Below are positions 1-55,980 of a stretch of DNA of 55,980 bases, piece after piece. Position numbers and translations under genes: made by a program. Numbering within the stretch: position 1 is the stretch's first letter; each line of letters opens with the position of its first letter. Under the pieces are notes generated by a model. That model was not told the DNA's origin and did not search any database. It saw nothing but the letters and a program-made list of their open reading frames with translations. Source of the stretch: Candidatus Zambryskibacteria bacterium RIFCSPHIGHO2_02_FULL_43_14. GTDB lineage: Bacteria; Patescibacteriota; Minisyncoccia; Phycocordibacterales; Zambryskibacteraceae. The stretch covers positions 1 to 55,980 of the forward strand of contig MHVR01000023.1 in assembly GCA_001825315.1 (NCBI GenBank), written 5' to 3'.

Positions 1-236
1 TCAAGAACGAGGACGAACTCGTCGACGCTCTGGGTACGTTTCCGGCTGAAGCGATGGTCGTAGCGGCACTCAATGACAAGCCGCTACAATCGTTTGCCTG
101 CGACAACGCCCGGCCTGGACAAAAAATCGTCCAGCTCGGCTGGGGCAAAGAGCCGGAAGTTCCGCGCTCTGACCCACAGTACGTCCGCTTGCCAATCATG
201 GGAGAAGCAATCGTGAAGCTTCTCCTCGAAATCTAA
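1..236 (+). CDS. hypothetical protein, C-terminal fragment (frame open to window edge)
   Basis: Frame 3 is open from nt 3 to TAA at 234-236. High-GC codon usage like the rest of the 1-4 kb island. No domain recognised. Confidence 0.5.
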   Translation, partial: KNEDELVDALGTFPAEAMVVAALNDKPLQSFACDNARPGQKIVQLGWGKEPEVPRSDPQYVRLPIMGEAIVKLLLEI

Positions 237-257
237 CAACTTTCAAGGAGACGTGCG

Positions 258-698
258 ATGAAGATTCTCGTGATCGAAGACACGCCAAAGCACCGCGACG
301 ACGCCAAGCGATTCTTCGCTGGAGAGAGTGGTGTCACAGCCATCTACTCGTCGGACTGGGGCGGCGCCAAGCGCTTCCTTGAGGAAAAGGGTAAGGTGGA
401 CGGAGTGATCTCCGACATCTACTTTCCCTATCTCAACGATTCAATCTGGAGCGAGCCTGAACCAGTTGGTGTCTACGTGATGATACTCTGCAGGGAACGT
501 AGAATTCCCTGCGTGCTCAACACTGACGGCAACCACCACGGCAAGCGACTCCAGTGGATCCACGAGATGATCGGCCATCTCGGCCTGCCGGCGATGATCG
601 ACACGGGCCAAGACAAGGCCGAGTCGAAAAATTGGTCGCAAGCGTTTGAAGCGCTCAAGACCATCATCGCTCCCTCCAACCATCCCGATCAGAAATGA
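258..698 (+). CDS. stand-alone CheY-like receiver (REC) domain protein
   Basis: 146 aa. MKILVIEDT (acidic pair after beta1), DGVISDIYFP (phospho-acceptor Asp position), VLNTDG (conserved Thr), alternating beta/alpha pattern. AAGGAG lies 7 nt upstream of the ATG. Confidence 0.6.
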   Translation: MKILVIEDTPKHRDDAKRFFAGESGVTAIYSSDWGGAKRFLEEKGKVDGVISDIYFPYLNDSIWSEPEPVGVYVMILCRERRIPCVLNTDGNHHGKRLQWIHEMIGHLGLPAMIDTGQDKAESKNWSQAFEALKTIIAPSNHPDQK

Positions 699-703
699 TC
701 GGG

Positions 704-743
704 TCCTACCAAAGCAATTAAGTTCTTGATTGTTTTGGTGGGA
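704..743 (+). repeat. island hairpin element, copy 1 (TCCTACCAAAG-N18-TTTTGGTGGGA)
   Basis: Inverted 11-nt arms at 704-714 and 733-743 around an AT-rich, partly self-complementary loop. Followed by a second hairpin GGGACA..TGTCCC (740-755) and GTTCTTTGAGGA (760-771). Confidence 0.8.
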
Positions 744-771
744 CAATTGTGTCCCGACTGTTCTTTGAGGA

Positions 772-981
772 ATGACATACATGACAGAAGAAACGTGGAA
801 AACTGGATGGAAGCCAGAATACGCAGGTCTTCCGTTTCGGGTAATCGTGTTCGCATCGTTCTTCGGTCCCAAACCTGACCAGACCACACTTGAACTTTTG
901 GAAGAAGTTCAACGTCTCTCTGACTCGGAAATGTCAGAGCTCTTCGCTTCTGCCTTCAAAGCCTTTCAGGCAATGAATTAA
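772..981 (+). CDS. small hypothetical protein (69 aa; start more likely ATG 781)
   Basis: ORF track. GAGGA at 767-771 abuts ATG 772 but is 9 nt from in-frame ATG 781. No homology recognised. Confidence 0.45.
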   Translation: MTYMTEETWKTGWKPEYAGLPFRVIVFASFFGPKPDQTTLELLEEVQRLSDSEMSELFASAFKAFQAMN

Positions 982-1013
982 GAAGCCTATGGGCGAACGC
1001 AATTTGTTCGCCC

Positions 1014-1054
1014 TCCCATCAAAGTTTTTAAGTTTATTAAAAATTTTGATGGGA
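1014..1054 (+). repeat. island hairpin element, copy 2 (TCCCATCAAAG-N19-TTTTGATGGGA)
   Basis: Arms at 1014-1024 and 1044-1054. Preceded by GC hairpin GGGCGAAC..GTTCGCCC (991-1013). Followed by hairpin 1051-1069 and GTTCTTTGAGGA (1072-1083). Confidence 0.8.
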
Positions 1055-1124
1055 CGAATGGTTCGTTCCATGTTCTTTGAGGAGACAAAAGATGTAAACA
1101 GCAAGAGATTCTTTCGACGTTTAC

Positions 1125-1481
1125 TTGGAAGAAAAACGGCAACAGGAACTACCACTTCACGGTGATAATCCGGCGCCGTTCAAACAGCCGTTTCTCGTCA
1201 TCACGTTCAAGGATCAGAAGATCCACGGTGACGTTGCCGACGGTTGGCATGTCGACGTCGACGGCCAGATCGAGAAGTATCTCGAAGGATTCACGGAGCG
1301 CACTCTCGAGTGGTGTCCACCATTCAACAAGATGGATCGGGCGACACCGCTTCTGAGAAGCATCGTCGAGTACTTCGCAAGCCGTGGCATGGAGGTTGCG
1401 AAGGTTGCCACGTACGTCGGATCCGCCGGCCCATCACACATTCTGAGGAACGGTGCGTTCTTCAAACGCATGAAGTTCTAG
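1125..1481 (+). CDS. hypothetical protein (118 aa, TTG start)
   Basis: ORF track. The frame opens after TAA 1095-1097, and the only start-like codon before residue ~69 is TTG 1125, with no SD. The sequence looks protein-like but the family is unknown. Confidence 0.45.
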   Translation: MEEKRQQELPLHGDNPAPFKQPFLVITFKDQKIHGDVADGWHVDVDGQIEKYLEGFTERTLEWCPPFNKMDRATPLLRSIVEYFASRGMEVAKVATYVGSAGPSHILRNGAFFKRMKF

Positions 1482-1518
1482 AATGTCCATAACCGGAGCG
1501 TGTACTACATGCTCCGGT

Positions 1519-1560
1519 TCCCACCAAAGTTATTAAATCTAATTGATGATTTTGGTGGGA
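1519..1560 (+). repeat. island hairpin element, copy 3 (TCCCACCAAAG-N20-TTTTGGTGGGA)
   Basis: Arms at 1519-1529 and 1550-1560. Preceded by hairpin CCGGAGC..GCTCCGG (1493-1517). Its GGGA again starts a second stem (GGGAAATG 1557-1564 / CATTTCCC ~1596-1603). Confidence 0.8.
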
Positions 1561-1943
1561 AATGGCTGACAATTAATGGTACTTGCCAGCCTAGTCATTT
1601 CCCTTAAGGCTACTACGGTAGCGGCGGGTCTAACCAACCTTGCTCAACAAATTGGTCGCGCATATTTCAGAAAGTGGCTGCTGAGATATATGCGGGGAGA
1701 TGATGAATCATCTCCCTCCTGAAATTTTCGCGGTCCAGGCAGGTGCAGAGGCCAGAGGACTAATTGAGTCGTCTTAGGAATTCCCTAAGGCGGATGGTTC
1801 CGAGTAATCGGGACAACCGGATCGCTGCGCGAGCGGCTAAGTTGGAAACCAAGGAGGTGGCCAACGCTCGCAATGCCAAAGATTCGGACTGCACACTTGT
1901 TCTAGTCTGGGTCAGATTAACCACCTGACCCAGTTTTATTTTT
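1561..1943 (+). ncRNA. candidate structured non-coding RNA or long structured 3' UTR (class unknown)
   Basis: No ORF of 60 aa or more on either strand across 1482-2052. Several clean hairpins: GGGAGATGA-tgaa-TCATCTCCC ~1695-1716, CTTAGG..CCTAAG ~1773-1789, and GGTT-CCGA-GTAA-TCGG-gac-AACC with a GNRA loop ~1796-1818. Ends in an intrinsic terminator at 1907-1943. A 48-aa ORF (1576-1722) without SD is an alternative reading. Confidence 0.35.
1907..1943 (+). terminator. rho-independent terminator
   Basis: Perfect 9-bp stem CTGGGTCAG (1907-1915) / CTGACCCAG (1925-1933) followed by TTTTATTTTT. Confidence 0.8.
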
Positions 1944-2005
1944 CAAGGTCTTTTATTAGCTATTAGCAGAGTGTTTTTCTGTAATATAAAGCAATAAACG
2001 TCAAG

Positions 2006-2034
2006 TTGACATAGAACATAAGCCATGATACAAT
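2006..2034 (+). promoter_or_regulatory. sigma70-type promoter TTGACA-N17-TACAAT (with TGn extension)
   Basis: -35 TTGACA at 2006-2011, 17-nt spacer, -10 TACAAT at 2029-2034 preceded by TGA. Located just upstream of ORF 2053/2098. Confidence 0.65.
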
Positions 2035-2052
2035 CCGCCACGGATATGTGGA

Positions 2053-2835
2053 ATGGATTACCCATTTTCACACCCGCTCTTTGAAAGGAGACTACATGTG
2101 AATGATAACTTCCGTGGGCACTTGGAAGAGTGCCTCAAGCACTTGACAGTGCGTCTACTTGAAGCGTATCCGAAAGGATCGAAGAGTGCCGCAAAGGCAC
2201 GACAGCCGATGGCAGAATTTTGTGGAGTTCAAATCCACGCTATCACTGGCTGGCTCTATCGCTCCGATCACCTGCCGCGGGGCGAGAAGTACATCAAGCT
2301 TTTGTGCTTTCTCGAAATCAACGGCTACAAGGTGATTGAATTCGAGCGACTGTCACAGAAGTGTCGCAACTTCGCCAGGCTCATTGGTTTCGGGCTGATC
2401 ACAAGTCAGCAAGCTGCCGAAATGCTTGGTTATTCCGGGGTTTCTCCAACTTCTACCCTCTTTGAAATGCTTCGAGGTAATGAAAGAGCAAGTAGCAAGG
2501 TAGAGGAGAAGCTTTGGGATATGTGGAAGGTCCGAAAAGACAAGCTGGACGAGACTATCGAGAAGGTGACTGAAAAGTATCGGTTGAACTTTTCGAAAGT
2601 ATCGAATCAGTCGTTGATGTCGATGAGTGAAAATCTCGTGGCAACGAACAACAACGGCTGTCCCAGAGATGGGGTGGTCGACATCATGCAAGGCCTGCTT
2701 CGTTTACTCGATAGTGGGGTCTTGCAGGATCTCTCCGATACTGATTGGACTGCTCTTCGTGGTTCAAGCAGTATGATTCTTCGACTTTCTTCCCATCTCA
2801 GCACTCTCAGTGCTAGGCTTGTAAGGCCTGGCTAA
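2053..2835 (+). CDS. hypothetical protein with XRE-like helix-turn-helix segments (start possibly GTG 2098)
   Basis: 260 aa. MAEFCGVQIHAITGWLYRSDHLPRGEKYIKL and ITSQQAAEMLGYSGVS..LFEMLRG resemble HTH_XRE. AAGGAG at 2085-2090 sits 7 nt before in-frame GTG 2098. Confidence 0.5.
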   Translation: MDYPFSHPLFERRLHVNDNFRGHLEECLKHLTVRLLEAYPKGSKSAAKARQPMAEFCGVQIHAITGWLYRSDHLPRGEKYIKLLCFLEINGYKVIEFERLSQKCRNFARLIGFGLITSQQAAEMLGYSGVSPTSTLFEMLRGNERASSKVEEKLWDMWKVRKDKLDETIEKVTEKYRLNFSKVSNQSLMSMSENLVATNNNGCPRDGVVDIMQGLLRLLDSGVLQDLSDTDWTALRGSSSMILRLSSHLSTLSARLVRPG

Positions 2836-2845
2836 AGGAGGTTCT

Positions 2846-3100
2846 ATGAATGTGCTTCGCTGGGTGGTGCAGAAAGTCGTTCGTGACGGCCAGCACGGCC
2901 CATACGCGGTAGCGAGAGACGAGAAGCTTGGATCAGTAACTTTTTCCCTCACGCCAGATGTCTGGCTGGAGAACAGGTTACCGGAATCCGGGTCAGAAGT
3001 GGTCTTGGAGGATTTCCAGAAGAAGCGTGCTGGGTGGCGCGCAATGTCTGCTCGGTTTTTCAGACCGGAAGACATCGACAACAACAAGCAGAGCGCCTAA
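2846..3100 (+). CDS. hypothetical protein (84 aa)
   Basis: ORF track. AAGGAGG lies 4-5 nt upstream of the ATG. No family recognised. Confidence 0.5.
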   Translation: MNVLRWVVQKVVRDGQHGPYAVARDEKLGSVTFSLTPDVWLENRLPESGSEVVLEDFQKKRAGWRAMSARFFRPEDIDNNKQSA

Positions 3101-3119
3101 GGGCGCGGAGCAAACAGCC

Positions 3120-3938
3120 ATGAGCATTCAGATCTCGGATCGTTCGGTGACACGCAATGTCAAGGATCTCAGTTTCGACTTCTTCGTCCGCAAGGAACTC
3201 AACGCGGACTGGGCGCTTCAGCTCGGCGATCTCGTCGAGCATGGCGTCGAGATGGATCCGATCTACATCACCCGTGAGAACAAGGTGATCGACGGTCGGC
3301 ATCGCATGGAGGCGCACGAGCTCGCCAAGAGGCCGGAGATCAAATGCAAGATCGTTGAAGCCGACAACGACATCGAGCTCGTCGTCTTCGCACTCAATCA
3401 GAACTTGGGAGGGTCGCTGCCGCCGAGCAAGGGCGACATCGAGCACACCATTCAGGATCTCCTGAACCGTGGTGTGCCGAAAAAGCAGCTCGCGGAGACA
3501 CTCTCGATGCTGCCAGGCAAACTGGTGAGGAAGTACCTCAATGACGTCGAGAGCCAGATGCAGCGCGCGAAGCTGCAAAAGGCAGCCCTCGCCATCTCGA
3601 ACGGCGGACTGACGGTGCCGAAGGCGGCCATTCAGTACGACGTGCCCGAGGACCAGCTCAAAGCGCTCTTGACCACACGGGTCAAGGGCAAGACCAAGCG
3701 CGGGATCGAGGAGATCCAGCGGCAGCTCTCGGTGTCGTACAAGTCGCTCGGTCAACGCAACTCCGCGACCGTGCGCCGGCTTCTGGACGCGTACCAGGAC
3801 GGTGACGTTTCGCACAAGCAGGCGATGAAGATCTTCACTCATCTGGATCACCTGATCAAGGTATCGAGTCGCAAGGCCACCGAGTGGCGCAAGCGGTTCG
3901 AGGCGATGGAAGCGCCGAAGAAGATCAACGCCGCGTAG
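3120..3938 (+). CDS. ParB/Srx-fold (ParB N-terminal nuclease-like) domain protein
   Basis: Track ORF 2958-3938 trimmed to ATG 3120 (GGAG 9 nt upstream), which removes the overlap with ORF 2846-3100. Motif PIYITRENKVIDGRHRMEAHEL matches the DGxHR core of ParB-like domains. The helical C-terminal half may bind DNA. Confidence 0.65.
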   Translation: MSIQISDRSVTRNVKDLSFDFFVRKELNADWALQLGDLVEHGVEMDPIYITRENKVIDGRHRMEAHELAKRPEIKCKIVEADNDIELVVFALNQNLGGSLPPSKGDIEHTIQDLLNRGVPKKQLAETLSMLPGKLVRKYLNDVESQMQRAKLQKAALAISNGGLTVPKAAIQYDVPEDQLKALLTTRVKGKTKRGIEEIQRQLSVSYKSLGQRNSATVRRLLDAYQDGDVSHKQAMKIFTHLDHLIKVSSRKATEWRKRFEAMEAPKKINAA

Positions 3939-3964
3939 TCTCAATCAGTACAGTAGCAATACAA

Positions 3965-4011
3965 GGAGAGATGGTGGATACCTTGAATGGTAAATCCCAT
4001 CTCTCCTTTTT
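3965..4011 (+). terminator. rho-independent terminator after the ParB-like gene
   Basis: GGAGAGATGG (3965-3974) / CCATCTCTCC (3997-4006) followed by TTTTT. Confidence 0.75.
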
Positions 4012-4096
4012 CGTTTATTTCTTTTTAGCTAGTAACCAATCTGGCTCCGGAATAAAAGTGGCGGGGAACGCTTTTGTCTATCTGAATTCCGAACAA

Positions 4097-4188
4097 AGCG
4101 GAGGAGGTGAGATTCGAACTCACGATGGGTTTTAGCCCATGCCGCATTTCAAGTGCGGTGCCTTCAACCTCTCGAGCCACTCCTCCGC
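4097..4188 (-). tRNA. tRNA-Ser (anticodon UGA)
   Basis: Reverse complement folds as acceptor GCGGAGG/CCTCCGC, anticodon stem CCGCA/TGCGG with loop CTTGAAA, long variable arm and T-loop GTTCGAATC. No encoded CCA. Confidence 0.9.
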
Positions 4189-4245
4189 CTTGCCAAGAGC
4201 TCTTATTATCTAATTTATCAAAACATTTAAAGACCAATAAATCAA

Positions 4246-4273
4246 TTGACTATCCCGACAGGCCTGCTAGTAT
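4246..4273 (+). promoter_or_regulatory. possible promoter TTGACT-N16-TAGTAT for the TA operon
   Basis: Hexamers at 4246-4251 and 4268-4273, 23 nt upstream of ATG 4297. Confidence 0.4.
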
Positions 4274-4296
4274 TGTAACATAAATTATTACATAAC

Positions 4297-4503
4297 ATGA
4301 GAAATGTCATTAATATATCTCTTCCGCAAGAACTGACTAAAGTGGTGAAAAGAGAAGTAAAAACCGGTAACTATGCCAGCGTAAGCGAATTCTTTCGCTA
4401 TCTTCTACGCAACCACAGACTAGCTGAAGAGCTTAATAAAGCTAAGAGGGATTTTGAAATAGGAAAAGGAAAGGTGCTACGTTCGCTTAAAGATCTGCGC
4501 TGA
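4297..4503 (+). CDS. ribbon-helix-helix (CopG/ParD-like) type II antitoxin
   Basis: 68 aa. The N-terminal beta-strand plus helices pattern (INISLPQELTKVVKREVKTGNYASVSEFFRYLLR) is typical of RHH antitoxins. A RelE/ParE-like ORF follows 8 nt downstream. Confidence 0.7.
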   Translation: MRNVINISLPQELTKVVKREVKTGNYASVSEFFRYLLRNHRLAEELNKAKRDFEIGKGKVLRSLKDLR

Positions 4504-4510
4504 CTTTTTC

Positions 4511-4768
4511 TTGATGAAAATTCTTTACTTACCGAAATTTAGAAGAATTTATAAGAGAATACCTGAAAATATAAAAGATCTCGCTGAAAGGAAAGAAAAA
4601 ATCTTTCGCAATAATCCTCTTGATCATAGTTTAAAAACTCACAAACTTCACGGAGAGCTTGGCAACTTCTGGGCTTTCTCAATAAATTACCAATACAGAA
4701 TCATATTTGATTTTGCCGACAAAGACACCGTAAGATTTTATAGCATAGGCAAACACGATATCTATTAA
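4511..4768 (+). CDS. RelE/ParE-superfamily type II toxin
   Basis: 85 aa. KTHKLHGELGNFWAFSINYQYRIIFDF..DTVRFYSIGKHDIY matches the RelE/YafQ C-terminal pattern. Probable start is ATG 4514. Confidence 0.75.
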   Translation: MMKILYLPKFRRIYKRIPENIKDLAERKEKIFRNNPLDHSLKTHKLHGELGNFWAFSINYQYRIIFDFADKDTVRFYSIGKHDIY

Positions 4769-4773
4769 GATTG

Positions 4774-5010
4774 CTACTCGTTTTTTTCAATCACTTCCAC
4801 TTTGTAATTCTTGGCCACCACGAAGAGGTAAATTATTTCCAGAATGCCAAGAGTGTTTATAAGAAGAATAGCTATAAACCAATATTTCTGCCTAAGTTCG
4901 GCTGACCTCCAGAGAGCAAAACCTTTCCAGACTAACGACCAGAATATGATGAGAGCTATGAAGAGAGGGTGTACTCCAGCCCAGTTATCTAATAAATTTA
5001 TAAGTTCCAT
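4774..5010 (-). CDS. small two-TM membrane protein (DUF5652-like)
   Basis: 78 aa. Two hydrophobic helices with WKGFALWRSAELRQKYWF..NTLGILEIIY, a pattern I associate with a CPR-common small membrane family. Confidence 0.55.
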   Translation of the reverse strand: MELINLLDNWAGVHPLFIALIIFWSLVWKGFALWRSAELRQKYWFIAILLINTLGILEIIYLFVVAKNYKVEVIEKNE

Positions 5011-5041
5011 AGTTAGGTCATAATTATACTATAATTCTTGT

Positions 5042-5431
5042 ATGCGATTAATGGCTATAGACTACGGGAAAAAACGCGTTGGTATCGCTTCAACTGATGA
5101 AACTGGGCGCTTTGCTCTGCCTCGCATGATACTCGAGAACGATAAAACTCTTTTAGACAAAGTTCTGAAATTCAAGAAAGATGAGGGAATAGAGAAAATA
5201 GTCATCGGCGAATCAAGAAATCTTGACAATAGCGCCAATCCTATTCAAGCGGAGATAAGTCAATTTCAGACAGAGCTCGAAAAACACGGAGTGGAAACAG
5301 TCTTGCATCCAGAAATCTTTACTACTGTTGAAGCTAGACGACTGCAGGGAAAGAGTAAAATGATTGACGCTTCGGCCGCCGCTCTGATTCTTAAAAGTTT
5401 CCTCGATACCATGTATAATGAAGGGATATGA
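5042..5431 (+). CDS. ruvX: Holliday junction resolvase-like nuclease YqgF/RuvX
   Basis: 129 aa. The MAIDYGKKRVGIA N-terminus is the YqgF signature. Confidence 0.85.
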   Translation: MRLMAIDYGKKRVGIASTDETGRFALPRMILENDKTLLDKVLKFKKDEGIEKIVIGESRNLDNSANPIQAEISQFQTELEKHGVETVLHPEIFTTVEARRLQGKSKMIDASAAALILKSFLDTMYNEGI

Positions 5432-6423
5432 TTGTGCCTGCGAGACATAGAGCTTTTTTTGACCTTTTCCCTGCTCCAGAGTTTCTTCTTCTTTCGACTA
5501 CCGGTGTTACTGTCACGGATAGTGATACGAAATTTGTGCAATTGCGGAGGCAGACGTTTGGAAATGGTTTCGAATTGGCGCATGCTAGCAAGATAAATAA
5601 CCCTCAAGGGGCTGTTGAAGCCGGATTGATAAACAAGCCAGATGAACTTGTTTCTGTTTTAAAGAAACTTTCCTCACACTTTAATATTCGCTACGCCTGC
5701 GCTACCTTGCCGGAGGAGAAGGTGTATCTTTTCACCACGAGTATCGAAAAAGTGCCTTTTGGAGGATTGCGTGATGCCGTGGCTTTTATTGTCGAAGAAA
5801 ATGTACCCGTCTCCCTTGCTGAATCAGTTTTTGATTTCGAAATTATCGACCAAATGCCTGGCTCTAACAAAATCAAGTTAACCGTCACTGTCTTGCCGAA
5901 AGATATCGTCAATGCTTACATAACACTTTTCGAATCCGCCGGTATTACTCCCATTTCCTTTGATATTGAATCACAGGCCATTGCCCGGACACTAATCCAT
6001 CGCGGAGATAGACGACCAAATCTCATCATCAATCTCTCTCGGAAAAAGACCGGTTTTTACGTGGTCGAGGATAAAGTAGTGCAATTCAGTACTACATCGG
6101 CCTATAGTATTGGAGAGGATGATTCATATTCTAATCTCAATGATTTAAAGGCGGAGATGTATAAGGTGCTTGCTTTCTGGGATGCTCGTAGTGACAAATC
6201 AGGTCAAGCGGGAAAGAAGATTGAAAAAATCATTTTATGTGGATTCGGGGCAAGTAAGCATGACTTCGTCGGAAAACTGATGAGTGGAAGCGAGATTCCA
6301 TACGTTTTGGCGGATGTGTGGCAGAATATGTCTGTTTCTCGTAGTTATGCTCCGCAGATGTCATTTGATGAATCACTTGAGTATGTCTCAACTGTAGGTT
6401 TGATTCTACCTCGTGACAGATAA
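5428..6423 (+). CDS. pilM: type IV pilus assembly protein PilM-like
   Basis: 331 aa. FFDLFP..PEFL N-terminus and actin-like ATPase-fold layout. ATGA overlap with ruvX. PilN/PilO-like genes follow. Confidence 0.75.
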   Translation: MIVPARHRAFFDLFPAPEFLLLSTTGVTVTDSDTKFVQLRRQTFGNGFELAHASKINNPQGAVEAGLINKPDELVSVLKKLSSHFNIRYACATLPEEKVYLFTTSIEKVPFGGLRDAVAFIVEENVPVSLAESVFDFEIIDQMPGSNKIKLTVTVLPKDIVNAYITLFESAGITPISFDIESQAIARTLIHRGDRRPNLIINLSRKKTGFYVVEDKVVQFSTTSAYSIGEDDSYSNLNDLKAEMYKVLAFWDARSDKSGQAGKKIEKIILCGFGASKHDFVGKLMSGSEIPYVLADVWQNMSVSRSYAPQMSFDESLEYVSTVGLILPRDR

Positions 6424-6425
6424 AT

Positions 6426-6989
6426 ATGTTCAAATTACTTACAGATGAAGAAAAACAAAAAGTGGCGCATGAGTATGTTTTGCGCCGGGTCATTGTTATA
6501 TTGTTCGCGCTTATCCTGGTGTTAATAATAGGCATTGTAGGATTACTTCCATCCTACATTCTCTCTGATATTCGGGAGAATGAGATGACAGAACGTACAA
6601 GAATTGTAGAGGGTGTTGGACAGAAAGGAGGTGAAGTAGAACTTCAAGCATGGCTTGAAAAGATCAATCGCGAACTTCAGATACTATCCCCCGTGCTTGA
6701 CACGGACCGGCCGTCAATCTTCATCGAGAAAATTATTGACCAAAAAGTTTCGGGAACACATATCACCGGTTTCTCATGGGTAAGGGTGAAAGATGAAATA
6801 ACCCTTTCAATCAATGGCGTAGCTCTGGACCGTCAAACGCTTATCGCATTCGAAAACGGCATTAAATCTTCAGGATACTTTTCGGAAGTGACTCTGCCGG
6901 TATCAAACTTGGCCAAAGATAGAAATATTGACTTCCAAATCAAATTTTCGCTTGCCACATCTGCCAGCAGGTCTCTCAAGACACCATGA
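6426..6989 (+). CDS. pilN: PilN-like single-TM pilus assembly protein
   Basis: 187 aa. Short cytoplasmic N-terminus, one TM, periplasmic domain. Position immediately after pilM. Confidence 0.6.
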   Translation: MFKLLTDEEKQKVAHEYVLRRVIVILFALILVLIIGIVGLLPSYILSDIRENEMTERTRIVEGVGQKGGEVELQAWLEKINRELQILSPVLDTDRPSIFIEKIIDQKVSGTHITGFSWVRVKDEITLSINGVALDRQTLIAFENGIKSSGYFSEVTLPVSNLAKDRNIDFQIKFSLATSASRSLKTP

Positions 6990-7504
6990 TTTTCAAAAAC
7001 TCTAAATTGCTCCTGACAGTTTTCTCACTTATTACGATTATTCTTCTTTTCGCGCTAATCATTGGTGTTTACAGTATTCGAGCCAAGAATCAGAAGATTT
7101 CCGAACTTATTAATCTGGCAACTCAAGCCTCTGAAGTAGAAGTTATGGCCCGGTCCATACGAGCCGTGCAGAATAGCGCCAAAGAAGATCTAGAAGCTTT
7201 TGATGACTTCGTTCTTTCTGATGATAAGCTTGTGGCGCTGATTGAAAGTATAGAAGCGGTGGGCCAGACTCTTGATCTCGAAACCAAGATTGTTTCCGTT
7301 AGTAAAATAGAGGATAAAAAAGTTATTGTACCCGACATGATTTATATCGCGATGGAAACTCAAGGTCCTTGGGCCGGAACCTTTTCTTTCCTTCACGCTA
7401 TTGAGAATCTGCCTCACAGGGTCAAGTTAGATAAACTAAGTCTCTCAAAAGAGGAGGATGGTTGGCATTTGGCAGTGACCTTGGTGTTATACTCATTTGA
7501 TTAA
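6986..7504 (+). CDS. pilO: PilO-like single-TM pilus assembly protein
   Basis: 172 aa. N-terminal TM, then coiled-coil, then alpha/beta domain. 4-nt overlap with pilN. Confidence 0.55.
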   Translation: MIFKNSKLLLTVFSLITIILLFALIIGVYSIRAKNQKISELINLATQASEVEVMARSIRAVQNSAKEDLEAFDDFVLSDDKLVALIESIEAVGQTLDLETKIVSVSKIEDKKVIVPDMIYIAMETQGPWAGTFSFLHAIENLPHRVKLDKLSLSKEEDGWHLAVTLVLYSFD

Positions 7505-7507
7505 GAT

Positions 7508-7834
7508 ATGGATAACTTACATGCATTTTTTGCTCGACTGAATTTGAAGAAGAATGGCCGGCTATTCGGTTATGGTACCAGTCCAGAAGCCGACTGGAAG
7601 ATCATTTTTGTCTCTACGGCGGTTTTAGCCGTTTTGATGATTGGATTTAGTATTTTTATCTTTATCAAGATTGATAGGGAAGAAATTTTCGTGGTGAAAG
7701 AGCCGGTAGAGCAGGGAAGCAAGACTTTAGACCTGTCTCTTTTAAAAGAAACCGTTTCTTATTATCAGAACAAAGCTCTTGAATTCGAGAGAATCAAAAA
7801 GGCAAAAACTTCGGCCGTTGACCCTTCGCTTTAA
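7508..7834 (+). CDS. single-TM membrane protein, probably part of the pilus operon
   Basis: 108 aa with one TM. Starts 4 nt after pilO. Confidence 0.5.
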   Translation: MDNLHAFFARLNLKKNGRLFGYGTSPEADWKIIFVSTAVLAVLMIGFSIFIFIKIDREEIFVVKEPVEQGSKTLDLSLLKETVSYYQNKALEFERIKKAKTSAVDPSL

Positions 7835-7855
7835 AAAAGGTTAATATCACAACAC

Positions 7856-7927
7856 GCTCCCGTAGTTCAATGGATAGAACACTGGACTTCTAAGCCAGTT
7901 ACGTAAGTTCGATTCTTACCGGGAGCA
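7856..7927 (+). tRNA. tRNA-Arg (anticodon UCU)
   Basis: Acceptor GCTCCCG/CGGGAGC, D-arm GTTC..GAAC, anticodon loop CTTCTAA, T-loop GTTCGATTC. Confidence 0.9.
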
Positions 7928-8102
7928 CAGTCTAGTGAGACCTACCGAGAGGGGTCAAAACGCAAGTTTTGACAGCCGGAGCAGCTTGGCTGCGAGGCGG
8001 GGTAGCGCAAAAACTCAGCAGAGTTTTATGCGTGACCAACGGAGCAATATTTCAGATGCAGTTTGACTTATAACAGGATAGTTAGCGTGATATAATTTTT
8101 AT

Positions 8103-8366
8103 GTGAAAATAATACTTGTGCTGACAGACTCCAGGAGAAAAAGTCTAGTTTTTGTTACAGATGAATTAGAAGCAATTTCTCTTGAGGCATATATCCGTTC
8201 AGTTATTGAAGGTTGGAGAAAATATATCGATCTTACTCATAAGCAGGCAATTCTAGCAACTTTATACTCACTTTATAAAAAACCGCACAACAAACCAGAA
8301 CCAAGCGACCGTGGCCTTCAAATTGCAAGTGAATTCTACGAGTTCGCCAAAGAATGGCTCAAATGA
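8103..8366 (+). CDS. hypothetical protein (87 aa, GTG start)
   Basis: ORF track only. No family recognised. Confidence 0.4.
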   Translation: MKIILVLTDSRRKSLVFVTDELEAISLEAYIRSVIEGWRKYIDLTHKQAILATLYSLYKKPHNKPEPSDRGLQIASEFYEFAKEWLK

Positions 8367-8626
8367 TCGAGAAATATACAATGAAGTTTTTTGTATTTTT
8401 TATAGTGGCAGGGCTTATTTATTTCGTGATGATTTTATTTTATGGAATGCCGTTACACGATTTCAATCTATGGCGATTGAATATGCTTTATGGAAATGTC
8501 GAAGAATATCATCCTAAAAACTCAAAAATGTTAATAAAAAAGAAATATTTGGGAGGACCAGATGAGCATAGTTCACAGCAATGTAATTACGTCGTGGGGG
8601 AGATTAGATCTTCTACTTTTGGGTGA
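8354..8626 (+). CDS. hypothetical small membrane protein (90 aa)
   Basis: ORF track. One clear TM (FFVFFIVAGLIYFVMILFYG). Overlaps the previous ORF by 13 nt. Confidence 0.4.
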   Translation: MAQMIEKYTMKFFVFFIVAGLIYFVMILFYGMPLHDFNLWRLNMLYGNVEEYHPKNSKMLIKKKYLGGPDEHSSQQCNYVVGEIRSSTFG

Positions 8627-8661
8627 TTATCGTTGTGACAATTAACTCGAAAGTTTGCGAA

Positions 8662-9726
8662 TTAGTCTTGAATTTTTCTGTACCTGGTAGTTCTTCCTTG
8701 ACCAATTCTCTTAACCTTCTTCAGACGCATCAAAACCACGAGAGATTGAGAGACAGTAGGCCTTGCAACTTTGGTTGCTTTCGATATTTCTCCCGGAGTA
8801 GCTTCGGATACATCTTCAAGATACTGCCACACAATAAGTTGCTTGGGGGAGAGGAGGAGTTCGATGTTTTCTCGTGAGAGCAGATCAATCGCTTGTTCTG
8901 CCTGAAGCAAGGTGATTTTCAGGAAAAATTCAGGCCAAGCTAAAATATTTTCTTTATCAGTCTTGATTGTTTTCTGACTTTTGCGGAGAGCTATGTAATA
9001 ATCAGCTTTATTGTCCTCAACCAATTTTTCATGAGAGATGTATGGCACATATGGATAGTCGCTATGAAGCATTAAGAGATTGGTCAGGATGCGGGAAATA
9101 CGGCCGTTGCCGTCCTGGAAAGGATGGATGTTTAGGAGCTCGACCAGAAAATTGCCAATGATGAGAAGCGGATGAAACTCTTTAGCAGCTAGAGCATCTT
9201 TGGTCCAATCTACGAGTTCTAACATTTCTTTGGAAGTAAGATATGCGGGAGTGGTATCAAAAAGAACACCTATCGACTGACCTTTTTCATCAACCATATG
9301 CACCTTGTTTTCAGTTTTCTTGTACTCACCTCTATGGAGTTTGTCTTTCTCGACATATTTCAGAAGCTCACGATGAAAATGTTTAATGGTACTTTCGGAA
9401 AATGGGATAGCTCTCCAAGATTCAAAAACATTATTCAGGAGTTCATAGTATCCCTTCACTTCCTGCTTATCTCGGTTCGCAAATTTCTCCATGGAAAGTC
9501 CTCGCATTAGTTTTTCCACATCTTCGTCAGAGAGCTTAGCACCTTCAATGCGAGTCGAAGCGCCGGTCGAAGTGATGAGAGTGGACTTTTCCAGGCGCCC
9601 TAAGGCCTGCGGGTTGAGTGTAGCGCCCCCTACCCATCTACCCTTAATTTCATCTATGCGATTTAAAAGTTCCCAGATAGACTGTGGAGGGTCTTTGATT
9701 CTTTTGTTGAATTTGTAATTAATCAT
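8662..9726 (-). CDS. Fic family protein (class II, N-terminal inhibitory motif) with C-terminal winged-helix domain
   Basis: 354 aa. Fic motif HPFQDGNGRISR, N-terminal STRIEG matching the (S/T)xxxE(G/N) inhibitory helix, C-terminal wHTH-like VSEATPGEISKATKVARPTVSQSL. Confidence 0.85.
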   Translation of the reverse strand: MINYKFNKRIKDPPQSIWELLNRIDEIKGRWVGGATLNPQALGRLEKSTLITSTGASTRIEGAKLSDEDVEKLMRGLSMEKFANRDKQEVKGYYELLNNVFESWRAIPFSESTIKHFHRELLKYVEKDKLHRGEYKKTENKVHMVDEKGQSIGVLFDTTPAYLTSKEMLELVDWTKDALAAKEFHPLLIIGNFLVELLNIHPFQDGNGRISRILTNLLMLHSDYPYVPYISHEKLVEDNKADYYIALRKSQKTIKTDKENILAWPEFFLKITLLQAEQAIDLLSRENIELLLSPKQLIVWQYLEDVSEATPGEISKATKVARPTVSQSLVVLMRLKKVKRIGQGRTTRYRKIQD

Positions 9727-10087
9727 AAAGCTTGGATTGAATCCAATCTAATACTCTACATGTATGAGATTATATTAGATTATGCTAAAAGTGCAAGCCG
9801 AACCGAAAAATCATTTTTAAAAAGTGAGTATTTAAGGCATATTTTCAGGTACGGTTGGATTCCTAGCGCCCGCACCATGTTGGAAAAGTCAATGCCTCGC
9901 CCCGCCTTCGGCGGGTCTCGGCGACCAAATCGTATGGATTTTTCGGGGCAAACACGAATTGGCGATTTCGCATTTTAGGGAAAGAAAATTTTTTAATCCT
10001 TTTAATCATAAATAGATAATTATGCATTATAATAAGTTAGAGAAAGGTCGGTCGGCTTTTCTATTAAAATCATTAAATTCATAAACT

Positions 10088-10621
10088 ATGAAACAACTTG
10101 ATCCAAAAGCAGTCTGGTTATTCTTCATTAGTTTCGTTTTGCGTGCGTTTATTCCAATCATATTTTTGAGCATTTATGGTGCAGTAATTTTGAGCGATCT
10201 TGGCAAAAGTCTTGATAACGGTGGCGAGTTTTCATTTGGTTTTCTAAATTGGTTGTGGATTATTATTCCTGTCTTCCTAGTTTTGTGTTTTGTTTGGGCT
10301 AAACTCACTTACCACTTTTATCGCTATGAACTTACTGATGCAGGTTTTCGCAAGGAGCTTGGGGTTATCTACAAAAAGTATGTAACTATTCCTTACGACC
10401 GAATTCAAAACGTTGACATCAATCGTGGCATCTTGGCTCGCATTCTTGGACTGTCTGACCTTAATATCCAAACAGCTGGTATGAGCGCAACGGTATCACG
10501 TTACGGCGTAATGGGCGGTGGTGCAGAGGGGAGATTGCCCGCAGTTTCTATGGCAGTCGGTGAACAACTTCGAGACGAACTAATTCAGCGCACTCGCCAA
10601 TCTAAAAATCAGGGACTCTAA
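10088..10621 (+). CDS. membrane protein with bacterial PH domain (bPH2/YdbS-like)
   Basis: 177 aa. Two TM helices then YRYELTDAGFRKELGVIYKKYVTIPYDRIQNVDINRGILARILGLSDLNIQTAG, typical of bPH_2. Confidence 0.8.
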   Translation: MKQLDPKAVWLFFISFVLRAFIPIIFLSIYGAVILSDLGKSLDNGGEFSFGFLNWLWIIIPVFLVLCFVWAKLTYHFYRYELTDAGFRKELGVIYKKYVTIPYDRIQNVDINRGILARILGLSDLNIQTAGMSATVSRYGVMGGGAEGRLPAVSMAVGEQLRDELIQRTRQSKNQGL

Positions 10622-10951
10622 ATTTTTCAAAGAATTCTGCCGCCCCATACTTCGCCAAGGCTTCATAGGGTAATGCAAAGCAAAACTTGAAATCCGTCTG
10701 AACGAATTCATTTGGGCAGGTTGTCATTCGTGCGGTTCCCCGCCTGCGGCGGGGAAAGCGGTTCGGACTAATTCAAGAATACTGCACATTAGTGAACTTT
10801 TTGAGTACAAATCCTGATGTGAGAATTTGCTTTCTCTTGGCAATATCACCATTTTTGAATTCCTCTCTGACTCTTTCTGTAAAGGTGAGAGTACTTTCAA
10901 GCCGGATAAGTCAATCATCTATCCTCTTATCATCTCTGGTTCATTAATAAA

Positions 10952-10986
10952 AAACAATCCACTGATTTTTCAATGGATTGTCTCAA
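10952..10986 (-). terminator. rho-independent terminator for gene 11022-11483
   Basis: On the minus strand: CAATCCAtTG..CAgTGGATTG stem followed by TTTTTT. Coordinates approximate. Confidence 0.6.
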
Positions 10987-11021
10987 AACTAATTTAATTA
11001 GTTTGTGTGGACCCAATATCC

Positions 11022-11483
11022 TTATGGATGAATCTGCGAACCTTGTCCTCCAATTGAGTAAACGTACGGTGTTGCTCCATATGCGTCATCGGGGCCAAAA
11101 TTGTCTCCCCAAATCTCAACATATCCGTTGGAACATTTTGTGTTATTAAAGACCGTCCCAAAATCAAGATAAGGCGTCTCTCCATAGTCACCAGACCATT
11201 TTACGAGTATTTTGCATGTACCGTAATCCGCAGGATAACCAAACAATGTTGCTGGACCATTTAGTGTATATATTCCCTGCTCCTCACCAGAATTACCGAT
11301 GGGCTTACAACCATATATATCAGCTCGTGTTCCTGTTCCAAGAAGACCGTAAGGATCAGTTACAATCGTACTGCAATCTATGTCCGCGCTTGGATTGGCC
11401 GCGAACGCTACACTTGCTATAGCAAACATCGATATAATCGCTGCGGATGCAATAGCACCACCTACAATTTTATTTTCCATCAT
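11022..11483 (-). CDS. secreted hypothetical protein (signal peptide, Cys-containing)
   Basis: 153 aa. N-terminal hydrophobic signal ending AFA-ANP. Four Cys. No family recognised. Confidence 0.6.
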   Translation of the reverse strand: MMENKIVGGAIASAAIISMFAIASVAFAANPSADIDCSTIVTDPYGLLGTGTRADIYGCKPIGNSGEEQGIYTLNGPATLFGYPADYGTCKILVKWSGDYGETPYLDFGTVFNNTKCSNGYVEIWGDNFGPDDAYGATPYVYSIGGQGSQIHP

Positions 11484-11662
11484 AATCGTATTTATTTATT
11501 ATTAATAAAGTCTTTTTCACCGTTTTTATGGTGATCAACTTGTTCAGTATATATATTACACATGGAGAATACAAGAAAACCAATTGTTTGTTAGTTCTTA
11601 GACTTTCTACGTGATCCGATATCAACAAAGAGGTTCTAACGTCATACAATAAACGGCATAAT

Positions 11663-12823
11663 TCATTTTCTTTGTTTGGCAAGTTTCTTTACAGCACTAG
11701 AAACAGCAAGCACTACTTTCTTATCAAACGGATCGGGAATAATTCTCTTTGCCGTCGGTTTCTTGACTACCGAAGCGAGGGCCAACGCTGCCGCAATTTT
11801 CATATTATCGGTAATTTGTGTTATGCGGGATTCTATTGCTCCTTTAAAAATTCCCGGGAAGGCGAGGACATTATTGATTTGGTTTGGAAAATCAGAACGG
11901 CCGGAAGCGACAACGGCTGCTCCGCCTCGCTTGGCCTCGCTTGGCATAATTTCGGGCACGGGATTAGCCATAGCGAAGATGATCGCCCGCTTTGCCATAG
12001 TGCCGACGTCAGAAACTTTGAGCAGATTGCCCTTTGAGACTCCAATAAAGACATCAGCGTCCTTAAGGGCTTCGAAGAGCGAACCCGAGAGATTATTTCC
12101 ATTAGTGATTTTGAGGATTTCTTTTTTTACAGATGTAAGGTCATGTCGTTTTTTACTTACAATTCCTTGACTATCGCAGACTACGATGTGGCGTACCCCA
12201 TAGAGATAGAGGAGTTTCGCAATGGCCGTTCCGGCCGCACCCGCGCCGTTTATCACCACTCGTACCAATTCTTTTTTCTTTCTGACTACTTTCAATGCGT
12301 TGATAAGTCCGGCAAGAACCACAATAGCGGTACCGTGTTGATCGTCGTGCATCACGGGAATAGGAAGATTCTTTTTTAAACGTGTTTCGATTTCGAAACA
12401 GCGCGGCGCGGAAATATCTTCCAGATTAATGCCACCGAAGGTTGGCGCGATGGCTTTAACCGTAGCCACTATCTCATCAGTGTTCTGGGTGGAGAGCACA
12501 ATCGGGAAGGCGTCAATGTTGGCAAAACGTTTGAAGAGTACAGCCTTGCCTTCCATGATAGGCAGGGCCGCTTCGGGGCCAATATTACCTAATCCCAAGA
12601 CTGCCGAGCCGTCCGAAACAATGGCCACGCCATTTTTAGTTGAAGTTAAATCGTAGGCAAGTTTCTTGTTTTTCGCTATTTCTAGCGCTGGTCCGGCTAC
12701 TCCCGGTGTGTATGCTATTGCCAAATCTTCGCGATTCCTAACAGGAAATTTGCTAATAACTGCAATTTTCCCGCGAGCTTTCCGGTGGGCTTCGATACTT
12801 AATTTTTGATAGTTTTTTTCCAT
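11663..12823 (-). CDS. NAD(P)-dependent malic enzyme (short form)
   Basis: 386 aa. LAIAYTPGVA, VAIVSDGSAVLGLGNIGPEAALPIMEGKAVLFK and GINLEDISAPRCFEIE are malic-enzyme signatures. Confidence 0.9.
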   Translation of the reverse strand: MEKNYQKLSIEAHRKARGKIAVISKFPVRNREDLAIAYTPGVAGPALEIAKNKKLAYDLTSTKNGVAIVSDGSAVLGLGNIGPEAALPIMEGKAVLFKRFANIDAFPIVLSTQNTDEIVATVKAIAPTFGGINLEDISAPRCFEIETRLKKNLPIPVMHDDQHGTAIVVLAGLINALKVVRKKKELVRVVINGAGAAGTAIAKLLYLYGVRHIVVCDSQGIVSKKRHDLTSVKKEILKITNGNNLSGSLFEALKDADVFIGVSKGNLLKVSDVGTMAKRAIIFAMANPVPEIMPSEAKRGGAAVVASGRSDFPNQINNVLAFPGIFKGAIESRITQITDNMKIAAALALASVVKKPTAKRIIPDPFDKKVVLAVSSAVKKLAKQRK

Positions 12824-12842
12824 TTAAGATAAAAAATGATAT

Positions 12843-13211
12843 TCAAAATAAGTCTGATACTCTCGATAATGCAAGGAGATTCATCTCATTATCATTATAG
12901 TTGTCAATATGCGAGGTAATACACAAAAATGCAATAATCGCACCCTTTACTACAAACCACATTCTAGGAAATTGATTTGGACGCAGACCAGAATTTGGGA
13001 CAATGAGTTCAATTTTCCAAAGTGTCCAAATATCATTCTGTGAAATGCGATGAAGTTTTCCCGGTCCAATTGCTGGTTGTGGGTTTGTAGGGTGGAATTG
13101 TTTTTCACATAACCTCTCAAATGCGGAAAGGCCATCATCTATATTGTGAAATCGCCGCCCTAGGGCGGCGATTTCTTTTTGAATGCCGTCGTGGTAAAGG
13201 AATTGAATCAT
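12843..13211 (-). CDS. putative toxin partner of the Panacea antitoxin (RelE/ParE-like fold suspected)
   Basis: 122 aa. ATGA overlap with the upstream DUF4065 gene. The C-terminal pattern KLHRIS..WTLWKIEL..G..PRMWFVVKGAIIAFLCITSH resembles RelE/HigB-type beta-sheet cores. Confidence 0.5.
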   Translation of the reverse strand: MIQFLYHDGIQKEIAALGRRFHNIDDGLSAFERLCEKQFHPTNPQPAIGPGKLHRISQNDIWTLWKIELIVPNSGLRPNQFPRMWFVVKGAIIAFLCITSHIDNYNDNEMNLLALSRVSDLF

Positions 13212-13699
13212 GAATCACCAAAATCTGTACCACGATAGTATGTCAGTTCGTAAGGAATCTCTTTTCGCAACTCTGTGCCAATATATGGGGCTTCAGCGTG
13301 GGACAGTTCTTCTAATTGCTTACCGTTGAGATGGCCGTATTTTATGACAATTCTGTCAAGCATTTTCTTCTCTTCCTCATTAAAGACAGAAATATCAGGT
13401 TCGACGATACATTTGTACACTTCAGTTGGATTATATCCTACGCGCTCCTCGATCTGCTCAATACTGAGCATTTTTTTCTTTACCATTTCAGCAGTAATTT
13501 CTTCCAACGCAGAGGGTACGGGACCCATGGGAAGCGCACAATAAATATCGCCAGTTATTAACTTCTGACTTTTTTCATACAAGTCAAAATCCGCAAAATA
13601 GAGTAATTTCGCTAACTTTTTCTTACCGCGCACCTCGCCTTTTAACTTCCGGCACAAATACAGGATGGCATTCTGGTACTGTTTCCGGCGTAGGGACAT
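13208..13699 (-). CDS. Panacea-domain (DUF4065, SocA/GepA-like) antitoxin-type protein
   Basis: 163 aa. KKLAKLLYFADFDLYEKSQKLITGDIYCALPMGPVP matches the DUF4065 core. Confidence 0.75.
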   Translation of the reverse strand: MSLRRKQYQNAILYLCRKLKGEVRGKKKLAKLLYFADFDLYEKSQKLITGDIYCALPMGPVPSALEEITAEMVKKKMLSIEQIEERVGYNPTEVYKCIVEPDISVFNEEEKKMLDRIVIKYGHLNGKQLEELSHAEAPYIGTELRKEIPYELTYYRGTDFGDS

Positions 13700-13769
13700 A
13701 TCGCTTATATGATACTAGATATTACGATGATGAACAAGCATCTGAACATGTTGTAAGTTTTTTATTTAG

Positions 13770-13851
13770 TGGGCACGGAGGGATTTGAACCCTCAATCCT
13801 TGCGGCACACGATTCTGAATCGTGCGCGTATACCAATTCCGCCACGTGCCC
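13770..13851 (-). tRNA. tRNA-Leu (anticodon CAG)
   Basis: Reverse complement: acceptor GGGCACG/CGTGCCC, D-loop AATTGGTAT, anticodon loop TTCAGAA, long variable arm, T-loop GTTCAAATC. Confidence 0.9.
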
Positions 13852-13891
13852 GTGCAAAGACAATACATTATATGATAACATCGTGCCATTA

Positions 13892-13964
13892 GGGCGGTTA
13901 GCTCAGTTGGTAGAGCGCCTCATTTACACTGAGGATGTCAGGGGTTCGAGCCCTCTACCGCCCA
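13892..13964 (+). tRNA. tRNA-Val (anticodon UAC)
   Basis: Acceptor GGGCGGT/ACCGCCC, D-arm GCTCAGTTGGTAGAGC, anticodon loop TTTACAC, T-loop GTTCGAGCC. Confidence 0.9.
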
Positions 13965-13990
13965 CTCGACAAGCTCGTGGTAAACCACCC

Positions 13991-14752
13991 ATGATTGATT
14001 TATCCAAAAATATTCTCTACGAGGACGAGAACATTCTTGTATTGAATAAACCCGCTGGGTTAATAGTGCATCCTGATGGGCGTATTGTTGAGCCGAGCGT
14101 TTCGGAGTGGTTTGCTAAAACTTATCCGGATTCAAAAGATGTGGGGGAGTCTATAAAGAAGACCAGTGGCGAGTTGATAGAAAGAGCGGGCGTGGTGCAC
14201 AGGATAGACCGAGAAACTTCCGGGGTTTTACTTTTAGCGAAAACCAAAAGAGGTTATGCCGTTTTAAAAGAACAATTTCAGAAAAGAGAAATTGAAAAAA
14301 TTTACCATCTATTTATCTACGGCAATATGAAAGACGATTATGGCACGATAAACTTGCCTATAGGCAGAAGTGTTTCTAACTTTAAAAAAAGATCTGCGCA
14401 GAGAGGGGCGAGAGGGGAGATGCGCGAGGCGATAACATATTTCCAAGTACTTAAACGGGTAAGTGACCCTCCTTCGCATAAAGCTTCGGAGGGGCAAAGC
14501 AAGAGTGTTACTTTCATGGAAGCTAAACCTAAGACGGGCAGAACACACCAGATTCGAGTGCACTTCAAAGCGCTTCATCACCCGATCGTCTGTGACAAGC
14601 TTTATGCGCCCAATAAACCGTGCCTCCTCGGTTTTACTCGTCTCGCTCTCCACTCTCGTGCTATTACTTTCAAAACCGTGAATGATAAAAAAGTGATAAT
14701 AGAAGCCCCGTATCCAGAAGATTTCAAACAAGCTCTCAATATGTTAAACTAG
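13991..14752 (+). CDS. RluA-family pseudouridine synthase
   Basis: Track ORF 13769-14752 trimmed to ATG 13991 because its first 74 codons run through two tRNA genes. Motifs ILVLNKPAGLIVHP, HRIDRETSGVLLLAKT, GRTHQIRVH. Confidence 0.85.
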   Translation: MIDLSKNILYEDENILVLNKPAGLIVHPDGRIVEPSVSEWFAKTYPDSKDVGESIKKTSGELIERAGVVHRIDRETSGVLLLAKTKRGYAVLKEQFQKREIEKIYHLFIYGNMKDDYGTINLPIGRSVSNFKKRSAQRGARGEMREAITYFQVLKRVSDPPSHKASEGQSKSVTFMEAKPKTGRTHQIRVHFKALHHPIVCDKLYAPNKPCLLGFTRLALHSRAITFKTVNDKKVIIEAPYPEDFKQALNMLN

Positions 14753-14757
14753 CCCAT

Positions 14758-14949
14758 ATGACCACGGCATTAAAAAATGAAATAAAAGAACTAGCCCGCC
14801 TAAGCGTGCGAGAGGCTCTCGTGGAAGAGCTGATGAAAGCGCGCGCGGGTGTTTTGTCGTTTATCTCCATAAAAGAGCAGAAGGGAATAGAAAAATTGTA
14901 TAACAGACCATCTCATCGCGCGGTACGAACAATCCGTATTCGTATCTAA
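14758..14949 (+). CDS. putative type II antitoxin (family unclear)
   Basis: 63 aa. Sits immediately upstream of a RelE-like ORF (8-nt gap). Confidence 0.5.
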   Translation: MTTALKNEIKELARLSVREALVEELMKARAGVLSFISIKEQKGIEKLYNRPSHRAVRTIRIRI

Positions 14950-14957
14950 TAGACTTC

Positions 14958-15227
14958 ATGGTTTGGGTAATCGAGATTTCAAGACAGGCGGAAAAATTTT
15001 TAAAACAGCATCATCTATCGGACAACTTCGTTGTTGAACCAATACGAAAAGCTATCCAAAAATTGCGAGGAGGAACAGTTGCCATTGATATTAAGCGTCT
15101 TTCCGGCAAATGGGATGGATATTTGCGCGTTCGAGTAGGGAAGAATAGGATTATATTTTCAATAAATTCCGAAAAACAAACGGTACTAGTTGAGGTTGTA
15201 GATAACCGCGGTAGCGCGTATAGGTAA
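14958..15227 (+). CDS. RelE/ParE-superfamily toxin
   Basis: 89 aa. KRLSGKWDGYLRVRVGKNRIIFSINSEKQTVLVEVVDNRGSAY is the classic RelE/StbE pattern. Confidence 0.75.
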   Translation: MVWVIEISRQAEKFLKQHHLSDNFVVEPIRKAIQKLRGGTVAIDIKRLSGKWDGYLRVRVGKNRIIFSINSEKQTVLVEVVDNRGSAYR

Positions 15228-15333
15228 TCAAAAAACCATAAAAAGCCTTATTTAGAAGCCTAAATTAAGGTATCAGAAAGTCATATATATTTAATTTGTC
15301 TTGAGGCAGATATTGTGTTAGATTGGTCTCCTA

Positions 15334-15726
15334 ATGAATAGGGTCATAAGTCCAGTAAATATTGAAGAAAGGCAGAAACTTGAGCTCCGCGCGGGGGATA
15401 CTGTGCGTGTCTGGCAGAAAATTGTTGAGAAGGGCAAAACCCGTCTGCAAGCTTTTGAGGGACTAGTACTCGCTCGTAAACACGGCAAGGAAGCCGGGGC
15501 CACCTTCACTGTCCGTCGCATGTCTTCCGGTGTAGGGGTAGAAAAAATTTTCCCACTCTATTCTCCTGTGATCGAAAAGATCGAAGTTGTGAAGCGTTCT
15601 AAGGTTCGTCGTGCCAAGCTTTATCACATCCGAGAAAAAGCAGCCAAAGAAATTAGCCGTCAGATGAGAAATCAGAGAATGGCGAAGAATGCCGAAGTGG
15701 TTGAAGAAACTATCGAACCAAAGTAG
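15334..15726 (+). CDS. rplS: 50S ribosomal protein L19
   Basis: 130 aa. [38 protein letters not shown]...[11 protein letters not shown]. Confidence 0.92.
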
Positions 15727-15738
15727 TATTGGCAATAT

Positions 15739-15820
15739 GCTCGGGTGTTGTAATTAGTAGCCAAGCAGGATTGAGGTTCCTGTGCCGCAAGGCGTGGAGG
15801 TGCAAATCCTCTCCCGAGCA
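15739..15820 (+). tRNA. tRNA-Leu (anticodon GAG) with non-canonical D-loop/T-loop
   Basis: Acceptor GCTCGGG/CCCGAGC, anticodon stem CAGGA/TCCTG with loop TTGAGGT, variable arm GCC-GCAA-GGC. The T-loop reads TGCAAAT (G at position 55) and the D-loop reads AATTAGTAG (A where G18 is expected). Confidence 0.75.
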
Positions 15821-15828
15821 CACTTCGG

Positions 15829-16920
15829 ATGCAGTCTCTTTTGAAAAAAACGGAAACATTATACGAAAGGTATGAAAAGCATATCTCATCTTTCGCTTTA
15901 GTTGTCGGTTTTATTTTCGATAATCTCACTATTCGCAGAATCGATCTACTTTTCGAAAATCTTACCATTGTCTCTTATCTTGTAATTTCCGGCGGAAGCA
16001 TTATCGCTCTTAATTATTACCAAGAGCATCCTCCTCGAAGAAGTTTTTTTGTCAGGGTACAGAATTTTTTATCGCTTTTTATCCAGTTTGCCTTTGGAGG
16101 CCTCTTTAGCGCCTTCTTTGTTTTCTACACTAGAAGCGCTACTCTTTCCTCGAGTTGGCCTTTTGTTTCTATCTTACTCTTCCTTCTCATCGGTAACGAA
16201 TTTTTCAGAGAGCATTATCAGAAAATAGCTTTCCAAGTTTCCATTTATTTCGTCGCCATTTTCTCTTTCTCCATCTTTTTTGTTCCGGTTCTGCTTAAGA
16301 CCATGGGTGTGGTCGTCTTTATGTTGAGTGGCGTTGTCAGTTTGAGCTTTATCTTCCTCTTTTCCAAACTCCTCTTCAAAATTGTGCCAAATCGATATAG
16401 AGAAAGCAGAATAAATCTTAGAAATGCCATCCTCTTTATTTTTATTCTTATCAACGTTTTATATTTCTCAAATTTAATTCCGCCGATTCCACTCTCATTG
16501 AAAGATGCGGGCGTCTATTACTCTGTAGAGAGAGTGGGGGAAGACTATAGGGCTGTCGGAGAGAGAAAAACGTGGTACGAACGAATCCCTCTTGTTTTGG
16601 AGGTGATTCATCTGAAGAAGGGCGCTTCATTATATGTTTTCAGCTCCGTGTTTGCTCCGACAGATTTAGATACAAACATTGTCCATGATTGGCAGTATTT
16701 TGACCAGGCAATGGGTAAATGGGTAAGTGTCACAAGAATCACTTTTTCCATTGAAGGAGGAAGAGGAGAAGGTTATCGTGGCTTTTCGAAGAAAGAAGGT
16801 CTCTTTGCGGAGAAATGGCGAGTGGATGTCAAAACAGAAAGAGACCAGATCATCGGCAGAGTGAGATTTGACGTAAGAACGCAATCGTCTGAACTTAGAT
16901 TTGAAGAGAAAATTTTGTAG
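15829..16920 (+). CDS. polytopic membrane protein with soluble C-terminal domain (DUF2914-like)
   Basis: 363 aa. About 7 TM segments then IVHDWQYFDQAMGKWVSV..WRVDV, which resembles DUF2914. Confidence 0.55.
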   Translation: MQSLLKKTETLYERYEKHISSFALVVGFIFDNLTIRRIDLLFENLTIVSYLVISGGSIIALNYYQEHPPRRSFFVRVQNFLSLFIQFAFGGLFSAFFVFYTRSATLSSSWPFVSILLFLLIGNEFFREHYQKIAFQVSIYFVAIFSFSIFFVPVLLKTMGVVVFMLSGVVSLSFIFLFSKLLFKIVPNRYRESRINLRNAILFIFILINVLYFSNLIPPIPLSLKDAGVYYSVERVGEDYRAVGERKTWYERIPLVLEVIHLKKGASLYVFSSVFAPTDLDTNIVHDWQYFDQAMGKWVSVTRITFSIEGGRGEGYRGFSKKEGLFAEKWRVDVKTERDQIIGRVRFDVRTQSSELRFEEKIL

Positions 16921-16970
16921 TAAAAATCGGTTCTATTTTTGACCTTGTCGTGGTAATGTAGCTGATGCAT

Positions 16971-17043
16971 GGTGCCTATGGTGTAACGGTTAACACTCGA
17001 GCTTGTGGAGCTTGCAATCAGGGTTCGATTCCCTGTAGGCACC
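16971..17043 (+). tRNA. tRNA-His (anticodon GUG) with encoded G-1
   Basis: G(-1) plus GTGCCTA/TAGGCAC acceptor, discriminator C, anticodon loop TTGTGGA, T-loop GTTCGATTC. Confidence 0.88.
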
Positions 17044-17080
17044 CCCAGTATTCCCGAAGCGCGGTTCAAAATCTGTTCGT

Positions 17081-17476
17081 TTGGTGTATTATTTAGAGAT
17101 GAGTAAAATAGCGCATTTTTTCGACAAATTTGAGAACAAAATTCGCGGTTTTTTGAGCCGCTATCCAATCGTCTATGGATTCATTTCTGGTGTGGGGATT
17201 GTGTCCTTCTGGCGCGGCGTCTGGGAAACTTCAGACATTATTGGGATACCACCACAAGCATCCCTTCTGTTCGGTTTTCTGGTGCTACTTGCTATCGGTG
17301 TATTGGTCACAGAATTCTTGGGCAATCGCCTTATTATCTCTGGCCTGCGCGGGGAAAAGAAATTAGAAGAAAAAACTCTCAAGGAAATAGAAGAGGAAGA
17401 GTTATCTCTTTCTAGTCTCAAAGATAAAATAAATCGAATAGAAAAAATGCTTGAAAAACTGAGTAATACGAAATAA
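17081..17476 (+). CDS. membrane protein with C-terminal coiled coil (start possibly ATG 17099)
   Basis: 131 aa. Two TM helices then a charged helical tail. Confidence 0.5.
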   Translation: MVYYLEMSKIAHFFDKFENKIRGFLSRYPIVYGFISGVGIVSFWRGVWETSDIIGIPPQASLLFGFLVLLAIGVLVTEFLGNRLIISGLRGEKKLEEKTLKEIEEEELSLSSLKDKINRIEKMLEKLSNTK

Positions 17477-17478
17477 AA

Positions 17479-18246
17479 ATGAAGAAATTTGAGGTCATCG
17501 CGTTTGATATTGACGGCACTCTGACTAGGAGCAAATCGCCGCTTGAGGATAATCCTCTGATTGATACGGACATGTCCGACCTCTTGAATAAGTTAATGAA
17601 TAAGTACAAAGTGGCGATAATATCCGGTGCCTCCTATAAGCAATTCGAATCCCAAATTTTGGCGCATCTGACCAAGGATGGTGAATTGCTCAAAAATCTT
17701 TACCTCCTACCGACCAATGGCACTACTCTCTGTATTTATAAAGAAGGCGCATGGCAGTGCCCGCCCGTTAATGCTCTAACCGATAGCGAGAAAAAAGAAA
17801 TATATGCTGCGTTTAATAAAATGTTCACTGAAGTTGGATTTGTCATACCTGAACATGCCTACGGAGAAGTTATAGAAGACCGCGGTTCACAGATCACTTT
17901 CTCTGCTTTCGGGCAGAATGCACCTATCGAACTCAAAGAAGCTTGGGACAAGGGCCATAGTAAGCGTGGACAAATGGTGTCGGTTCTTAAGAAATATCTG
18001 CCCGATTTCGCTTCTCATATTGGCGGGGCTACCTCCATAGATGTGACAAGAAAAGGGATAGACAAGGCCTACGGACTTCGCGAACTTCTGAAATATCTTA
18101 ATTTACCGAACGAAAAGTTGTTATATGTCGGAAACGAACTCTATCCAGACGGCAACGATGCCCCAGCTCTCTCTGTGGCGGGAGAATCTAGAGCGGTAAA
18201 AGATCAGGGAGAAACCAAGAAGGTCATTATGGGACTCTTGGAATAA
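17479..18246 (+). CDS. HAD-IIB family hydrolase, phosphomannomutase-like
   Basis: 255 aa. FDIDGTLT motif I, cap domain, GGATSIDVTRKGIDK, and a C-terminal GND acidic motif (YPDGNDAPA). Confidence 0.75.
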   Translation: MKKFEVIAFDIDGTLTRSKSPLEDNPLIDTDMSDLLNKLMNKYKVAIISGASYKQFESQILAHLTKDGELLKNLYLLPTNGTTLCIYKEGAWQCPPVNALTDSEKKEIYAAFNKMFTEVGFVIPEHAYGEVIEDRGSQITFSAFGQNAPIELKEAWDKGHSKRGQMVSVLKKYLPDFASHIGGATSIDVTRKGIDKAYGLRELLKYLNLPNEKLLYVGNELYPDGNDAPALSVAGESRAVKDQGETKKVIMGLLE

Positions 18247-18271
18247 GTAAAACTGGTGTTACAATAGTTGA

Positions 18272-18622
18272 ATGGGGAGATCAAAACCTTTCACTGAAGA
18301 ACGTCCTTGGGGAGGGTTTCGGGAGTTTGCGGAGAACGAGGGAAATACAGTAAAAATTCTTTTTATTAAAAAAGGCGAGGTTTTCAGTTTACAGAAACAT
18401 CACTATAGAAATGAGTTTTGGAGAGTCCTCTCGGGCAACCCAGATATTATAATAGGAGATAAAATGGTTCGTGCTAAAATAGGCGATGAATTTGAAATTC
18501 CACCGGAAATGAAACATCAGATATCTGCGCCTATAAACGAGGTCGAGGTACTGGAGATTTCAAGAGGAAAATTTGATGAAAATGACATCGTTAGAATAGA
18601 AGATAAATATGGCCGCATCTAA
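18272..18622 (+). CDS. cupin-domain protein (type II phosphomannose isomerase-like)
   Basis: 116 aa. ERPWGGF..F....N..VKIL.IKKGE.FSLQKHHYRNEFWRVLSG matches the PMI type II cupin. Confidence 0.75.
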   Translation: MGRSKPFTEERPWGGFREFAENEGNTVKILFIKKGEVFSLQKHHYRNEFWRVLSGNPDIIIGDKMVRAKIGDEFEIPPEMKHQISAPINEVEVLEISRGKFDENDIVRIEDKYGRI

Positions 18623-19805
18623 GAAAAAAACTGTTTCCAAAAAGAAAACCAAGGATTCTTTAAAGAAGGCTATAAAAAGGACGGTTAAAATAAAAAAGAA
18701 GAAAGTCCCCAAAAAGATATATAAAGTTGCGCGCAAATGGAAGAAACCAAGACCTTTGGACTTGCATCGAGCTTTTCATAATCCTGTTATGAGTCCAATT
18801 TCAGGTTCTTACTGGGAATCGGAAGCGGTTTTTAATCCCGGCGCAGTTGTGCACGAAGGACGGGTTCACCTCTTCTACCGCGCTTTGGGTCCTGACGGTA
18901 TTTCTCGTATAGGTTATGCCTCGAGTAAAGATGGTATTCATTTTGACAAGAGGTATCCCCATCCTGTCTATATGCCAGAGACTTCCGCCGAATCTGCTAA
19001 ACATCATTCTCACACTTCTCCGGCAAGACTTCACTACAATAGAACGCTTCATGCTTCTGGAGGTGGGTGGGGTGGGTGTGAAGACCCAAGGGCGGTTAAA
19101 ATTGATAATCAAATATATCTGACGTTTAATATGTTCAACGGATGGTATTCGATAAGAGTCGGATTGACTTCCATTGATGAGAAAGATCTTGAAGACGGTC
19201 GGTGGGATTGGCGACATGTTATCTACTTGTCTCCTCCCAATGAAAGGCATAAAAACTGGGTACTTTTCCCGGAGAAAATAGACGGCAAATATGCCATCCT
19301 TCACAATCTTTATGACACTGACCAGGCGCGGGTACGCATCGAATATTTAGACGATATCAATCTGCGCGAACCGCTTGTCTTGGACAGTCCGGACCCGCAA
19401 CTTTTACCTGACCGGATAATCGGTTGGCACAATCGCACTCGCAGTGTTGGTCCGCCTCCCGTGAAGACTAAATACGGCTGGCTACTTTTCTACCATGCTA
19501 TGGATAAAAACGATCCAGGTCGTTATAAACTCGGGGCATTGCTACTTGATCTAAAAGACCCGAGAAAAGTTCTCTACCGTTCAAATTATCCAATACTCGA
19601 ACCTGATGAATGGTACGAGAACGATTGGAAACCAGGTATCATCTACGCTTCCGGAGCTATAGTTAGAGGTAGCACTCTTCTCATATATTACGGAGGAGGA
19701 GATAAGCACATTGGTGTGGCCTATACCAATCTGCCTGAGTTTGTTCGCAAGCTCATGAAGAATGAACACACTGTTTTTTCAATCAAATCCGTCAAGGTGG
19801 TATAG
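18609..19805 (+). CDS. GH130 family (DUF377) beta-mannoside phosphorylase/glycosidase-like protein with Lys-rich N-terminal extension
   Basis: 398 aa. YWESEAVFNPGAV..GRVHLFYRA, GGCEDPRAVKIDN, GWLLFYHA, LLIYYGGGDK. The first 60 codons are extremely K/R-rich; the alternative start ATG 18789 would remove them. Confidence 0.8.
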   Translation: MAASKKKTVSKKKTKDSLKKAIKRTVKIKKKKVPKKIYKVARKWKKPRPLDLHRAFHNPVMSPISGSYWESEAVFNPGAVVHEGRVHLFYRALGPDGISRIGYASSKDGIHFDKRYPHPVYMPETSAESAKHHSHTSPARLHYNRTLHASGGGWGGCEDPRAVKIDNQIYLTFNMFNGWYSIRVGLTSIDEKDLEDGRWDWRHVIYLSPPNERHKNWVLFPEKIDGKYAILHNLYDTDQARVRIEYLDDINLREPLVLDSPDPQLLPDRIIGWHNRTRSVGPPPVKTKYGWLLFYHAMDKNDPGRYKLGALLLDLKDPRKVLYRSNYPILEPDEWYENDWKPGIIYASGAIVRGSTLLIYYGGGDKHIGVAYTNLPEFVRKLMKNEHTVFSIKSVKVV

Positions 19806-19811
19806 ATACAT

Positions 19812-21737
19812 ATGTTTGTAATCAAACGAACAGAAGATAATCCCATTCTGGTACCTACCCGTGACCATTACTGGGAAGCATCTGCCACTTTCAATATGTC
19901 TCCGGTGAGGCGAGGTCGAGGCATTTATGGCCTATATCGGGCGATATCGAGTAAGGATCCGTTAAGGACTCCTGATCAGATATCTACCATCGGTATAGCT
20001 AAGAGTGCAGACGGTTTACATTTTGAGGACCGCAGGCAATTTATAGAGCCTTTGGAGGAGTGGGAAAAATTTGGCTGTGAGGACCCGCGAATAACTTTTT
20101 TTGAGGGCCGCTATTATATCTTTTACACGGCTTTGTCTCACTTTCCATTCGTTGCGGAAGGTATTAAGGTCGCCGTGGCGATATCAAATGACCTGAAGCG
20201 CGTCAATGAACGGCATCTAGTGACGCCTTTCAATGCCAAAGCCATGACTCTTTTCCCGGAGCGGATAAATGGCAAAGTCACAGTCATTTTCAGCGCCCAT
20301 ACTGACGGTTCCGTGGCTAAGATGGTCATTGCTCAAGCCGATGATATCTCTGAATTTTGGTCTCAAGAGTTTTGGGAAGATTGGCACGAACATATTGATG
20401 ATCATAAATTGGAATTGCGTCGCAATGACTACGACCATGTAGAGGTAGGAGCTGCCCCAATTAAAACCAAGCATGGCTGGCTTCTTATTTATTCGCATAT
20501 TGAGCACTATTTTCCTTCGTCGGAAAATTTGAGGCCCCAATTCGGTGTCGAAGCGCTACTCCTTGACTTAGAAAATCCGTATAAAATTATCGGTCGCACG
20601 AACGGCCCTATGATGGTGCCCGAGGAGCCCTATGAACTTTCTGGCCACGTTTCCAATATCATTTTTCCGTCCGGTACGCTTCTCAACGACAAAACTTTGA
20701 CAATCTACTACGGTGCCTCCGATACCACCATTTGTTCCGCATATATCAACATCGACGACTTAATCTCAAGTATTGATATTAAAACTAAATATCGATGGCG
20801 TTTCAGACGTCTTGAAAATAACCCTATCATTGTGCCTAATCCAAATCACAGGTGGGAATCAAAAGCGACATTTAACCCCGGCGCTATTGATCTCGGAGGT
20901 AAGGTTCATATTCTCTATCGCGCACTTTCGGACGATAACACTTCTACTATCGGTTATGCCACAAGTATTGATGGGATAGCAATAACCGAACGTCTGGATG
21001 AACCAATTTATACTCCACGCGAAGACTTCGAAACTAAGAAAATAGAAGGAGCCAATTCCGGATGTGAGGACCCTCGTCTTACCAAAATCGGGAATAATTT
21101 GTATATGTGCTACACCGCTTTTGATGGCATTGGTCCGCCACGGGTAGCAGTTACCTCTATCAAAGAACAAGATTTCTTATCGCGATATTGGAAGTGGAAG
21201 AAGCCGGAACTCATTACTCCAAAAGGCGTTGATGACAAGGATACCTGTATTCTCCCGGAGAAAATTGGAGGTAAATACATGATACTTCATCGCATTGGGA
21301 CGGATATTTGCGGTGATTTTCTTAGATCGCTAGATTTTAAAACGGAGACAGTTAATAAATGTATTCGAATTTTCGGGCCGAGAGTCGGAATGTGGGATAG
21401 TGAAAAAGTTGGCATTACGGCTTCTCCTATTCGGACCAAACAAGGTTGGGTTCTCCTATATCATGCTGTATCAAAAGGCCACCACACTTACCGCGTCGGA
21501 GCGGTACTCTTGGATCTTAAAGACCCGACAACTGTACTGTCACGTTCAGCCGACCCAATTTTTGAACCGGAGGAATTATATGAGAAAGAGGGAATAGTAA
21601 GAAACGTAGTCTTTCCTTGTGGCATAGTAGTGCGTGATAATCTACTATATATATATTATGGTGGCGCGGATAAAGTTACCGGGGTAGCCACCATGGAGCT
21701 TGATATTCTGGTAGGAGCTCTCGCAAGTATTTTATGA
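19812..21737 (+). CDS. tandem double GH130-domain protein
   Basis: 641 aa. Two full repeats of the GH130 pattern: WEASATFN../FGCEDPRITFF../GWLLIYSH../IYYGASD and WESKATFNPGA../SGCEDPRLTKI../GWVLLYHAV../IYYGGADK. Confidence 0.85.
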   Translation: MFVIKRTEDNPILVPTRDHYWEASATFNMSPVRRGRGIYGLYRAISSKDPLRTPDQISTIGIAKSADGLHFEDRRQFIEPLEEWEKFGCEDPRITFFEGRYYIFYTALSHFPFVAEGIKVAVAISNDLKRVNERHLVTPFNAKAMTLFPERINGKVTVIFSAHTDGSVAKMVIAQADDISEFWSQEFWEDWHEHIDDHKLELRRNDYDHVEVGAAPIKTKHGWLLIYSHIEHYFPSSENLRPQFGVEALLLDLENPYKIIGRTNGPMMVPEEPYELSGHVSNIIFPSGTLLNDKTLTIYYGASDTTICSAYINIDDLISSIDIKTKYRWRFRRLENNPIIVPNPNHRWESKATFNPGAIDLGGKVHILYRALSDDNTSTIGYATSIDGIAITERLDEPIYTPREDFETKKIEGANSGCEDPRLTKIGNNLYMCYTAFDGIGPPRVAVTSIKEQDFLSRYWKWKKPELITPKGVDDKDTCILPEKIGGKYMILHRIGTDICGDFLRSLDFKTETVNKCIRIFGPRVGMWDSEKVGITASPIRTKQGWVLLYHAVSKGHHTYRVGAVLLDLKDPTTVLSRSADPIFEPEELYEKEGIVRNVVFPCGIVVRDNLLYIYYGGADKVTGVATMELDILVGALASIL

Positions 21738-21750
21738 TAATCTTAAAGGT

Positions 21751-22416
21751 ATGATGTTTCCAAATTGGGCGAAGAATATTCTCTTTCTCTTAGTCTATAT
21801 GATCTCGGGATTGGTGCTTGTGATTATTATTGAGGGCCTGCTTTCTGGTACGGAATTGACACCTCTCAATACTGTCATAGAGCGGGTGGTAGTACATATG
21901 CGCACCCCATTTTTGACAACTATTTTAGTAACCGTTACCAGATTGGGCAACCCTTTTATCCTCTCGTCGGCGACGGTCTTTATTGCGGTGTTGCTTATCA
22001 TACGCGGACGTGTTTATGATGCCGCGCTTTTTGTCACCGCGTTGATTATAGCGGTTGTTTCGTTGACGATACTCAAGAACACCTTCCAAATTACACGGCC
22101 GGGTTCCGAGCTTGTCGCTGTTAACGGTTGGAGTTTTCCTTCCGGACACGCGACCGTCGCAACTGCGTTCTTTTTTATGTTGGCCCATACTTTTTTTGGT
22201 AAAATGGGGACATTAAAGGGTAAAATCTCTTTGATTCTCGGTTCAATTTCAGGAGCGGTCCTTATCTGCTTTTCTCGACTTTATCTCGGAGCGCACTGGA
22301 CACTCGATATCCTGGCGGGTATTGCTCTTGGACTTTTGTCCGTAAGTCTTACGGTACTAATGTTTAATGTTTTTATCGGAGAGAGACGTTCGTTGAGGGA
22401 AAGAATAAATTTGTGA
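21751..22416 (+). CDS. PAP2-family lipid phosphatase
   Basis: 221 aa. Polytopic, with motifs KNTFQITRP, SFPSGHA, SRLYLGAHWTLD. Confidence 0.85.
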   Translation: MMFPNWAKNILFLLVYMISGLVLVIIIEGLLSGTELTPLNTVIERVVVHMRTPFLTTILVTVTRLGNPFILSSATVFIAVLLIIRGRVYDAALFVTALIIAVVSLTILKNTFQITRPGSELVAVNGWSFPSGHATVATAFFFMLAHTFFGKMGTLKGKISLILGSISGAVLICFSRLYLGAHWTLDILAGIALGLLSVSLTVLMFNVFIGERRSLRERINL

Positions 22417-22430
22417 TATAATAAACCGAA

Positions 22431-23213
22431 ATGAATACACAAGAAATGCAAAAAATTTTAAAATGGGTTTGGATCGTACTTATTGTTCTGGCAGTGTTTC
22501 TCGCAGTTGAAACCCTTGGAGCGCTCAAATATTTGCGCGATATCAATCCAGCGTACAATTCTATTTCAGTTTCAGGTACTGGGGAGGTCATTTCTGTACC
22601 AGATGTTGCTACTTTCTCTTTTGCTGTTTCAGCTGATGCTTCGGAAGTCAGTGACGCCCAAAAGTTGGTAACCGAAAAAACTGAAGTTATTCTGACTGAA
22701 CTCAAATCACTAGGCATTGAAGAAAAAGATATCAAAACCACTGACTACTCCGTCTGGCCAAAGTACACTTATGAGTCGATGGTTTGTTCTTCTACATTTT
22801 GCCCGCCATCGAGACAGGTTCCGGATGGTTATACCGCAAATCATAGTATTTCGATAAAGATAAGAAAAACTCAAGATGCAGGTAAGGCTCTTGCTCTGGT
22901 AGGTGCTAAGGGTGCCACGAATCTTTCCGGTATATCTTTTACCGTGGATGACCCGGAGAAAATGCTGAATGAAGCTCGAAGTAAGGCTATTACGGATGCT
23001 AAAAATAAAGCCAAAATACTTTCACAAGAACTTGGAGTCAGACTAGTGCGGGTGGTAAATTTCTATGATAATACCGGTGGAGGGCCAATGCCATACTATG
23101 CAGAAGGTATGGGAGCAGATTCAATCAAGACTTCAACCATGCCAGTTCCGACTATTCCGATGGGGGAAAATAAAGTTACGGTAAACGTTACAGTTATCTA
23201 CGAGATACGATAG
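22431..23213 (+). CDS. SIMPL-domain (DUF541) protein, membrane-anchored
   Basis: 260 aa. N-terminal TM, then the pattern ISVSGTGEV...PD.A.FSF.V typical of SIMPL. Confidence 0.7.
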   Translation: MNTQEMQKILKWVWIVLIVLAVFLAVETLGALKYLRDINPAYNSISVSGTGEVISVPDVATFSFAVSADASEVSDAQKLVTEKTEVILTELKSLGIEEKDIKTTDYSVWPKYTYESMVCSSTFCPPSRQVPDGYTANHSISIKIRKTQDAGKALALVGAKGATNLSGISFTVDDPEKMLNEARSKAITDAKNKAKILSQELGVRLVRVVNFYDNTGGGPMPYYAEGMGADSIKTSTMPVPTIPMGENKVTVNVTVIYEIR

Positions 23214-23299
23214 TTTTTGGTCTATGATTTGACTTTCCCCAGCCATTTATAGTATGGTTGAGGAACGCCCACGAGGGTGTTTTTTATAACAAGAAAATT

Positions 23300-23482
23300 A
23301 TGCACAGACTAATAAATTACATCAGAGACACGCGTGGAGAACTTAAATATGTTTCTTGGCCAACGCGCCGCCAGTCAATCATCTTTACCGTTGTGGTGGT
23401 TGTGATTTCAATTTTAGTGTCCATTTTCTTGGGTTTCTTTGATTATCTCTTTTCTCTGATACTCGAGAAATTTATCCTCTAG
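23300..23482 (+). CDS. secE: preprotein translocase subunit SecE
   Basis: Track ORF 23258-23482 trimmed to ATG 23300. RGELKYVSWPTRRQ followed by a single TM. nusG lies immediately downstream. Confidence 0.8.
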   Translation: MHRLINYIRDTRGELKYVSWPTRRQSIIFTVVVVVISILVSIFLGFFDYLFSLILEKFIL

Positions 23483-23509
23483 TTCGACAAGCTCACTATA
23501 AATAAAATG
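23480..23509 (+). promoter_or_regulatory. conserved stop-to-start junction cassette, copy 1 (TAGTTCGACAAGCTCACTATAAATAAAATG)
   Basis: Near-identical to 42833-42865. Spans the TAG of secE to the ATG of nusG. No SD. Confidence 0.6.
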
Positions 23510-24052
23510 ACTAAACAAAAAATTTCGGAAGGCAGAAATTGGTATGTTGTCCACACTTATGCTGGCTACGAGAATGCGGTGATGCGCAATCTCAAACAGC
23601 GCATTGAATCTCTTGGTATGGAGGATAAAATTTTCAATGTTATAGTGCCGACAGAAAAGAAGATTAAGATTAAAGGAGGTAAGCGGGTCGAAGAGGAAGA
23701 AAAAATTTATCCGGGCTATATCTTAGTAGATATGATTGTCACGGACGATTCTTGGTACGTGGTACGCAATACCCCGAGAGTGACGGGTTTTGTCGGTTCT
23801 GGAGTCTATCCGGTGCCGATTGATAAAGCAGAAGTGGAAGCGCTCTTTGCCAGGATGTCTGCCGACAAGATAACTCATACTATCAATCTCTTGGAGAATG
23901 ACGCCGTTCTCATCGTCGATGGTCCATTTAAAGAGCTGGAAGGCAAAGTCTCCGAGATTGACGAAGAACGCGGCAAGGTTAAAGTTCTGGTCAACATGTT
24001 CGGCCGCGAGACCCCTGTCGAACTAGATTTCCTTCAAGTGAAGAAAATCTAG
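23507..24052 (+). CDS. nusG: transcription termination/antitermination factor NusG
   Basis: 181 aa. WYVVHTYAGYENAV (NGN domain) and a C-terminal KOW (GPFKELEGKVSEIDEERGKVKV). Confidence 0.92.
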   Translation: MTKQKISEGRNWYVVHTYAGYENAVMRNLKQRIESLGMEDKIFNVIVPTEKKIKIKGGKRVEEEEKIYPGYILVDMIVTDDSWYVVRNTPRVTGFVGSGVYPVPIDKAEVEALFARMSADKITHTINLLENDAVLIVDGPFKELEGKVSEIDEERGKVKVLVNMFGRETPVELDFLQVKKI

Positions 24053-24056
24053 TTCG

Positions 24057-24141
24057 ATGATGGTCGCGCGGTCAGCGCGTACTGGCACGCCGGCTACGGC
24101 TGGAACGTCAACGCCAACGAGGTCTCGGACCCGAATCCGAG
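24057..24141. other. 85-nt GC-rich patch (about 65% GC) in an AT-rich intergenic region
   Basis: Visible composition jump. One frame reads DGRAVSAYWHAGYGWNVNANEVSDPNP, so it could be a relic of a foreign coding sequence. Directly abuts the palindrome at 24142-24184. Confidence 0.4.
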
Positions 24142-24184
24142 AAGGTGTCAACCTGAAGGTGTCAACCTGCCAGGTTGACACCTT
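24142..24184. repeat. palindromic element AAGGTGTCAACCTG x2 + C + CAGGTTGACACCTT
   Basis: Direct duplication of the 14-nt half-site (24142-24155, 24156-24169) followed by its exact inverted copy (24171-24184). Same palindrome as 30458-30486. Confidence 0.9.
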
Positions 24185-24298
24185 GGAGCAAACCGAACTG
24201 TCTTATTTGGGGATATCGAAACATGAGAATAGTTGGAAATTGCAGAAGCAAATTGAGTGCTTGTAATTTGTGATTTAAGTTGGTAATCTATCCGAACA

Positions 24299-24721
24299 AT
24301 GGCGAAAAAAATAGTCAAAGTATTGAAGCTCCAAATCCCAGGAGGCGCAGCTGTTCCCGGCCAGGCACTCGGGCCGGTGCTTGGTGCCGCCGGTATTCCT
24401 ATTGGTGAATTTGTTAAACGTTTTAATGATGAGACTAAAGAGCGCAAAGGCGAGACGGTGCCAACAGTTGTTGAGGTGTTTGAAGATAGAAGTTACAGGC
24501 TGACTTATAAGACCGAACCTGCTTCGGCCTTGATTCTCAAAGCTTTGGGCAAAGAGAAGGGCTCGGGTACAAACATTACCTCTAAGGTCGGTATATTGAC
24601 TAAGACTCAATTAAAAGAAATTGCTGAAAAGAAGATGGTAGATTTGAATGCCAACGACATCGAAGCCGCCTCTAAAATTATCGCTGGAACAGCGAGGAGC
24701 ATGGGGGTGGAGGTGAAGTAA
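24299..24721 (+). CDS. rplK: 50S ribosomal protein L11
   Basis: 140 aa. KLQIPGGAA.PG..LGPVLG..G.....F...FN..T. Confidence 0.93.
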   Translation: MAKKIVKVLKLQIPGGAAVPGQALGPVLGAAGIPIGEFVKRFNDETKERKGETVPTVVEVFEDRSYRLTYKTEPASALILKALGKEKGSGTNITSKVGILTKTQLKEIAEKKMVDLNANDIEAASKIIAGTARSMGVEVK

Positions 24722-24743
24722 TCTTTTAAGTCTATTTAAACTG

Positions 24744-24772
24744 TTGACAAATAATATCCATTTGTATATACT
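24744..24772 (+). promoter_or_regulatory. sigma70-type promoter TTGACA-N17-TATACT, probably giving a leaderless TA mRNA
   Basis: -35 at 24744-24749, -10 at 24767-24772. ATG 24780 lies 7 nt after the -10 and has no SD. Confidence 0.6.
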
Positions 24773-24779
24773 TTAGAAT

Positions 24780-25007
24780 ATGGACACGACAATGTTAGTA
24801 AAGACTAAAAAGGAATTAAAAACTAAGGCTCAAGCGCTTGCCAAAGATCTCGGGCTTTCTTTGACTGATGTTGTAAATGCCTCACTCCGTCAGTTTGTTG
24901 TTAACCAAGGTATTACTATCTCTAAACTTCCGACAGAAACACTCAATGTGTATACCAATAAAAAAGAGATTATGCTGGCATACAAAGAATCACTCAAAGA
25001 GTTTTAG
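24780..25007 (+). CDS. RelB/DinJ-like type II antitoxin
   Basis: 75 aa. VKTKKELKTKAQALAKDLGLSLTDVVNASLRQFV is the DinJ/RelB RHH pattern. Confidence 0.7.
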   Translation: MDTTMLVKTKKELKTKAQALAKDLGLSLTDVVNASLRQFVVNQGITISKLPTETLNVYTNKKEIMLAYKESLKEF

Positions 25008-25010
25008 GAT

Positions 25011-25280
25011 ATGGTTGTTCTCAAGACAAAGCACTATATAAAAAGTATCTGCACTTTGTCTAAAAAGGATCGTAAGTTAGCGACCTCTCAAGAACAACTT
25101 TTAGTAGAAGATGTTTTTCATTCAAAACTACATACTAAAAAGTTAAAAGGTTTCCCGGGTAGTGATAAAGTTTATTCTTTCAGAATTACTCGCGCATACC
25201 GAGGCATTTTCCGCTTATCGGGCGAGAATATTATCTTGTTCGCAATTGGTCACCGTAAAGATATCTATCAATCTTTCTAA
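25011..25280 (+). CDS. RelE/YafQ-like type II toxin
   Basis: 89 aa. HTKKLKGFPGSDKVYSFRITRAYRGIFRLSGENIILFAIGHRKDIY. Confidence 0.75.
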   Translation: MVVLKTKHYIKSICTLSKKDRKLATSQEQLLVEDVFHSKLHTKKLKGFPGSDKVYSFRITRAYRGIFRLSGENIILFAIGHRKDIYQSF

Positions 25281-25286
25281 AACCAT

Positions 25287-25772
25287 TTATTTCTCCAGTA
25301 TTAGATAAGAATATTTCAGTCCCTCAAATTCACCGGATTCCTTTGAAATCTTTTTTGTAAATATATTTGAATATTCCGGGAAAAAAGCATCACCGTCTAC
25401 ATCCATCTCTACCTTTGTCACATATAATCTATCTGCCAAAGATAAGGTCTCTTTATAAATCTCTGCTCCGCCAATAATAAAAACTTCTTCTTGGTCAAAC
25501 TCTTGAGCCCTCTTAATCGCTTCAACTGCGGAGTGAACCACTATGCATCCGGGGATTTCTAAATTTATATCTCTGGTGACCACAATATTTGTTCTGCTGG
25601 GAAGTGGTCTGCCTATAGATTGATAAGTTTTTCTACCCATAATTATGGGGTGACCAGTGGTCAATTTTTTGAATCTTTTGAGGTCTTCCGGTAGACGCCA
25701 AGGCAAATTATTAGTTTTACCTATGACCATATTTCTTGAATGTGCCACTATAATGCTAATGTGTGGTAACAT
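25287..25772 (-). CDS. folA: dihydrofolate reductase
   Basis: 161 aa. ISIIVA...N.VIGK.N.LPWRLPEDLKRFKKLT.GHPIIMGRKTY.SIG.PLP.R.NIV. Confidence 0.92.
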   Translation of the reverse strand: MLPHISIIVAHSRNMVIGKTNNLPWRLPEDLKRFKKLTTGHPIIMGRKTYQSIGRPLPSRTNIVVTRDINLEIPGCIVVHSAVEAIKRAQEFDQEEVFIIGGAEIYKETLSLADRLYVTKVEMDVDGDAFFPEYSNIFTKKISKESGEFEGLKYSYLILEK

Positions 25773-25785
25773 AATCCCATCAATT

Positions 25786-26454
25786 ATGTCTCAATACGAA
25801 ATTGAAATCAAAAGTCTCCTAGGTAGCTTCGAAAGAGCTCGTAAATTGAAGGAGAAGATTAAAGAAAAAGGCGGCGAATTTGTAAGAAGCAACAACCAGC
25901 TTAACCACTATTTTATCCTCAACGATGTCAACAAGTTTAAAGAAAAATTTAATTCACATCTCTTTGGAGAAGATAAAGTTAAATTCAATAATATTATAGA
26001 AGAGGGGAGTAACTTTTCAGTTCGCACCAGAGATACGGATGGTAAAGTTCTCCTAGTCATCAAGGCATCCATTGATAACGACACAAGCGCTAACGGCGTA
26101 TCTCGTATAGAGTTTGAGTCCGAAATGAAAATAACATTAAATGAATTAGACAAACTTCTCCTAGATGCCGGTCTTGAGTATCAAGCTAAATGGTCTCGCG
26201 AGAGGGAAGAATATAAGTTAGACGATATCAATGTGTGTCTCGATAAGAACGCGGGCTACGGGTATCTGGCCGAATTTGAAAAAGTGGTTCCGGATAAATT
26301 CGTGACAGAATCAGTCAAGGAAGAGCTCCTAAAAATTATGAAGAGCTTCGGGGTGGAAGAACTGCCGCAGGATAGACTAGAAAGAATGTTTGCTCACTAT
26401 AATAGTAATTGGAGAGATTATTACGGGACAGAAAAAATATTTAACATAGACTAA
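25786..26454 (+). CDS. CYTH-domain protein (class IV adenylate cyclase / triphosphatase-like)
   Basis: Track ORF 25657-26454 trimmed to ATG 25786; the extension overlaps folA antisense. YEIEIK (ExExK) at the N-terminus, later SVRTR, IEFE and LAEFEK acidic strands. Confidence 0.7.
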   Translation: MSQYEIEIKSLLGSFERARKLKEKIKEKGGEFVRSNNQLNHYFILNDVNKFKEKFNSHLFGEDKVKFNNIIEEGSNFSVRTRDTDGKVLLVIKASIDNDTSANGVSRIEFESEMKITLNELDKLLLDAGLEYQAKWSREREEYKLDDINVCLDKNAGYGYLAEFEKVVPDKFVTESVKEELLKIMKSFGVEELPQDRLERMFAHYNSNWRDYYGTEKIFNID

Positions 26455-26455
26455 T

Positions 26456-27031
26456 ATGTTTTTATCTGATATTGATATAAAAAAAGCGGTTAAAGCTGGG
26501 GACATAATTATCTCCGACTTTGATCAAAAACGACTTCAACCGGCAAGCTATGATATTCTATTGGGGAATAAGTTCATGTTAACGGAATCTCACGGTATAG
26601 ATGCCATAGATCCGGTTAAGAAAAAATTTGCAAAGACCAAAGACATAATATTGAAGAAAGGCGAGACCTTCGTTTTGCATCCTGGAGTAAGTATTTTGGG
26701 TATCTCAATTGACTACTTTGGTTCCGAGAAGTACGTGATACAACTGCATGGCAAATCAAGTTTGGCCCGTATTGGGCTTATGGTGCACAATACTGCTGGA
26801 TTGATTAACCCGGGGCACTTCCTATGTATCACCTTTGAACTCTGTAATCTCAATGAGGTTCCCATCATCCTTACCCCCGGGATGCCTGTGGGTCAACTGA
26901 CTTTCTCCAAAATGGTGACTGCGCCAGAGAAAAATTATAAGAAAATCAATAAATATGTGAACGACAAGTGGAAAATTGAGACACCGCCTAAAAATATTTT
27001 ACGTAAAGTTAAGAAAGCCAAGAAAAAATGA
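26456..27031 (+). CDS. dcd: dCTP deaminase
   Basis: 191 aa. LQPASYDILLG, GKSSLARIGL, NPGH.G..T.E. pattern. Confidence 0.88.
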   Translation: MFLSDIDIKKAVKAGDIIISDFDQKRLQPASYDILLGNKFMLTESHGIDAIDPVKKKFAKTKDIILKKGETFVLHPGVSILGISIDYFGSEKYVIQLHGKSSLARIGLMVHNTAGLINPGHFLCITFELCNLNEVPIILTPGMPVGQLTFSKMVTAPEKNYKKINKYVNDKWKIETPPKNILRKVKKAKKK

Positions 27032-27032
27032 C

Positions 27033-27998
27033 ATGAACGATAAAAGTCATCCAGAGTATCAGTATCTAAATCTTCTCCAAGACATTTTAGATCATGGAGT
27101 ATTGAAGAAAGACCACAATACTGGCAATGGGTTAATTAGTGTTTTTGGCAGGCAGTGTCGATACGATCTTTCGAAAGGATTCCCACTGCTTACTACTAAA
27201 AAAATGGCTTGGAATAGTATTCTCACTGAACTGGCATGGTTCATCACTGGGCAAACTAATATCAAGTACCTTGTCGATCGGGGGTGTCCTATCTGGAATG
27301 ATTATCCATATAAAATTTATAAGAAGAAATCAGATGAAGGCAAATTTCCTCAGCTCACACTAGAAAAATTTGTGGAAAAAATAAAAACTGACGGAGAGTT
27401 TGCCAAAGCTCACGGCGAGTTGCCTCGTATTTATGGAGAACAGTGGCGCGCATGGCCGGCAAGTGACGGTAGGAAAATAGACCAGCTGGCGTGGGTAGTG
27501 GATACGCTTAAAAATTTTCCAGAAAGAAAACATGCCGTGATGTCCGTATGGAACCCTCAATTCTTGTATGCAATGGCAAAACCAGGAGAGGCACTTTCTT
27601 TCCCACTGTGTCATATATTGTTGCATTTCAACGTGGCCAACGGAAAGCTTTCTTGTCTCCTATATCAGAGAAGCTGTGACACATTTCTTGGAGTACCATT
27701 CAACATTGCAAGTTATGCGGCCCTCACCATGATCATTGCTAAAATTTGCGGATATGAACCAGGTGAATTTGTCCATACCCTAGGTGATGTTCACATCTAC
27801 GAAGATCATATCGAGCAAGTAAAAGAGCAATTAACTCGAGACCCTAAACCATTCTGTAGATTGATACTTAGTGATGAGGTTAAGGATCTGGATAACTTTG
27901 CACCTGAAATGGTACAGCTCGATGGATATGAATCGCATCCTCCTCTTCGAGCAAAAATGACAGTTGCGGGTGGCTTCGATGAAAAAGATAGAAAATAA
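27033..27998 (+). CDS. thyA: thymidylate synthase (ThyA)
   Basis: Track ORF trimmed to ATG 27033. EYQYLNLLQDIL..G, PLLTTKK, YGEQWR, LPLCHILLHF, YQRSCD.FLGVPFNIASYA. Confidence 0.93.
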   Translation: MNDKSHPEYQYLNLLQDILDHGVLKKDHNTGNGLISVFGRQCRYDLSKGFPLLTTKKMAWNSILTELAWFITGQTNIKYLVDRGCPIWNDYPYKIYKKKSDEGKFPQLTLEKFVEKIKTDGEFAKAHGELPRIYGEQWRAWPASDGRKIDQLAWVVDTLKNFPERKHAVMSVWNPQFLYAMAKPGEALSFPLCHILLHFNVANGKLSCLLYQRSCDTFLGVPFNIASYAALTMIIAKICGYEPGEFVHTLGDVHIYEDHIEQVKEQLTRDPKPFCRLILSDEVKDLDNFAPEMVQLDGYESHPPLRAKMTVAGGFDEKDRK

Positions 27999-29171
27999 AT
28001 GAAAGACAAAGAAATTCAGAAACTCATAGAACAGGAGAAAAAACGCCAGAAAAGCGTTATAAACTTGATTGCGTCTGAAAATTATGTCTCGCAAGATGTA
28101 TTGGAAGCACTTGGTTCGGAATTAACTAATAAATATGCAGAAGGATATGCGGGACATCGTTACTATGGCGGTAATGAAGTTTCTGACAAGATTGAAAGTT
28201 TGTGCAAAACACGCGCCTTAAAACTCTTTAAACTCTCTCCGAAGAAATGGGCGGTAAACGTTCAAGCCTTGTCTGGTTCGCCCGCAAATCTCGCTGTTTA
28301 TCTTGGATTGGTACCGCTTGGTGGAATTATTATGGGCATGTCACTAACAGACGGTGGGCACTTAACGCATGGATATAAAGTATCTGCGACAGGAAAGTTC
28401 TGGAAAGCAGTCCAGTATGGAGTCGATCCCAAAACAGAGAGAATCGATTATAGGGCGGTAAAAAAATTGGCAAAGAAAGAAAAACCGAATATTATCATTG
28501 CCGGTTTTACCGCTTATCCGAGAAATATTGATTTCAAGAAATTCAGGGAAATTGCCGATGCTTGCGGGGCGTACTTAATGGTGGATATGTCACATACTGC
28601 TGGACTTGTCGCCGGAGGTGCGTGTTCATCGCCGTTTTCGTATGCTGATGTGGTGACTACCACTACACATAAGACTTTGCGTGGACCGAGAAGCGCTCTC
28701 ATTTTTTCGAGAATGGATAAGCGAGAGCTAAATAAGAAGATAGATAAAGCGATTTTTCCTGGACTTCAAGGCGGTCCGCATCTCAATCAAATCGCTTCGG
28801 CCGCCGTAGCCTTGGCGGAGGCGGCCAGGCCAGATTTCAAAATATATGCAAAGCAAATTATAAAAAATACAAAAACTCTGGCAGATGAACTTAAAAAGCT
28901 TGGTTGGAGAATTGTGTCTGGGGGAACTGACACTCATCTTGCCCTAGTTGATACTTGGATGAATGGAAAGGGTATCTCTGGCAAAGAAGCGAGTGACAGG
29001 CTAGAAAAAGCTGGAATTATCGTCAATAAAAATACTATACCAAGAGAGACCAGAAGTCCTATGGACCCGTCCGGTATTCGTATTGGCACGGCGGCGGAAA
29101 CTACGCGGGGAAAGAAAGAAAAGGATATGAAGTTAATCGCTCGCAAGATTGATGTTATTCTTAAGAGGTGA
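27999..29171 (+). CDS. glyA: serine hydroxymethyltransferase
   Basis: 390 aa. LIASENYVS, NKYAEGY.G.RYYGG, TTTTHKTLRGPR. Confidence 0.93.
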   Translation: MKDKEIQKLIEQEKKRQKSVINLIASENYVSQDVLEALGSELTNKYAEGYAGHRYYGGNEVSDKIESLCKTRALKLFKLSPKKWAVNVQALSGSPANLAVYLGLVPLGGIIMGMSLTDGGHLTHGYKVSATGKFWKAVQYGVDPKTERIDYRAVKKLAKKEKPNIIIAGFTAYPRNIDFKKFREIADACGAYLMVDMSHTAGLVAGGACSSPFSYADVVTTTTHKTLRGPRSALIFSRMDKRELNKKIDKAIFPGLQGGPHLNQIASAAVALAEAARPDFKIYAKQIIKNTKTLADELKKLGWRIVSGGTDTHLALVDTWMNGKGISGKEASDRLEKAGIIVNKNTIPRETRSPMDPSGIRIGTAAETTRGKKEKDMKLIARKIDVILKR

Positions 29172-30751
29172 AAGAGAATATAGAAAAACTGATAAAAGAA
29201 GCTCTTAAGTCCGTGGATTTGGAGGCGGGGGCTTTTGTGGTGGAGCACCCGACAGATTTAAAGATGGGAGACTACTCTACTAACGTAGGTATTAAGACTG
29301 GCAAAGCCAAAGAAATTATTACCCACTTGGAGGCTGAGCCTCCAAGTGGGGTAGAGAAGATGGAACTCGCGGGGCTGGGATTTATCAATTTTTACCTCTC
29401 GAAAAAATTTTTCAAGGAAAGTATTAATGAGATTATTGAAAAGGGAGAAGATTTTGGCAGAAATGAAAATCTGAAAGGAGAGAAAACTATTATTGAATAC
29501 ACGGATCCAAATCCGTTCAAAGAGTTTCATATTGGTCATCTCATGAGTAATACTATTGGTGAAGCAGTTTCGCGAATTGTGGAATGGAATGGATCAGAGA
29601 CTAGACGAGCATGCTATCAAGGGGATGTGGGTATCCATGTGGCGAAAGCTGTTTGGGGAATTCTAAAAGGCGAGGAAAATCCTTATCCCGCCGGAGCTAA
29701 AGCTTATGAAGAAGATGAAACGGCAAAAAAAGAAATTAAAGAAATAAATAAGAAGATATATGAAAGAAGTGATGAAAAAATAAATGAGATTTATGATTCT
29801 GGTAAAAAAGATAGTTTGAAAAAATTTGACGTTATTTATAACAAACTTGGCACCAAATTTGACCTCATGTTCTTCGAGAGTGAGTCGGGTACTTTCGGGC
29901 AAAGGGTGGTAGAAGAAAATATCGGCAAAGTCTTTGAGAAAAGTGATGGAGCCATAATCTTTCGTGCGGAGAAGTATAATCCTCGTCTGCATACGCGCGT
30001 TTTCATAAATTCTGAAGGATTGCCAACTTATGAGGCAAAAGAGCTTGGCATAGCAAAGATAAAATCAGAGAAATATTTATATGGTCGATCAATTGTTATT
30101 ACGGGCAATGAAGTCAATGAGTATTTCAAAGTGGTATTGGAAGCAATGAGACAAATATTTCCAGAATTGGCTGAAAAAACTACACACATTTCCCACGGCA
30201 TGTTGCGCTTGCCTTCGGGCAAAATGTCTTCGAGGACAGGGGATGTTATCACTGCCGAAGCGTTGATTGAGGAAGTCAAGAAAAAAGTTAAGGGCAATGA
30301 AGCGGTGGCAATTGGGGCTATAAAATACATGATTCTGCGTCAGGCTATAGGTAACGACATTGTATTTGATATAGAGAAATCTGTTTCTACAGAAGGTGAT
30401 TCAGGAGTTTATCTCCAGTACGCGTATGCGCGCACTAGTTCGTTACTAGAGAAAGCAAAGGTGTCAACCTGGCAGGTTGACACCTTGATGACGGGCCCTA
30501 CTCGAGAAATTGAAAGACTTTTGTACCGGTTTCCAGAAGTGGTAGAAAGAGCAGAGAAGGAATATGCGCCCCATTACATCACTACATATCTGACTGAACT
30601 TGCCAGTAGTTTCAACAATTTTTATGCGCATGAACAGATTATCGATATATCTCCAGAATCTCCATATCGTCTGGCTATCGCCAAAGCGTTTAATATAGTA
30701 ATGAAAAACGGTCTAACTATTCTTGGAATACCTGCCCCCGAAAGGATGTGA
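29168..30751 (+). CDS. argS: arginine--tRNA ligase (GTG start overlapping the glyA stop)
   Basis: 527 aa. EYTDPNPFKEFHIGH (HIGH), MSSRTG (KMSKS equivalent), C-terminal anticodon-binding region YAPHYITTYLTELASSFNNFY. Carries the in-frame palindrome at 30458-30486. Confidence 0.92.
   Translation: MKENIEKLIKEALKSVDLEAGAFVVEHPTDLKMGDYSTNVGIKTGKAKEIITHLEAEPPSGVEKMELAGLGFINFYLSKKFFKESINEIIEKGEDFGRNENLKGEKTIIEYTDPNPFKEFHIGHLMSNTIGEAVSRIVEWNGSETRRACYQGDVGIHVAKAVWGILKGEENPYPAGAKAYEEDETAKKEIKEINKKIYERSDEKINEIYDSGKKDSLKKFDVIYNKLGTKFDLMFFESESGTFGQRVVEENIGKVFEKSDGAIIFRAEKYNPRLHTRVFINSEGLPTYEAKELGIAKIKSEKYLYGRSIVITGNEVNEYFKVVLEAMRQIFPELAEKTTHISHGMLRLPSGKMSSRTGDVITAEALIEEVKKKVKGNEAVAIGAIKYMILRQAIGNDIVFDIEKSVSTEGDSGVYLQYAYARTSSLLEKAKVSTWQVDTLMTGPTREIERLLYRFPEVVERAEKEYAPHYITTYLTELASSFNNFYAHEQIIDISPESPYRLAIAKAFNIVMKNGLTILGIPAPERM
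30458..30486. repeat. 29-bp perfect palindrome AAGGTGTCAACCTG-G-CAGGTTGACACCTT inside argS
   Basis: Exact match of both half-sites to 24142-24184. Translated in frame as KVSTWQVDTL. Confidence 0.9.
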
Positions 30752-30784
30752 GTTCGGAGAAAAAAGTGTTAAAATAGCCAAAAT

Positions 30785-33700
30785 ATGGCAGAGAAGTCTG
30801 AACGAGCTCAAAGAGAGGAGAAAATTCTCCGATTCTGGAAAGATAACAAAATATTCGAGAAAAGTCTCGAAAAAGATTCTCCAAAAGGCGAGTTTGTATT
30901 TTATGACGGGCCGCCGTTTGCCACAGGTCTGCCTCATTACGGACATATCTTACCCGGGACAATAAAAGACGTGGTCCCGCGTTACAAGACAATGCAAGGT
31001 TTCCACGTATCTCGCCGATGGGGTTGGGATTGCCACGGTCTGCCGATTGAGAATTTAGTCGAAAAAGAACTGGGACTAGAAACTAAAAAGGATATTGAGA
31101 AGTTCGGTATCGCAGAATTTAACAGACGAGCACGAGCAAGTGTCTTAAGATTCGAAAAAGAGTGGAAAGAGATAATTCCTCGCACTGGCCGGTGGGTAAA
31201 CATGGACAACGCCTACAAAACTATGGACTCGGGTTATACCGAATCCGTCTGGTGGTCTTTCAAGAATTTGCATGACAAAGGATTAATCTATCAGGGCTTC
31301 AAGTCGATGCATCTATGCCCGCGATGCGAGACCACTCTCTCCAATTTTGAAGTTAATTTAGGCTACAAAGACATTACCGACCTCGCTGTTACCGTTGAAT
31401 TTGAGATTATCGGGCAGCCGAATACTTACTTGTTGGCCTGGACTACCACCCCTTGGACCTTGCCGGGAAATGTCGCTTTGGCAGTAAATCCCGAAATTAA
31501 ATATGCTGTGGTCGAGGGCGAGGTCAAAGGCAATACTTATATTCTTGCGCAGTCGCTAGTTGAAAAAGTGTTTGGAGAAAATCATAAAATCATTCGTACT
31601 TTTTCCGGCCGGGAACTCATTGGGGAAAAATATAAAACTCTCTTTGATTATTACCAGAGCGAAGGCCGGGTTTATGCCGCCGATTTTGTCAAAGCGGAGG
31701 AGGGAACGGGCATTGTCCATATCGCGCCGGCGTTTGGCGAAGATGACTACGAATTATCACTACGCGAAAAACTACCTTTTATTCAGCACGTTGGCACTGA
31801 CGGACGCTTTAAGCCGGAAGTGGCGGACTTTGCCGGAGAATTGGTCAAACCAAAGGATGACCACCAGGCTACTGATATTAAAATCATAAAATATTTAGCA
31901 AGTAAAAATCTACTGTTCGCGAAAGAGAAAATTATCCATAGCTACCCACACTGTTGGCGCTGTGATACTCCTCTGTTGAATTACGCGGCCTATTCTTGGT
32001 TTCTGAAAGTAACTGAAATTAAGGACAAACTGATCAAGAACAACCAAAAGGTGAAGTGGGTACCAGAAGATATTCGTGATGGGCGATTTGGAAAATGGCT
32101 CGAGGGTGTCCATGACTGGGCTATTTCCCGCTCACGTTTTTGGGGTACGCCACTGCCGGTCTGGCAAAATGCGGATGGTTCGAAGAGAATCGTAATCGAT
32201 TCTATTGATACGCTTAAAAAATATATAAAGACTAATGGCAACAAATACTTTGTGATGCGACATGGCGAGGCAATTGATAATGCCAAGCATATACTGGATC
32301 CAAAGGGCGACCCTAATAATCATCTGACCGAAAAAGGCAAGCAAGAGGCAATATTTGCATCGAAAGAGCTCAAGAGAAAAAGTATTGACATTATAATCAC
32401 TTCGCCATTTCTACGTACTAGAGAGACTGCTGAAGTAGTTAGACAAGAACTTGGTTTACCAGAAAGTGTTGTCGTGATTGATGATCGTTTGCATGAATTC
32501 AATGAATCTAATATGGAACTCGTGTCTAAACGCGTTGGAGAGTTTGTCTTTGAGATCGAAAGCCGCTATGTCAAAAAAAACATTCTCATCATTTCTCACG
32601 GTAGTCCTTTATGGGTTCTGCAGAAAATTGCTGCTTGGCAGTCGAGTAGTAATTTTGCAGAACAAGAAATGTTACATACCGCAGAAGTCCAAGAACTATC
32701 TTTTATACCCATGCCGCACAACGATGATTTTGAACTTGATCTGCATAGGCCTCATATCGACGGGATAGTCTTGGAGAAAAGTGGCGAAGAGTATCGCAGA
32801 GTTCCTGAAGTTTTTGATACCTGGTATGATTCCGGTTCAGTGCCATTTGCTTCGCGCGAAATAAAGGATTTCTCGCCAGCCGACTTTATCGCCGAAGGTT
32901 TGGACCAAACTCGCGGCTGGTTCTATACCATGGCGGTCTTGGGAACAGCACTTTTCAATAAATCGCCATATAAACAAGTGATAGTAAATGGGCTCATCTT
33001 GGCTGAGGACGGCAAGAAAATGTCTAAACGTCTAAAAAATTATCCAGAACTCACTTATGTATTGAATAAATACGGTGCTGACGCTCTGCGTTATTATCTA
33101 GTTTCATCATCAGCCGTACGTGCGGAGGATCTAGCTTTCTCAGAAAAAAGTTTAGATGAGATAGTTAAGAAAAATATTTCTCGCCTGGAAAATGTTATAG
33201 GTTTTTATGAACTATATGTGAATGAGATAAAAGTTCTTAAAAGTTCAAGAGGTCATATTTTAGACCACTGGATAGATGCATGTCTGATAAAATTAATCAA
33301 AGAAGTGACAGAAGGTTTGGAAAACTATGAATTAGATCGTGCCAGTCGACCTCTCGCAGATTTTGTGGATGATCTTTCTACATGGTACTTGCGCCGTTCG
33401 CGTACAAGACCAGAAGCTCTACCAAAACTACGAGAAGTTTTACTTCGAGTCGCCGTAATTATGGCGCCATTTATGCCTTTTTTGGCAGAGGATATTTATC
33501 AGCGCTTAAAATCTGAAAAAGATTTCGAAAGCGTACACTTTGAAGTTTGGCCTAGACCAGAGAAAGTTGATACAGAAATCTTGGCCAAGATGAGGGAAGT
33601 AAGGAAAATTGTTTCTCTTGCGCTCGAAGCTCGCTCGAGGGCTAATATCAAAGTTCGTCAGCCTTTAAATGAATTAAGAATAAAGAATAAAAAACTAGGC

Positions 33701-33982
33701 AAAGAATATCTCGATCTGATTCGAGATGAGTTGAATGTCAAAAATATAGTTGTTAATAGTAATTTAGAACAAGAAGTTGAACTTGATATCGAGCTTACTC
33801 CCGAACTTATTGAAGAGGGGAAACTTCGAGACGCGATACGTTCTATCCAAGATACGCGCAAGGAAAGAGGGTTGAAACCGAACGAAAAAATGAAATACGT
33901 TCTGTCAGCCGGTGAAGAAGATTTTTTCAAGAAACATTCTGCCCAAATAAAAAAGGCGACCAATATAGAATTCGAGGACTAA
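30785..33982 (+). CDS. ileS: isoleucine--tRNA ligase with a nested histidine-phosphatase domain
   Basis: 1065 aa. PPFATGLPHYGHIL (HIGH), CP1 editing region, WAISRSRFWGTPLPVW, DTWYDSGS, KMSKRL. About 190 extra residues lie between GTPLPVW and DLHRPHID. Confidence 0.93.
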   Translation: MAEKSERAQREEKILRFWKDNKIFEKSLEKDSPKGEFVFYDGPPFATGLPHYGHILPGTIKDVVPRYKTMQGFHVSRRWGWDCHGLPIENLVEKELGLETKKDIEKFGIAEFNRRARASVLRFEKEWKEIIPRTGRWVNMDNAYKTMDSGYTESVWWSFKNLHDKGLIYQGFKSMHLCPRCETTLSNFEVNLGYKDITDLAVTVEFEIIGQPNTYLLAWTTTPWTLPGNVALAVNPEIKYAVVEGEVKGNTYILAQSLVEKVFGENHKIIRTFSGRELIGEKYKTLFDYYQSEGRVYAADFVKAEEGTGIVHIAPAFGEDDYELSLREKLPFIQHVGTDGRFKPEVADFAGELVKPKDDHQATDIKIIKYLASKNLLFAKEKIIHSYPHCWRCDTPLLNYAAYSWFLKVTEIKDKLIKNNQKVKWVPEDIRDGRFGKWLEGVHDWAISRSRFWGTPLPVWQNADGSKRIVIDSIDTLKKYIKTNGNKYFVMRHGEAIDNAKHILDPKGDPNNHLTEKGKQEAIFASKELKRKSIDIIITSPFLRTRETAEVVRQELGLPESVVVIDDRLHEFNESNMELVSKRVGEFVFEIESRYVKKNILIISHGSPLWVLQKIAAWQSSSNFAEQEMLHTAEVQELSFIPMPHNDDFELDLHRPHIDGIVLEKSGEEYRRVPEVFDTWYDSGSVPFASREIKDFSPADFIAEGLDQTRGWFYTMAVLGTALFNKSPYKQVIVNGLILAEDGKKMSKRLKNYPELTYVLNKYGADALRYYLVSSSAVRAEDLAFSEKSLDEIVKKNISRLENVIGFYELYVNEIKVLKSSRGHILDHWIDACLIKLIKEVTEGLENYELDRASRPLADFVDDLSTWYLRRSRTRPEALPKLREVLLRVAVIMAPFMPFLAEDIYQRLKSEKDFESVHFEVWPRPEKVDTEILAKMREVRKIVSLALEARSRANIKVRQPLNELRIKNKKLGKEYLDLIRDELNVKNIVVNSNLEQEVELDIELTPELIEEGKLRDAIRSIQDTRKERGLKPNEKMKYVLSAGEEDFFKKHSAQIKKATNIEFED
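32165..32737 (+). other. histidine phosphatase (PGAM-superfamily) domain inserted in IleRS
   Basis: KYFVMRHGEA (RHG, nt 32258-32266), ITSPFLRTRETAE, ILIISHGSPLW. All three signature blocks are in the canonical order and in frame with ileS. Confidence 0.75.
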
Positions 33983-33983
33983 A

Positions 33984-34481
33984 GTGTCTTACCACATCTA
34001 CACAACTCGTGGGATTGTGCTTTCAGAAAGAGCGATAGGAGAAGCAGACAGAATTTACAGTATCTTGACTCGTGATCTGGGCAAGCTTCAAGCCCGGGTC
34101 ATTGGAGTAAGAAAGAATACTTCGAAATTGCGGGGCAGTATTGAACCTTTTTCGCTTTCTTCAATCTCTTTTGTGAAGGGTAAAGATTATTGGCGGCTGA
34201 TTTCAGCGCAATTCTTACAAAGTATTCCCGCATCGTCCAACGTTGCCAACCCTTTTTTTCTCATAGAGAAACTTGTTCAAGGGGAAGAACCACACCCGGA
34301 GTTGTTTGATGCCGTAGAGCAATTTGCTCTTTCTCCCAATCCTCACGACGAGATGTTCGAAGTTCACCTAGTTTCGCAAATTCTTTTCCACTTAGGATAT
34401 CTCAAAGAAGTGGATCTTGATTTAGACAAAAAAGATATGATCCAAGCTATAAATGAAGGTATTCAAGCCAGTAATTTATAG
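33984..34481 (+). CDS. recO: DNA repair protein RecO (short form, GTG start)
   Basis: 165 aa. N-terminal OB-fold pattern GIVLSERAIGEADRIYSILTRDLGKL.A...G.RK..SKLRG..EPFS. Shorter than typical RecO. Confidence 0.7.
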   Translation: MSYHIYTTRGIVLSERAIGEADRIYSILTRDLGKLQARVIGVRKNTSKLRGSIEPFSLSSISFVKGKDYWRLISAQFLQSIPASSNVANPFFLIEKLVQGEEPHPELFDAVEQFALSPNPHDEMFEVHLVSQILFHLGYLKEVDLDLDKKDMIQAINEGIQASNL

Positions 34482-34483
34482 AG

Positions 34484-36427
34484 ATGCTACAATTAACAAA
34501 TATGGATAGAGAAGATAAATCGAGAATTGAAGGACTGAATGACACTCTTTATTCTCGGACACGCTATAAGGATCCTTTAGATAAGCGTACTCCAGTCAAG
34601 GAACTTGAATCTAAAGATGTTGAAGAAAAATGGCAGACTCCGGAACTTAATGAAATGCTCACACACGAACGTGTTGTGATGAAAGCAAGTCCCTTCATGA
34701 AAAAAATTTTTGCTTTCGCTATGCTATTTTTCATAGTAACCATTTTAGTGGCCGGTTTTGTTTTTATGGGTGGAAGCACTTTTATTTCTTCCAGAAATGT
34801 GGATATTAATGTGCTTGGCCCGACTACCGTTTCGGCTGGAGAAGTACTTGAACTTGGTGTTACTGTTTCAAATACCAATAATGCCGACCTTGAACTTGCC
34901 AATCTTTCAATCCAGTATCCATCCGGCAGTCGCAATCCAGATAATACTGTCGAGTCTCTGACTTATACCAAAGATAACTTGGGAGTGATTGAGGCGGGTC
35001 ACGAGGCGGTGCAGAATGTAAACATGGTGCTTCTGGGTTCGCCTGGTGAGACCAAAGAAATAAAATTTTCAGTTGAATATAAAGTCAAAGGCTCAAATGC
35101 CACTTTCTACAAAGACAAAGTGTTTGAAATTATTGTAGGTCAAGCTCCCATCATATTCACAGTTGAGAGTCCTCGTTCCGTTACTTCTGGTGATAATTTT
35201 ACGACCGTGGTTTCAGTAGCTTTGAATGCTAAAGATATCTTAAAAGATGTTGTATTAAAAGCGGAATATCCTTATGGATATAGTGTGTTTGATGCCACTC
35301 CAGATTCGAGTGCCGATAATAATATCTGGGCGCTCGGGGACTTGTCTCCCGGAGATAAAAAAACCGTTTCTATTCGCGGCCAACTTGTGGGAGAGAACAG
35401 AGAAGAGCGCACTTTCCGATTCTATGTTGGCGTTTCCGATTCCAATAACGTTAGTCCTAATTTGAAAATTAACATCATTTCTCGGCTAAACACCGTTACC
35501 ATAGACCGGCCATCTATCGGCCTAAACGTAGCTTTTAATGGAGAGGATATGCCGGTCTATATGGCTCCTGCCGACCGCCCAATCTCGGCTTCTATCAAGT
35601 TTCAAAATAATCTACCCGATAAATTGCTTAATCCTCGTCTTGAGGTCAATCTTTCAGGTTCGGCTTTAGACAAATCTTCTGTCGCAGCCGGAAATAGTGG
35701 TTTATACGATTCTAAAAACTCAAGGGTGATCTGGGATTTGGTGAACCCTCTCGGCAGTCCAGAACTTTCTCCTGGGGGAGACGGGCAAGTAACCTTGAGA
35801 TTTTCTTCTCTGCCAGCCGCCTCTCTAGTAGAGGGTAATCGCGATATAGTGCTTAATTTTTCTATTACAGGAATACCGGTCGGTGCTGTGGGACAAAATC
35901 CGATAACAATAAACGAGACTCGCACAGTAAGGATTTCCTCACAAGTTAATTTTTCTTCGAAAGTGCTTCGTTCATTGGGTTCATTTGCCAATTTCGGCCC
36001 TATCCCGCCACAGGTGGGGAAGGAAACTACTTATACCGTCGTTTTTGGTGTTGGCAATACTCAAGGTGACTTAACGGATGCGAGAGTGAGCGCCCGACTT
36101 GGGCCGGGAGTCAGTTGGCTCGGGGCCCATAGTATTACCGGTGAAAATATTTCTTATGATTCTTCCTCTAACATCGTCACTTGGGATATGGGTGCACTTT
36201 CTTCAGGTTCCGGTTTCTCTTCTGCCGCGAGAGAGGTCTCTTTCCAAATCTCTCTTACGCCATCTCTCGGCCAAATTGGCACGTCGCCTAGTTTGGTCAA
36301 CAGCATTGTCTTCTCCGGTCGAGATGTTGTGACCGGGGATTTTGTTACTGCCAGTAACCCACCTTTGACCACCCGGCTCACGAGCGATCCGGCATTTATC
36401 CAGGGAGATGATATAGTGGTGAAATAA
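34484..36427 (+). CDS. large membrane-anchored extracellular protein with repeated beta-sandwich (CARDB/DUF11-like) segments
   Basis: 647 aa. About 75-aa cytoplasmic N-terminus, one TM (IFAFAMLFFIVTILVAGFVFMGG), then repetitive Ser/Thr/Val/Asn-rich beta-type sequence. Confidence 0.6.
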   Translation: MLQLTNMDREDKSRIEGLNDTLYSRTRYKDPLDKRTPVKELESKDVEEKWQTPELNEMLTHERVVMKASPFMKKIFAFAMLFFIVTILVAGFVFMGGSTFISSRNVDINVLGPTTVSAGEVLELGVTVSNTNNADLELANLSIQYPSGSRNPDNTVESLTYTKDNLGVIEAGHEAVQNVNMVLLGSPGETKEIKFSVEYKVKGSNATFYKDKVFEIIVGQAPIIFTVESPRSVTSGDNFTTVVSVALNAKDILKDVVLKAEYPYGYSVFDATPDSSADNNIWALGDLSPGDKKTVSIRGQLVGENREERTFRFYVGVSDSNNVSPNLKINIISRLNTVTIDRPSIGLNVAFNGEDMPVYMAPADRPISASIKFQNNLPDKLLNPRLEVNLSGSALDKSSVAAGNSGLYDSKNSRVIWDLVNPLGSPELSPGGDGQVTLRFSSLPAASLVEGNRDIVLNFSITGIPVGAVGQNPITINETRTVRISSQVNFSSKVLRSLGSFANFGPIPPQVGKETTYTVVFGVGNTQGDLTDARVSARLGPGVSWLGAHSITGENISYDSSSNIVTWDMGALSSGSGFSSAAREVSFQISLTPSLGQIGTSPSLVNSIVFSGRDVVTGDFVTASNPPLTTRLTSDPAFIQGDDIVVK

Positions 36428-36437
36428 AATAGGAATA

Positions 36438-37739
36438 ATGAATAAGGAATTAGGAATAATGGAGAAAATAGTCTCGCTATGCAAAAGGCGCGGGTTCATC
36501 TATCCGAGTTCTGAAATCTACGGCGGTTTTTCGGGATTCTGGGACTACGGGCCATATGGCGCTGATTTAGCTTATAACATAAAGGATTTATGGTGGAAGC
36601 GATTTGTGAAATCGCGAGAAGATATGTATGGCATTTCTAGTTCTATCATCATGCCGGAACCAGTGTGGCAAGCTAGCGGGCATTTAAAAAACTTCACCGA
36701 CCCACTTGTAGAATGTATAAAATGTCGTCATCGTTTCAGAGCCGATCATTTAAAAAACAAAAAGAAGTGTCCCGATTGTGGAGGCGATTTAGGGGAAGAA
36801 AGAGCGTTTAATACCATGTTTCCTGTCGAAACAGGTTCACTTGGAGGCTCAACCTCCAAGTCGTACTTGAGAGGGGAACTGGCTCAAGGTATGTTTGTGA
36901 ATTTTAAAAATATTCTAGATACCTTCCATCCGGAAATTCCTTTTGGTATAGCTCAAATCGGCCGTGCTTTTAGAAACGAAATATCTCCTCGTGATTTTAT
37001 TTATCGAGTGCGTGAATTTGAAATTGCTGAATTCGAATATTTTATAAAGGAATCAGATTGGGAGAAACATTTTGAATACTGGAGAAAGGAAATGCTTGAA
37101 TGGCTTGATGAAATAGGGATTGATAGAAAAAATGTTAAGGAAAATGATCTTACTGAAAAGGAAAGGGCGCATTATTCCAAACGGACTATTGATTTTGAGT
37201 ATCAAGGACCAATTGGTGATATGGAAATACAAGCCATTGCGTATCGGACTGATTACGACTTAAAGAATCATACAGAGGGTTCGGGAGTTGATTTAAGTTA
37301 TCGAGATGAAGAAGCTGGGGAAAAGTTTGTGCCTCACGTTATCGAACCAACGTTTGGTTTAGGGAGACTTTTACTTGTAGTGTTGCTTGAAGCGTATACT
37401 GAAGACGAGCTGGGCGGGGAGAAGAGGGTTTATCTCAAACTCAATAAAAACATTGCGCCGGTTCGCGCGGCGGTATTCCCGCTTCTCAAGAACAAGCCCG
37501 AGCTTGTAAAGAAAGCGAGAGAGTTATTCCTAAATCTTAAATCCCAAATCCCAAATCTTGAATGGGACGATAATGGCAACATCGGCAAGCGTTATAGGAG
37601 ACAGGATGAAATTGGCACGCCTTTCTGTATTACCGTTGACTTCGACACTCTCGAGTATGATACCGTGACGATTCGTGATCGCGACAATGGGGAGCAGAGA
37701 CGCATTAGCATCACTGATTTGAAAGAAGCTATCATTTAA
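36438..37739 (+). CDS. glyQS: glycine--tRNA ligase (dimeric class II; start probably ATG 36459)
   Basis: MEKIVSLCKRRGFIYPSSEIYGG, AQIGRAFRNEISPR, EPTFGLGRL. AGGAATAATG is duplicated at both candidate starts. Confidence 0.92.
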   Translation: MNKELGIMEKIVSLCKRRGFIYPSSEIYGGFSGFWDYGPYGADLAYNIKDLWWKRFVKSREDMYGISSSIIMPEPVWQASGHLKNFTDPLVECIKCRHRFRADHLKNKKKCPDCGGDLGEERAFNTMFPVETGSLGGSTSKSYLRGELAQGMFVNFKNILDTFHPEIPFGIAQIGRAFRNEISPRDFIYRVREFEIAEFEYFIKESDWEKHFEYWRKEMLEWLDEIGIDRKNVKENDLTEKERAHYSKRTIDFEYQGPIGDMEIQAIAYRTDYDLKNHTEGSGVDLSYRDEEAGEKFVPHVIEPTFGLGRLLLVVLLEAYTEDELGGEKRVYLKLNKNIAPVRAAVFPLLKNKPELVKKARELFLNLKSQIPNLEWDDNGNIGKRYRRQDEIGTPFCITVDFDTLEYDTVTIRDRDNGEQRRISITDLKEAII

Positions 37740-37825
37740 GGTATTCTATTTTTCTCACTTGTCCCGTTAGAAATCTGACGGGCAGTAAGTTAAAATAAAT
37801 TTATGGATCTAAGATTTCTGATGGG

Positions 37826-39097
37826 ATGAATTTCAAGAAAACCACACTGTCAAATGGGTTAAGGGTTATTACCGTGCCAACCAAGGGCAATCCTTCAGTG
37901 ATGGTCTTGGTAATAGTCGAAACCGGCTCAAATTACGAGACCAAAGCCCAGAACGGCCTCTCGCATTTTCTTGAACATATGTGCTTTAAAGGCACGACCA
38001 AGAGGCCGAAAGCGAGTTTGATAGCAAAGGAATTAGATAATCTTGGCGCGCAAAATAACGCTTTTACCTCTAACGAACTAACTGGTTACTATGCTAAGGC
38101 GGCCCTAAAACACTTTCCCAAACTATTTGAAATTATTTCTGACCTTTATCTTAATCCAACACTGCCGGCAGAAGATCTGGAGAAGGAGAGAGGGGTGATA
38201 TTGCAAGAAATTAGTATGTATGAGGACCTACCGCAAAGGAAGGTCTGGGAGGTATTATCAAGGCTTATGTATGGTGACACTCCTGCCGGCAGGCCAATAA
38301 TTGGCCCCAGAGAAAATATAAAGAATTTTACACGTCAAAATTTTGTCGATTATAGAAGCAGGCACTATGTAGCATCCAAAACGATTGTTATAGTGGCGGG
38401 AGATGTAAATGAACAGACAGTACTCAAAGAGACAAAAAAGTATTTCAAGTATATTCCAAAAGATAAAAAAATTCCTAAACCAGCTGTTAAAGAAAAACAG
38501 AAATCGCCCAGACTGCTTATTCACAAAAAGAAAACTGACCAGACCCATATGGTTATGGCTTTCCATGCTTATAATGCAAAAGATAAGAGAATTCCTGCCC
38601 TTATCGTACTTGCTGAAATTTTAGGGAAAGGAATGTCATCGCGTCTGTTCACCAAATTACGCGATGAAATGGGCGCTTGTTACTACGTCAGAGCCGGACA
38701 TGATGAATACACAGACCATGGAACTTTTACCATATCGACTGGTGTCAATGTCTCGCGTATCAAGGAAGTACTAAAAGTGCTTCTAGAAGAATGTGACAAA
38801 CTCACCAAAGTACTTGTCTCTGACAAGGAATTACAAAAATCCAAAGAACATAATATCGGCCATTTATACATGGGTCTTGAAACTACAGACTCACTTGCCG
38901 AATTTTATGCTGGCCAAGAAGTCAGTACTGGTAAATTGAAAAAACCTCAAGAACTAGAAAAAGAGATTAGGAAAGTTACGGCCAAAGACGTAATGAGAGT
39001 TGCCAAAGATGTGTTTAAAGACGAGAAATTGAATCTCGCTATTGTTGGAGATGTTCCCAACCACAAAACAATTAAGAAAATCCTTTCTCTTAAATAG
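37826..39097 (+). CDS. M16-family (pitrilysin-like) zinc peptidase
   Basis: 423 aa. HFLEHMCFKGT (HxxEH) and a downstream E-rich helix. Confidence 0.88.
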   Translation: MNFKKTTLSNGLRVITVPTKGNPSVMVLVIVETGSNYETKAQNGLSHFLEHMCFKGTTKRPKASLIAKELDNLGAQNNAFTSNELTGYYAKAALKHFPKLFEIISDLYLNPTLPAEDLEKERGVILQEISMYEDLPQRKVWEVLSRLMYGDTPAGRPIIGPRENIKNFTRQNFVDYRSRHYVASKTIVIVAGDVNEQTVLKETKKYFKYIPKDKKIPKPAVKEKQKSPRLLIHKKKTDQTHMVMAFHAYNAKDKRIPALIVLAEILGKGMSSRLFTKLRDEMGACYYVRAGHDEYTDHGTFTISTGVNVSRIKEVLKVLLEECDKLTKVLVSDKELQKSKEHNIGHLYMGLETTDSLAEFYAGQEVSTGKLKKPQELEKEIRKVTAKDVMRVAKDVFKDEKLNLAIVGDVPNHKTIKKILSLK

Positions 39098-39112
39098 TGA
39101 TATCATAGTCCT

Positions 39113-40183
39113 ATGGACGAGAAACAGAAAGTAATCATCACCACCGGCAGTTGGGTAAGAGGCGTGGTAGTAGTTGCCATTGCTTATGCATTCTTTTTGT
39201 CCAGCGAATTTATTTTGATCATCATCGCCTCGATTGTCATCGCTTCAGCTATAGAGCCAGCGACTAGTTGGACCAAAAGAAGAGGCATTCCTCGTTTACC
39301 CACGGTCCTATTGGTCTATATGGGTTCGGCGCTGGTATTGGCGGGTCTTTTCTATTTTCTCCTCCTACCTCTTATCGGAGAAATGTCAAGTTTTATCAAA
39401 ACTCTGACGATATATTCTAATTCGGTTGTAAGTGGCGGTATTCTCTCTGATATGTTTAAAACCCAGAACCTATTTGGAGGTCTTGATACTCCTATTTTGA
39501 TCAAAGAGTTAAATTCTTATCTTAATTCTTTAGCCAGTTTTCTTTCACAGGGGATATTTTCAAGTGTCTCATTGATTTTTGGCGGGGCTCTGAATTTTCT
39601 TCTTATTCTGGTACTCTCTTTCTATCTAGTGGTGCAGGAGGACGGTGTCAGCAAGTTTCTTAAAATAATTACCCCCATTAAACACGAACAATATATCGTG
39701 GGCTTATGGCGACGTTCGCAGGCTAAAATTGGCCTCTGGATGCAGGGTCAACTTCTCTCGTCAGCTCTTGTGATGGCGCTTGTCTATATCGGACTTTTGC
39801 TAGTTGGGGTTCCGCATGCCTTGCTACTCGCTGTTTTGGCTGGAGTATTTGAACTCATTCCGCTTTTTGGGGCTACTATCGCGGCTATACCCGCTTTGTT
39901 TATAGCTTATATCTCTGGTAGTACGACTACCGCACTGATTGTAGCCGGACTATATATTGTTATTCAACAGCTCGAGGGCAATCTTATCTATCCTTTAGTG
40001 GTCAATAAGGTGGTCGGAGTGCCACCTATAATTTCCATTATAGCTTTAGTCATTGGTGGCATTCTGGCTGGTTTTCTCGGCGTGCTTATTTCTGTGCCAG
40101 TAGCGGCTGCGGCCATGGAATTCATCTCCGATTTTGAAGAACGTAAAATTGCTCAAATGTCAGCGAGAGGACCTTCCTCTTAG
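39113..40183 (+). CDS. AI-2E family transporter (PerM/UPF0118)
   Basis: 356 aa. Polytopic, with the typical ...ELIP.FG.......P pattern in the C-terminal half. Confidence 0.8.
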   Translation: MDEKQKVIITTGSWVRGVVVVAIAYAFFLSSEFILIIIASIVIASAIEPATSWTKRRGIPRLPTVLLVYMGSALVLAGLFYFLLLPLIGEMSSFIKTLTIYSNSVVSGGILSDMFKTQNLFGGLDTPILIKELNSYLNSLASFLSQGIFSSVSLIFGGALNFLLILVLSFYLVVQEDGVSKFLKIITPIKHEQYIVGLWRRSQAKIGLWMQGQLLSSALVMALVYIGLLLVGVPHALLLAVLAGVFELIPLFGATIAAIPALFIAYISGSTTTALIVAGLYIVIQQLEGNLIYPLVVNKVVGVPPIISIIALVIGGILAGFLGVLISVPVAAAAMEFISDFEERKIAQMSARGPSS

Positions 40184-40186
40184 TTT

Positions 40187-41602
40187 ATGTCTCTAAATAA
40201 AAGTTTCTACATCACTACGACGTTGCCCTACGTCAATGCAGAACCGCATATCGGTTTCGCTATGGAACTTATCCACGCTGACATCATCGCACGTTGGAAG
40301 CGCTTAGCTGGTTTTGAAGTATTCTTTAACACTGGGACAGATGAACACGGACAGAAAGTTTATCGAGTGGCTCTGGCAGAGAAAAAGGAACCGCAGAGAT
40401 ACGTAGATGAACTGTCAGAAAAATTTAGGAACCTTAAACCACTCCTTGGTTTAAGCGCAGATTTACACTTTATTCGCACTACAGAGATACGGCACAAAAA
40501 GGCAGCACAAGAATTCTGGAAGCTTTGCGAACAAGCTGGAGATATATATAAAAAAGAATACAAAATCAGGTATTGTGTGGGATGCGAATTGGAGAAGACA
40601 GATTCCGAGCTTGTAGATGGTCGATGTCCGATACATCCTGATAAAGAGCTTGAGATTATTGAGGAAGAGAATTATTTTTTTCGTTTCTCAAAATTTGGAC
40701 CAAAACTTCTAAAACTCTACGATGAACAATCAAATTTTGTTCTGCCAAACTTTAGATTAAACGAGATTCGGTCTCTAATTTCGAATAGTTTGGAAGATTT
40801 CAGTATCTCAAGACTAAAGAAGAAAATGCCATGGGGAGTGCCTGTACCGAACGATCTAGAGCATGTAATGTATGTTTGGTTCGATGCCTTAGTAAATTAC
40901 ATTTCTTCTATAGGGTGGCCTGACAATATGGGTGAATTTGAGAAGTGGTGGCCGGTAGTGCAGTTTGCTGGCAAGGATCAGATACGTCAACAAGCGGCGA
41001 TGTGGCAGGCCATGCTCATGTCTGCCGGTCTATCGCCGTCAAAACAGATTGTGATCCATGGATTCATAAATTATGAGGGCCAGAAGATGTCAAAAAGTCT
41101 CGGGAACGTTATAAGCCCACAAGAAATCATAGATGAATACGGACTCGATACTCTCCGTTACTTTGTCGCGCGAGAATTTAATCAATTTGAAGATACCGAA
41201 ATCTCCAGAGAAAAATTAAAGATTGCTTACAATGCTAATCTAGCAAACGGTTTGGGAAATTTGGTAGCTAGAGTAATGAAACTTGCTGAGACTTATCTCT
41301 TAGCTCCGATTGAAAGTGTGCAAAGTCGGGCTTTGCACAAAACGCTTACAGATGCTATGGATGGATTTGAAATCCAGAAAGCTGCTAACCACATTTGGTC
41401 AGAAATAGGGGAATTAGATGCAGAAATTCAGAAGACAAAACCATGGGAATCTAAGGATAAGCAGATTATTACTGAACTTGTCACCAAACTGGTCCATATC
41501 GGCTATTCTCTCGCTCCATTTATGCCTCAAACTTCGGAGAAAATTCTCACTGCAATCAGAGAAAACAAAATGCCGGAAAATCTTTTCCCCCGTAAAGACT
41601 AA
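40187..41602 (+). CDS. metG: methionine--tRNA ligase (short form)
   Basis: 471 aa. YITTTLPYVNAEPHIGF, GTDEHGQKV, KMSKSLGNV. Confidence 0.92.
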   Translation: MSLNKSFYITTTLPYVNAEPHIGFAMELIHADIIARWKRLAGFEVFFNTGTDEHGQKVYRVALAEKKEPQRYVDELSEKFRNLKPLLGLSADLHFIRTTEIRHKKAAQEFWKLCEQAGDIYKKEYKIRYCVGCELEKTDSELVDGRCPIHPDKELEIIEEENYFFRFSKFGPKLLKLYDEQSNFVLPNFRLNEIRSLISNSLEDFSISRLKKKMPWGVPVPNDLEHVMYVWFDALVNYISSIGWPDNMGEFEKWWPVVQFAGKDQIRQQAAMWQAMLMSAGLSPSKQIVIHGFINYEGQKMSKSLGNVISPQEIIDEYGLDTLRYFVAREFNQFEDTEISREKLKIAYNANLANGLGNLVARVMKLAETYLLAPIESVQSRALHKTLTDAMDGFEIQKAANHIWSEIGELDAEIQKTKPWESKDKQIITELVTKLVHIGYSLAPFMPQTSEKILTAIRENKMPENLFPRKD

Positions 41603-42393
41603 TGCCTAAGTATTTTGACATTCACTCGCATCTTAATTTCAAGGATTATAATGCGGATAGGGAACAGATTATAGGCATACTTAAGGAAACGAATACGCAT
41701 ACAATTGTTGTGGGAACGGACTTAGAATCATCTAGACAAGTTATAGAGTTAGCAGACAAATACGAAGAAATTTATGCCTGTATAGGAGTTCACCCCATTA
41801 GAGAGACTTCGTCTTCTAACGGGACAGGTCCTGTAGATTTTGATGTATCGAAATTTGGTGAGCTAGTAAAGCATCCAAAAGTAGTGGCGATAGGAGAGTG
41901 CGGTTTCGATTTCTACCATGCTGATAAAGTTACTGATTTTGATAGACAGAAGAAATTATTTCTAGCTCAAATAGAATTTGCCATTGCCCATGATAAACCA
42001 ATCATGATTCACGCTCGTAATGCTTACGAAGAACTATTGAAAATTCTTGAATCTCTTAAAAAAATATATGGAAATAAATTTCGAGGCAATGTTCACTTTT
42101 TTGCCGGCAATTTGGAAATAGCTAAGAGACTGTTTAATATTGGGTTTACGATATCTTTCACAGGGGTAATTACGTTTGTTAGGGATTATGATGAAGTTAT
42201 CAAATTTGCGCCGATTGATATGATAATGTCGGAGACTGACGCGCCTTTTGTAGCCCCTGTACCATATCGGGGTAAACGCAATCTTCCTTCTTATGTAAGC
42301 GAGGTAGTTAAAAAAATTGCCGAAATTAAGGGAGAGGATGTGGAACAAATCCGAGTTGCTCTTGTCAATAATGCGCTACATATGCTAGGGTAG
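41602..42393 (+). CDS. tatD: TatD-family metal-dependent hydrolase
   Basis: 263 aa. FDIHSHL, IGECGFDFYH, IHARNA, ETDAPF. Confidence 0.88.
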   Translation: MPKYFDIHSHLNFKDYNADREQIIGILKETNTHTIVVGTDLESSRQVIELADKYEEIYACIGVHPIRETSSSNGTGPVDFDVSKFGELVKHPKVVAIGECGFDFYHADKVTDFDRQKKLFLAQIEFAIAHDKPIMIHARNAYEELLKILESLKKIYGNKFRGNVHFFAGNLEIAKRLFNIGFTISFTGVITFVRDYDEVIKFAPIDMIMSETDAPFVAPVPYRGKRNLPSYVSEVVKKIAEIKGEDVEQIRVALVNNALHMLG

Positions 42394-42403
42394 TAGCCAC
42401 TAT

Positions 42404-42835
42404 ATGAGAAATTCAAAAAGCGCTAAAGAGGGATTGGTCGTCTACGAGCTGGGTTTCTTAATCTTGCCGAGTATTCCCGAAGACAAACTCTCTGACACGG
42501 TCGATGCTATCAGGAAAGTGGTCGCCAAAGCGAATGGCACAGAAATAGATGCCGAGGCGCCTTTCCAACATCCTCTTTCTTACTCAATGTCGAAAACTAT
42601 TGGTGCTAGCCGTTATGTACTCTCCGACGCTTATCTAGGTTGGATTAAGTTCGAAGTTGAGCCGAGAGAGATTCAAACAATAAAGACCGGGATAGAAAAG
42701 ATAAGAGAAATCTTGCGGTTTCTCTTGATCAAAGCTCCCCGCGAAACCACTTTCACTTTCGCTAAAGTAAAAGCGACAGCAGAAGCGAAAGAGGAATCTG
42801 TATCTACTCCTGCCACGGAAGTGATGGTAGAATAG
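42404..42835 (+). CDS. rpsF: 30S ribosomal protein S6
   Basis: 143 aa. YELGFLI N-terminus and position upstream of ssb-rpsR. Confidence 0.8.
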   Translation: MRNSKSAKEGLVVYELGFLILPSIPEDKLSDTVDAIRKVVAKANGTEIDAEAPFQHPLSYSMSKTIGASRYVLSDAYLGWIKFEVEPREIQTIKTGIEKIREILRFLLIKAPRETTFTFAKVKATAEAKEESVSTPATEVMVE

Positions 42836-42865
42836 TTCGATGAACTCACTATAAATAAAATTATG
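42833..42865 (+). promoter_or_regulatory. conserved stop-to-start junction cassette, copy 2 (TAGTTCGATGAACTCACTATAAATAAAATTATG)
   Basis: Near-identical to 23480-23509. Spans the TAG of rpsF to the ATG of ssb. Confidence 0.6.
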
Positions 42866-43315
42866 TATTTTAATCGCGCTATCATCATCGGTAATCTTAC
42901 CCGCGATCCAGAATTTCGCTCATTGCCTTCTGGTGTGCAAATAGCCACTATCGGCGTGGCCACTAATCGTGTTTGGAAAGACAAAAATGGAGCCAAACAA
43001 GAATCAACCGACTATCATAATGTGGTGGTGTTTGGTCGGCAAGCAGAGACGACCGCGCAATATTTGCGCAAAGGTTCAAGCGTTCTTGTCGAAGGTAGGA
43101 TGCAAACCAGAAGTTGGGACGCGGCCGATGGTGTCAAGAAATATCGTACTGAGGTAGTAGCTGACAGAATCCAATTTGGTCCCAGGCGCGATGGTGTCAT
43201 GAAAGGAGACAATCTCGTCTCCACTAAGGCTTCGTCGGGTGAGCAAGAAGCTCCTCCAGTTGAAACTATAGACTATCCTGAAGAAAACGTTAATGTGGAC
43301 GATATCCCATTCTAG
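42863..43315 (+). CDS. ssb: single-stranded DNA-binding protein
   Basis: 150 aa. NRAIIIGNLTRDPE, acidic C-terminal tail ending DDIPF. Confidence 0.93.
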   Translation: MYFNRAIIIGNLTRDPEFRSLPSGVQIATIGVATNRVWKDKNGAKQESTDYHNVVVFGRQAETTAQYLRKGSSVLVEGRMQTRSWDAADGVKKYRTEVVADRIQFGPRRDGVMKGDNLVSTKASSGEQEAPPVETIDYPEENVNVDDIPF

Positions 43316-43316
43316 T

Positions 43317-43520
43317 ATGAGAAAGCAAAACTATTTCAAAGAAAATAAGATCGAATATGTTGACTATAAAGATGTTGAGACTCTTAAGAAGTTTCTGACA
43401 CCTCACGCTCGCATTCAATCTCGTAAACGTTCTGGTATTCCTTCTAAATTCGAGCGTCAACTTGCTGTGGCTATCAAGCGGGCTCGTTTCTTCGGTCTTC
43501 TACCATATGTATCTCGTTAA
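43317..43520 (+). CDS. rpsR: 30S ribosomal protein S18
   Basis: Track ORF trimmed to ATG 43317. IEYVDYKDVETLKKFLT..ARI..RK.SG......R.LA.AIKRAR. Confidence 0.9.
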   Translation: MRKQNYFKENKIEYVDYKDVETLKKFLTPHARIQSRKRSGIPSKFERQLAVAIKRARFFGLLPYVSR

Positions 43521-43580
43521 GGTGGGGCGTTTCTCGCTAATCCCGACATTAAGGTCGGAGAGCTGATTGAAACGTCGGCT

Positions 43581-43904
43581 TTGAGTTATAATCTAGAGAT
43601 GCGCATACCGTACTTAGTTCAAGGAGCACTCTTTGGTCCGGCGTTCGTTGGGCTTTCACTTCTCTTGAAAGTGTCATGCCCGACATCGGCTGGCGATGGC
43701 TGTTTCATAGACCATCTCGCTGTGCCTATCTTTTTACCGCTAATTATTGTCTACAAGATTTTTGGAGAGAACTTGATTATAGCTCATGAATTATGGTTTA
43801 TCGTTATATTTTGGGGTCTAGTCGGTCTTTTGATTGGTCTTATATTCGATCTGTATATTCGCCGGTCTCGGTATTTACTCGCACAACATCTCCCTCCTTT
43901 ATAA
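43581..43904 (+). CDS. possible small membrane protein (uncertain)
   Basis: 107 aa with a non-ATG start. Three hydrophobic helices. Its last 65 nt overlap the 3' end of efp convergently, which lowers confidence. Confidence 0.3.
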   Translation: MSYNLEMRIPYLVQGALFGPAFVGLSLLLKVSCPTSAGDGCFIDHLAVPIFLPLIIVYKIFGENLIIAHELWFIVIFWGLVGLLIGLIFDLYIRRSRYLLAQHLPPL

Positions 43905-44433
43905 ACATTGGCACTTGAATCTCTGCTCCAGTCTCGAGTTTTACCATCTTGTTTGCTCCTTGAGCAGTGTTTCCTTTAGTCGCTTCGTGAGCTTCAATAA
44001 CCTTTAACTCCATCTTTATAGGTACTTTAAGTCCTATAATCTTTCCTCGCCTGTTCGAAGCCTCTGACGAAGTCGGGTCATCAAAAAGCATAACGTCCAT
44101 CAAAATATTTGGTTTTAAAAATTTGGCACCCGGGCCGATTATTTCTTCGTCAAGTTTGAAACGTTTTGATGGGTCATTGGCTTCAGAGAACCAGTACTCT
44201 CCCTTGTTGGTGTAGAGATATTTTACTTCTTTCTTATCAATATCTGCCTCCTCGACCTTATCCGAGACGTGAAAAGAGATTTCGGTGATTCTTCCGGTTA
44301 TCAGGTTGCGCAACTTCGTTGCATTTACGGGCTTTCTTTGCTGTTTTCTGAAGACGTGAGAACTAATAACTTCCCAAGGCTCATTTTCAAAAACAATATA
44401 TTTCCGCTCCTTAATCTCGCTATATTCCAGCAT
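43840..44433 (-). CDS. efp: elongation factor P
   Basis: 197 aa. FRKQQRKPVNATKLRNLITG and a three-domain EF-P layout. Confidence 0.9.
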   Translation of the reverse strand: MLEYSEIKERKYIVFENEPWEVISSHVFRKQQRKPVNATKLRNLITGRITEISFHVSDKVEEADIDKKEVKYLYTNKGEYWFSEANDPSKRFKLDEEIIGPGAKFLKPNILMDVMLFDDPTSSEASNRRGKIIGLKVPIKMELKVIEAHEATKGNTAQGANKMVKLETGAEIQVPMFIKEGDVVRVNTETGEYTDRI

Positions 44434-44445
44434 AAAAACATCATT

Positions 44446-45471
44446 CTACGCGTCTTTCAGTTTTTGTCGAATATCTTTGAGAATCTCTCCAGAGACTTTT
44501 TTGTTTTCGCGTAAGAATTGGCGAGTAGCGTCGTAGCCGCGGCCGAGTTTAGTCTCGCCATATTCATACGAATTCCCAGACTTTTTCATGATGCCGAACT
44601 TTTCACCGAGGGCTATCAATTCTCCTTCGCGTGAGATGCCTTCGTTGTACATCAAATCAAACTCCGTCTGTCGAAAAGGCGCGGCCACTTTATTTTTAAC
44701 TACTTTGACTCGCGTGCGTCCACCCATTACTTCATCCCCCTTTTTTATTTGCGCGATGCGACGGATGTCGAGACGCACAGAAGTATAAAATTTAAGTGCT
44801 TTGCCACCGGGAGTGGTTTCTGGATTACCGAACATAACACCAATTTGCATGCGGATTTGATTGATGAAGATGACAATAGTTTTCGATTTCGCTACTATAG
44901 CGGTAAGTTTGCGCAAGGCCTGGCTCATCAGACGCGCCTGCTTGCCGACGTGGTAGGCCCCCATGTCGCCCTCAATTTCGTCTTTAGGAGTAAGAGCGGC
45001 GACAGAGTCTATAACTATCACATCAATTTTTCCCGAACGTACCAGAGAGTCCACAATCTCCAAGGCCTGCTCGCCTGTGTCTGGCTGGGAGATTAAGAGT
45101 TCGTCAATTTTTACTCCAAGACGTTTGGAATACTCTGGGTCCATGGCATGTTCGGCGTCGATGAAAGCACAAATGCCACCAAGTTTCTGAGCTTCAGCAA
45201 TAACGTGAAGTGAGAGAGTTGTTTTGCCTGAAGATTCCGGCCCAAAAATTTCGATAATTCTGCCCCGTGGCAGACCGCCAACACCGAGTGCCGCATCCAG
45301 ACCGATTGAACCAGTCGAGATAGCATCTACGCCTACTTTTGGTTTATCTCCAAGCTTCATGATTGAGTCTTCACCGAATTTTACTCTGATAGCATCCAGA
45401 GTAATATCAATATTTTTCTTCGGCTCGTCGAAACTTTGCGAAGGTGGCTGCTTTGTTTTGGTTTTTGTCAT
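44446..45471 (-). CDS. recA: recombinase RecA
   Basis: 341 aa. [10 protein letters not shown] Walker [37 protein letters not shown]. Confidence 0.95.
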
Positions 45472-45475
45472 TATG

Positions 45476-45817
45476 TTAATTTAGAACAATCCGCACGCTC
45501 TCTTTTGTCTCGCGACCGAATCTGTCACGGGCCTTTACCGTCATTATACTTAGTCCTGGCGAGACTATCAATTTCTCGCTCCATTTACCATATTCATCTG
45601 TAAATATTTGCCTGTCATTGAGACTAATCCAAGCAATATTGCTTGATCGACCCTCCATAATAATTATAGAACCTTCAACTATCTCATCGTTTTGAGGATT
45701 ATCTATCCAAACTTGTGGGCCGAGGATAAGGAAACGTGCTTGGTACAGAAAATAGACGATAAGCAGTATGAATAAAATAATGAAAAAAGCGTGTTTTGGC
45801 CTAAGGTCGATTTTCAT
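45476..45817 (-). CDS. single-TM protein with small beta-rich ectodomain
   Basis: 113 aa. 4-nt overlap with the ftsK stop. Confidence 0.5.
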
Positions 45818-47991
45818 GAAGTGGTCGTTTCCGTATTTTCTCCACTTACCTCCTCTTCTATACTACCTGCTTCTCTATCTATCACTTCTCGCGGCTTGGC
45901 TCCGAAACCAGCGCCTACCACCCCGCGTTCTTCAAGCATATCCACCAGACGGGCGGCGCGAGCGTAACCAATGCGCAGTTTGCGTTGAAGAAATGAGGTT
46001 GAAGCCTTGCCCGCTTGTACCACAGTGGCTCTCGCTTCTTCATAGAGTTCGTCATCGTCCTCGCTATACGAGTCGTTTTCAAGCGTAGTCGAGAAAATAG
46101 TGTTACTGGTATTTTCACCGGAGAAATTAATTTCATTTTGCAATTCATCAACGTAGGAATCGCTAAGATATTTGGTAACTGCCTTCACTTCTTTCTCCGA
46201 GATGTAGGCTGATTGAATACGGGCCGGTTTTGACATCTCTCCGGATAGAAAGAGCATGTCGCCGGCGCCGAGAAGTTTCTCGGCGCCGGCCGTGTCGAGG
46301 ATAGTACGCGAATCGATCTGTGAGGATACTTGCAGGGCGATGCGTGCTGGAATATTGGCTTTAATCAATCCGGTGATAATGTTAACTGACGGTCTTTGTG
46401 TGGAGAGGATGAGATGAATTCCCACTGCGCGACTCATCTGCGCCAGACGCACTACGGCGGCCTCAAGTTCTCGCGGGTAGGACTGCATCAAGTCGGCTAA
46501 TTCATCTATGATGATAACGATAAAAGGCATCTGGTCATTATCTTTGCCTGTGGGTCTGGACAGGACACTTTGATGATATGAATCAATGTCTCGCACACTA
46601 TTTTTTTCGAGAATATCATAACGACGATCCATTTCTTTGGCGACCCATTTAAGGGCGAGAATGGCTTTCTTAGGGTCGGTGATCACAGGCGTCAAGAGAT
46701 GCGGGATGCTGTTGTACATTGTTAACTCGACACGTTTCGGATCTATCATCATGAATTTTAGGTTCTCAGGTGGATTTCTATAGAGAAGCGAAGTGACTAT
46801 GGCGTGAATGGTTACAGATTTTCCGGAACCAGTGGCGCCAGCAATCAGGAGATGTGGCATCCTAGCCAAGTTTGTGAAGTGCGATCGGCCGGAAATATCC
46901 CGGCCGAGCGAAATCAGTAGTGGCAAGGCGCTTCGAGAGTATTCTTCGTCGGAAACAAGTGAACCAAGACCGATAGTGGATTTAAGCGTGTTAGGCACTT
47001 CAATGCCGACCAAGGATTTTCCGGGTATTGGTGCTTCAATGCGTACTGGATGTGCCGCCAATGCCAACTCAAGATTATTTTGTAACCCGATAATTTTAGA
47101 AAGTTTGACGCCCTCGGCCGGCTTCAGAGCATAACGAGTGACAGATGGGCCGATTGAGATTTCATCCATTTCGACCACGATACCGAAATTAAGAAGCGTA
47201 CGCTTAATCAAGTTAGCGTTTGCTTTAATGTCTCCAACACCAGGTTTACCGCGATCCCCTTCCAAGAGAGAGAGTGGGGGAGGAGTCCAGCGTTTGCCGC
47301 TTCGGCGCGTGATTATCGGCATAAATCCCTCGTTGTCTTCCTTCTTGCTTTTTGTTTCTTGTCTCGTATCTTGTTGTTGGTTGTAGGTTGTAGGTTGTTG
47401 GTTGTTTTCAACTTTTTCTACCGCTTTCTCAATGGCGGCGTCTTCAGTAGGGGCCAAGACGGCGCTGGCTTCTTTCCGAAGAAAGAGTCTTTTCAAAAAC
47501 GCGAAAGCATCGAATTTTATAGAAGCGTTAAAGATAACCAAGATCGAAACTATTAGTAGTGCTATCAATATAACCATGCTCAAGTAGACGTCAAAAAATG
47601 AGGCTAATGGTCTGGAGATAAAATTGCCAATGATACCGCCTCGAACGGAAAAAAGATTAACGAGGCCAAGTGATGAGAGGAAAAGAATAAAAGAACCAAA
47701 GACTTGATGTATGGCAAATTCTCGTTCTTGCTTTTGGAGAAACGATACGGCCAGTATGAGAGATACTGTGGGTAAAAGATAGTAACCTATGCCAAAGAGA
47801 TAGGAAAGTCCTTCATAAGTAATGGTACCCACTCGACCAGAAAGATCAAATGCTCCCAGAAGAAGGAATATAGCCAACACTATCGAAAATATGCCAAATA
47901 TGGCATGTGCTGTTTCTCTGGAGGTCAGTTTGAAAATTGATAAACTACTCTCATCCCAGTCTCTATCTCGCTTTTTCCGGTTTTTTGCCAT
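45814..47991 (-). CDS. ftsK: DNA translocase FtsK/SpoIIIE
   Basis: 725 aa. N-terminal TMs, Q/N-rich linker, GATGSGKS Walker A, IIIDELADLM, C-terminal gamma wHTH (LQRKLRIGYARAARLVDMLEERGVVG). Confidence 0.93.
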   Translation of the reverse strand: MAKNRKKRDRDWDESSLSIFKLTSRETAHAIFGIFSIVLAIFLLLGAFDLSGRVGTITYEGLSYLFGIGYYLLPTVSLILAVSFLQKQEREFAIHQVFGSFILFLSSLGLVNLFSVRGGIIGNFISRPLASFFDVYLSMVILIALLIVSILVIFNASIKFDAFAFLKRLFLRKEASAVLAPTEDAAIEKAVEKVENNQQPTTYNQQQDTRQETKSKKEDNEGFMPIITRRSGKRWTPPPLSLLEGDRGKPGVGDIKANANLIKRTLLNFGIVVEMDEISIGPSVTRYALKPAEGVKLSKIIGLQNNLELALAAHPVRIEAPIPGKSLVGIEVPNTLKSTIGLGSLVSDEEYSRSALPLLISLGRDISGRSHFTNLARMPHLLIAGATGSGKSVTIHAIVTSLLYRNPPENLKFMMIDPKRVELTMYNSIPHLLTPVITDPKKAILALKWVAKEMDRRYDILEKNSVRDIDSYHQSVLSRPTGKDNDQMPFIVIIIDELADLMQSYPRELEAAVVRLAQMSRAVGIHLILSTQRPSVNIITGLIKANIPARIALQVSSQIDSRTILDTAGAEKLLGAGDMLFLSGEMSKPARIQSAYISEKEVKAVTKYLSDSYVDELQNEINFSGENTSNTIFSTTLENDSYSEDDDELYEEARATVVQAGKASTSFLQRKLRIGYARAARLVDMLEERGVVGAGFGAKPREVIDREAGSIEEEVSGENTETTTS

Positions 47992-48070
47992 AGCAATAAA
48001 ATTGTTTTCCTAATGATAACACATAGATTGAACGGTTTTTTGCCAAAACAATTGCGCTTATTAACAAATA

Positions 48071-48185
48071 GACAGAGTTGCAATATTTGTCCCTTAATTC
48101 CATAATATACTTGAATGAGTTTGTTTGTGATAAAGGACAGAACATGTTAGAGTAAAAGGACAGATTATAAGGGACGCCAGACAGA
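48071..48185 (+). repeat. phased GACAGA / AAAGGACAGA direct repeats upstream of the wHTH gene
   Basis: GACAGA at 48071, 48136, 48159 and 48180, with the last three spaced 23 and 21 nt apart. Extended AAAGGACAGA at 48132-48141 and 48155-48164. Confidence 0.7.
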
Positions 48186-48208
48186 CATAACAGACAAAAT
48201 GTAGTGAT

Positions 48209-48808
48209 ATGTCAGAACTTATCAAAAAGCCAGAGAAGCTAGCGTCTGCCATATATTTGGTCACAAGCTTTTTTGATGACCAAGAACCGCTGAAATGGAG
48301 ACTTAGAACTTTATCCACCGATCTAGTTTCCGAAAAGATAAGAGACAAATCTAGCATAGCTGTGGAAGCGTTGTCTCTTTTCTTCATAGCCAAGACTGCT
48401 GGTCTGATTTCTGAAACAAATTACGATATTTTAATCAGCGAATTATTAAGATTGAAACAGGAAGCAGAAAAATCTTTGAACATAACGTCTCTTCGTGAGA
48501 TAACCACGGACAGGGGAATTTTGTCCGAACCGCAGAAAATCGGATACTTAAAGGACAGTTCTGCCGATAAGCTTGCCGAGAAGTCGAGATTAAAAGAATT
48601 TGGAGCTGTCTCAGTGAAAAAGAATAGTCGCCAGAGTATCATTATTGCTATTCTAAAACGTAAGAAAGAGGTCATGATAAAGGACATTTCTCCCTTAATT
48701 AGTGGTTGTAGTGAAAAGACGATTCAGCGTGAGCTTTCGGCTATGGTGCGGGCAGGCATCTTGAGAAAGGTGGGGGAGAAGCGCTGGAGTCGTTACTTTC
48801 TTGCCTAG
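48209..48808 (+). CDS. putative transcriptional regulator (helical N-terminal domain + C-terminal winged HTH)
   Basis: 199 aa. C-terminus RQSIIIAILKRKKEVMIKDISPLISGCSEKTIQRELSAMVRAGILRKVGEKRWSRY is DeoR/MarR-type wHTH. Confidence 0.65.
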   Translation: MSELIKKPEKLASAIYLVTSFFDDQEPLKWRLRTLSTDLVSEKIRDKSSIAVEALSLFFIAKTAGLISETNYDILISELLRLKQEAEKSLNITSLREITTDRGILSEPQKIGYLKDSSADKLAEKSRLKEFGAVSVKKNSRQSIIIAILKRKKEVMIKDISPLISGCSEKTIQRELSAMVRAGILRKVGEKRWSRYFLA

Positions 48809-49032
48809 CCGAAGTTTTAGTGTAGGGTGGCCTTGCCTAATAGTCATAAAGTGTGTAATATGTGGTTATCCACAGCGCATTACAATGCTTTTTGCAGGAT
48901 ATCCTTTATAATTTAAAGGCTTGCCAGCAAAGGCGTTATCCGTTGTTGGCAAAATTAATACCCGCGACGCAACCCCGCCAATTATTTAGAAATATTGGGG
49001 AAGCGTATGCGCATTAGAAAATAAATTAACAA

Positions 49033-51018
49033 ATGACAAAACAAAGAATTGCAAAGATTGCCGGAATTGCAGTAGGTGCAACTGTTGCCTTTGGCTCTTT
49101 AGTGCCAATGGTAGGCGCTGTAACGATCGCTGAACTCCAGGCTCAAATCAATGCACTTATGGCACAACTCGCTTCTCTTCAAGGAGGATCTGTGTCTACA
49201 GGGATGACTGCTTGCACATTCACACGTAGTTTGACCATAGGTTCAACTGGCGCTGATGTTACGTGCTTGCAGAATTATCTAACTGGTACCGGCCACTTCA
49301 CCTTTAGTGGTGGATCAACCGGGTACTTCGGTTCTGTTACTCAAGCAGCAGTAGCGGCTTGGCAAGCAGCCAATGGCATTGCTCCAGCAGTAGGTTATTT
49401 CGGTCCTATTTCACAGGCGAGATACAGTGCTGTTGCTGTGACGACTGTTCCAGGGACGACTGTTCCAGGGACGACTATACCTGGTGGCACAGTTGGTCTT
49501 AGTACTCCTGGTGTAGAAGGCACCGTTACTGTTTCTCTCAATCCGTCTCCCGCTTCAGCAAAGCTGTATGAAGGAGATTCAAACAAAGATGTTCTCGGCA
49601 TCAAACTTGAAGCCAAGACCTCTGACATCAGGATTGAAAGAATCAAATTGAAGCTTGATGAGAATGACACTACATCAACTTCAGACACAGACTTCTACAG
49701 GAAGATTGCTAGTAGGGTCTACATCAAGGACGGTTCAGCCGTGCTTGGTTCTGCAGATCTCAACATCAATACTGTAGTCAAGGATGGTACGAGTTACTAC
49801 ATCACAGTTGCAGGTTTGGGTTTCATTGTTCCTAAAAATACAACGAAAGTTCTCACCGTTGCTCTTGACGCTATGAGCGCTTGGGACGACACATTCAACG
49901 GCGATGCTTGGACTGTTACCGTTCCTGTAGACGGTGTTCGCGGAGTGGACGGCGCAGCTGTGAACCAATACGGTCCGGCTACCGCCTTCAACCGCGACTT
50001 CACTTCCAATGGTGAACTTGCGGAAAGCGCTACTCTGGCAGTTTCCCTCAATTCTGGTAGCTCACTCGCTAACCAGGTTATCTGTACTTCAAGTACGGAT
50101 GAAGATGAGTGTGATGAACTCGAGCTCATGAAAGTTGATTTCAAGGCCGAGAAAGACGATGTTACTCTTACCGACCTCGTAGTTGACATCAACATGACCG
50201 GTGGTGACACAGCCACAGCAACTACCGCTTGGCTATATGACGGCTCTACTCTCGTAGGTTCGGCAACCATTGTCGAACTCACGGGTGCAAACAGTGCCAC
50301 CTTCGATGACATAGACTTTGTCGTTCCGAAGGATATGACCAAAACCCTTTCGGTCAAGGTTGATATCCGGGACACAGATGCCACTACTAATAGCTTTGCA
50401 GCTGACATTGACACCGATGACGTTACTGCCGAGAATGCACAAGGCACAGGCATTACCGAATCCGGTTCTGCAGCTGGTAGGGTTATTGAGGTCAGAAAGG
50501 TTGGTCCCCAGATTACTCTGGTTTCCAAGTCGATTACTACCGACGGTGTTCCACAAAACGACACTGGTCCAACCAGTGCAAACAGAAGCACCTCTACTTT
50601 GAGTGCGACCTTCAATCTCAAGATTAAGGCAGTGGGAGGCGACCTCACTTTCGGTAGGGGTGGTTCTAGTACGTCTCTCTTCGCAACTACCACAGGTTCC
50701 TTCGCTATCTACCGCAACGGTACTTACGACGGCACAATCGGTAGCTCCGCTACTTCGACTTCGTACACTATTCCTTCCGCCTGTACTTCAGTCGGTACGC
50801 AAAGCTGTACGTTGGCCGAAGGTGCTGAAGTCACTATCCCTGTCACCTTCCAGATTCTTGGTAGGCAGGTAGTTACGGGCAGCACTCTAACTGTTGGTAG
50901 TCTCTATGCTGTTGGTTTCGAAGGATTCACTTGGCATTCAGCAGCTGCTGATACCCAAAGGACTACCTTCATGGCTACGAGCACAGACTGGAGAACAGCT
51001 GACGTTTCCTTCCCGTAA
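49033..51018 (+). CDS. secreted cell-surface protein with N-terminal peptidoglycan-binding domain and long Thr/Ser/Gly/Val-rich beta region (S-layer-like)
   Basis: 661 aa. Signal/anchor, coiled coil, PG_binding_1-like block (GSTGADVTCLQNYL...GYFGSVTQAAVAAWQAANGI...GYFGP), VPGTT repeats, then low-complexity beta sequence. Confidence 0.7.
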   Translation: MTKQRIAKIAGIAVGATVAFGSLVPMVGAVTIAELQAQINALMAQLASLQGGSVSTGMTACTFTRSLTIGSTGADVTCLQNYLTGTGHFTFSGGSTGYFGSVTQAAVAAWQAANGIAPAVGYFGPISQARYSAVAVTTVPGTTVPGTTIPGGTVGLSTPGVEGTVTVSLNPSPASAKLYEGDSNKDVLGIKLEAKTSDIRIERIKLKLDENDTTSTSDTDFYRKIASRVYIKDGSAVLGSADLNINTVVKDGTSYYITVAGLGFIVPKNTTKVLTVALDAMSAWDDTFNGDAWTVTVPVDGVRGVDGAAVNQYGPATAFNRDFTSNGELAESATLAVSLNSGSSLANQVICTSSTDEDECDELELMKVDFKAEKDDVTLTDLVVDINMTGGDTATATTAWLYDGSTLVGSATIVELTGANSATFDDIDFVVPKDMTKTLSVKVDIRDTDATTNSFAADIDTDDVTAENAQGTGITESGSAAGRVIEVRKVGPQITLVSKSITTDGVPQNDTGPTSANRSTSTLSATFNLKIKAVGGDLTFGRGGSSTSLFATTTGSFAIYRNGTYDGTIGSSATSTSYTIPSACTSVGTQSCTLAEGAEVTIPVTFQILGRQVVTGSTLTVGSLYAVGFEGFTWHSAAADTQRTTFMATSTDWRTADVSFP

Positions 51019-51078
51019 TCCTTCTAAGGATTGCTAAGGTCTACGCCCTAGTCGTAGAAACCCCTCGACAAAGCTCGG

Positions 51079-51120
51079 GGTAAATCAAAAAACCGCCTTC
51101 AGGCGGTTTTTTGATTTACC
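51079..51120. terminator. bidirectional intrinsic terminator (19-bp perfect stem)
   Basis: GGTAAATCAAAAAACCGCC-ttca-GGCGGTTTTTTGATTTACC. Confidence 0.8.
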
Positions 51121-51267
51121 CAGCGTAGCTTTTTTTGACCCTCCGTAACCTTGTGCGAAGGGAGTAGCGAAGTTGGGTTGTCCACAGATTGTTTATTTTT
51201 TTATGGAGAACTGTGGGATAATTGTCATGTTAGTAGTGTAAATAAATAATAATAATTTAAGTTAAAT

Positions 51268-51699
51268 ATGAATTTAGTTAATAATGAAAGGATGACAAAA
51301 ATAATTTCCGTCGTCCTTTCTGTAGTATTTGGAGTTTTGTTTGTCTCGCTCGTAGCGAATGCTGTGACAACCATCAGTACGGCTATTACCACGGCGGGTG
51401 ATATTACTACCACTGCCGGAGCTCTTTCTGTCGGAGGGATTTCGACTCTGACGGGAGATGTTACTATGGGTGGTGGCAATGGAGCTCTTTCTCTTACAAC
51501 CACTAATTCTGCAACCTCAACCATTACCGTTGGTTGTATTCTGACATATCCGACCTCTACGGACACACAAGTTCATCTCGAGTTCCATGCTTCTGGGACG
51601 GCCACCGTTGCATTCGCCACTTCGAGCAACAGTAGTAACGGTCTTGCAGCAGGATTAGTCATCTGGAAGTATGGTGCTTGCCCAACTGCGCCGTTCTAA
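51268..51699 (+). CDS. secreted/anchored small Thr/Gly-rich protein
   Basis: 143 aa. N-terminal hydrophobic segment then a T/S/G/A-rich region. Confidence 0.55.
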   Translation: MNLVNNERMTKIISVVLSVVFGVLFVSLVANAVTTISTAITTAGDITTTAGALSVGGISTLTGDVTMGGGNGALSLTTTNSATSTITVGCILTYPTSTDTQVHLEFHASGTATVAFATSSNSSNGLAAGLVIWKYGACPTAPF

Positions 51700-51718
51700 T
51701 CCTGATTAATTCTAACTC

Positions 51719-52318
51719 ATGAAAAAATTATTACTTTCGGGTTCGATTGTGGCGTTACTTCTGCCAGCACTTGCTTTCGCCGCTTATAACGATGTCTCCA
51801 TGGACACTACGGTTGTCCTCACCGTTAATAGCATTACTCTGAATGTTTCCGGTTCAGCATCAACAATCGAGTCTCTCGTCATCAATCCCACCACCTTCGT
51901 AGTCACCATTAAAAACGGCTCATCGTTCCAAGTAACTGCCCCAGGTCGTGAGAGTTTGAGCGCGGATACCGGACAAGGGCAAAATGTAAACACCTGCAAT
52001 GGCACAGAGTCGAAGCTTGGTTATAATCTCTCTGGAACGAGTGATACGGTTACCGTGACTATTGCGCCCTCGACTACACTTTGCGCCGACGTGGCTGAAG
52101 TTGGTTCTTCATCCAAAAGTGATGGGTCGGGAGGTGGGGGAGGCACTCCAGCCCCACAAGCCTCGCCTGTTGCTCAGTTGGTAACGACTACTGATTTCTC
52201 TTCCTGGACCCCGGCTCAAAAACAAGCAGCCATAGCTCAAATACGCGCGGCCCTCATTCCACTAATCCAGCAACTTATTGTTCTCATTCAGCAACAGATA
52301 GCATCTGGAAATTATTAG
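51719..52318 (+). CDS. secreted protein with C-terminal Gln-rich helix
   Basis: 199 aa. Signal peptide ending ALAFA-AY, beta-rich middle, poly-Gly linker, helical tail. Confidence 0.6.
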   Translation: MKKLLLSGSIVALLLPALAFAAYNDVSMDTTVVLTVNSITLNVSGSASTIESLVINPTTFVVTIKNGSSFQVTAPGRESLSADTGQGQNVNTCNGTESKLGYNLSGTSDTVTVTIAPSTTLCADVAEVGSSSKSDGSGGGGGTPAPQASPVAQLVTTTDFSSWTPAQKQAAIAQIRAALIPLIQQLIVLIQQQIASGNY

Positions 52319-52340
52319 GAGAGTATTCCTTGTTTATAAC

Positions 52341-52370
52341 AAAAACCCCGCCTCTGGCGGGGTTTTTGTT
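52341..52370 (+). terminator. rho-independent terminator
   Basis: AAAAACCCCGCC-tct-GGCGGGGTTTTTGTT. Confidence 0.8.
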
Positions 52371-52381
52371 ACTTACAATTT

Positions 52382-53100
52382 CCGCAAGTCTGACTTGCGG
52401 GTTATAATGTAAATATGAGAATTGAACCCTATACAACTGATTCCATTATTCATGTTATAAAACGCGGGGCACGAGGAATGGATATTGTGATGGATGATGT
52501 CGACAGATGGCGATTTGTGAAATCTTTATTCATTTTGAATGATGTTTATAGTAATCATGATTGGCATAGGGAAACAGTTAACTTGTCACTTTTTGATCGT
52601 CCCGAGAATTGGCCAGAGCGAGACCCGCTTACCAGAATTCTGACCTGGGTGCTTATGCCAAATCATTTCCACCTTTTATTGCAAGAAAAAGTGGAAGGAG
52701 GCACTGCCAAATTTATGCAGCGTCTTTGTGGAAGTATGTCTCTTTGCTTTAATCTTAAATATGAGAATAAGGGGAGTATTTTCCAAGGAGCGTATAAAGC
52801 TATAGTTGTAGACAATGACTCTTATTTAAGACATTTACTGTTCTACATTCAGGTGAAAAATGTATTGGAACTTTATCCAGGAGGACTTACGATGGCTCTG
52901 GAGAATTTCGATAAAGCCTGGAGTTGGGCTATAAACTATCAATTTTCCAGCTTACCTTCTTATGTATCCAGTACAAAATCTCCTATTATTGATGATACTG
53001 GAAAATTTATAGCGAGGATTCACAGACAGGCATTATCAAAACAAGATGCTCATAAGATGCTTGAGTTGTACGTAAAAAATCCCGCAAGTCAGACTTGCGG
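52382..53100 (+). mobile_element. IS200/IS605-type or REP-associated (RayT-like) Y1 transposase unit bounded by 19-nt palindromes
   Basis: CCGCAAGTCTGACTTGCGG at 52382-52400 and CCGCAAGTCAGACTTGCGG at 53082-53100 bracket a single HUH/Y1 ORF. Confidence 0.65.
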
Positions 53101-53122
53101 AAAAGAGTTGTCCACAATCTAA
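52415..53122 (+). CDS. HUH-Y1 tyrosine transposase (IS200-like / RayT-like)
   Basis: 235 aa. WVLMPNHFHLLLQE (HUH) and a later FYIQ..N block with a candidate catalytic Tyr. TATAAT at 52403-52408 lies 6 nt before the ATG, suggesting a leaderless transcript. Confidence 0.7.
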   Translation: MRIEPYTTDSIIHVIKRGARGMDIVMDDVDRWRFVKSLFILNDVYSNHDWHRETVNLSLFDRPENWPERDPLTRILTWVLMPNHFHLLLQEKVEGGTAKFMQRLCGSMSLCFNLKYENKGSIFQGAYKAIVVDNDSYLRHLLFYIQVKNVLELYPGGLTMALENFDKAWSWAINYQFSSLPSYVSSTKSPIIDDTGKFIARIHRQALSKQDAHKMLELYVKNPASQTCGKELSTI

Positions 53123-53250
53123 GCATTTTTGTTGATAACAAGTATGTTGTCTAGTTTATAATCAAACAATGCGTTATTTTGATAAGACCTTTTTCAAATT
53201 TCTTTTCGGGTTCTTATGCTTAATTTCTTTGAGTATCGCGGTAATCGCCT

Positions 53251-54600
53251 ATGCCCGTGGGTACTTATAAAGAATCTTTTTTATTTGTGCTGTCTCTTCT
53301 GGTTTTACTGCCGGTTATTACGCACGCCCAAGTTTCAAAAATTGTATTTACTACTGAATCACAAATAATAAAGCCGGGTGAACTCTCCGGTCCTATAACT
53401 ATTCAAACGCAAGATTCTTTCGGTAATTTGTATCAGACACCGGAAACTATTGATCTTGAATTTACCTCTACTTCAGCAACAGCTGAATTCTTGGGAAGCA
53501 CTGGTAATCCAGTGACCAAGACTATGAATACCAATACTGCCAATCGCACTTTCTATTACCGCGATTCGATGGAAGGAAATTCTACCATCACAATAAATGC
53601 CACAGGCAGGACGAGTGGTAATATCTGGGGCGCGAATCAAACAATTACCATTTCAAATTCCGTATCTACCTCCACTTCTACTACTACAAATCAAACTACA
53701 ACCACCACAAGCACTCCCTCTCCGACTAATAATTCTCCTAGTACCACTTCTGGCCACTATAGTGCCACCCCTGTTACCTATCTGGATCCTTCTGTTAAAT
53801 TTGAGGCGGGTGCTGGCAGAAACAGACTAAGTACAGTCGGTGTACCGATAGAATTTAAAGCAGATACGACTTCGGAACACACAAAAAACAGTAGTTTCAA
53901 GTGGTCCTTCGGAGATGGTTCGATGACGAATGGCCCTTTAGTAACACACTCGTATGCATATCCGGGAGAATATGTGGTAGTGCTCAGTGTAACAGCTCTT
54001 GATGGTAAGGGAGCAGTATCTCGTACTAATGTTAAAATTGTGGCAGCAGAACTGTTTGTCAGTCAGGCTTCACTTGATCGTATAGAGATAACCAATAATT
54101 CGAGAGAGGAGGTTAATCTTTACGGTCGCGCTTTGACCTCTGGAGGTAAAATATTTCTTTTTCCACAAGATACAATTGTTGCAGCAAAACAAAAAATAAG
54201 TTTCAGCACAGCCGTTACAGGGTTAAAACCAACTCATCCCACTGATGTCTATCTTGTAGTTGTTGGAGCTAGTCCAAGTAATATAAATATTGCCGCAAAA
54301 ATAGAAGAAGAGAGATTGGCGCAAATTGCTTTGGTTCAGAGTCAGATTTATGAATTGCAACAGGAATTGGTGGTAGTAACAGAACAGGAAGAAGACGTGC
54401 GATTGTCGACTACCACTGAGATCATTGAATCAGAAGAGCCAAAGGTTGAGGAAATAAATAAAGTGGAAGAGAAAAATCCAGCCGAGCTTCAATTGGAATC
54501 CCAAACAGCATTAGTGACAAATGCCATATCAGAGACAAAATCAGGTATTATGAGTAGTTGGCTAAATATACTCAAACGTTTTTTCTTTAGAACCTGGTAA
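53251..54600 (+). CDS. secreted protein with PKD domain, lamin-tail-like domain and C-terminal anchor
   Basis: 449 aa. Signal peptide, T/S-rich linker, FKWSFGDGS..HSYAYPGEYVVVLSV (PKD), EITNNSREEVNLYGRAL..FLFP (LTD-like), hydrophobic C-terminus. Confidence 0.7.
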   Translation: MPVGTYKESFLFVLSLLVLLPVITHAQVSKIVFTTESQIIKPGELSGPITIQTQDSFGNLYQTPETIDLEFTSTSATAEFLGSTGNPVTKTMNTNTANRTFYYRDSMEGNSTITINATGRTSGNIWGANQTITISNSVSTSTSTTTNQTTTTTSTPSPTNNSPSTTSGHYSATPVTYLDPSVKFEAGAGRNRLSTVGVPIEFKADTTSEHTKNSSFKWSFGDGSMTNGPLVTHSYAYPGEYVVVLSVTALDGKGAVSRTNVKIVAAELFVSQASLDRIEITNNSREEVNLYGRALTSGGKIFLFPQDTIVAAKQKISFSTAVTGLKPTHPTDVYLVVVGASPSNINIAAKIEEERLAQIALVQSQIYELQQELVVVTEQEEDVRLSTTTEIIESEEPKVEEINKVEEKNPAELQLESQTALVTNAISETKSGIMSSWLNILKRFFFRTW

Positions 54601-54693
54601 CGAAGAAATTACTCGTTAATGACAGGGTAATGAAAAACGCGGTTCTGTGATCAGAACCGCGTTTGACTGGATGACACAAACAACCGTGTCACT

Positions 54694-54792
54694 TCAGTTG
54701 CTGGACTTCGCGCCCCTAGCAAACCAATGCCAGGCTACCAAAGACGCGAGGGCTAGTACAATGTAACCCAGAAGAAACTGCCAAAACATCAT
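54694..54792 (-). CDS. possible 32-aa hydrophobic peptide (below the ORF-track cutoff)
   Basis: MMFWQFLLGYIVLALASLVAWHWFARGAKSSN. GGGGGA lies 4-7 nt upstream. The hairpin AACGCGGTTCTG..CAGAACCGCGTT (about 54637-54663) lies downstream. Confidence 0.3.
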   Translation of the reverse strand: MMFWQFLLGYIVLALASLVAWHWFARGAKSSN

Positions 54793-54925
54793 TTTTCCCC
54801 CATGGACAGAACATTATTTGTATCTGTTGTCAGATTATACATATGTATTATATATGTGTCAAGAGTACAAAAAGTAAATCACTTTGCTCATTATATTTCA
54901 GCTGGTGGTGGACGGATACAGGTGG

Positions 54926-54954
54926 TTGACACTAAAATCGAAAGGGTATAGAAT
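54926..54954 (+). promoter_or_regulatory. rRNA promoter TTGACA-N17-TAGAAT
   Basis: -35 at 54926-54931, 17-nt spacer, -10 at 54949-54954, about 360 nt upstream of the 23S 5' end. Confidence 0.7.
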
Positions 54955-55033
54955 GGCGACTATCCAGAAATGTTTAGAAACCTTAACTCAAAAAGAGCGA
55001 TGTGAGCGACTTTAGTGTCGCTTTGTGGGTTTC

Positions 55034-55088
55034 GACCCCGTCGCTTCAAGCGACGGGGTCTTTCGTTTCTGGAACTGAACTTTAACAA
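55034..55088 (+). promoter_or_regulatory. rrn antitermination-like leader: boxB-type hairpin + boxA-like TGAACTTTAACAA
   Basis: GACCCCGTCGC-ttcaa-GCGACGGGGTC (55034-55060) followed by TGAACTTTAACAA (55076-55088), which matches 11/13 of the E. coli boxA TGCTCTTTAACAA. Confidence 0.55.
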
Positions 55089-55314
55089 CTGAATGCCATC
55101 ATGTGCAGTAATTAGACGGGGGTCTTTTGTGCATATAGATGGAAGAAAATGTTCTTGCCGTCCGATTGTAGGATAGCGAGAGCGAAGCTAAATGAAAGTG
55201 TTGATTTCATTTAGCAGGATAGAACCCCGTAAAATCGCTTTGCGATCACGGGGTAAGTAAACCGCGTGGACGCAGTGGCGTCTTTACGCGGGTGGTTTTT
55301 AAGTTTCCTAATAG

Positions 55315-55980
<666 letters not shown>

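Follow-up and report, generated by a model that had tools for sequence, protein, structure and literature searches.

Organization of the locus

The window analyzed here is a stretch of 55,980 nt from Candidatus Zambryskibacteria bacterium RIFCSPHIGHO2_02_FULL_43_14, a low-GC CPR (Parcubacteria-type) genome in which Shine-Dalgarno (SD) sequences are almost unused. Positions 1-4060 would be the last 4 kb, on the right, of an accessory region gained by horizontal transfer (the island), which can be read as a whole on a 99-kb contig (L001) with native genes on both sides, in the order trmB, ORF-less stretch, island, and tRNA-Ser. The features in this part of the window are:

1-236, + strand: 3' two-thirds of p108 (108 aa; start 90 nt before the window, L001 9653), the partner of p146
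258-698, + strand: p146, divergent receiver (REC)-like protein; SD AAGGAG 8 nt upstream
702-781, + strand: module m3 (cmsearch 79.2 bits); 18-bp hairpin at about 706-743, small hairpin GGGAC..GTCCC, U-tract and SD (TGTTCTTTGAGG)
781-981, + strand: p66/p69, small-gene cassette of no known family; ORF with GAGGA SD
1012-1093, + strand: module m4 (cmsearch 74 bits); its SD leads to a start-stop mini-ORF, ATG TAA, at 1092-1097
1125-1481, + strand: p118, small-gene cassette; TTG start without an SD of its own
1517-1599, + strand: module m5 (cmsearch 60.4 bits); hairpin as in the other modules, different 3' part
1600-1940, + strand: ORF-poor array tail (sequence and six-frame translation), 90% identical in L189
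2006-2034, + strand: sigma-70-type promoter (TTGACA, 17 nt, TACAAT, with TG); 11/12 consensus match, L001 11749-11777
2098-2835, + strand: p245; GTG start, AAGGAG SD; all-helical with two HTH-like segments
2846-3100, + strand: p84, small conserved domain protein; AAGGAGG SD
3120-3938, + strand: p272, ParB/KorB/Noc-like, predicted DNA-binding; ParB/Srx N-domain, HTH, then long helices
3963-4020, + strand: intrinsic terminator of the operon; inverted repeat I20 at 3963-4008, 12-bp perfect stem, T-rich tract (TTTTTCGTTTATTTCTTTTT)
4055-4065 (at 4060), no strand: right end of the transferred unit, where L001/L189-L192 homology stops (L001 13803)
4098-4186, - strand: tRNA-Ser(UGA), "type B" (ARAGORN, Rfam)
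4297-4768, + strand: RHH antitoxin and YafQ/RelE-like toxin pair (Pfam RHH_1 24.8 bits, cutoff 20.5; YafQ 26.8 bits, cutoff 30)

In unit 1, an array of small-gene cassettes, a near-consensus promoter outside the window would drive p60, p80, p108, p146, p69, p118, and other genes that are strain-specific. The p108-p146 pair is also found in L055, L193, and L194 (70-76% aa identity), and in L055 it forms a standalone GC-rich unit of 0.8 kb that carries a promoter, TGTTCTTTTGGAGG leader, and terminator of its own. A preliminary description of this DNA had named p146 an orphan REC protein, which is plausible, since its profile matches response-regulator receiver domains (E = 2.7e-4) and the residues E7/D8, D53, T89, and K124 are conserved, although the match lies below the Pfam threshold; the family is rare (12 clusters). 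Strains of the L189 type lack the p66/p69 cassette, as does the form that dominates run X6. Also missing from L189-type strains is p118, whose homologue in L193 (89% aa identity) lies upstream of p108-p146, so that the cassette order differs. The array tail ends in a hairpin (arms at about 1903-1909 and 1925-1931, GGGTCAG...CTGACCC) and a T-run.

Unit 2, the p245-p84-p272 operon, would be an autonomous block with its own promoter, three SD-led genes, and a terminator, the last of which had been correctly recognized behind the ParB-like gene (hairpin at 3963-4008 plus T-run). In p245, the residues R6, G7, E11, and C42 are invariant and H8, C12, H15, and C70 nearly invariant among 28 homologues. 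We do not retain the earlier name "XRE-like HTH" for this protein, which has no match in Pfam, PHROG, or NCBIfam and whose AF2 model (pLDDT 85.5) finds no PDB fold at E < 0.8. Conservation within the operon is highest for p84 (46-83% aa identity), with matches in 324 representative clusters and none to Pfam or PDB sequences; the best 150 of the 324 clusters include 54 longer proteins (154-1590 aa), in which the domain is nearly always located within the first ~115 residues. For p272, the assignment to the ParB/Srx family is confirmed by a profile match to PHROG 1033 (E = 1.3e-6), an invariant DGRHR motif, and an AF2 model (pLDDT 85.6) that has the ParB fold, with pNOB8 ParB, M. xanthus ParB, Noc, and KorB as top Foldseek matches (E 2e-6 to 1e-4); HTH_psq scores above its Pfam cutoff. 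As to biological function, which we infer for both units, the REC-like proteins would be signalling inputs, and the operon would encode a putative DNA-binding ParB-like protein that, together with an HTH partner and a small adaptor, acts like KorB or Noc in regulation or in the organisation of DNA.

Base composition and SD sequences

The GC content is 52.3% in nt 1-3950 and 42.2% from nt 4200 to the end of the window; 1-kb windows outside the island range from 35 to 50% (mean 42.2, sd 2.7). In tetranucleotide profile, nt 1-4000 lie at a distance of 0.40 from the remainder; the majority of the other 4-kb windows lie at 0.12-0.18, and those near 48-52 kb reach 0.27. The composition break reported earlier is real and was placed correctly, as GC falls between about 3950 and 4100, within ~150 nt between the terminator and tRNA-Ser, but its size had been overstated (55-58% against 30-42%). 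The GC excess of the island sits at synonymous positions (GC3 0.68 in the island and 0.41 in the rest, GC2 0.38 in both). None of the native highly expressed genes of the window has elevated GC3. An SD (GGAG, AAGGAG, or GAGGTGAT) is present 5-10 nt 5' of the start in 8/9 island genes, among them those starting at 258, 781, 2098 (GTG), 2846, and 3120, as first given. The absence of SD from native starts can now be quantified: among 50 native ORFs that are 90 aa or longer, just 2 have even a 4-mer before the start (Fisher p = 1.8e-7).

Extent of the island and integrity of the assembly

The GC-rich part measures ~5.6 kb (L001 ~8190-13803). Homologous DNA was found in a second genomic context (L189-L192), where CYTH and L33 lie to the right; the unit shared with L001 is 6.9 kb long (L001 6898-13803) and comprises the GC-rich part, the adjoining low-GC trmB-like gene, and the ORF-less stretch. 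Identity along this unit changes in steps of 79%, 85%, and 95-97%, the island DNA being 95-97% identical and the trmB-like gene just 79%. The ends of the unit, as placed from these two contexts only, carry no repeats. A sibling species (L017; aa identity 89% for Zip and 90% for PilM), known at this site from one 2.8-kb contig, has Zip, a different tRNA-Ser(UGA), DUF5652, and RuvX: L017 1-1140 corresponds to L001 5642-6851 and L017 1271-2831 to L001 14517-16076, with the different tRNA-Ser alone in between. The GC-rich part lies inside this 7.7-kb indel together with the toxin-antitoxin pair, which L017 lacks, and collinearity restarts at L001 14517 (window 4774). The exact RuvX is carried by 22 contigs, and 10/10 places listed hold island sequence or the toxin-antitoxin pair to the left, or end there; since the island is in every contig read of the species, no ongoing mobility is seen. 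The empty site of the sibling, the second context at 95-97% identity, and the GC3 signature indicate that the region was acquired horizontally, in agreement with its first description as a foreign segment.

Such a border could also be made by an assembly chimera, in which DNA of a high-GC organism is joined to the CPR genome at a common tRNA-Ser sequence. The type B tRNA sequence is indeed common to many abundant community members (depth 500-9000x), and Logan contigs break at tRNA-Ser. For practical purposes this explanation is refuted: in four samples that span a five-fold range of depth, the values for island and flank change together one to one (8/8, 45/40, 45/40, and 9/10); a unitig (3997-4122) with a depth like that of the genome joins the island terminator to the tRNA, and unitigs that overlap it lead on into the flank; and both junctions recur in assemblies made independently, with other samples and pipelines (left junction in L001-L003, right junction in L001 and L004-L007), including the 99-kb contig. 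At least five independent assemblies carry the junction.

Intercistronic modules and cassette shuffling

Each array gene is preceded by a module of ~80 nt, in which a hairpin of 18 bp on the sense strand is followed by a small hairpin, a U-tract, and an SD; L001 has five copies, and further copies occur in L189, L193, and L194. In RNAalifold analysis the stem covaries, with 12/18 pairs compensated; one position is G.U in 14/14 copies, and U.G pairs are numerous. The covariance model scores 54-80 bits on the sense strand versus 18-36 bits on the antisense strand, and it found no match at E <= 1 on 29 IMG/VR control loci from the pattern scan (L072-L100). Cassette breakpoints fall within the modules. 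In run X6, a deletion joint (732->1550, 11 nt shared) connects m3 to m5, and the hybrid module is the same as in L189; the reciprocal joint (1538->726, m5/m3) occurs at low depth, loose ends at 746, 991, and 1028 continue into other sequence, and an extra 114-aa cassette is carried by L004, L189, and L190. Comparison of these sequences indicates that the modules are the sites of cassette loss, gain, and re-ordering between strains and species. The hairpins would act on mRNA, in processing, stabilisation or attenuation, and SD exposure; their G.U asymmetry fits top-strand ssDNA equally well as RNA, and the fusion of the module to the SD of the downstream gene at constant spacing points to the mRNA role. 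A search for RNA runs that contain the sequence found none.

If folded as ssDNA, the modules could be attC-like sites of a CALIN-type array, with the recombinase encoded elsewhere. Small co-oriented genes without promoters of their own, imperfect palindromes between them, and one promoter would suit this integron-like arrangement, as would the presence/absence and re-ordering of cassettes with breakpoints within palindromes, the strand-asymmetric G.T/G.U mismatches, which resemble those of single-strand-folding sites, and the low-depth 1538->726 joint, which could reflect an excised circle or a tandem duplication. attC sites have extrahelical bases and RYYYAAC/GTTRRRY core sites, whereas the near-perfect 18-bp stems have no extrahelical bases, and no such core pair was seen at the stem base. 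Furthermore, no intI-like gene is found in 20 kb around the array, and of the crossovers observed, one lies in the right arm (11 nt shared) and the other in the loop; crossovers at no single fixed position fit homologous recombination or template switching. With the constant module-SD spacing also against it, we regard the integron-like arrangement as unlikely.

Origin of the region

The preliminary description took the region for an integrative element at the 3' end of the tRNA-Ser gene, with plasmid/phage-like content and with the integrase and second att site out of view. A related reading would be a classic tRNA-linked island or prophage remnant that integrated at tRNA-Ser and lost its tyrosine integrase and att sites later. 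The island does adjoin the tRNA gene 3' end with a sharp composition break, the toxin-antitoxin pair lies on the other side of the tRNA, and distant p272 homologues adjoin the terminase large subunit and PAPS reductase genes on a 145-kb viral contig. Yet leftward extension on L001, where the element is complete, revealed no integrase gene or remnant (gene calls, six-frame translation) and no direct or inverted repeat of at least 10 nt joining both borders; the shared unit stops at window 4060, which leaves 38 nt between it and the tRNA; and in the second context the island is not beside a tRNA on the 2.2 kb covered (L191). The tRNA itself argues against a target role: the relatives L017 and L018 carry a "type A" tRNA-Ser(UGA) at the site with less than about 70% identity to that of the window (three-sequence alignment), so that the entire gene differs, not merely its 3' half. 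As a different gene, it lies inside the indel and is a xenologous replacement, not an integration target. In a blastn search none of 50,697 phage and 72,556 plasmid records matched, viral contigs offered distant ParB-like homologues only (25-39% identity), and in CPR genomes both gene sets are found again as chromosomal cassettes, with housekeeping genes around them, which speaks against plasmid/phage-like content. An integrase-borne origin at the tRNA is thus largely refuted and very improbable.

A different question is whether the genes are foreign at all, or have resided in CPR genomes for a long time, with selection keeping GC3 high and SD strong (e.g., in a special translation or expression regime), which would make the compositional signal a property of the genes themselves. 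The gene order p245-p84-p272 is kept in 33 GTDB species, all CPR (a lower bound); operon GC exceeds that of the flanks in 27/33 loci, by up to +0.19, and an SD of at least 5 nt precedes 47/65 operon genes versus 73/373 flank genes (p = 1.7e-16). Its neighbors are varied housekeeping genes, with an adjacent integrase in 2/30 only. The contrast is also seen at the conserved RecR-L21 site, occupied by the operon in three lineages (L011, L013, and L188); there the operon is SD-led and its GC is above the flanks by +0.08 in L011/L020, a sign that the cassette may maintain its high GC and SD, which would then be more than marks of recent arrival. Likewise, p108-p146 in L055 has GC3 of 0.76-0.80 versus 0.34-0.43. 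Against long residence stand the sibling, which lacks everything from Zip to DUF5652 except its own different tRNA-Ser; the 95-97% identity of the GC-rich part beside a trmB at 79% and differing flanks; the high-GC host L013, where operon GC equals host GC, as expected if such lineages are the reservoir; and the normal GC3 of native highly expressed genes. We consider long residence unlikely.

Of the first reading, the GC-rich, SD-bearing, foreign stretch remains, and the tRNA-integrase element with plasmid/phage-like content does not. We favor, with moderate confidence, a horizontally acquired composite of two self-contained expression units, the cassette array and the ParB-like operon, that is not a tRNA-targeting integrase element. 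The DNA would have arrived by uptake and recombination, either through homology in the flanks or from module to module, rather than through site-specific integration.

Comparison with known systems

Like tRNA-associated genomic islands of the tyrosine-integrase type, the region is a deviant accessory block beside a tRNA, missing in a close relative, with a toxin-antitoxin pair nearby; it differs from them in having neither integrase nor att direct repeats, in a border 38 nt outside a tRNA that is itself a xenologous replacement, and in a second-context island away from any tRNA (2.2 kb covered). With integron arrays and CALINs the cassette array shares a single promoter, co-oriented small ORFs without assigned function, imperfect palindromes between them, and strain-variable content with breakpoints in the palindromes; here there is no IntI, and the palindromes, of about 42 nt, are both shorter and near-perfect, without attC core sites or extrahelical bases, directly 5' of each gene and fused to its SD, with no fixed crossover. 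Phage T7 RNase III sites and REP/BIME are intercistronic RNA hairpins of polycistronic mRNAs and resemble the modules as repeated, conserved, strand-specific stem-loops of ~18-20 bp with compensatory changes, whereas the module, with its putative role on the mRNA, includes another hairpin as well as a U-tract and the SD and doubles as a recombination breakpoint.

ParA-less ParB-family proteins (KorB of RK2, Noc, and pNOB8 ParB) have the same ParB/Srx N-domain, GxxR-type motif (DGRHR in p272), and following HTH, and the best structural matches of p272 are pNOB8 ParB-N, ParB, Noc, and KorB; no parA was called beside the operon in the loci with genes listed (L011, L013, and L015). Unlike these proteins, to which its sequence identity is just 12-21%, p272 has p245 and p84, of no known family, as constant partners. 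Finally, the operon and p108-p146 resemble phage "morons" as autonomous units with a near-consensus sigma-70 promoter, strong SD, intrinsic terminator, and a GC content of their own, dropped between unrelated host genes; unlike morons, they reside in CPR chromosomes, not in prophages, and the same units persist across many species.

Composition and translation initiation signals

Sliding-window and whole-segment counts gave a GC content of 52.3% for nt 1-3950 and 42.2% for nt 4200-55980, with 1-kb windows outside the island ranging from 35 to 50%. The composition break therefore lies where the preliminary description had placed it, but its magnitude is smaller than the hand counts reported there. 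The tetranucleotide distance to the rest of the window is 0.40 for nt 1-4000 against 0.12-0.18 for most other 4-kb windows. GC3 is 0.68 in nine island genes and 0.41 in 19 native genes (range 0.32-0.45), whereas GC2 is 0.38 in both sets; the GC excess thus falls almost wholly at third codon positions and is a mutational or codon-usage signature, not an amino-acid effect. Shine-Dalgarno (SD) sequences (GGAG, AAGGAG(G) or GAGGTGAT) are located 5-10 nt ahead of the start in eight of the nine island genes, while of 50 native ORFs with 90 aa or more just two have as much as a 4-mer in that position (Fisher p = 1.8e-7), and the SD contrast first noticed by inspection is real. About half of Parcubacteria are reported without an anti-SD motif, which was detected in only 48% of them (PMC9297842); this figure fits the SD-less native genes here and makes the persistence of SD-led cassettes across the candidate phyla radiation (CPR) a real puzzle.

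A second region of raised GC at 48-51 kb was considered as another island and rejected, the cause being a 661-aa protein with a peptidoglycan-binding domain (GC2 0.52, native GC3 of 0.43). In this region (48200-52300) GC reaches 50% and the tetranucleotide distance 0.27, and three ORFs adjoining the 661-aa gene belong to no family. At the right end of the window a 23S rRNA gene starts within 55310-55980; its upstream neighbour is a protein-coding gene and not a 16S gene, so the rRNA genes may be unlinked.

Integrity of the island-flank junction

Contigs of the island and of the native flank have equal depth over a five-fold range (~8/8, 45/40, 45/40 and 9/10) in four groundwater and soil metagenomes. 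Logan contigs stop at the tRNA gene because its sequence is common to many abundant organisms (depth 500-9000x). A 126-nt unitig of genome-like depth (3997-4122) nevertheless links the island terminator to the interior of the tRNA gene, and overlapping unitigs then enter the flank; the junctions are also present in independent assemblies from ENA, JGI and NCBI. Among 22 contigs read that carry the identical RuvX, all ten places shown have island sequence or the toxin-antitoxin (TA) pair to the left, or end there, and no within-species empty site was seen. The island-flank join is genuine: the chimeric join that would have undone the preliminary description is excluded by the matched depths, the junction-crossing unitigs and the independent assemblies.

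Extent and borders of the element

The window was identified as contig MHVF01000001.1 of assembly GCA_001823715.1. The whole element is contained in L001, a 98,958-nt ENA contig (window position = L001 position - 9743), whose GC-rich part spans 5.6 kb (L001 ~8200-13800).

Features of L001 around the island, from left to right
6115-6870: Zip transporter
6991-7731: trmB-like gene of low GC content
right of the trmB-like gene: ORF-less stretch of ~300 nt
8051 (minus strand) and 8188 (plus strand): two divergent promoters, 11/12 consensus, in an AT-rich spacer
ahead of the island genes: GC-rich ORF-less leader of ~660 nt
ending at 13681: island genes, the last being p272
13841-13929: tRNA-Ser gene

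In a sibling species, known at this locus from one short contig (L017; Zip 89% and PilM 90% aa identity, DNA 85-86%), collinearity with L001 extends to 6851 and is restored at 14517, with only 130 nt, holding a tRNA-Ser(UGA) gene, in between. The indel thus amounts to 7.67 kb and comprises trmB, the island, the window's tRNA-Ser and an RHH/YafQ pair (window 4297-4768). A search with PilM for related loci in GTDB genomes gave no match. The island has a deviant composition and is absent from a close relative. The sibling lacks the island, as the preliminary description had anticipated, but its tRNA-Ser is a different gene: L017 and the more distant L018 carry a type A tRNA-Ser(UGA) at this site, which differs from the window's type B gene (4098-4186, minus strand; ARAGORN and Rfam) by many mismatches and two gaps along its whole length.

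The same island, with a 98% identical p272, occurs in another genomic context in four further contigs (L189-L192). Their homology to L001 spans 6898-13803 and ends 38 nt before the tRNA gene; beyond it lie CYTH-domain and L33 genes of 37% GC. The right end of the unit (window 4060) falls short of the tRNA start (4098), and the insertion is neither inside nor at the 3' end of the resident tRNA. Identity to L001 rises stepwise from 79% in trmB through 85% in the ORF-less part to 95-97% in the GC-rich genes, the pattern expected if the GC-rich part was recently exchanged between different species.

No integrase gene was found among the called genes and ORFs of L001 6850-14520, and no remnant of one in six-frame translation of the ORF-less parts, which are full of stops. 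The two borders share no word of 10 nt or longer, direct or inverted. Nt 1-4096 gave no blastn match in phage and plasmid collections, no island protein matched a PADLOC defence-system model, and Rfam detected only tRNA and 23S in the window (gathering threshold) and in L001 7000-14200 (E <= 1).

Several other features of the region were recorded. The type B tRNA-Ser(UGA) is common to many abundant community members (unitig depth to ~9000x against 8-45x for this genome), and many different flanks join it at 4094/4095 and 4193. The 4297-4768 pair consists of adjacent small RHH and RelE-fold genes, as in type II TA systems (RHH_1 above its cutoff; YafQ, HigB and ParE just below theirs but concordant). 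L017 lacks this pair, which is located 5' of the tRNA; the toxin gene is uncalled in several same-species contigs (L200, L203-L205), and a second RelB/YafQ pair is found at L001 2923-3497. Between trmB and the island, outside the window, is a candidate structured RNA of ~290 nt (L001 7735-8022, minus strand) with an 11/12-consensus promoter (8051-8023), an intrinsic terminator with a 15-bp stem (7770-7735) and a folding z-score of -4.5; it has no ORF or Rfam match, is missing in L017 and is 85% identical in L189. In two other CPR genomes (L057 7668-10441, L058 8291-10513) a homologue of the island protein p146, preceded by small genes of 59, 84 and 106-107 aa, has a trmB-family gene of divergent orientation as its neighbour, a pairing also seen in L001 and L189; the association of trmB with the p146 gene set may be functional.

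The cassette array and its hairpin module

Behind the promoter at L001 8188 the small genes of the array follow in the order p60, p80, p108, p146, p69 and p118. An ~80-nt module is present in five copies. Four stand ahead of p60, p108, p69 and p118, respectively, and the fifth, whose 3' part differs, follows p118; only an SD precedes p80 and p146.

Module copies within the window
702-781: hairpin/SD module
1012-1093: hairpin/SD module
1517-1599: hairpin/SD module

Each module comprises, in order, an 18-bp hairpin (TCCCAYCAAAG...CTTTGRTGGGA), a small hairpin (GGGAC..GTCCC), a U-rich tract and an SD within TGTTCTTTGAGG. The module was also found in related arrays that come from other organisms and studies (L189, L193, L194). 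RNAalifold analysis of 14 copies revealed compensatory double changes at 12 of the 18 pairs, one G.U pair in all 14 copies and frequent U.G pairs; since these would read as A.C mismatches on the opposite strand, the fold is one of the sense strand, either as RNA or as ssDNA of the top strand. With a covariance model, scores were 54-80 bits for sense copies and 18-36 bits for antisense copies; the model found no copy at E <= 1 in 29 control IMG/VR loci (L072-L100), and among other CPR loci it gave only weak matches (E 0.06-0.2) in L058, L030 and L047. More than 116 IMG/VR matches to a degenerate palindrome pattern, single per contig, were taken as chance and kept solely as negative controls.

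The modules are recombination breakpoints as well. In the dominant form of metagenome run X6, position 732 is joined to 1550 with 11 nt shared and p69 and p118 are lost, and L189 carries the same hybrid module. The reciprocal joint (1538 to 726) was found in run X3 at ~1/10 of the depth, the public runs having been examined as contigs, which leaves rare forms and the precise frequencies of the junctions uncertain. Loose ends at 746, 991 and 1028 continue into other sequence; an additional 114-aa gene is located at the first module (m1) in L004, L189 and L190; and in L193 the p118 homologue (89% aa identity) is upstream and not downstream of p108-p146. In L055, where the genome has 39% GC, the p108-p146 pair stands alone: the 0.8-kb unit has 54-59% GC and its own TTGACA/TATAAT promoter, TGTTCTTTTGGAGG leader and terminator.

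The SD of the fourth module is followed at window 1092-1097 by a mini-ORF made up of a start and a stop codon (ATG TAA), which precedes the TTG codon of p118 by 27 nt, and L193 has a 6-codon mini-ORF at the homologous position; the mini-ORF may serve in translational coupling or re-initiation. The 660-nt leader that separates the first module from the array promoter lies outside the window (L001 8218-8890, plus strand) and has a folding z-score of -4.0. A ~40-nt element, GGGATRTTATGCAGTCCTGGSAACAGAAAATGC, is repeated at L001 8718-8758 and 9450-9491, and a 39-nt stretch (L001 8831-8868) matches L015 6376-6414, beside another GC-rich small-gene cassette. Island sequence was found in none of the RNA-seq runs searched.

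The p245-p84-p272 operon and the island proteins

The right part of the island is a self-contained operon.

Features of the operon in the window
2006-2034: promoter, 11/12 consensus
2098-2835: p245
2846-3100: p84
3120-3938: p272
3963-4020: terminator

When one genome per GTDB species was scanned, p272 relatives were found at 35 loci; at 33, all on CPR-type contigs, the gene order is the same (p84 or p245 being undetected or cut off in a few). Hosts include Zambryskibacteria, Lloydbacteria, Magasanikbacteria, Nomurabacteria, Uhrbacteria, Giovannonibacteria and Microgenomates. Diverse housekeeping genes surround the operon, such as those for RecR, L21, tRNA synthetases, GyrB, RRF and trigger factor, and an integrase adjoins the operon at only 2 of 30 loci. 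Operon GC exceeds flank GC at 27 of 33 loci, by up to +0.19, and equals that of the host in high-GC hosts. Under identical start-finding rules an SD of at least 5 nt precedes 47 of 65 operon genes against 73 of 373 flank genes (p = 1.7e-16). The operon occupies the same RecR-L21 site in three lineages (L011/L020, L013 and L188), so that arrival of the cassette is not recent in every case, and part of its GC and SD character may be intrinsic. Another self-contained GC-rich cassette is found in L015 (5890-6960; 49-53% GC in a ~38% GC genome), at a distance of 2 kb upstream from the ParB-like operon. It combines a TTGACA/TATAAT promoter and a TGTTCTTTT..GGAGG leader with two small genes, both SD-led, and a terminator. 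In the same genome purH, downstream of the operon, is GC-rich too (GC3 0.58).

The AF2 model of p272 (pLDDT 85.6) gave its best Foldseek matches to the ParB N-domain of pNOB8, ParB of M. xanthus and B. subtilis, Noc and KorB (E 2e-6 to 1e-4), aligned over ~200-225 columns of ParB, Noc and KorB. A DGRHR sequence (GxxR-type motif) is invariant in 19 sequences, HTH_psq scores 24.8 bits against a Pfam cutoff of 20.4, and a profile search matched LuxR-type HTHs. On its predicted fold p272 thus has a ParB/Srx N-domain and a following HTH, and the ParB-like assignment made at first reading is upheld. No ParA-like gene is called beside the operon in loci with genes listed; one locus has a canonical ParB next door, to which p272 is additional. 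Distant p272 relatives (25-39% identity) are found on IMG/VR contigs. One of these, the 145-kb L063, places the wider ParB-like family in a genuine phage setting: at 4750-11200 the genes for a terminase large subunit and a PAPS-reductase-like protein are followed immediately by a homologue (29% identity), with a radical-SAM protein and an endolysin nearby.

The p245 model (pLDDT 85.5) is all-helical with two HTH-like segments. Foldseek found no significant match among PDB folds (best E = 0.88) and searches of Pfam, NCBIfam and PHROG gave none either, so that the XRE-like HTH assignment proposed earlier was not confirmed. C42 is invariant in the family and H8, C12, H15 and C70 are nearly so. 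For p84, 324 representative clusters matched; among the best 150 of these, 54 are longer proteins (154-1590 aa), nearly all with the domain within the first ~115 residues, which suggests an adaptor or binding domain. Pfam detected nothing in nine of ten proteins with an N-terminal p84 domain. Many of the p84 homologues P0077-P0226 are longer proteins in which the domain is near the N-terminus and the C-terminal regions are diverse and unmatched in Pfam; cadherin-like and Ig-like domains are present in one protein of 1590 aa, and P0077 and P0081 have the p84 domain twice. In the array protein p146 the receiver residues E7/D8, D53, T89 and K124 are conserved, with a REC profile match (E = 2.7e-4) over residues 1-74 only and Pfam Response_reg undetected. 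NCBIfam gave no match for the island proteins.

Interpretation and comparison with known systems

The best-supported reading, and in our judgement a probable one, is that the island is a horizontally acquired, integrase-free composite of CPR-specific cassettes. The DNA would have entered by uptake and recombination; streamlined CPR organisms are thought to rely on DNA uptake. The hairpin modules would act on a polycistronic mRNA in processing, stability or attenuation and in SD presentation, and would incidentally supply homology for cassette shuffling. The operon would encode a KorB/Noc-like DNA-binding system with p245 and p84 as partners.

To our knowledge almost no regulators have been characterised in CPR. 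Patescibacteria are reported to contain hundreds of genomic islands, for the most part passed between members of the group (PMC12455944), and a genomic island as such is therefore not new. Neither the hairpin-delimited array nor the p245-p84-ParB-like operon was found described in the literature searched or in Rfam, Pfam, PHROG, NCBIfam or PADLOC. If the reading is correct, integrase-free gain, loss and re-ordering of genes at a covarying hairpin/RBS module would be a possible new route of gene flux, and high GC3 and strong SDs would be retained by an operon that is present in many CPR classes and whose host genes are largely SD-less. Such an operon allows testing whether SD-dependent initiation still works in CPR ribosomes, and for what it is reserved. 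The conserved families p245 and p84, with no known fold or function and constant partners of a ParB-like protein, are a defined target for biochemistry.

Among the other explanations an assembly chimera is scarcely conceivable: contigs do end at the tRNA gene, but a unitig of genome-like depth passes from the island into it and overlapping unitigs go on into the flank. The preliminary description had proposed integration into the tRNA 3' end, with the integrase and second att site out of view. Deviant composition and absence from relatives are shared with islands of tRNA-targeting tyrosine integrases, but their integrase, attL/attR and insertion point in the tRNA are all missing: extension leftward on L001 disclosed neither an integrase nor a direct repeat of 10 nt or more of the tRNA-Ser, and the expected kinship with phages or plasmids did not appear in the database comparison. 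Integration there is thus unsupported, and a decayed island of this kind is quite improbable. Long residence, with GC and SD maintained by selection, would agree with the RecR-L21 site shared by three lineages; the stepwise identity to L189-L192 points instead to recent exchange, and we consider long residence unlikely.

Partition systems of the ParA/parS type differ from the p272 operon in having a ParA partner, which is missing beside it in the listed loci. The array resembles integrons and CALINs in its co-oriented, promoterless cassettes of variable content. However, no intI integrase was found in the 20 kb of L001 around the array, and whereas attC sites (57-141 nt) have R''-L''/L'-R' cores and extrahelical bases, the array stems are 18 bp long, near-perfect and free of bulged bases in alignments judged by eye; an integron-like site-specific system is accordingly doubtful, about on a par with long residence. 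To the favoured reading of an acquired composite we add a more tentative proposal, which we hold to be possible rather than likely: that the operon and the hairpin-delimited arrays belong to a CPR family of autonomous GC-rich, strong-SD cassettes that keep their own composition and initiation signals in SD-less hosts and are shuffled at the ~80-nt hairpin/RBS module with no linked integrase. If true, this family would differ from integrons and represent a cassette system of a new kind.

What the first reader, a model, noticed from the sequence alone, without database searches (positions are those of the whole stretch)
32165..32737. Complete histidine-phosphatase (PGAM-type) domain nested inside the catalytic core of isoleucyl-tRNA synthetase
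Between the conserved IleRS blocks WAISRSRFWGTPLPVW (ending nt 32164) and DLHRPHIDG...VFDTWYDSGS (from nt 32738) lie about 190 residues. Characterised IleRSs have only a few tens of residues there. The insert carries, in canonical order, all three signature blocks of the histidine phosphatase superfamily: FVMRHGEA (catalytic Arg-His-Gly, residues ~492-494), SPFLRTRETA (second Arg) and ILIISHGSPLW (proton-donor-region His). It is in frame with no stops, so the product is a single 1065-aa polypeptide with apparently intact active sites of both enzymes. I am not aware of a described aaRS with an embedded PGAM-like phosphatase. Possible roles: hydrolysis of a phosphorylated by-product or regulator (Ap4A-type nucleotides, phospho-sugars), a moonlighting metabolic activity in a gene-poor genome, or resistance or regulation linked to Ile-AMP analogues.
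Basis: partly seen in the sequence, partly recalled or inferred. Interest (0 to 1): 0.8.

Follow-up and report, generated by a model that had tools for sequence, protein, structure and literature searches.

The report
Phosphatase domain embedded inside isoleucyl-tRNA synthetase
The gene for the enzyme that loads isoleucine onto tRNA carries a complete-looking phosphatase enzyme spliced into its middle; this layout is real, shared by hundreds of ultra-small "Patescibacteria" species, apparently undescribed in the papers searched, and its purpose is unknown.

Summary
ORF 30785-33982 (+) encodes one 1065-aa type-2 IleRS. About 164 residues (aa 481-644, nt 32225-32716) form a branch-1 histidine phosphatase domain (Pfam His_Phos_1, 79 bits against a cut-off of 21.7). 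They replace about 2 residues of a hairpin in the solved IleRS2 structure 8C8V.

It is not an artefact: the identical protein occurs on 12 contigs and in 3 NCBI MAGs (Candidatus Zambryskibacteria).

It is not unique. One narrow peptide pattern found it in 258 GTDB species genomes, and 77 of the 80 loci inspected are in-frame and stop-free. The catalytic residues R492, H493, R544 and H605 are invariant in 115 of 115 insert-bearing homologues, and E571 in 114 of 115.

The same phosphatase clade is inserted at other sites of IleRS and ValRS (1-4 copies) and fused to Sua5/TsaC. It also occurs as a stand-alone ~189-aa gene between argS and ileS, syntenic with this window.

The window's copy lacks a ~40-aa cap segment, and some close relatives lack the whole domain.

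No paper describing this was found, and no NCBIfam model names it. The substrate is unknown.

Verdict: real, widespread, apparently undescribed, with the mechanism unresolved.

The parts
29168..30751 (+). argS (ArgRS, 527 aa), immediately upstream. It is part of the conserved argS-(hp)-ileS neighbourhood.
   Evidence: Pfam finds Arg_tRNA_synt_N, tRNA-synt_1d and DALR_1. ArgRS lies upstream on the same strand in 54 of 80 related loci.
30785..33982 (+). ileS with the embedded phosphatase: one 1065-aa ORF, stop codon included.
   Evidence: The identical protein is public as OHA89798.1, OHA95567.1, OHB02922.1 and UniRef A0A1G2TE51.
30785..32224 (+). IleRS N-terminal part (aa 1-480): first half of the Rossmann fold, the CP1 editing domain (about aa 192-389), and the first arm of the former zinc-knuckle hairpin (aa 461-480).
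   Evidence: Aligns to 8C8V residues 10-477. The editing domain matches 1WK8 at query 192-389.
30935..30946 (+). IleRS HIGH signature (H51-Y-G-H54).
   Evidence: H51, G53 and H54 are invariant in 64 aligned homologues.
32225..32716 (+). Inserted histidine phosphatase (His_Phos_1) domain, aa 481-644.
   Evidence: Pfam scores 79 bits. The boundaries come from the alignment to 8C8V. AF2 gives pLDDT 94.5 and pTM 0.91 for the domain alone. Foldseek's top hits are PhoE, RosC, phosphoserine phosphatase and dPGM.
32258..32266 (+). R492-H493-G494: phosphate-binding Arg and the nucleophilic His.
   Evidence: R and H are kept in 115 of 115 homologues and G in 114 of 115.
32414..32416 (+). R544, the second phosphate-pocket Arg (SPFLR).
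   Evidence: Kept in 115 of 115 homologues.
32495..32497 (+). E571 (RLHE), the likely general acid/base.
   Evidence: Kept in 114 of 115 homologues.
32504..32509 (+). E574|S575: the point where about 40 residues (the 'cap' segment of full-size relatives) are missing.
   Evidence: Alignment gap. Measured's slightly wider boundaries (about 7 residues more than aa 481-644), the insert is 171 aa here against 200-220 aa in 86 of 115 relatives.
32597..32599 (+). H605 (SHG), the second phosphate-pocket His.
   Evidence: Kept in 115 of 115 homologues.
32717..33979 (+). IleRS C-terminal part (aa 645-1065): second arm of the hairpin, DTWYDSGS, KMSKR, the anticodon-binding domain and DUF5915.
   Evidence: Aligns to 8C8V residues 480-909. 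Pfam finds Anticodon_1 and DUF5915.
33017..33031 (+). IleRS KMSKS signature (K745-M-S-K-R749).
   Evidence: K745 and K748 are invariant, and M746 and S747 are kept in at least 90% of sequences.
33984..34481 (+). recO-like gene, the downstream member of the conserved neighbourhood.
   Evidence: Pfam RecO_N. It lies downstream on the same strand in 60 of 80 related loci.

Best explanation
The 164-aa insert is an independently folding branch-1 histidine phosphatase that looks catalytically competent. It sits in a surface hairpin (a former Cys4 zinc knuckle) of a working type-2 IleRS.

It belongs to a Patescibacteria-specific phosphatase clade. In other lineages the gene for this clade is a free-standing ~189-aa ORF between argS and ileS. 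In Paceibacteria the coding sequence lies inside ileS, and in some lineages inside valS or fused to tsaC.

Shown:
- The architecture, the fold, and the conservation of the catalytic residues.
- The spread across species.
- Several insertion sites and copy numbers.
- Gene neighbourhood with synthetase genes.
- Mosaic exchange of the insert between closely related ileS alleles.

Inferred:
- The phosphatase works as a tethered partner of class I synthetases, not as an unrelated passenger.
- The insertion point and copy number vary, and free-standing orthologues exist. It therefore probably acts on a diffusible phosphorylated compound and not through a fixed channel to the synthetic site.
- The most economical candidate is a product or by-product common to IleRS, ValRS and TsaC. 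All three convert ATP to AMP plus pyrophosphate through an adenylate intermediate. The candidate is therefore pyrophosphate or a nucleotide phosphate, whose removal would pull the reaction forward.
- The substrate is a guess.
- The window's own copy has lost the cap, so its active site should be more open. Its specificity may differ, or it may be decaying.
For: Domain identity and fold:
-.

Catalysis under selection:
- R492, H493, R544 and H605 are kept in 115 of 115 homologues and E571 in 114 of 115. Overall insert identity to the window averages only 43%, against 65% for the host.
- R, H, R and H are invariant, and the general-acid Glu is kept in nearly all copies, at other sites, in ValRS, in the TsaC fusion and in free-standing proteins.

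Host intact:
- ileS scores 872 bits, and the HIGH, KMSKS and editing motifs are invariant.
- The full-length AF2 model (pLDDT 84.6) matches IleRS2 8C8V.

Spread:
- 258 GTDB species genomes; 77 of 80 inspected loci are in frame.

Recurrent coupling:
- There are at least 4 IleRS sites and 2 ValRS sites, with up to 4 copies, plus a Sua5/TsaC fusion.
- Free-standing orthologues sit in argS-hp-ileS, argS-x-hp-ileS, argS-hp-x-ileS, hp-ileS and argS-hp arrangements, and next to a class Ic synthetase gene. Six of the 7 informative look-ups show this.
- The argS and recO flanks are syntenic with the window.

Chemical plausibility:
- Histidine phosphatase superfamily members can cleave phosphoanhydrides, but the precedents found are in branch 2 only (PMC13573052, PMC7926622).
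Against: - No activity or substrate has been measured.
- No branch-1 precedent for pyrophosphate hydrolysis was found.
- I could not test whether these genomes lack an ordinary pyrophosphatase. None is encoded in this 56-kb window, but that is only a fraction of a genome.
- The other synthetases in the window (ArgRS, MetRS, one class II enzyme) have no insert, although they make the same products.
- Five close relatives lack the domain, so IleRS does not need it.
- Gene neighbourhood among housekeeping genes can persist without a functional link.
- One free-standing, weaker relative (P0071) is not near any synthetase gene.
Confidence: 0.5

Rival explanations
1. tRNA 3'-end healing. The phosphatase removes a 3'-phosphate or pyrophosphate from the CCA end of a tRNA bound to the synthetase and so restores chargeability. 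It would use the same mobile acceptor end that IleRS and ValRS already shuttle to their editing site.
For: The hosts are mainly tRNA-binding class I synthetases with a translocating CCA end, and another synthetase gene (tRNA-synt_1b) lies next to a tandem copy. The window's copy lacks the cap, which should leave the active site open to bulky substrates. From my own knowledge, not tested here: some toxic RelA-SpoT-type enzymes pyrophosphorylate tRNA CCA ends and block aminoacylation.
Against: The ancestral and commonest form has the cap typical of small-molecule phosphatases, and Foldseek's top hits are small-molecule enzymes. The TsaC/Sua5 YrdC domain is not known to bind tRNA (my own knowledge; fusion seen). 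The variable insertion sites and free-standing forms argue against a fixed geometry.
Confidence: 0.15
2. Unrelated housekeeping phosphatase or mutase (for example phosphoglycerate mutase or phosphoserine phosphatase) that merely rides inside an essential, constitutively expressed gene. There is no functional link to aminoacylation.
For: The best named NCBIfam matches are archaeal-type dPGM, CobC and PspA. These genomes are small and have dense housekeeping gene clusters. The domain has been lost in some lineages.
Against: All those named families score far below their cut-offs: 102 against 225, 99 against 163, and 89 against 350. Repeated independent insertions are confined to IleRS, ValRS and TsaC among the best 150 representatives. 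Tandem amplification to 4 copies and neighbourhood with ileS in several lineages are hard to explain by chance.
Confidence: 0.2
3. Protein phosphatase acting on the synthetase itself. It would reverse inhibitory phosphorylation by toxin-type kinases, serving as a built-in antidote.
For: The hosts would themselves be the substrates, which would explain why the insertion site does not matter. From my own knowledge, some superfamily members are protein phosphatases (SixA, PGAM5, Sts), and HipA/HipT-type kinases target GltX and TrpS. The window copy is capless.
Against: The SixA model scores below its cut-off (42.8 against 74.5), and SixA is not among Foldseek's top 50 hits. IleRS and ValRS are not known kinase targets. 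PADLOC defence models give no hit.
Confidence: 0.08
4. In this particular lineage the domain is a decaying or purely structural passenger. It was once active and is now tolerated because it sits on a surface hairpin.
For: The cap segment is deleted here. The insert evolves faster than the host (43% against 65% identity). Nearest relatives have lost the domain entirely, and the insert is swapped between alleles.
Against: All five catalytic residues are intact here and in all 24 'short' forms. The AF2 model of the reduced domain is very confident. The region has no frameshift or stop.
Confidence: 0.07
5. Assembly or gene-calling artefact: a chimeric contig or a missed frameshift.
For: Some homologues appear as fragments on long contigs.
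Against: Those contigs are frameshift-ridden assemblies in which EF-Tu is also broken. The window protein is identical on 12 contigs and in 3 MAGs. 77 of 80 species genomes have the same in-frame layout. The insert's GC content (39.6%) is close to the host's (42.4%), and there are no flanking repeats.
Confidence: 0.01

Closest known systems
Type-2 (eukaryote-like, mupirocin-resistant type) IleRS, e.g. Priestia megaterium IleRS2 (PDB 8C8V) and Thermus thermophilus IleRS (1ILE)
   Same: The host is collinear over aa 7-480 and 645-1045 (E 1e-210). It has the same HIGH and KMSKS motifs, CP1 editing domain, anticodon-binding domain and C-terminal domain. The full-length model gives TM 0.72-0.75 to 8C8V.
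   Different: 164 extra residues sit where 8C8V has about 2, inside the Cys4 zinc knuckle. The window protein has lost all four cysteines (PVWQNADGS / LEKSGEEY), as have 94 of 120 homologues. It scores far below the MupA/MupB model cut-offs (694 against 1900).
Broad-specificity and small-molecule branch-1 histidine phosphatases: PhoE (1H2E), Rv2419c GpgP (4QIH), RosC (8S6Q), Hydrogenobacter phosphoserine phosphatase (4IJ6), archaeal-type dPGM, CobC
   Same: The alpha/beta fold (TM about 0.7, probability 1.0) and the RHG...R...E...H catalytic set.
   Different: Identity is only 17-23%. No NCBIfam equivalog cut-off is reached by the insert or by free-standing relatives. The window's copy lacks the cap segment. 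It is embedded in another enzyme and is not free-standing.
NCBIfam NF040702 'isoleucine--tRNA ligase, N-acetyltransferase domain-containing' (ileS_w_GNAT)
   Same: It is a precedent showing that bacterial IleRS can carry an extra enzyme domain, common enough for NCBI to have a dedicated model (listed).
   Different: The partner domain is different (GNAT, not a histidine phosphatase). The window protein scores 324 bits against a cut-off of 1999, so it is not a member. No equivalent model exists for the phosphatase-bearing form.
Bifunctional RNase H / acid phosphatase (NCBIfam PRK07238; Mycobacterium tuberculosis Rv2228c type)
   Same: A branch-1 histidine phosphatase domain joined to an enzyme of nucleic-acid metabolism. 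The insert matches its phosphatase half (54.8 bits).
   Different: That protein is an end-to-end fusion, not an insertion. The score is far below its cut-off (326), and the partner enzyme is different.
Lineage-specific insertion modules of class Ia synthetases (CP1 editing domain, LeuRS leucine-specific domain, zinc knuckles)
   Same: A discrete module is inserted into a loop of the Rossmann-fold body without breaking it. Synthetases are known to be frequent hosts of domain insertions (PMC13114784).
   Different: Known inserts serve tRNA or amino-acid handling. This one is a member of an unrelated hydrolase superfamily with its own active site.

Membership tests
Histidine phosphatase superfamily, branch 1 (Pfam PF00300) | Profile match above the curated cut-off | tested here: met
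   79 bits against 21.7 for the insert alone.
Histidine phosphatase superfamily, branch 1 (Pfam PF00300) | N-terminal RHG motif with the nucleophilic His | tested here: met
   R492-H493-G494; R and H are kept in 115 of 115 homologues.
Histidine phosphatase superfamily, branch 1 (Pfam PF00300) | Second Arg and second His completing the phosphate pocket, plus an acidic proton donor | tested here: met
   R544 and H605 are kept in 115 of 115 homologues, and E571 in 114 of 115.
Histidine phosphatase superfamily, branch 1 (Pfam PF00300) | Mixed alpha/beta fold of the superfamily | tested here: met
   The AF2 model has pLDDT 94.5. Foldseek gives probability 1.0 and TM about 0.7 to PhoE, RosC, PSP and dPGM.
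Histidine phosphatase superfamily, branch 1 (Pfam PF00300) | Phosphoryl-transfer activity through a phospho-histidine intermediate | not testable with these tools
   Needs an enzyme assay.
Cofactor-dependent phosphoglycerate mutase (dPGM / 'PGAM-type' proper) | Equivalog-level profile score | tested here: not met
   dPGM_arch scores 62.6 bits (insert) and 102 bits (free-standing relative) against a cut-off of 225. Bacterial dPGM models score 19-34 bits against cut-offs above 300.
Cofactor-dependent phosphoglycerate mutase (dPGM / 'PGAM-type' proper) | Cap subdomain that encloses the substrate | tested here: not met
   About 40 residues after E574 are missing in the window's copy.
SixA phosphohistidine phosphatase | TIGR00249 score above its cut-off | tested here: not met
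   42.8 bits against 74.5. SixA is not among Foldseek's top 50 hits.
CobC alpha-ribazole phosphatase | TIGR03162 score above its cut-off | tested here: not met
   44 bits (insert) and 99 bits (free-standing P0273) against 162.9.
Isoleucyl-tRNA synthetase (TIGR00392), type 2 | Equivalog profile score | tested here: met
   872 bits against 621.
Isoleucyl-tRNA synthetase (TIGR00392), type 2 | HIGH and KMSKS signatures and CP1 editing motifs present | tested here: met
   HYGH at aa 51-54, KMSKR at aa 745-749, TTPWTLPGN and GTG.VH are invariant or nearly so in 64 sequences.
Isoleucyl-tRNA synthetase (TIGR00392), type 2 | Closest to IleRS2/eukaryote-like structures and not to type 1 | tested here: met
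   8C8V, yeast and T. thermophilus IleRS score E 1e-197 to 1e-210. Type-1 enzymes (1FFY, 8C9E) score about 1e-87.
Isoleucyl-tRNA synthetase (TIGR00392), type 2 | Aminoacylation of tRNA-Ile | not testable with these tools
   Needs an assay. No second ileS is present in the window, but the rest of the genome was not seen.
ileS_w_GNAT (NF040702) | Model score above its cut-off | tested here: not met
   324 bits against 1999. Pfam finds no acetyltransferase domain.

The most novel reading that the evidence does not exclude
In Patescibacteria a dedicated histidine phosphatase is a working partner of class I aminoacyl-tRNA synthetases and of TsaC. It would carry out a step that other bacteria either do not need or perform with a different enzyme. 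Examples are local removal of pyrophosphate or a nucleotide phosphate to drive adenylate chemistry, or removal of blocking phosphates from tRNA 3' ends. If so, the many fusions, insertions and operon links are a 'Rosetta stone' for an unrecognised component of the aminoacylation machinery.
Probability: 0.25. Interest if true: 0.85.

Novelty: new variant of a known kind. Interest (0 to 1): 0.62.

Why it matters
Aminoacyl-tRNA synthetases are among the most conserved and best-studied enzymes, and their extra domains usually point to added functions. Here a second enzyme with a fully conserved active site has been built into IleRS across a whole class of ultra-small bacteria.

The same enzyme has been joined to synthetases several more times: at other IleRS sites, in ValRS with up to four copies, fused to TsaC, and as a gene next to ileS. 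Such repeated joining is the classic signature of a functional partnership.

If the partnership is real, it would reveal a phosphate-removing step linked to tRNA charging in organisms with minimal metabolism. It would also give a function to a large unnamed family of Patescibacteria 'PhoE-like' proteins.

Practically, the architecture deserves its own annotation model. At present it is labelled 'hypothetical protein' or 'class I tRNA ligase family protein', and fragments are mislabelled as free phosphatases.

Tried and rejected
- **SixA-like minimal phosphohistidine phosphatase.** The short His-to-His spacing suggested it. I rejected it as a membership claim: TIGR00249 scores below its cut-off, and Foldseek's top hits are PhoE, RosC, PSP and dPGM.
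- **Naturally split IleRS genes.** Short hits on long contigs suggested this. The two contigs examined are frameshift-ridden assemblies, and EF-Tu is also broken in L002.
- **First genome scan.** The scan with the 42-sequence alignment failed for lack of a conserved 7-10-residue stretch. I repeated it with 8 closer sequences.
- **Recent foreign insertion or mobile element.** There is no composition break and no flanking direct repeats. Pfam finds no intein or transposase domain in the insert.
- **Anti-phage defence component.** PADLOC gives no significant match.
- **More host proteins.** The third homologue search used a profile of non-IleRS copies. It returned only free-standing ~189-aa proteins among the best 120, so it added no new hosts.
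- **Literature.** Eight searches found no paper on a synthetase with a histidine phosphatase. They also found nothing on whether Paceibacteria lack inorganic pyrophosphatase.
- **Spatial relation of the two active sites.** The structure tool returns no coordinates, so I could not measure the distance between the phosphatase pocket and the synthetic or editing sites.
Full report
**1. Is it there?**

Yes. The only long ORF over the finding is 30785-33982 (+), 1065 aa with an ATG start.
- WAISRSRFWGTPLPVW is aa 445-460 and ends at nt 32164.
- DLHRPHIDG begins at aa 652, nt 32738.
- RHG is aa 492-494, SPFLRTRETA starts at aa 540, and ILIISHGSP starts at aa 600.

Pfam splits tRNA-synt_1 into two stretches and places His_Phos_1 between them. 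The 191-aa stretch alone scores 79 bits (E 4.9e-22, cut-off 21.7). NCBIfam calls the whole protein ileS, with TIGR00392 at 872 bits against a cut-off of 621.

Against solved structures the best match is the type-2 IleRS of Priestia megaterium (8C8V, E 1e-210). Query 7-480 aligns with chain 10-477 and query 645-1045 with chain 480-909. So aa 481-644 (nt 32225-32716) stand where the solved enzyme has about two residues.

**2. Is it an artefact?**

No.
- The identical 1065-aa sequence is on record from 12 contigs (longest 110 kb). It has three NCBI accessions from Candidatus Zambryskibacteria MAGs, named 'hypothetical protein', and a UniRef entry named 'Isoleucine--tRNA ligase'.
- The insert's base composition is close to the host's (GC 39.6% against 42.4%).
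- No repeats flank the insert.
- Fragmentary homologues on long contigs first suggested split genes. The two contigs I read are frameshift-ridden assemblies, and EF-Tu is also in pieces in L002.

**3. Anatomy of the insert**

AlphaFold2 on aa 478-651 with 42 aligned homologues gives a very confident model (pLDDT 94.5, pTM 0.91). In the full-length model (pLDDT 84.6, pTM 0.75) the insert keeps the same secondary structure, with pLDDT mostly 85-95. The host superposes on IleRS2 and yeast IleRS with TM 0.72-0.76.

Foldseek places the domain among ordinary branch-1 histidine phosphatases at TM about 0.7 and 17-23% identity. The matches include PhoE, Rv2419c, RosC, the Hydrogenobacter phosphoserine phosphatase and dPGMs.

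No named subfamily model is reached. For the insert, archaeal dPGM scores 62.6 against a cut-off of 225, CobC 44 against 163, and SixA 42.8 against 74.5. Full-size free-standing relatives also stay below every cut-off. 'PGAM-type' is therefore right only at the superfamily level.

The catalytic set is R492, H493, R544, E571 and H605. H605 is the second pocket histidine, and E571 (RLHE) is the likely proton donor.

The host hairpin is the Cys4 zinc knuckle of IleRS2 (VWECEGC...TCPVCSG in 8C8V). The window protein has lost all four cysteines, as have 94 of 120 homologues.

**4. Spread and conservation**

Of the best 120 homologue clusters (119 of them full-length, compared together with the window's own protein), 115 of 120 sequences carry the insert. 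Their overall identity to the window goes down to 53%.
- R492, H493, R544 and H605 are invariant in 115 of 115, and E571 in 114 of 115.
- The insert as a whole is much less conserved than the host. Mean identity to the window is 43% against 65%.
- That pattern is what selection on catalysis would produce.

A scan of one genome per GTDB species, using a single narrow peptide pattern ([SN][GI]NKYFVM), found 258 genomes. The 80 best loci carry a range of record names: Zambryski-, Nomura-, Adler-, Kaiser-, Vogel-, Campbell- and Wolfebacteria, RAAC4_OD1, Paceibacterota and Minisyncoccia. Many are submitter-labelled 'uncultured Saccharibacteria', which I did not verify. In 77 of the 80 loci the N-terminal IleRS part, the phosphatase and the C-terminal IleRS part lie in one frame without stops.

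A profile search of 1.84 billion representative proteins gave 575 hits at E <= 1e-30.

**5. The window's copy is a reduced variant**

With one search's slightly wider boundaries (about 7 residues more than aa 481-644), most relatives have a 200-220-aa insert. The window and 23 others have 140-175 aa, because about 40 residues after E574 are missing. In PhoE-like enzymes this segment forms the cap.

Five close relatives (72-79% host identity) lack the domain precisely between '...LKKYSKT' and 'ELDLHRP'. They nest among the short forms.

The gene is mosaic. The window and P0085 are 94% identical over aa 645-850 and 84-85% over the N-terminal part, but only 48% identical in the insert. P0085's insert is full size and is closest to those of more distant hosts. 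I read this as exchange of the insert region between ileS alleles by recombination. Such exchange could also spread short or insert-less alleles.

**6. The wider pattern**

This changes the interpretation. The same phosphatase clade appears in several other contexts.

(a) Other positions in IleRS:
- between DLH..VD and R.PEV.D.WFESG (P0255);
- after DCWFESGSMPYA (P0235);
- at the start of the anticodon-binding domain (P0235, P0259).

Two domains per protein can be tandem or at separate sites. The P0235 cluster has six members on contigs up to 1.06 Mb.

(b) ValRS, at two sites. One is homologous to the window's site, directly after WCISRQIWWGH.IPVWY. P0203 carries up to four copies.

(c) A C-terminal fusion to a Sua5/TsaC YrdC domain (P0039).

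(d) A large family of free-standing ~189-aa Patescibacteria proteins, which filled the whole best-120 list.

In every copy, R, H, R and H are invariant. The general-acid Glu is kept in nearly all; one ValRS copy may lack it.

I looked up ten related proteins. Seven gave informative context, and six of those sit with synthetase genes:
- argS-hp-ileS with 1-4-nt gaps (L090/L091);
- argS-x-hp-ileS (L095/L096);
- argS-hp-x-ileS (L097);
- hp-ileS (L084/L085);
- argS-hp-lpxC (L088);
- a tandem copy upstream of a tRNA-synt_1b gene (L092/L093).

In every one of these arrangements that includes ileS, it carries no insert.

The flanks match the window, which reads argS 29168-30751, ileS 30785-33982, recO-like 33984-34481, then a DUF11/CLIPPER protein. 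ArgRS lies upstream in 54 of the 80 species loci, and RecO downstream in 60.

The simplest history is that a gene lying between argS and ileS was relocated into ileS, with further independent insertions elsewhere.

**7. What it does**

No tool here can name the substrate.

Firm points:
- The domain is independently folded, and its catalytic residues have been kept intact under selection.
- The host IleRS has all its functional motifs.
- The physical or genomic link to class I synthetases has arisen repeatedly.

Inferences:
- The insertion point and copy number vary, and free-standing forms exist. The domain therefore probably does not need a fixed geometry relative to the synthetic site, and acts on something diffusible or flexible.
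- IleRS, ValRS and TsaC share the conversion of ATP to AMP plus pyrophosphate through an adenylate. My leading guess is clearance of pyrophosphate or a nucleotide phosphate.
- Branch-2 relatives do cleave phosphoanhydrides, but I found no branch-1 precedent.

Counter-evidence and limits:
- The window encodes no pyrophosphatase, but it is only 56 kb.
- ArgRS, MetRS and a class II synthetase in the same window carry no insert.
- Some relatives have lost the domain.

Rival explanations are healing of phosphate-blocked tRNA 3' ends, dephosphorylation of the synthetase itself, an unrelated metabolic phosphatase or mutase riding in an essential gene, and, for this reduced copy, decay.

**8. Comparison with what is known, and novelty**

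The host is an ordinary type-2 IleRS, and the guest is an ordinary-looking branch-1 histidine phosphatase of no named subfamily. The combination is what is new.

NCBIfam has a dedicated model for an IleRS with an acetyltransferase domain, but none for this form. Public names are generic. Eight full-text searches found no description. A 2026 survey of domain insertions names synthetases as frequent hosts but does not mention this pair.

The library does not cover subscription journals, so 'undescribed' is provisional.

I rate it a new variant of a known kind, namely a synthetase with an inserted accessory module. Interest is 0.62. It is real, widespread and surprising to a synthetase specialist, but the mechanism is unresolved.

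Noticed in passing
window 30785-33982 compared with P0085, P0084, P0100, P0106: ileS is mosaic. The window is 94% identical to P0085 over aa 645-850 and 84-85% over the N-terminal part, but only 48% in the insert. P0085's insert is full size and nearest to those of more distant hosts. This suggests cassette-like exchange of the insert region by recombination between ileS alleles.
   Followed up: partly
window 32165-32224 and 32717-32810: The Cys4 zinc knuckle of type-2 IleRS has lost all four cysteines here (PVWQNADGS / LEKSGEEY). 24 of 120 homologues keep them.
   Followed up: partly
P0318, P0203 (ValRS); P0039 / L087:977-2140 (Sua5/TsaC fusion): ValRS proteins carry 2 to 4 copies of the same phosphatase clade at two sites. 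A YrdC-domain protein has the phosphatase in place of a SUA5 C-terminal domain.
   Followed up: partly
window 12843-13699 (-): A SocA/Panacea-domain antitoxin gene (13208-13699) overlaps by 4 nt a 122-aa ORF with no Pfam match (12843-13211). This is a candidate toxin-antitoxin pair.
   Followed up: no
window 8662-9726 (-): A Fic/DOC-family protein with a C-terminal ArsR-type HTH.
   Followed up: no
window 55310-55980 (+): The 5' end of a 23S rRNA gene runs off the window. No 16S rRNA gene lies in the 55 kb upstream, so the rRNA genes appear unlinked.
   Followed up: no
window 17479-22416 (+): A cluster of a HAD/phosphomannomutase-like hydrolase, two GH130 mannoside phosphorylases (398 and 641 aa) and a PAP2 phosphatase.
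   Followed up: no
window 25287-29171: A thymidylate/folate cluster: DHFR (- strand), a CYTH-domain protein, dCTP deaminase-like, thymidylate synthase and SHMT, directly upstream of argS. The listed thyA ORF (TTG start at 26976) overlaps the dCTP deaminase gene by 56 nt, so its true start is probably later.
   Followed up: no
window 52415-53122 (+): An IS200-like Y1 transposase domain protein.
   Followed up: no
L001:937-3022: In a related (frameshifted) contig, an IS605 OrfB-like gene and a cas1 gene lie between argS and ileS.
   Followed up: no
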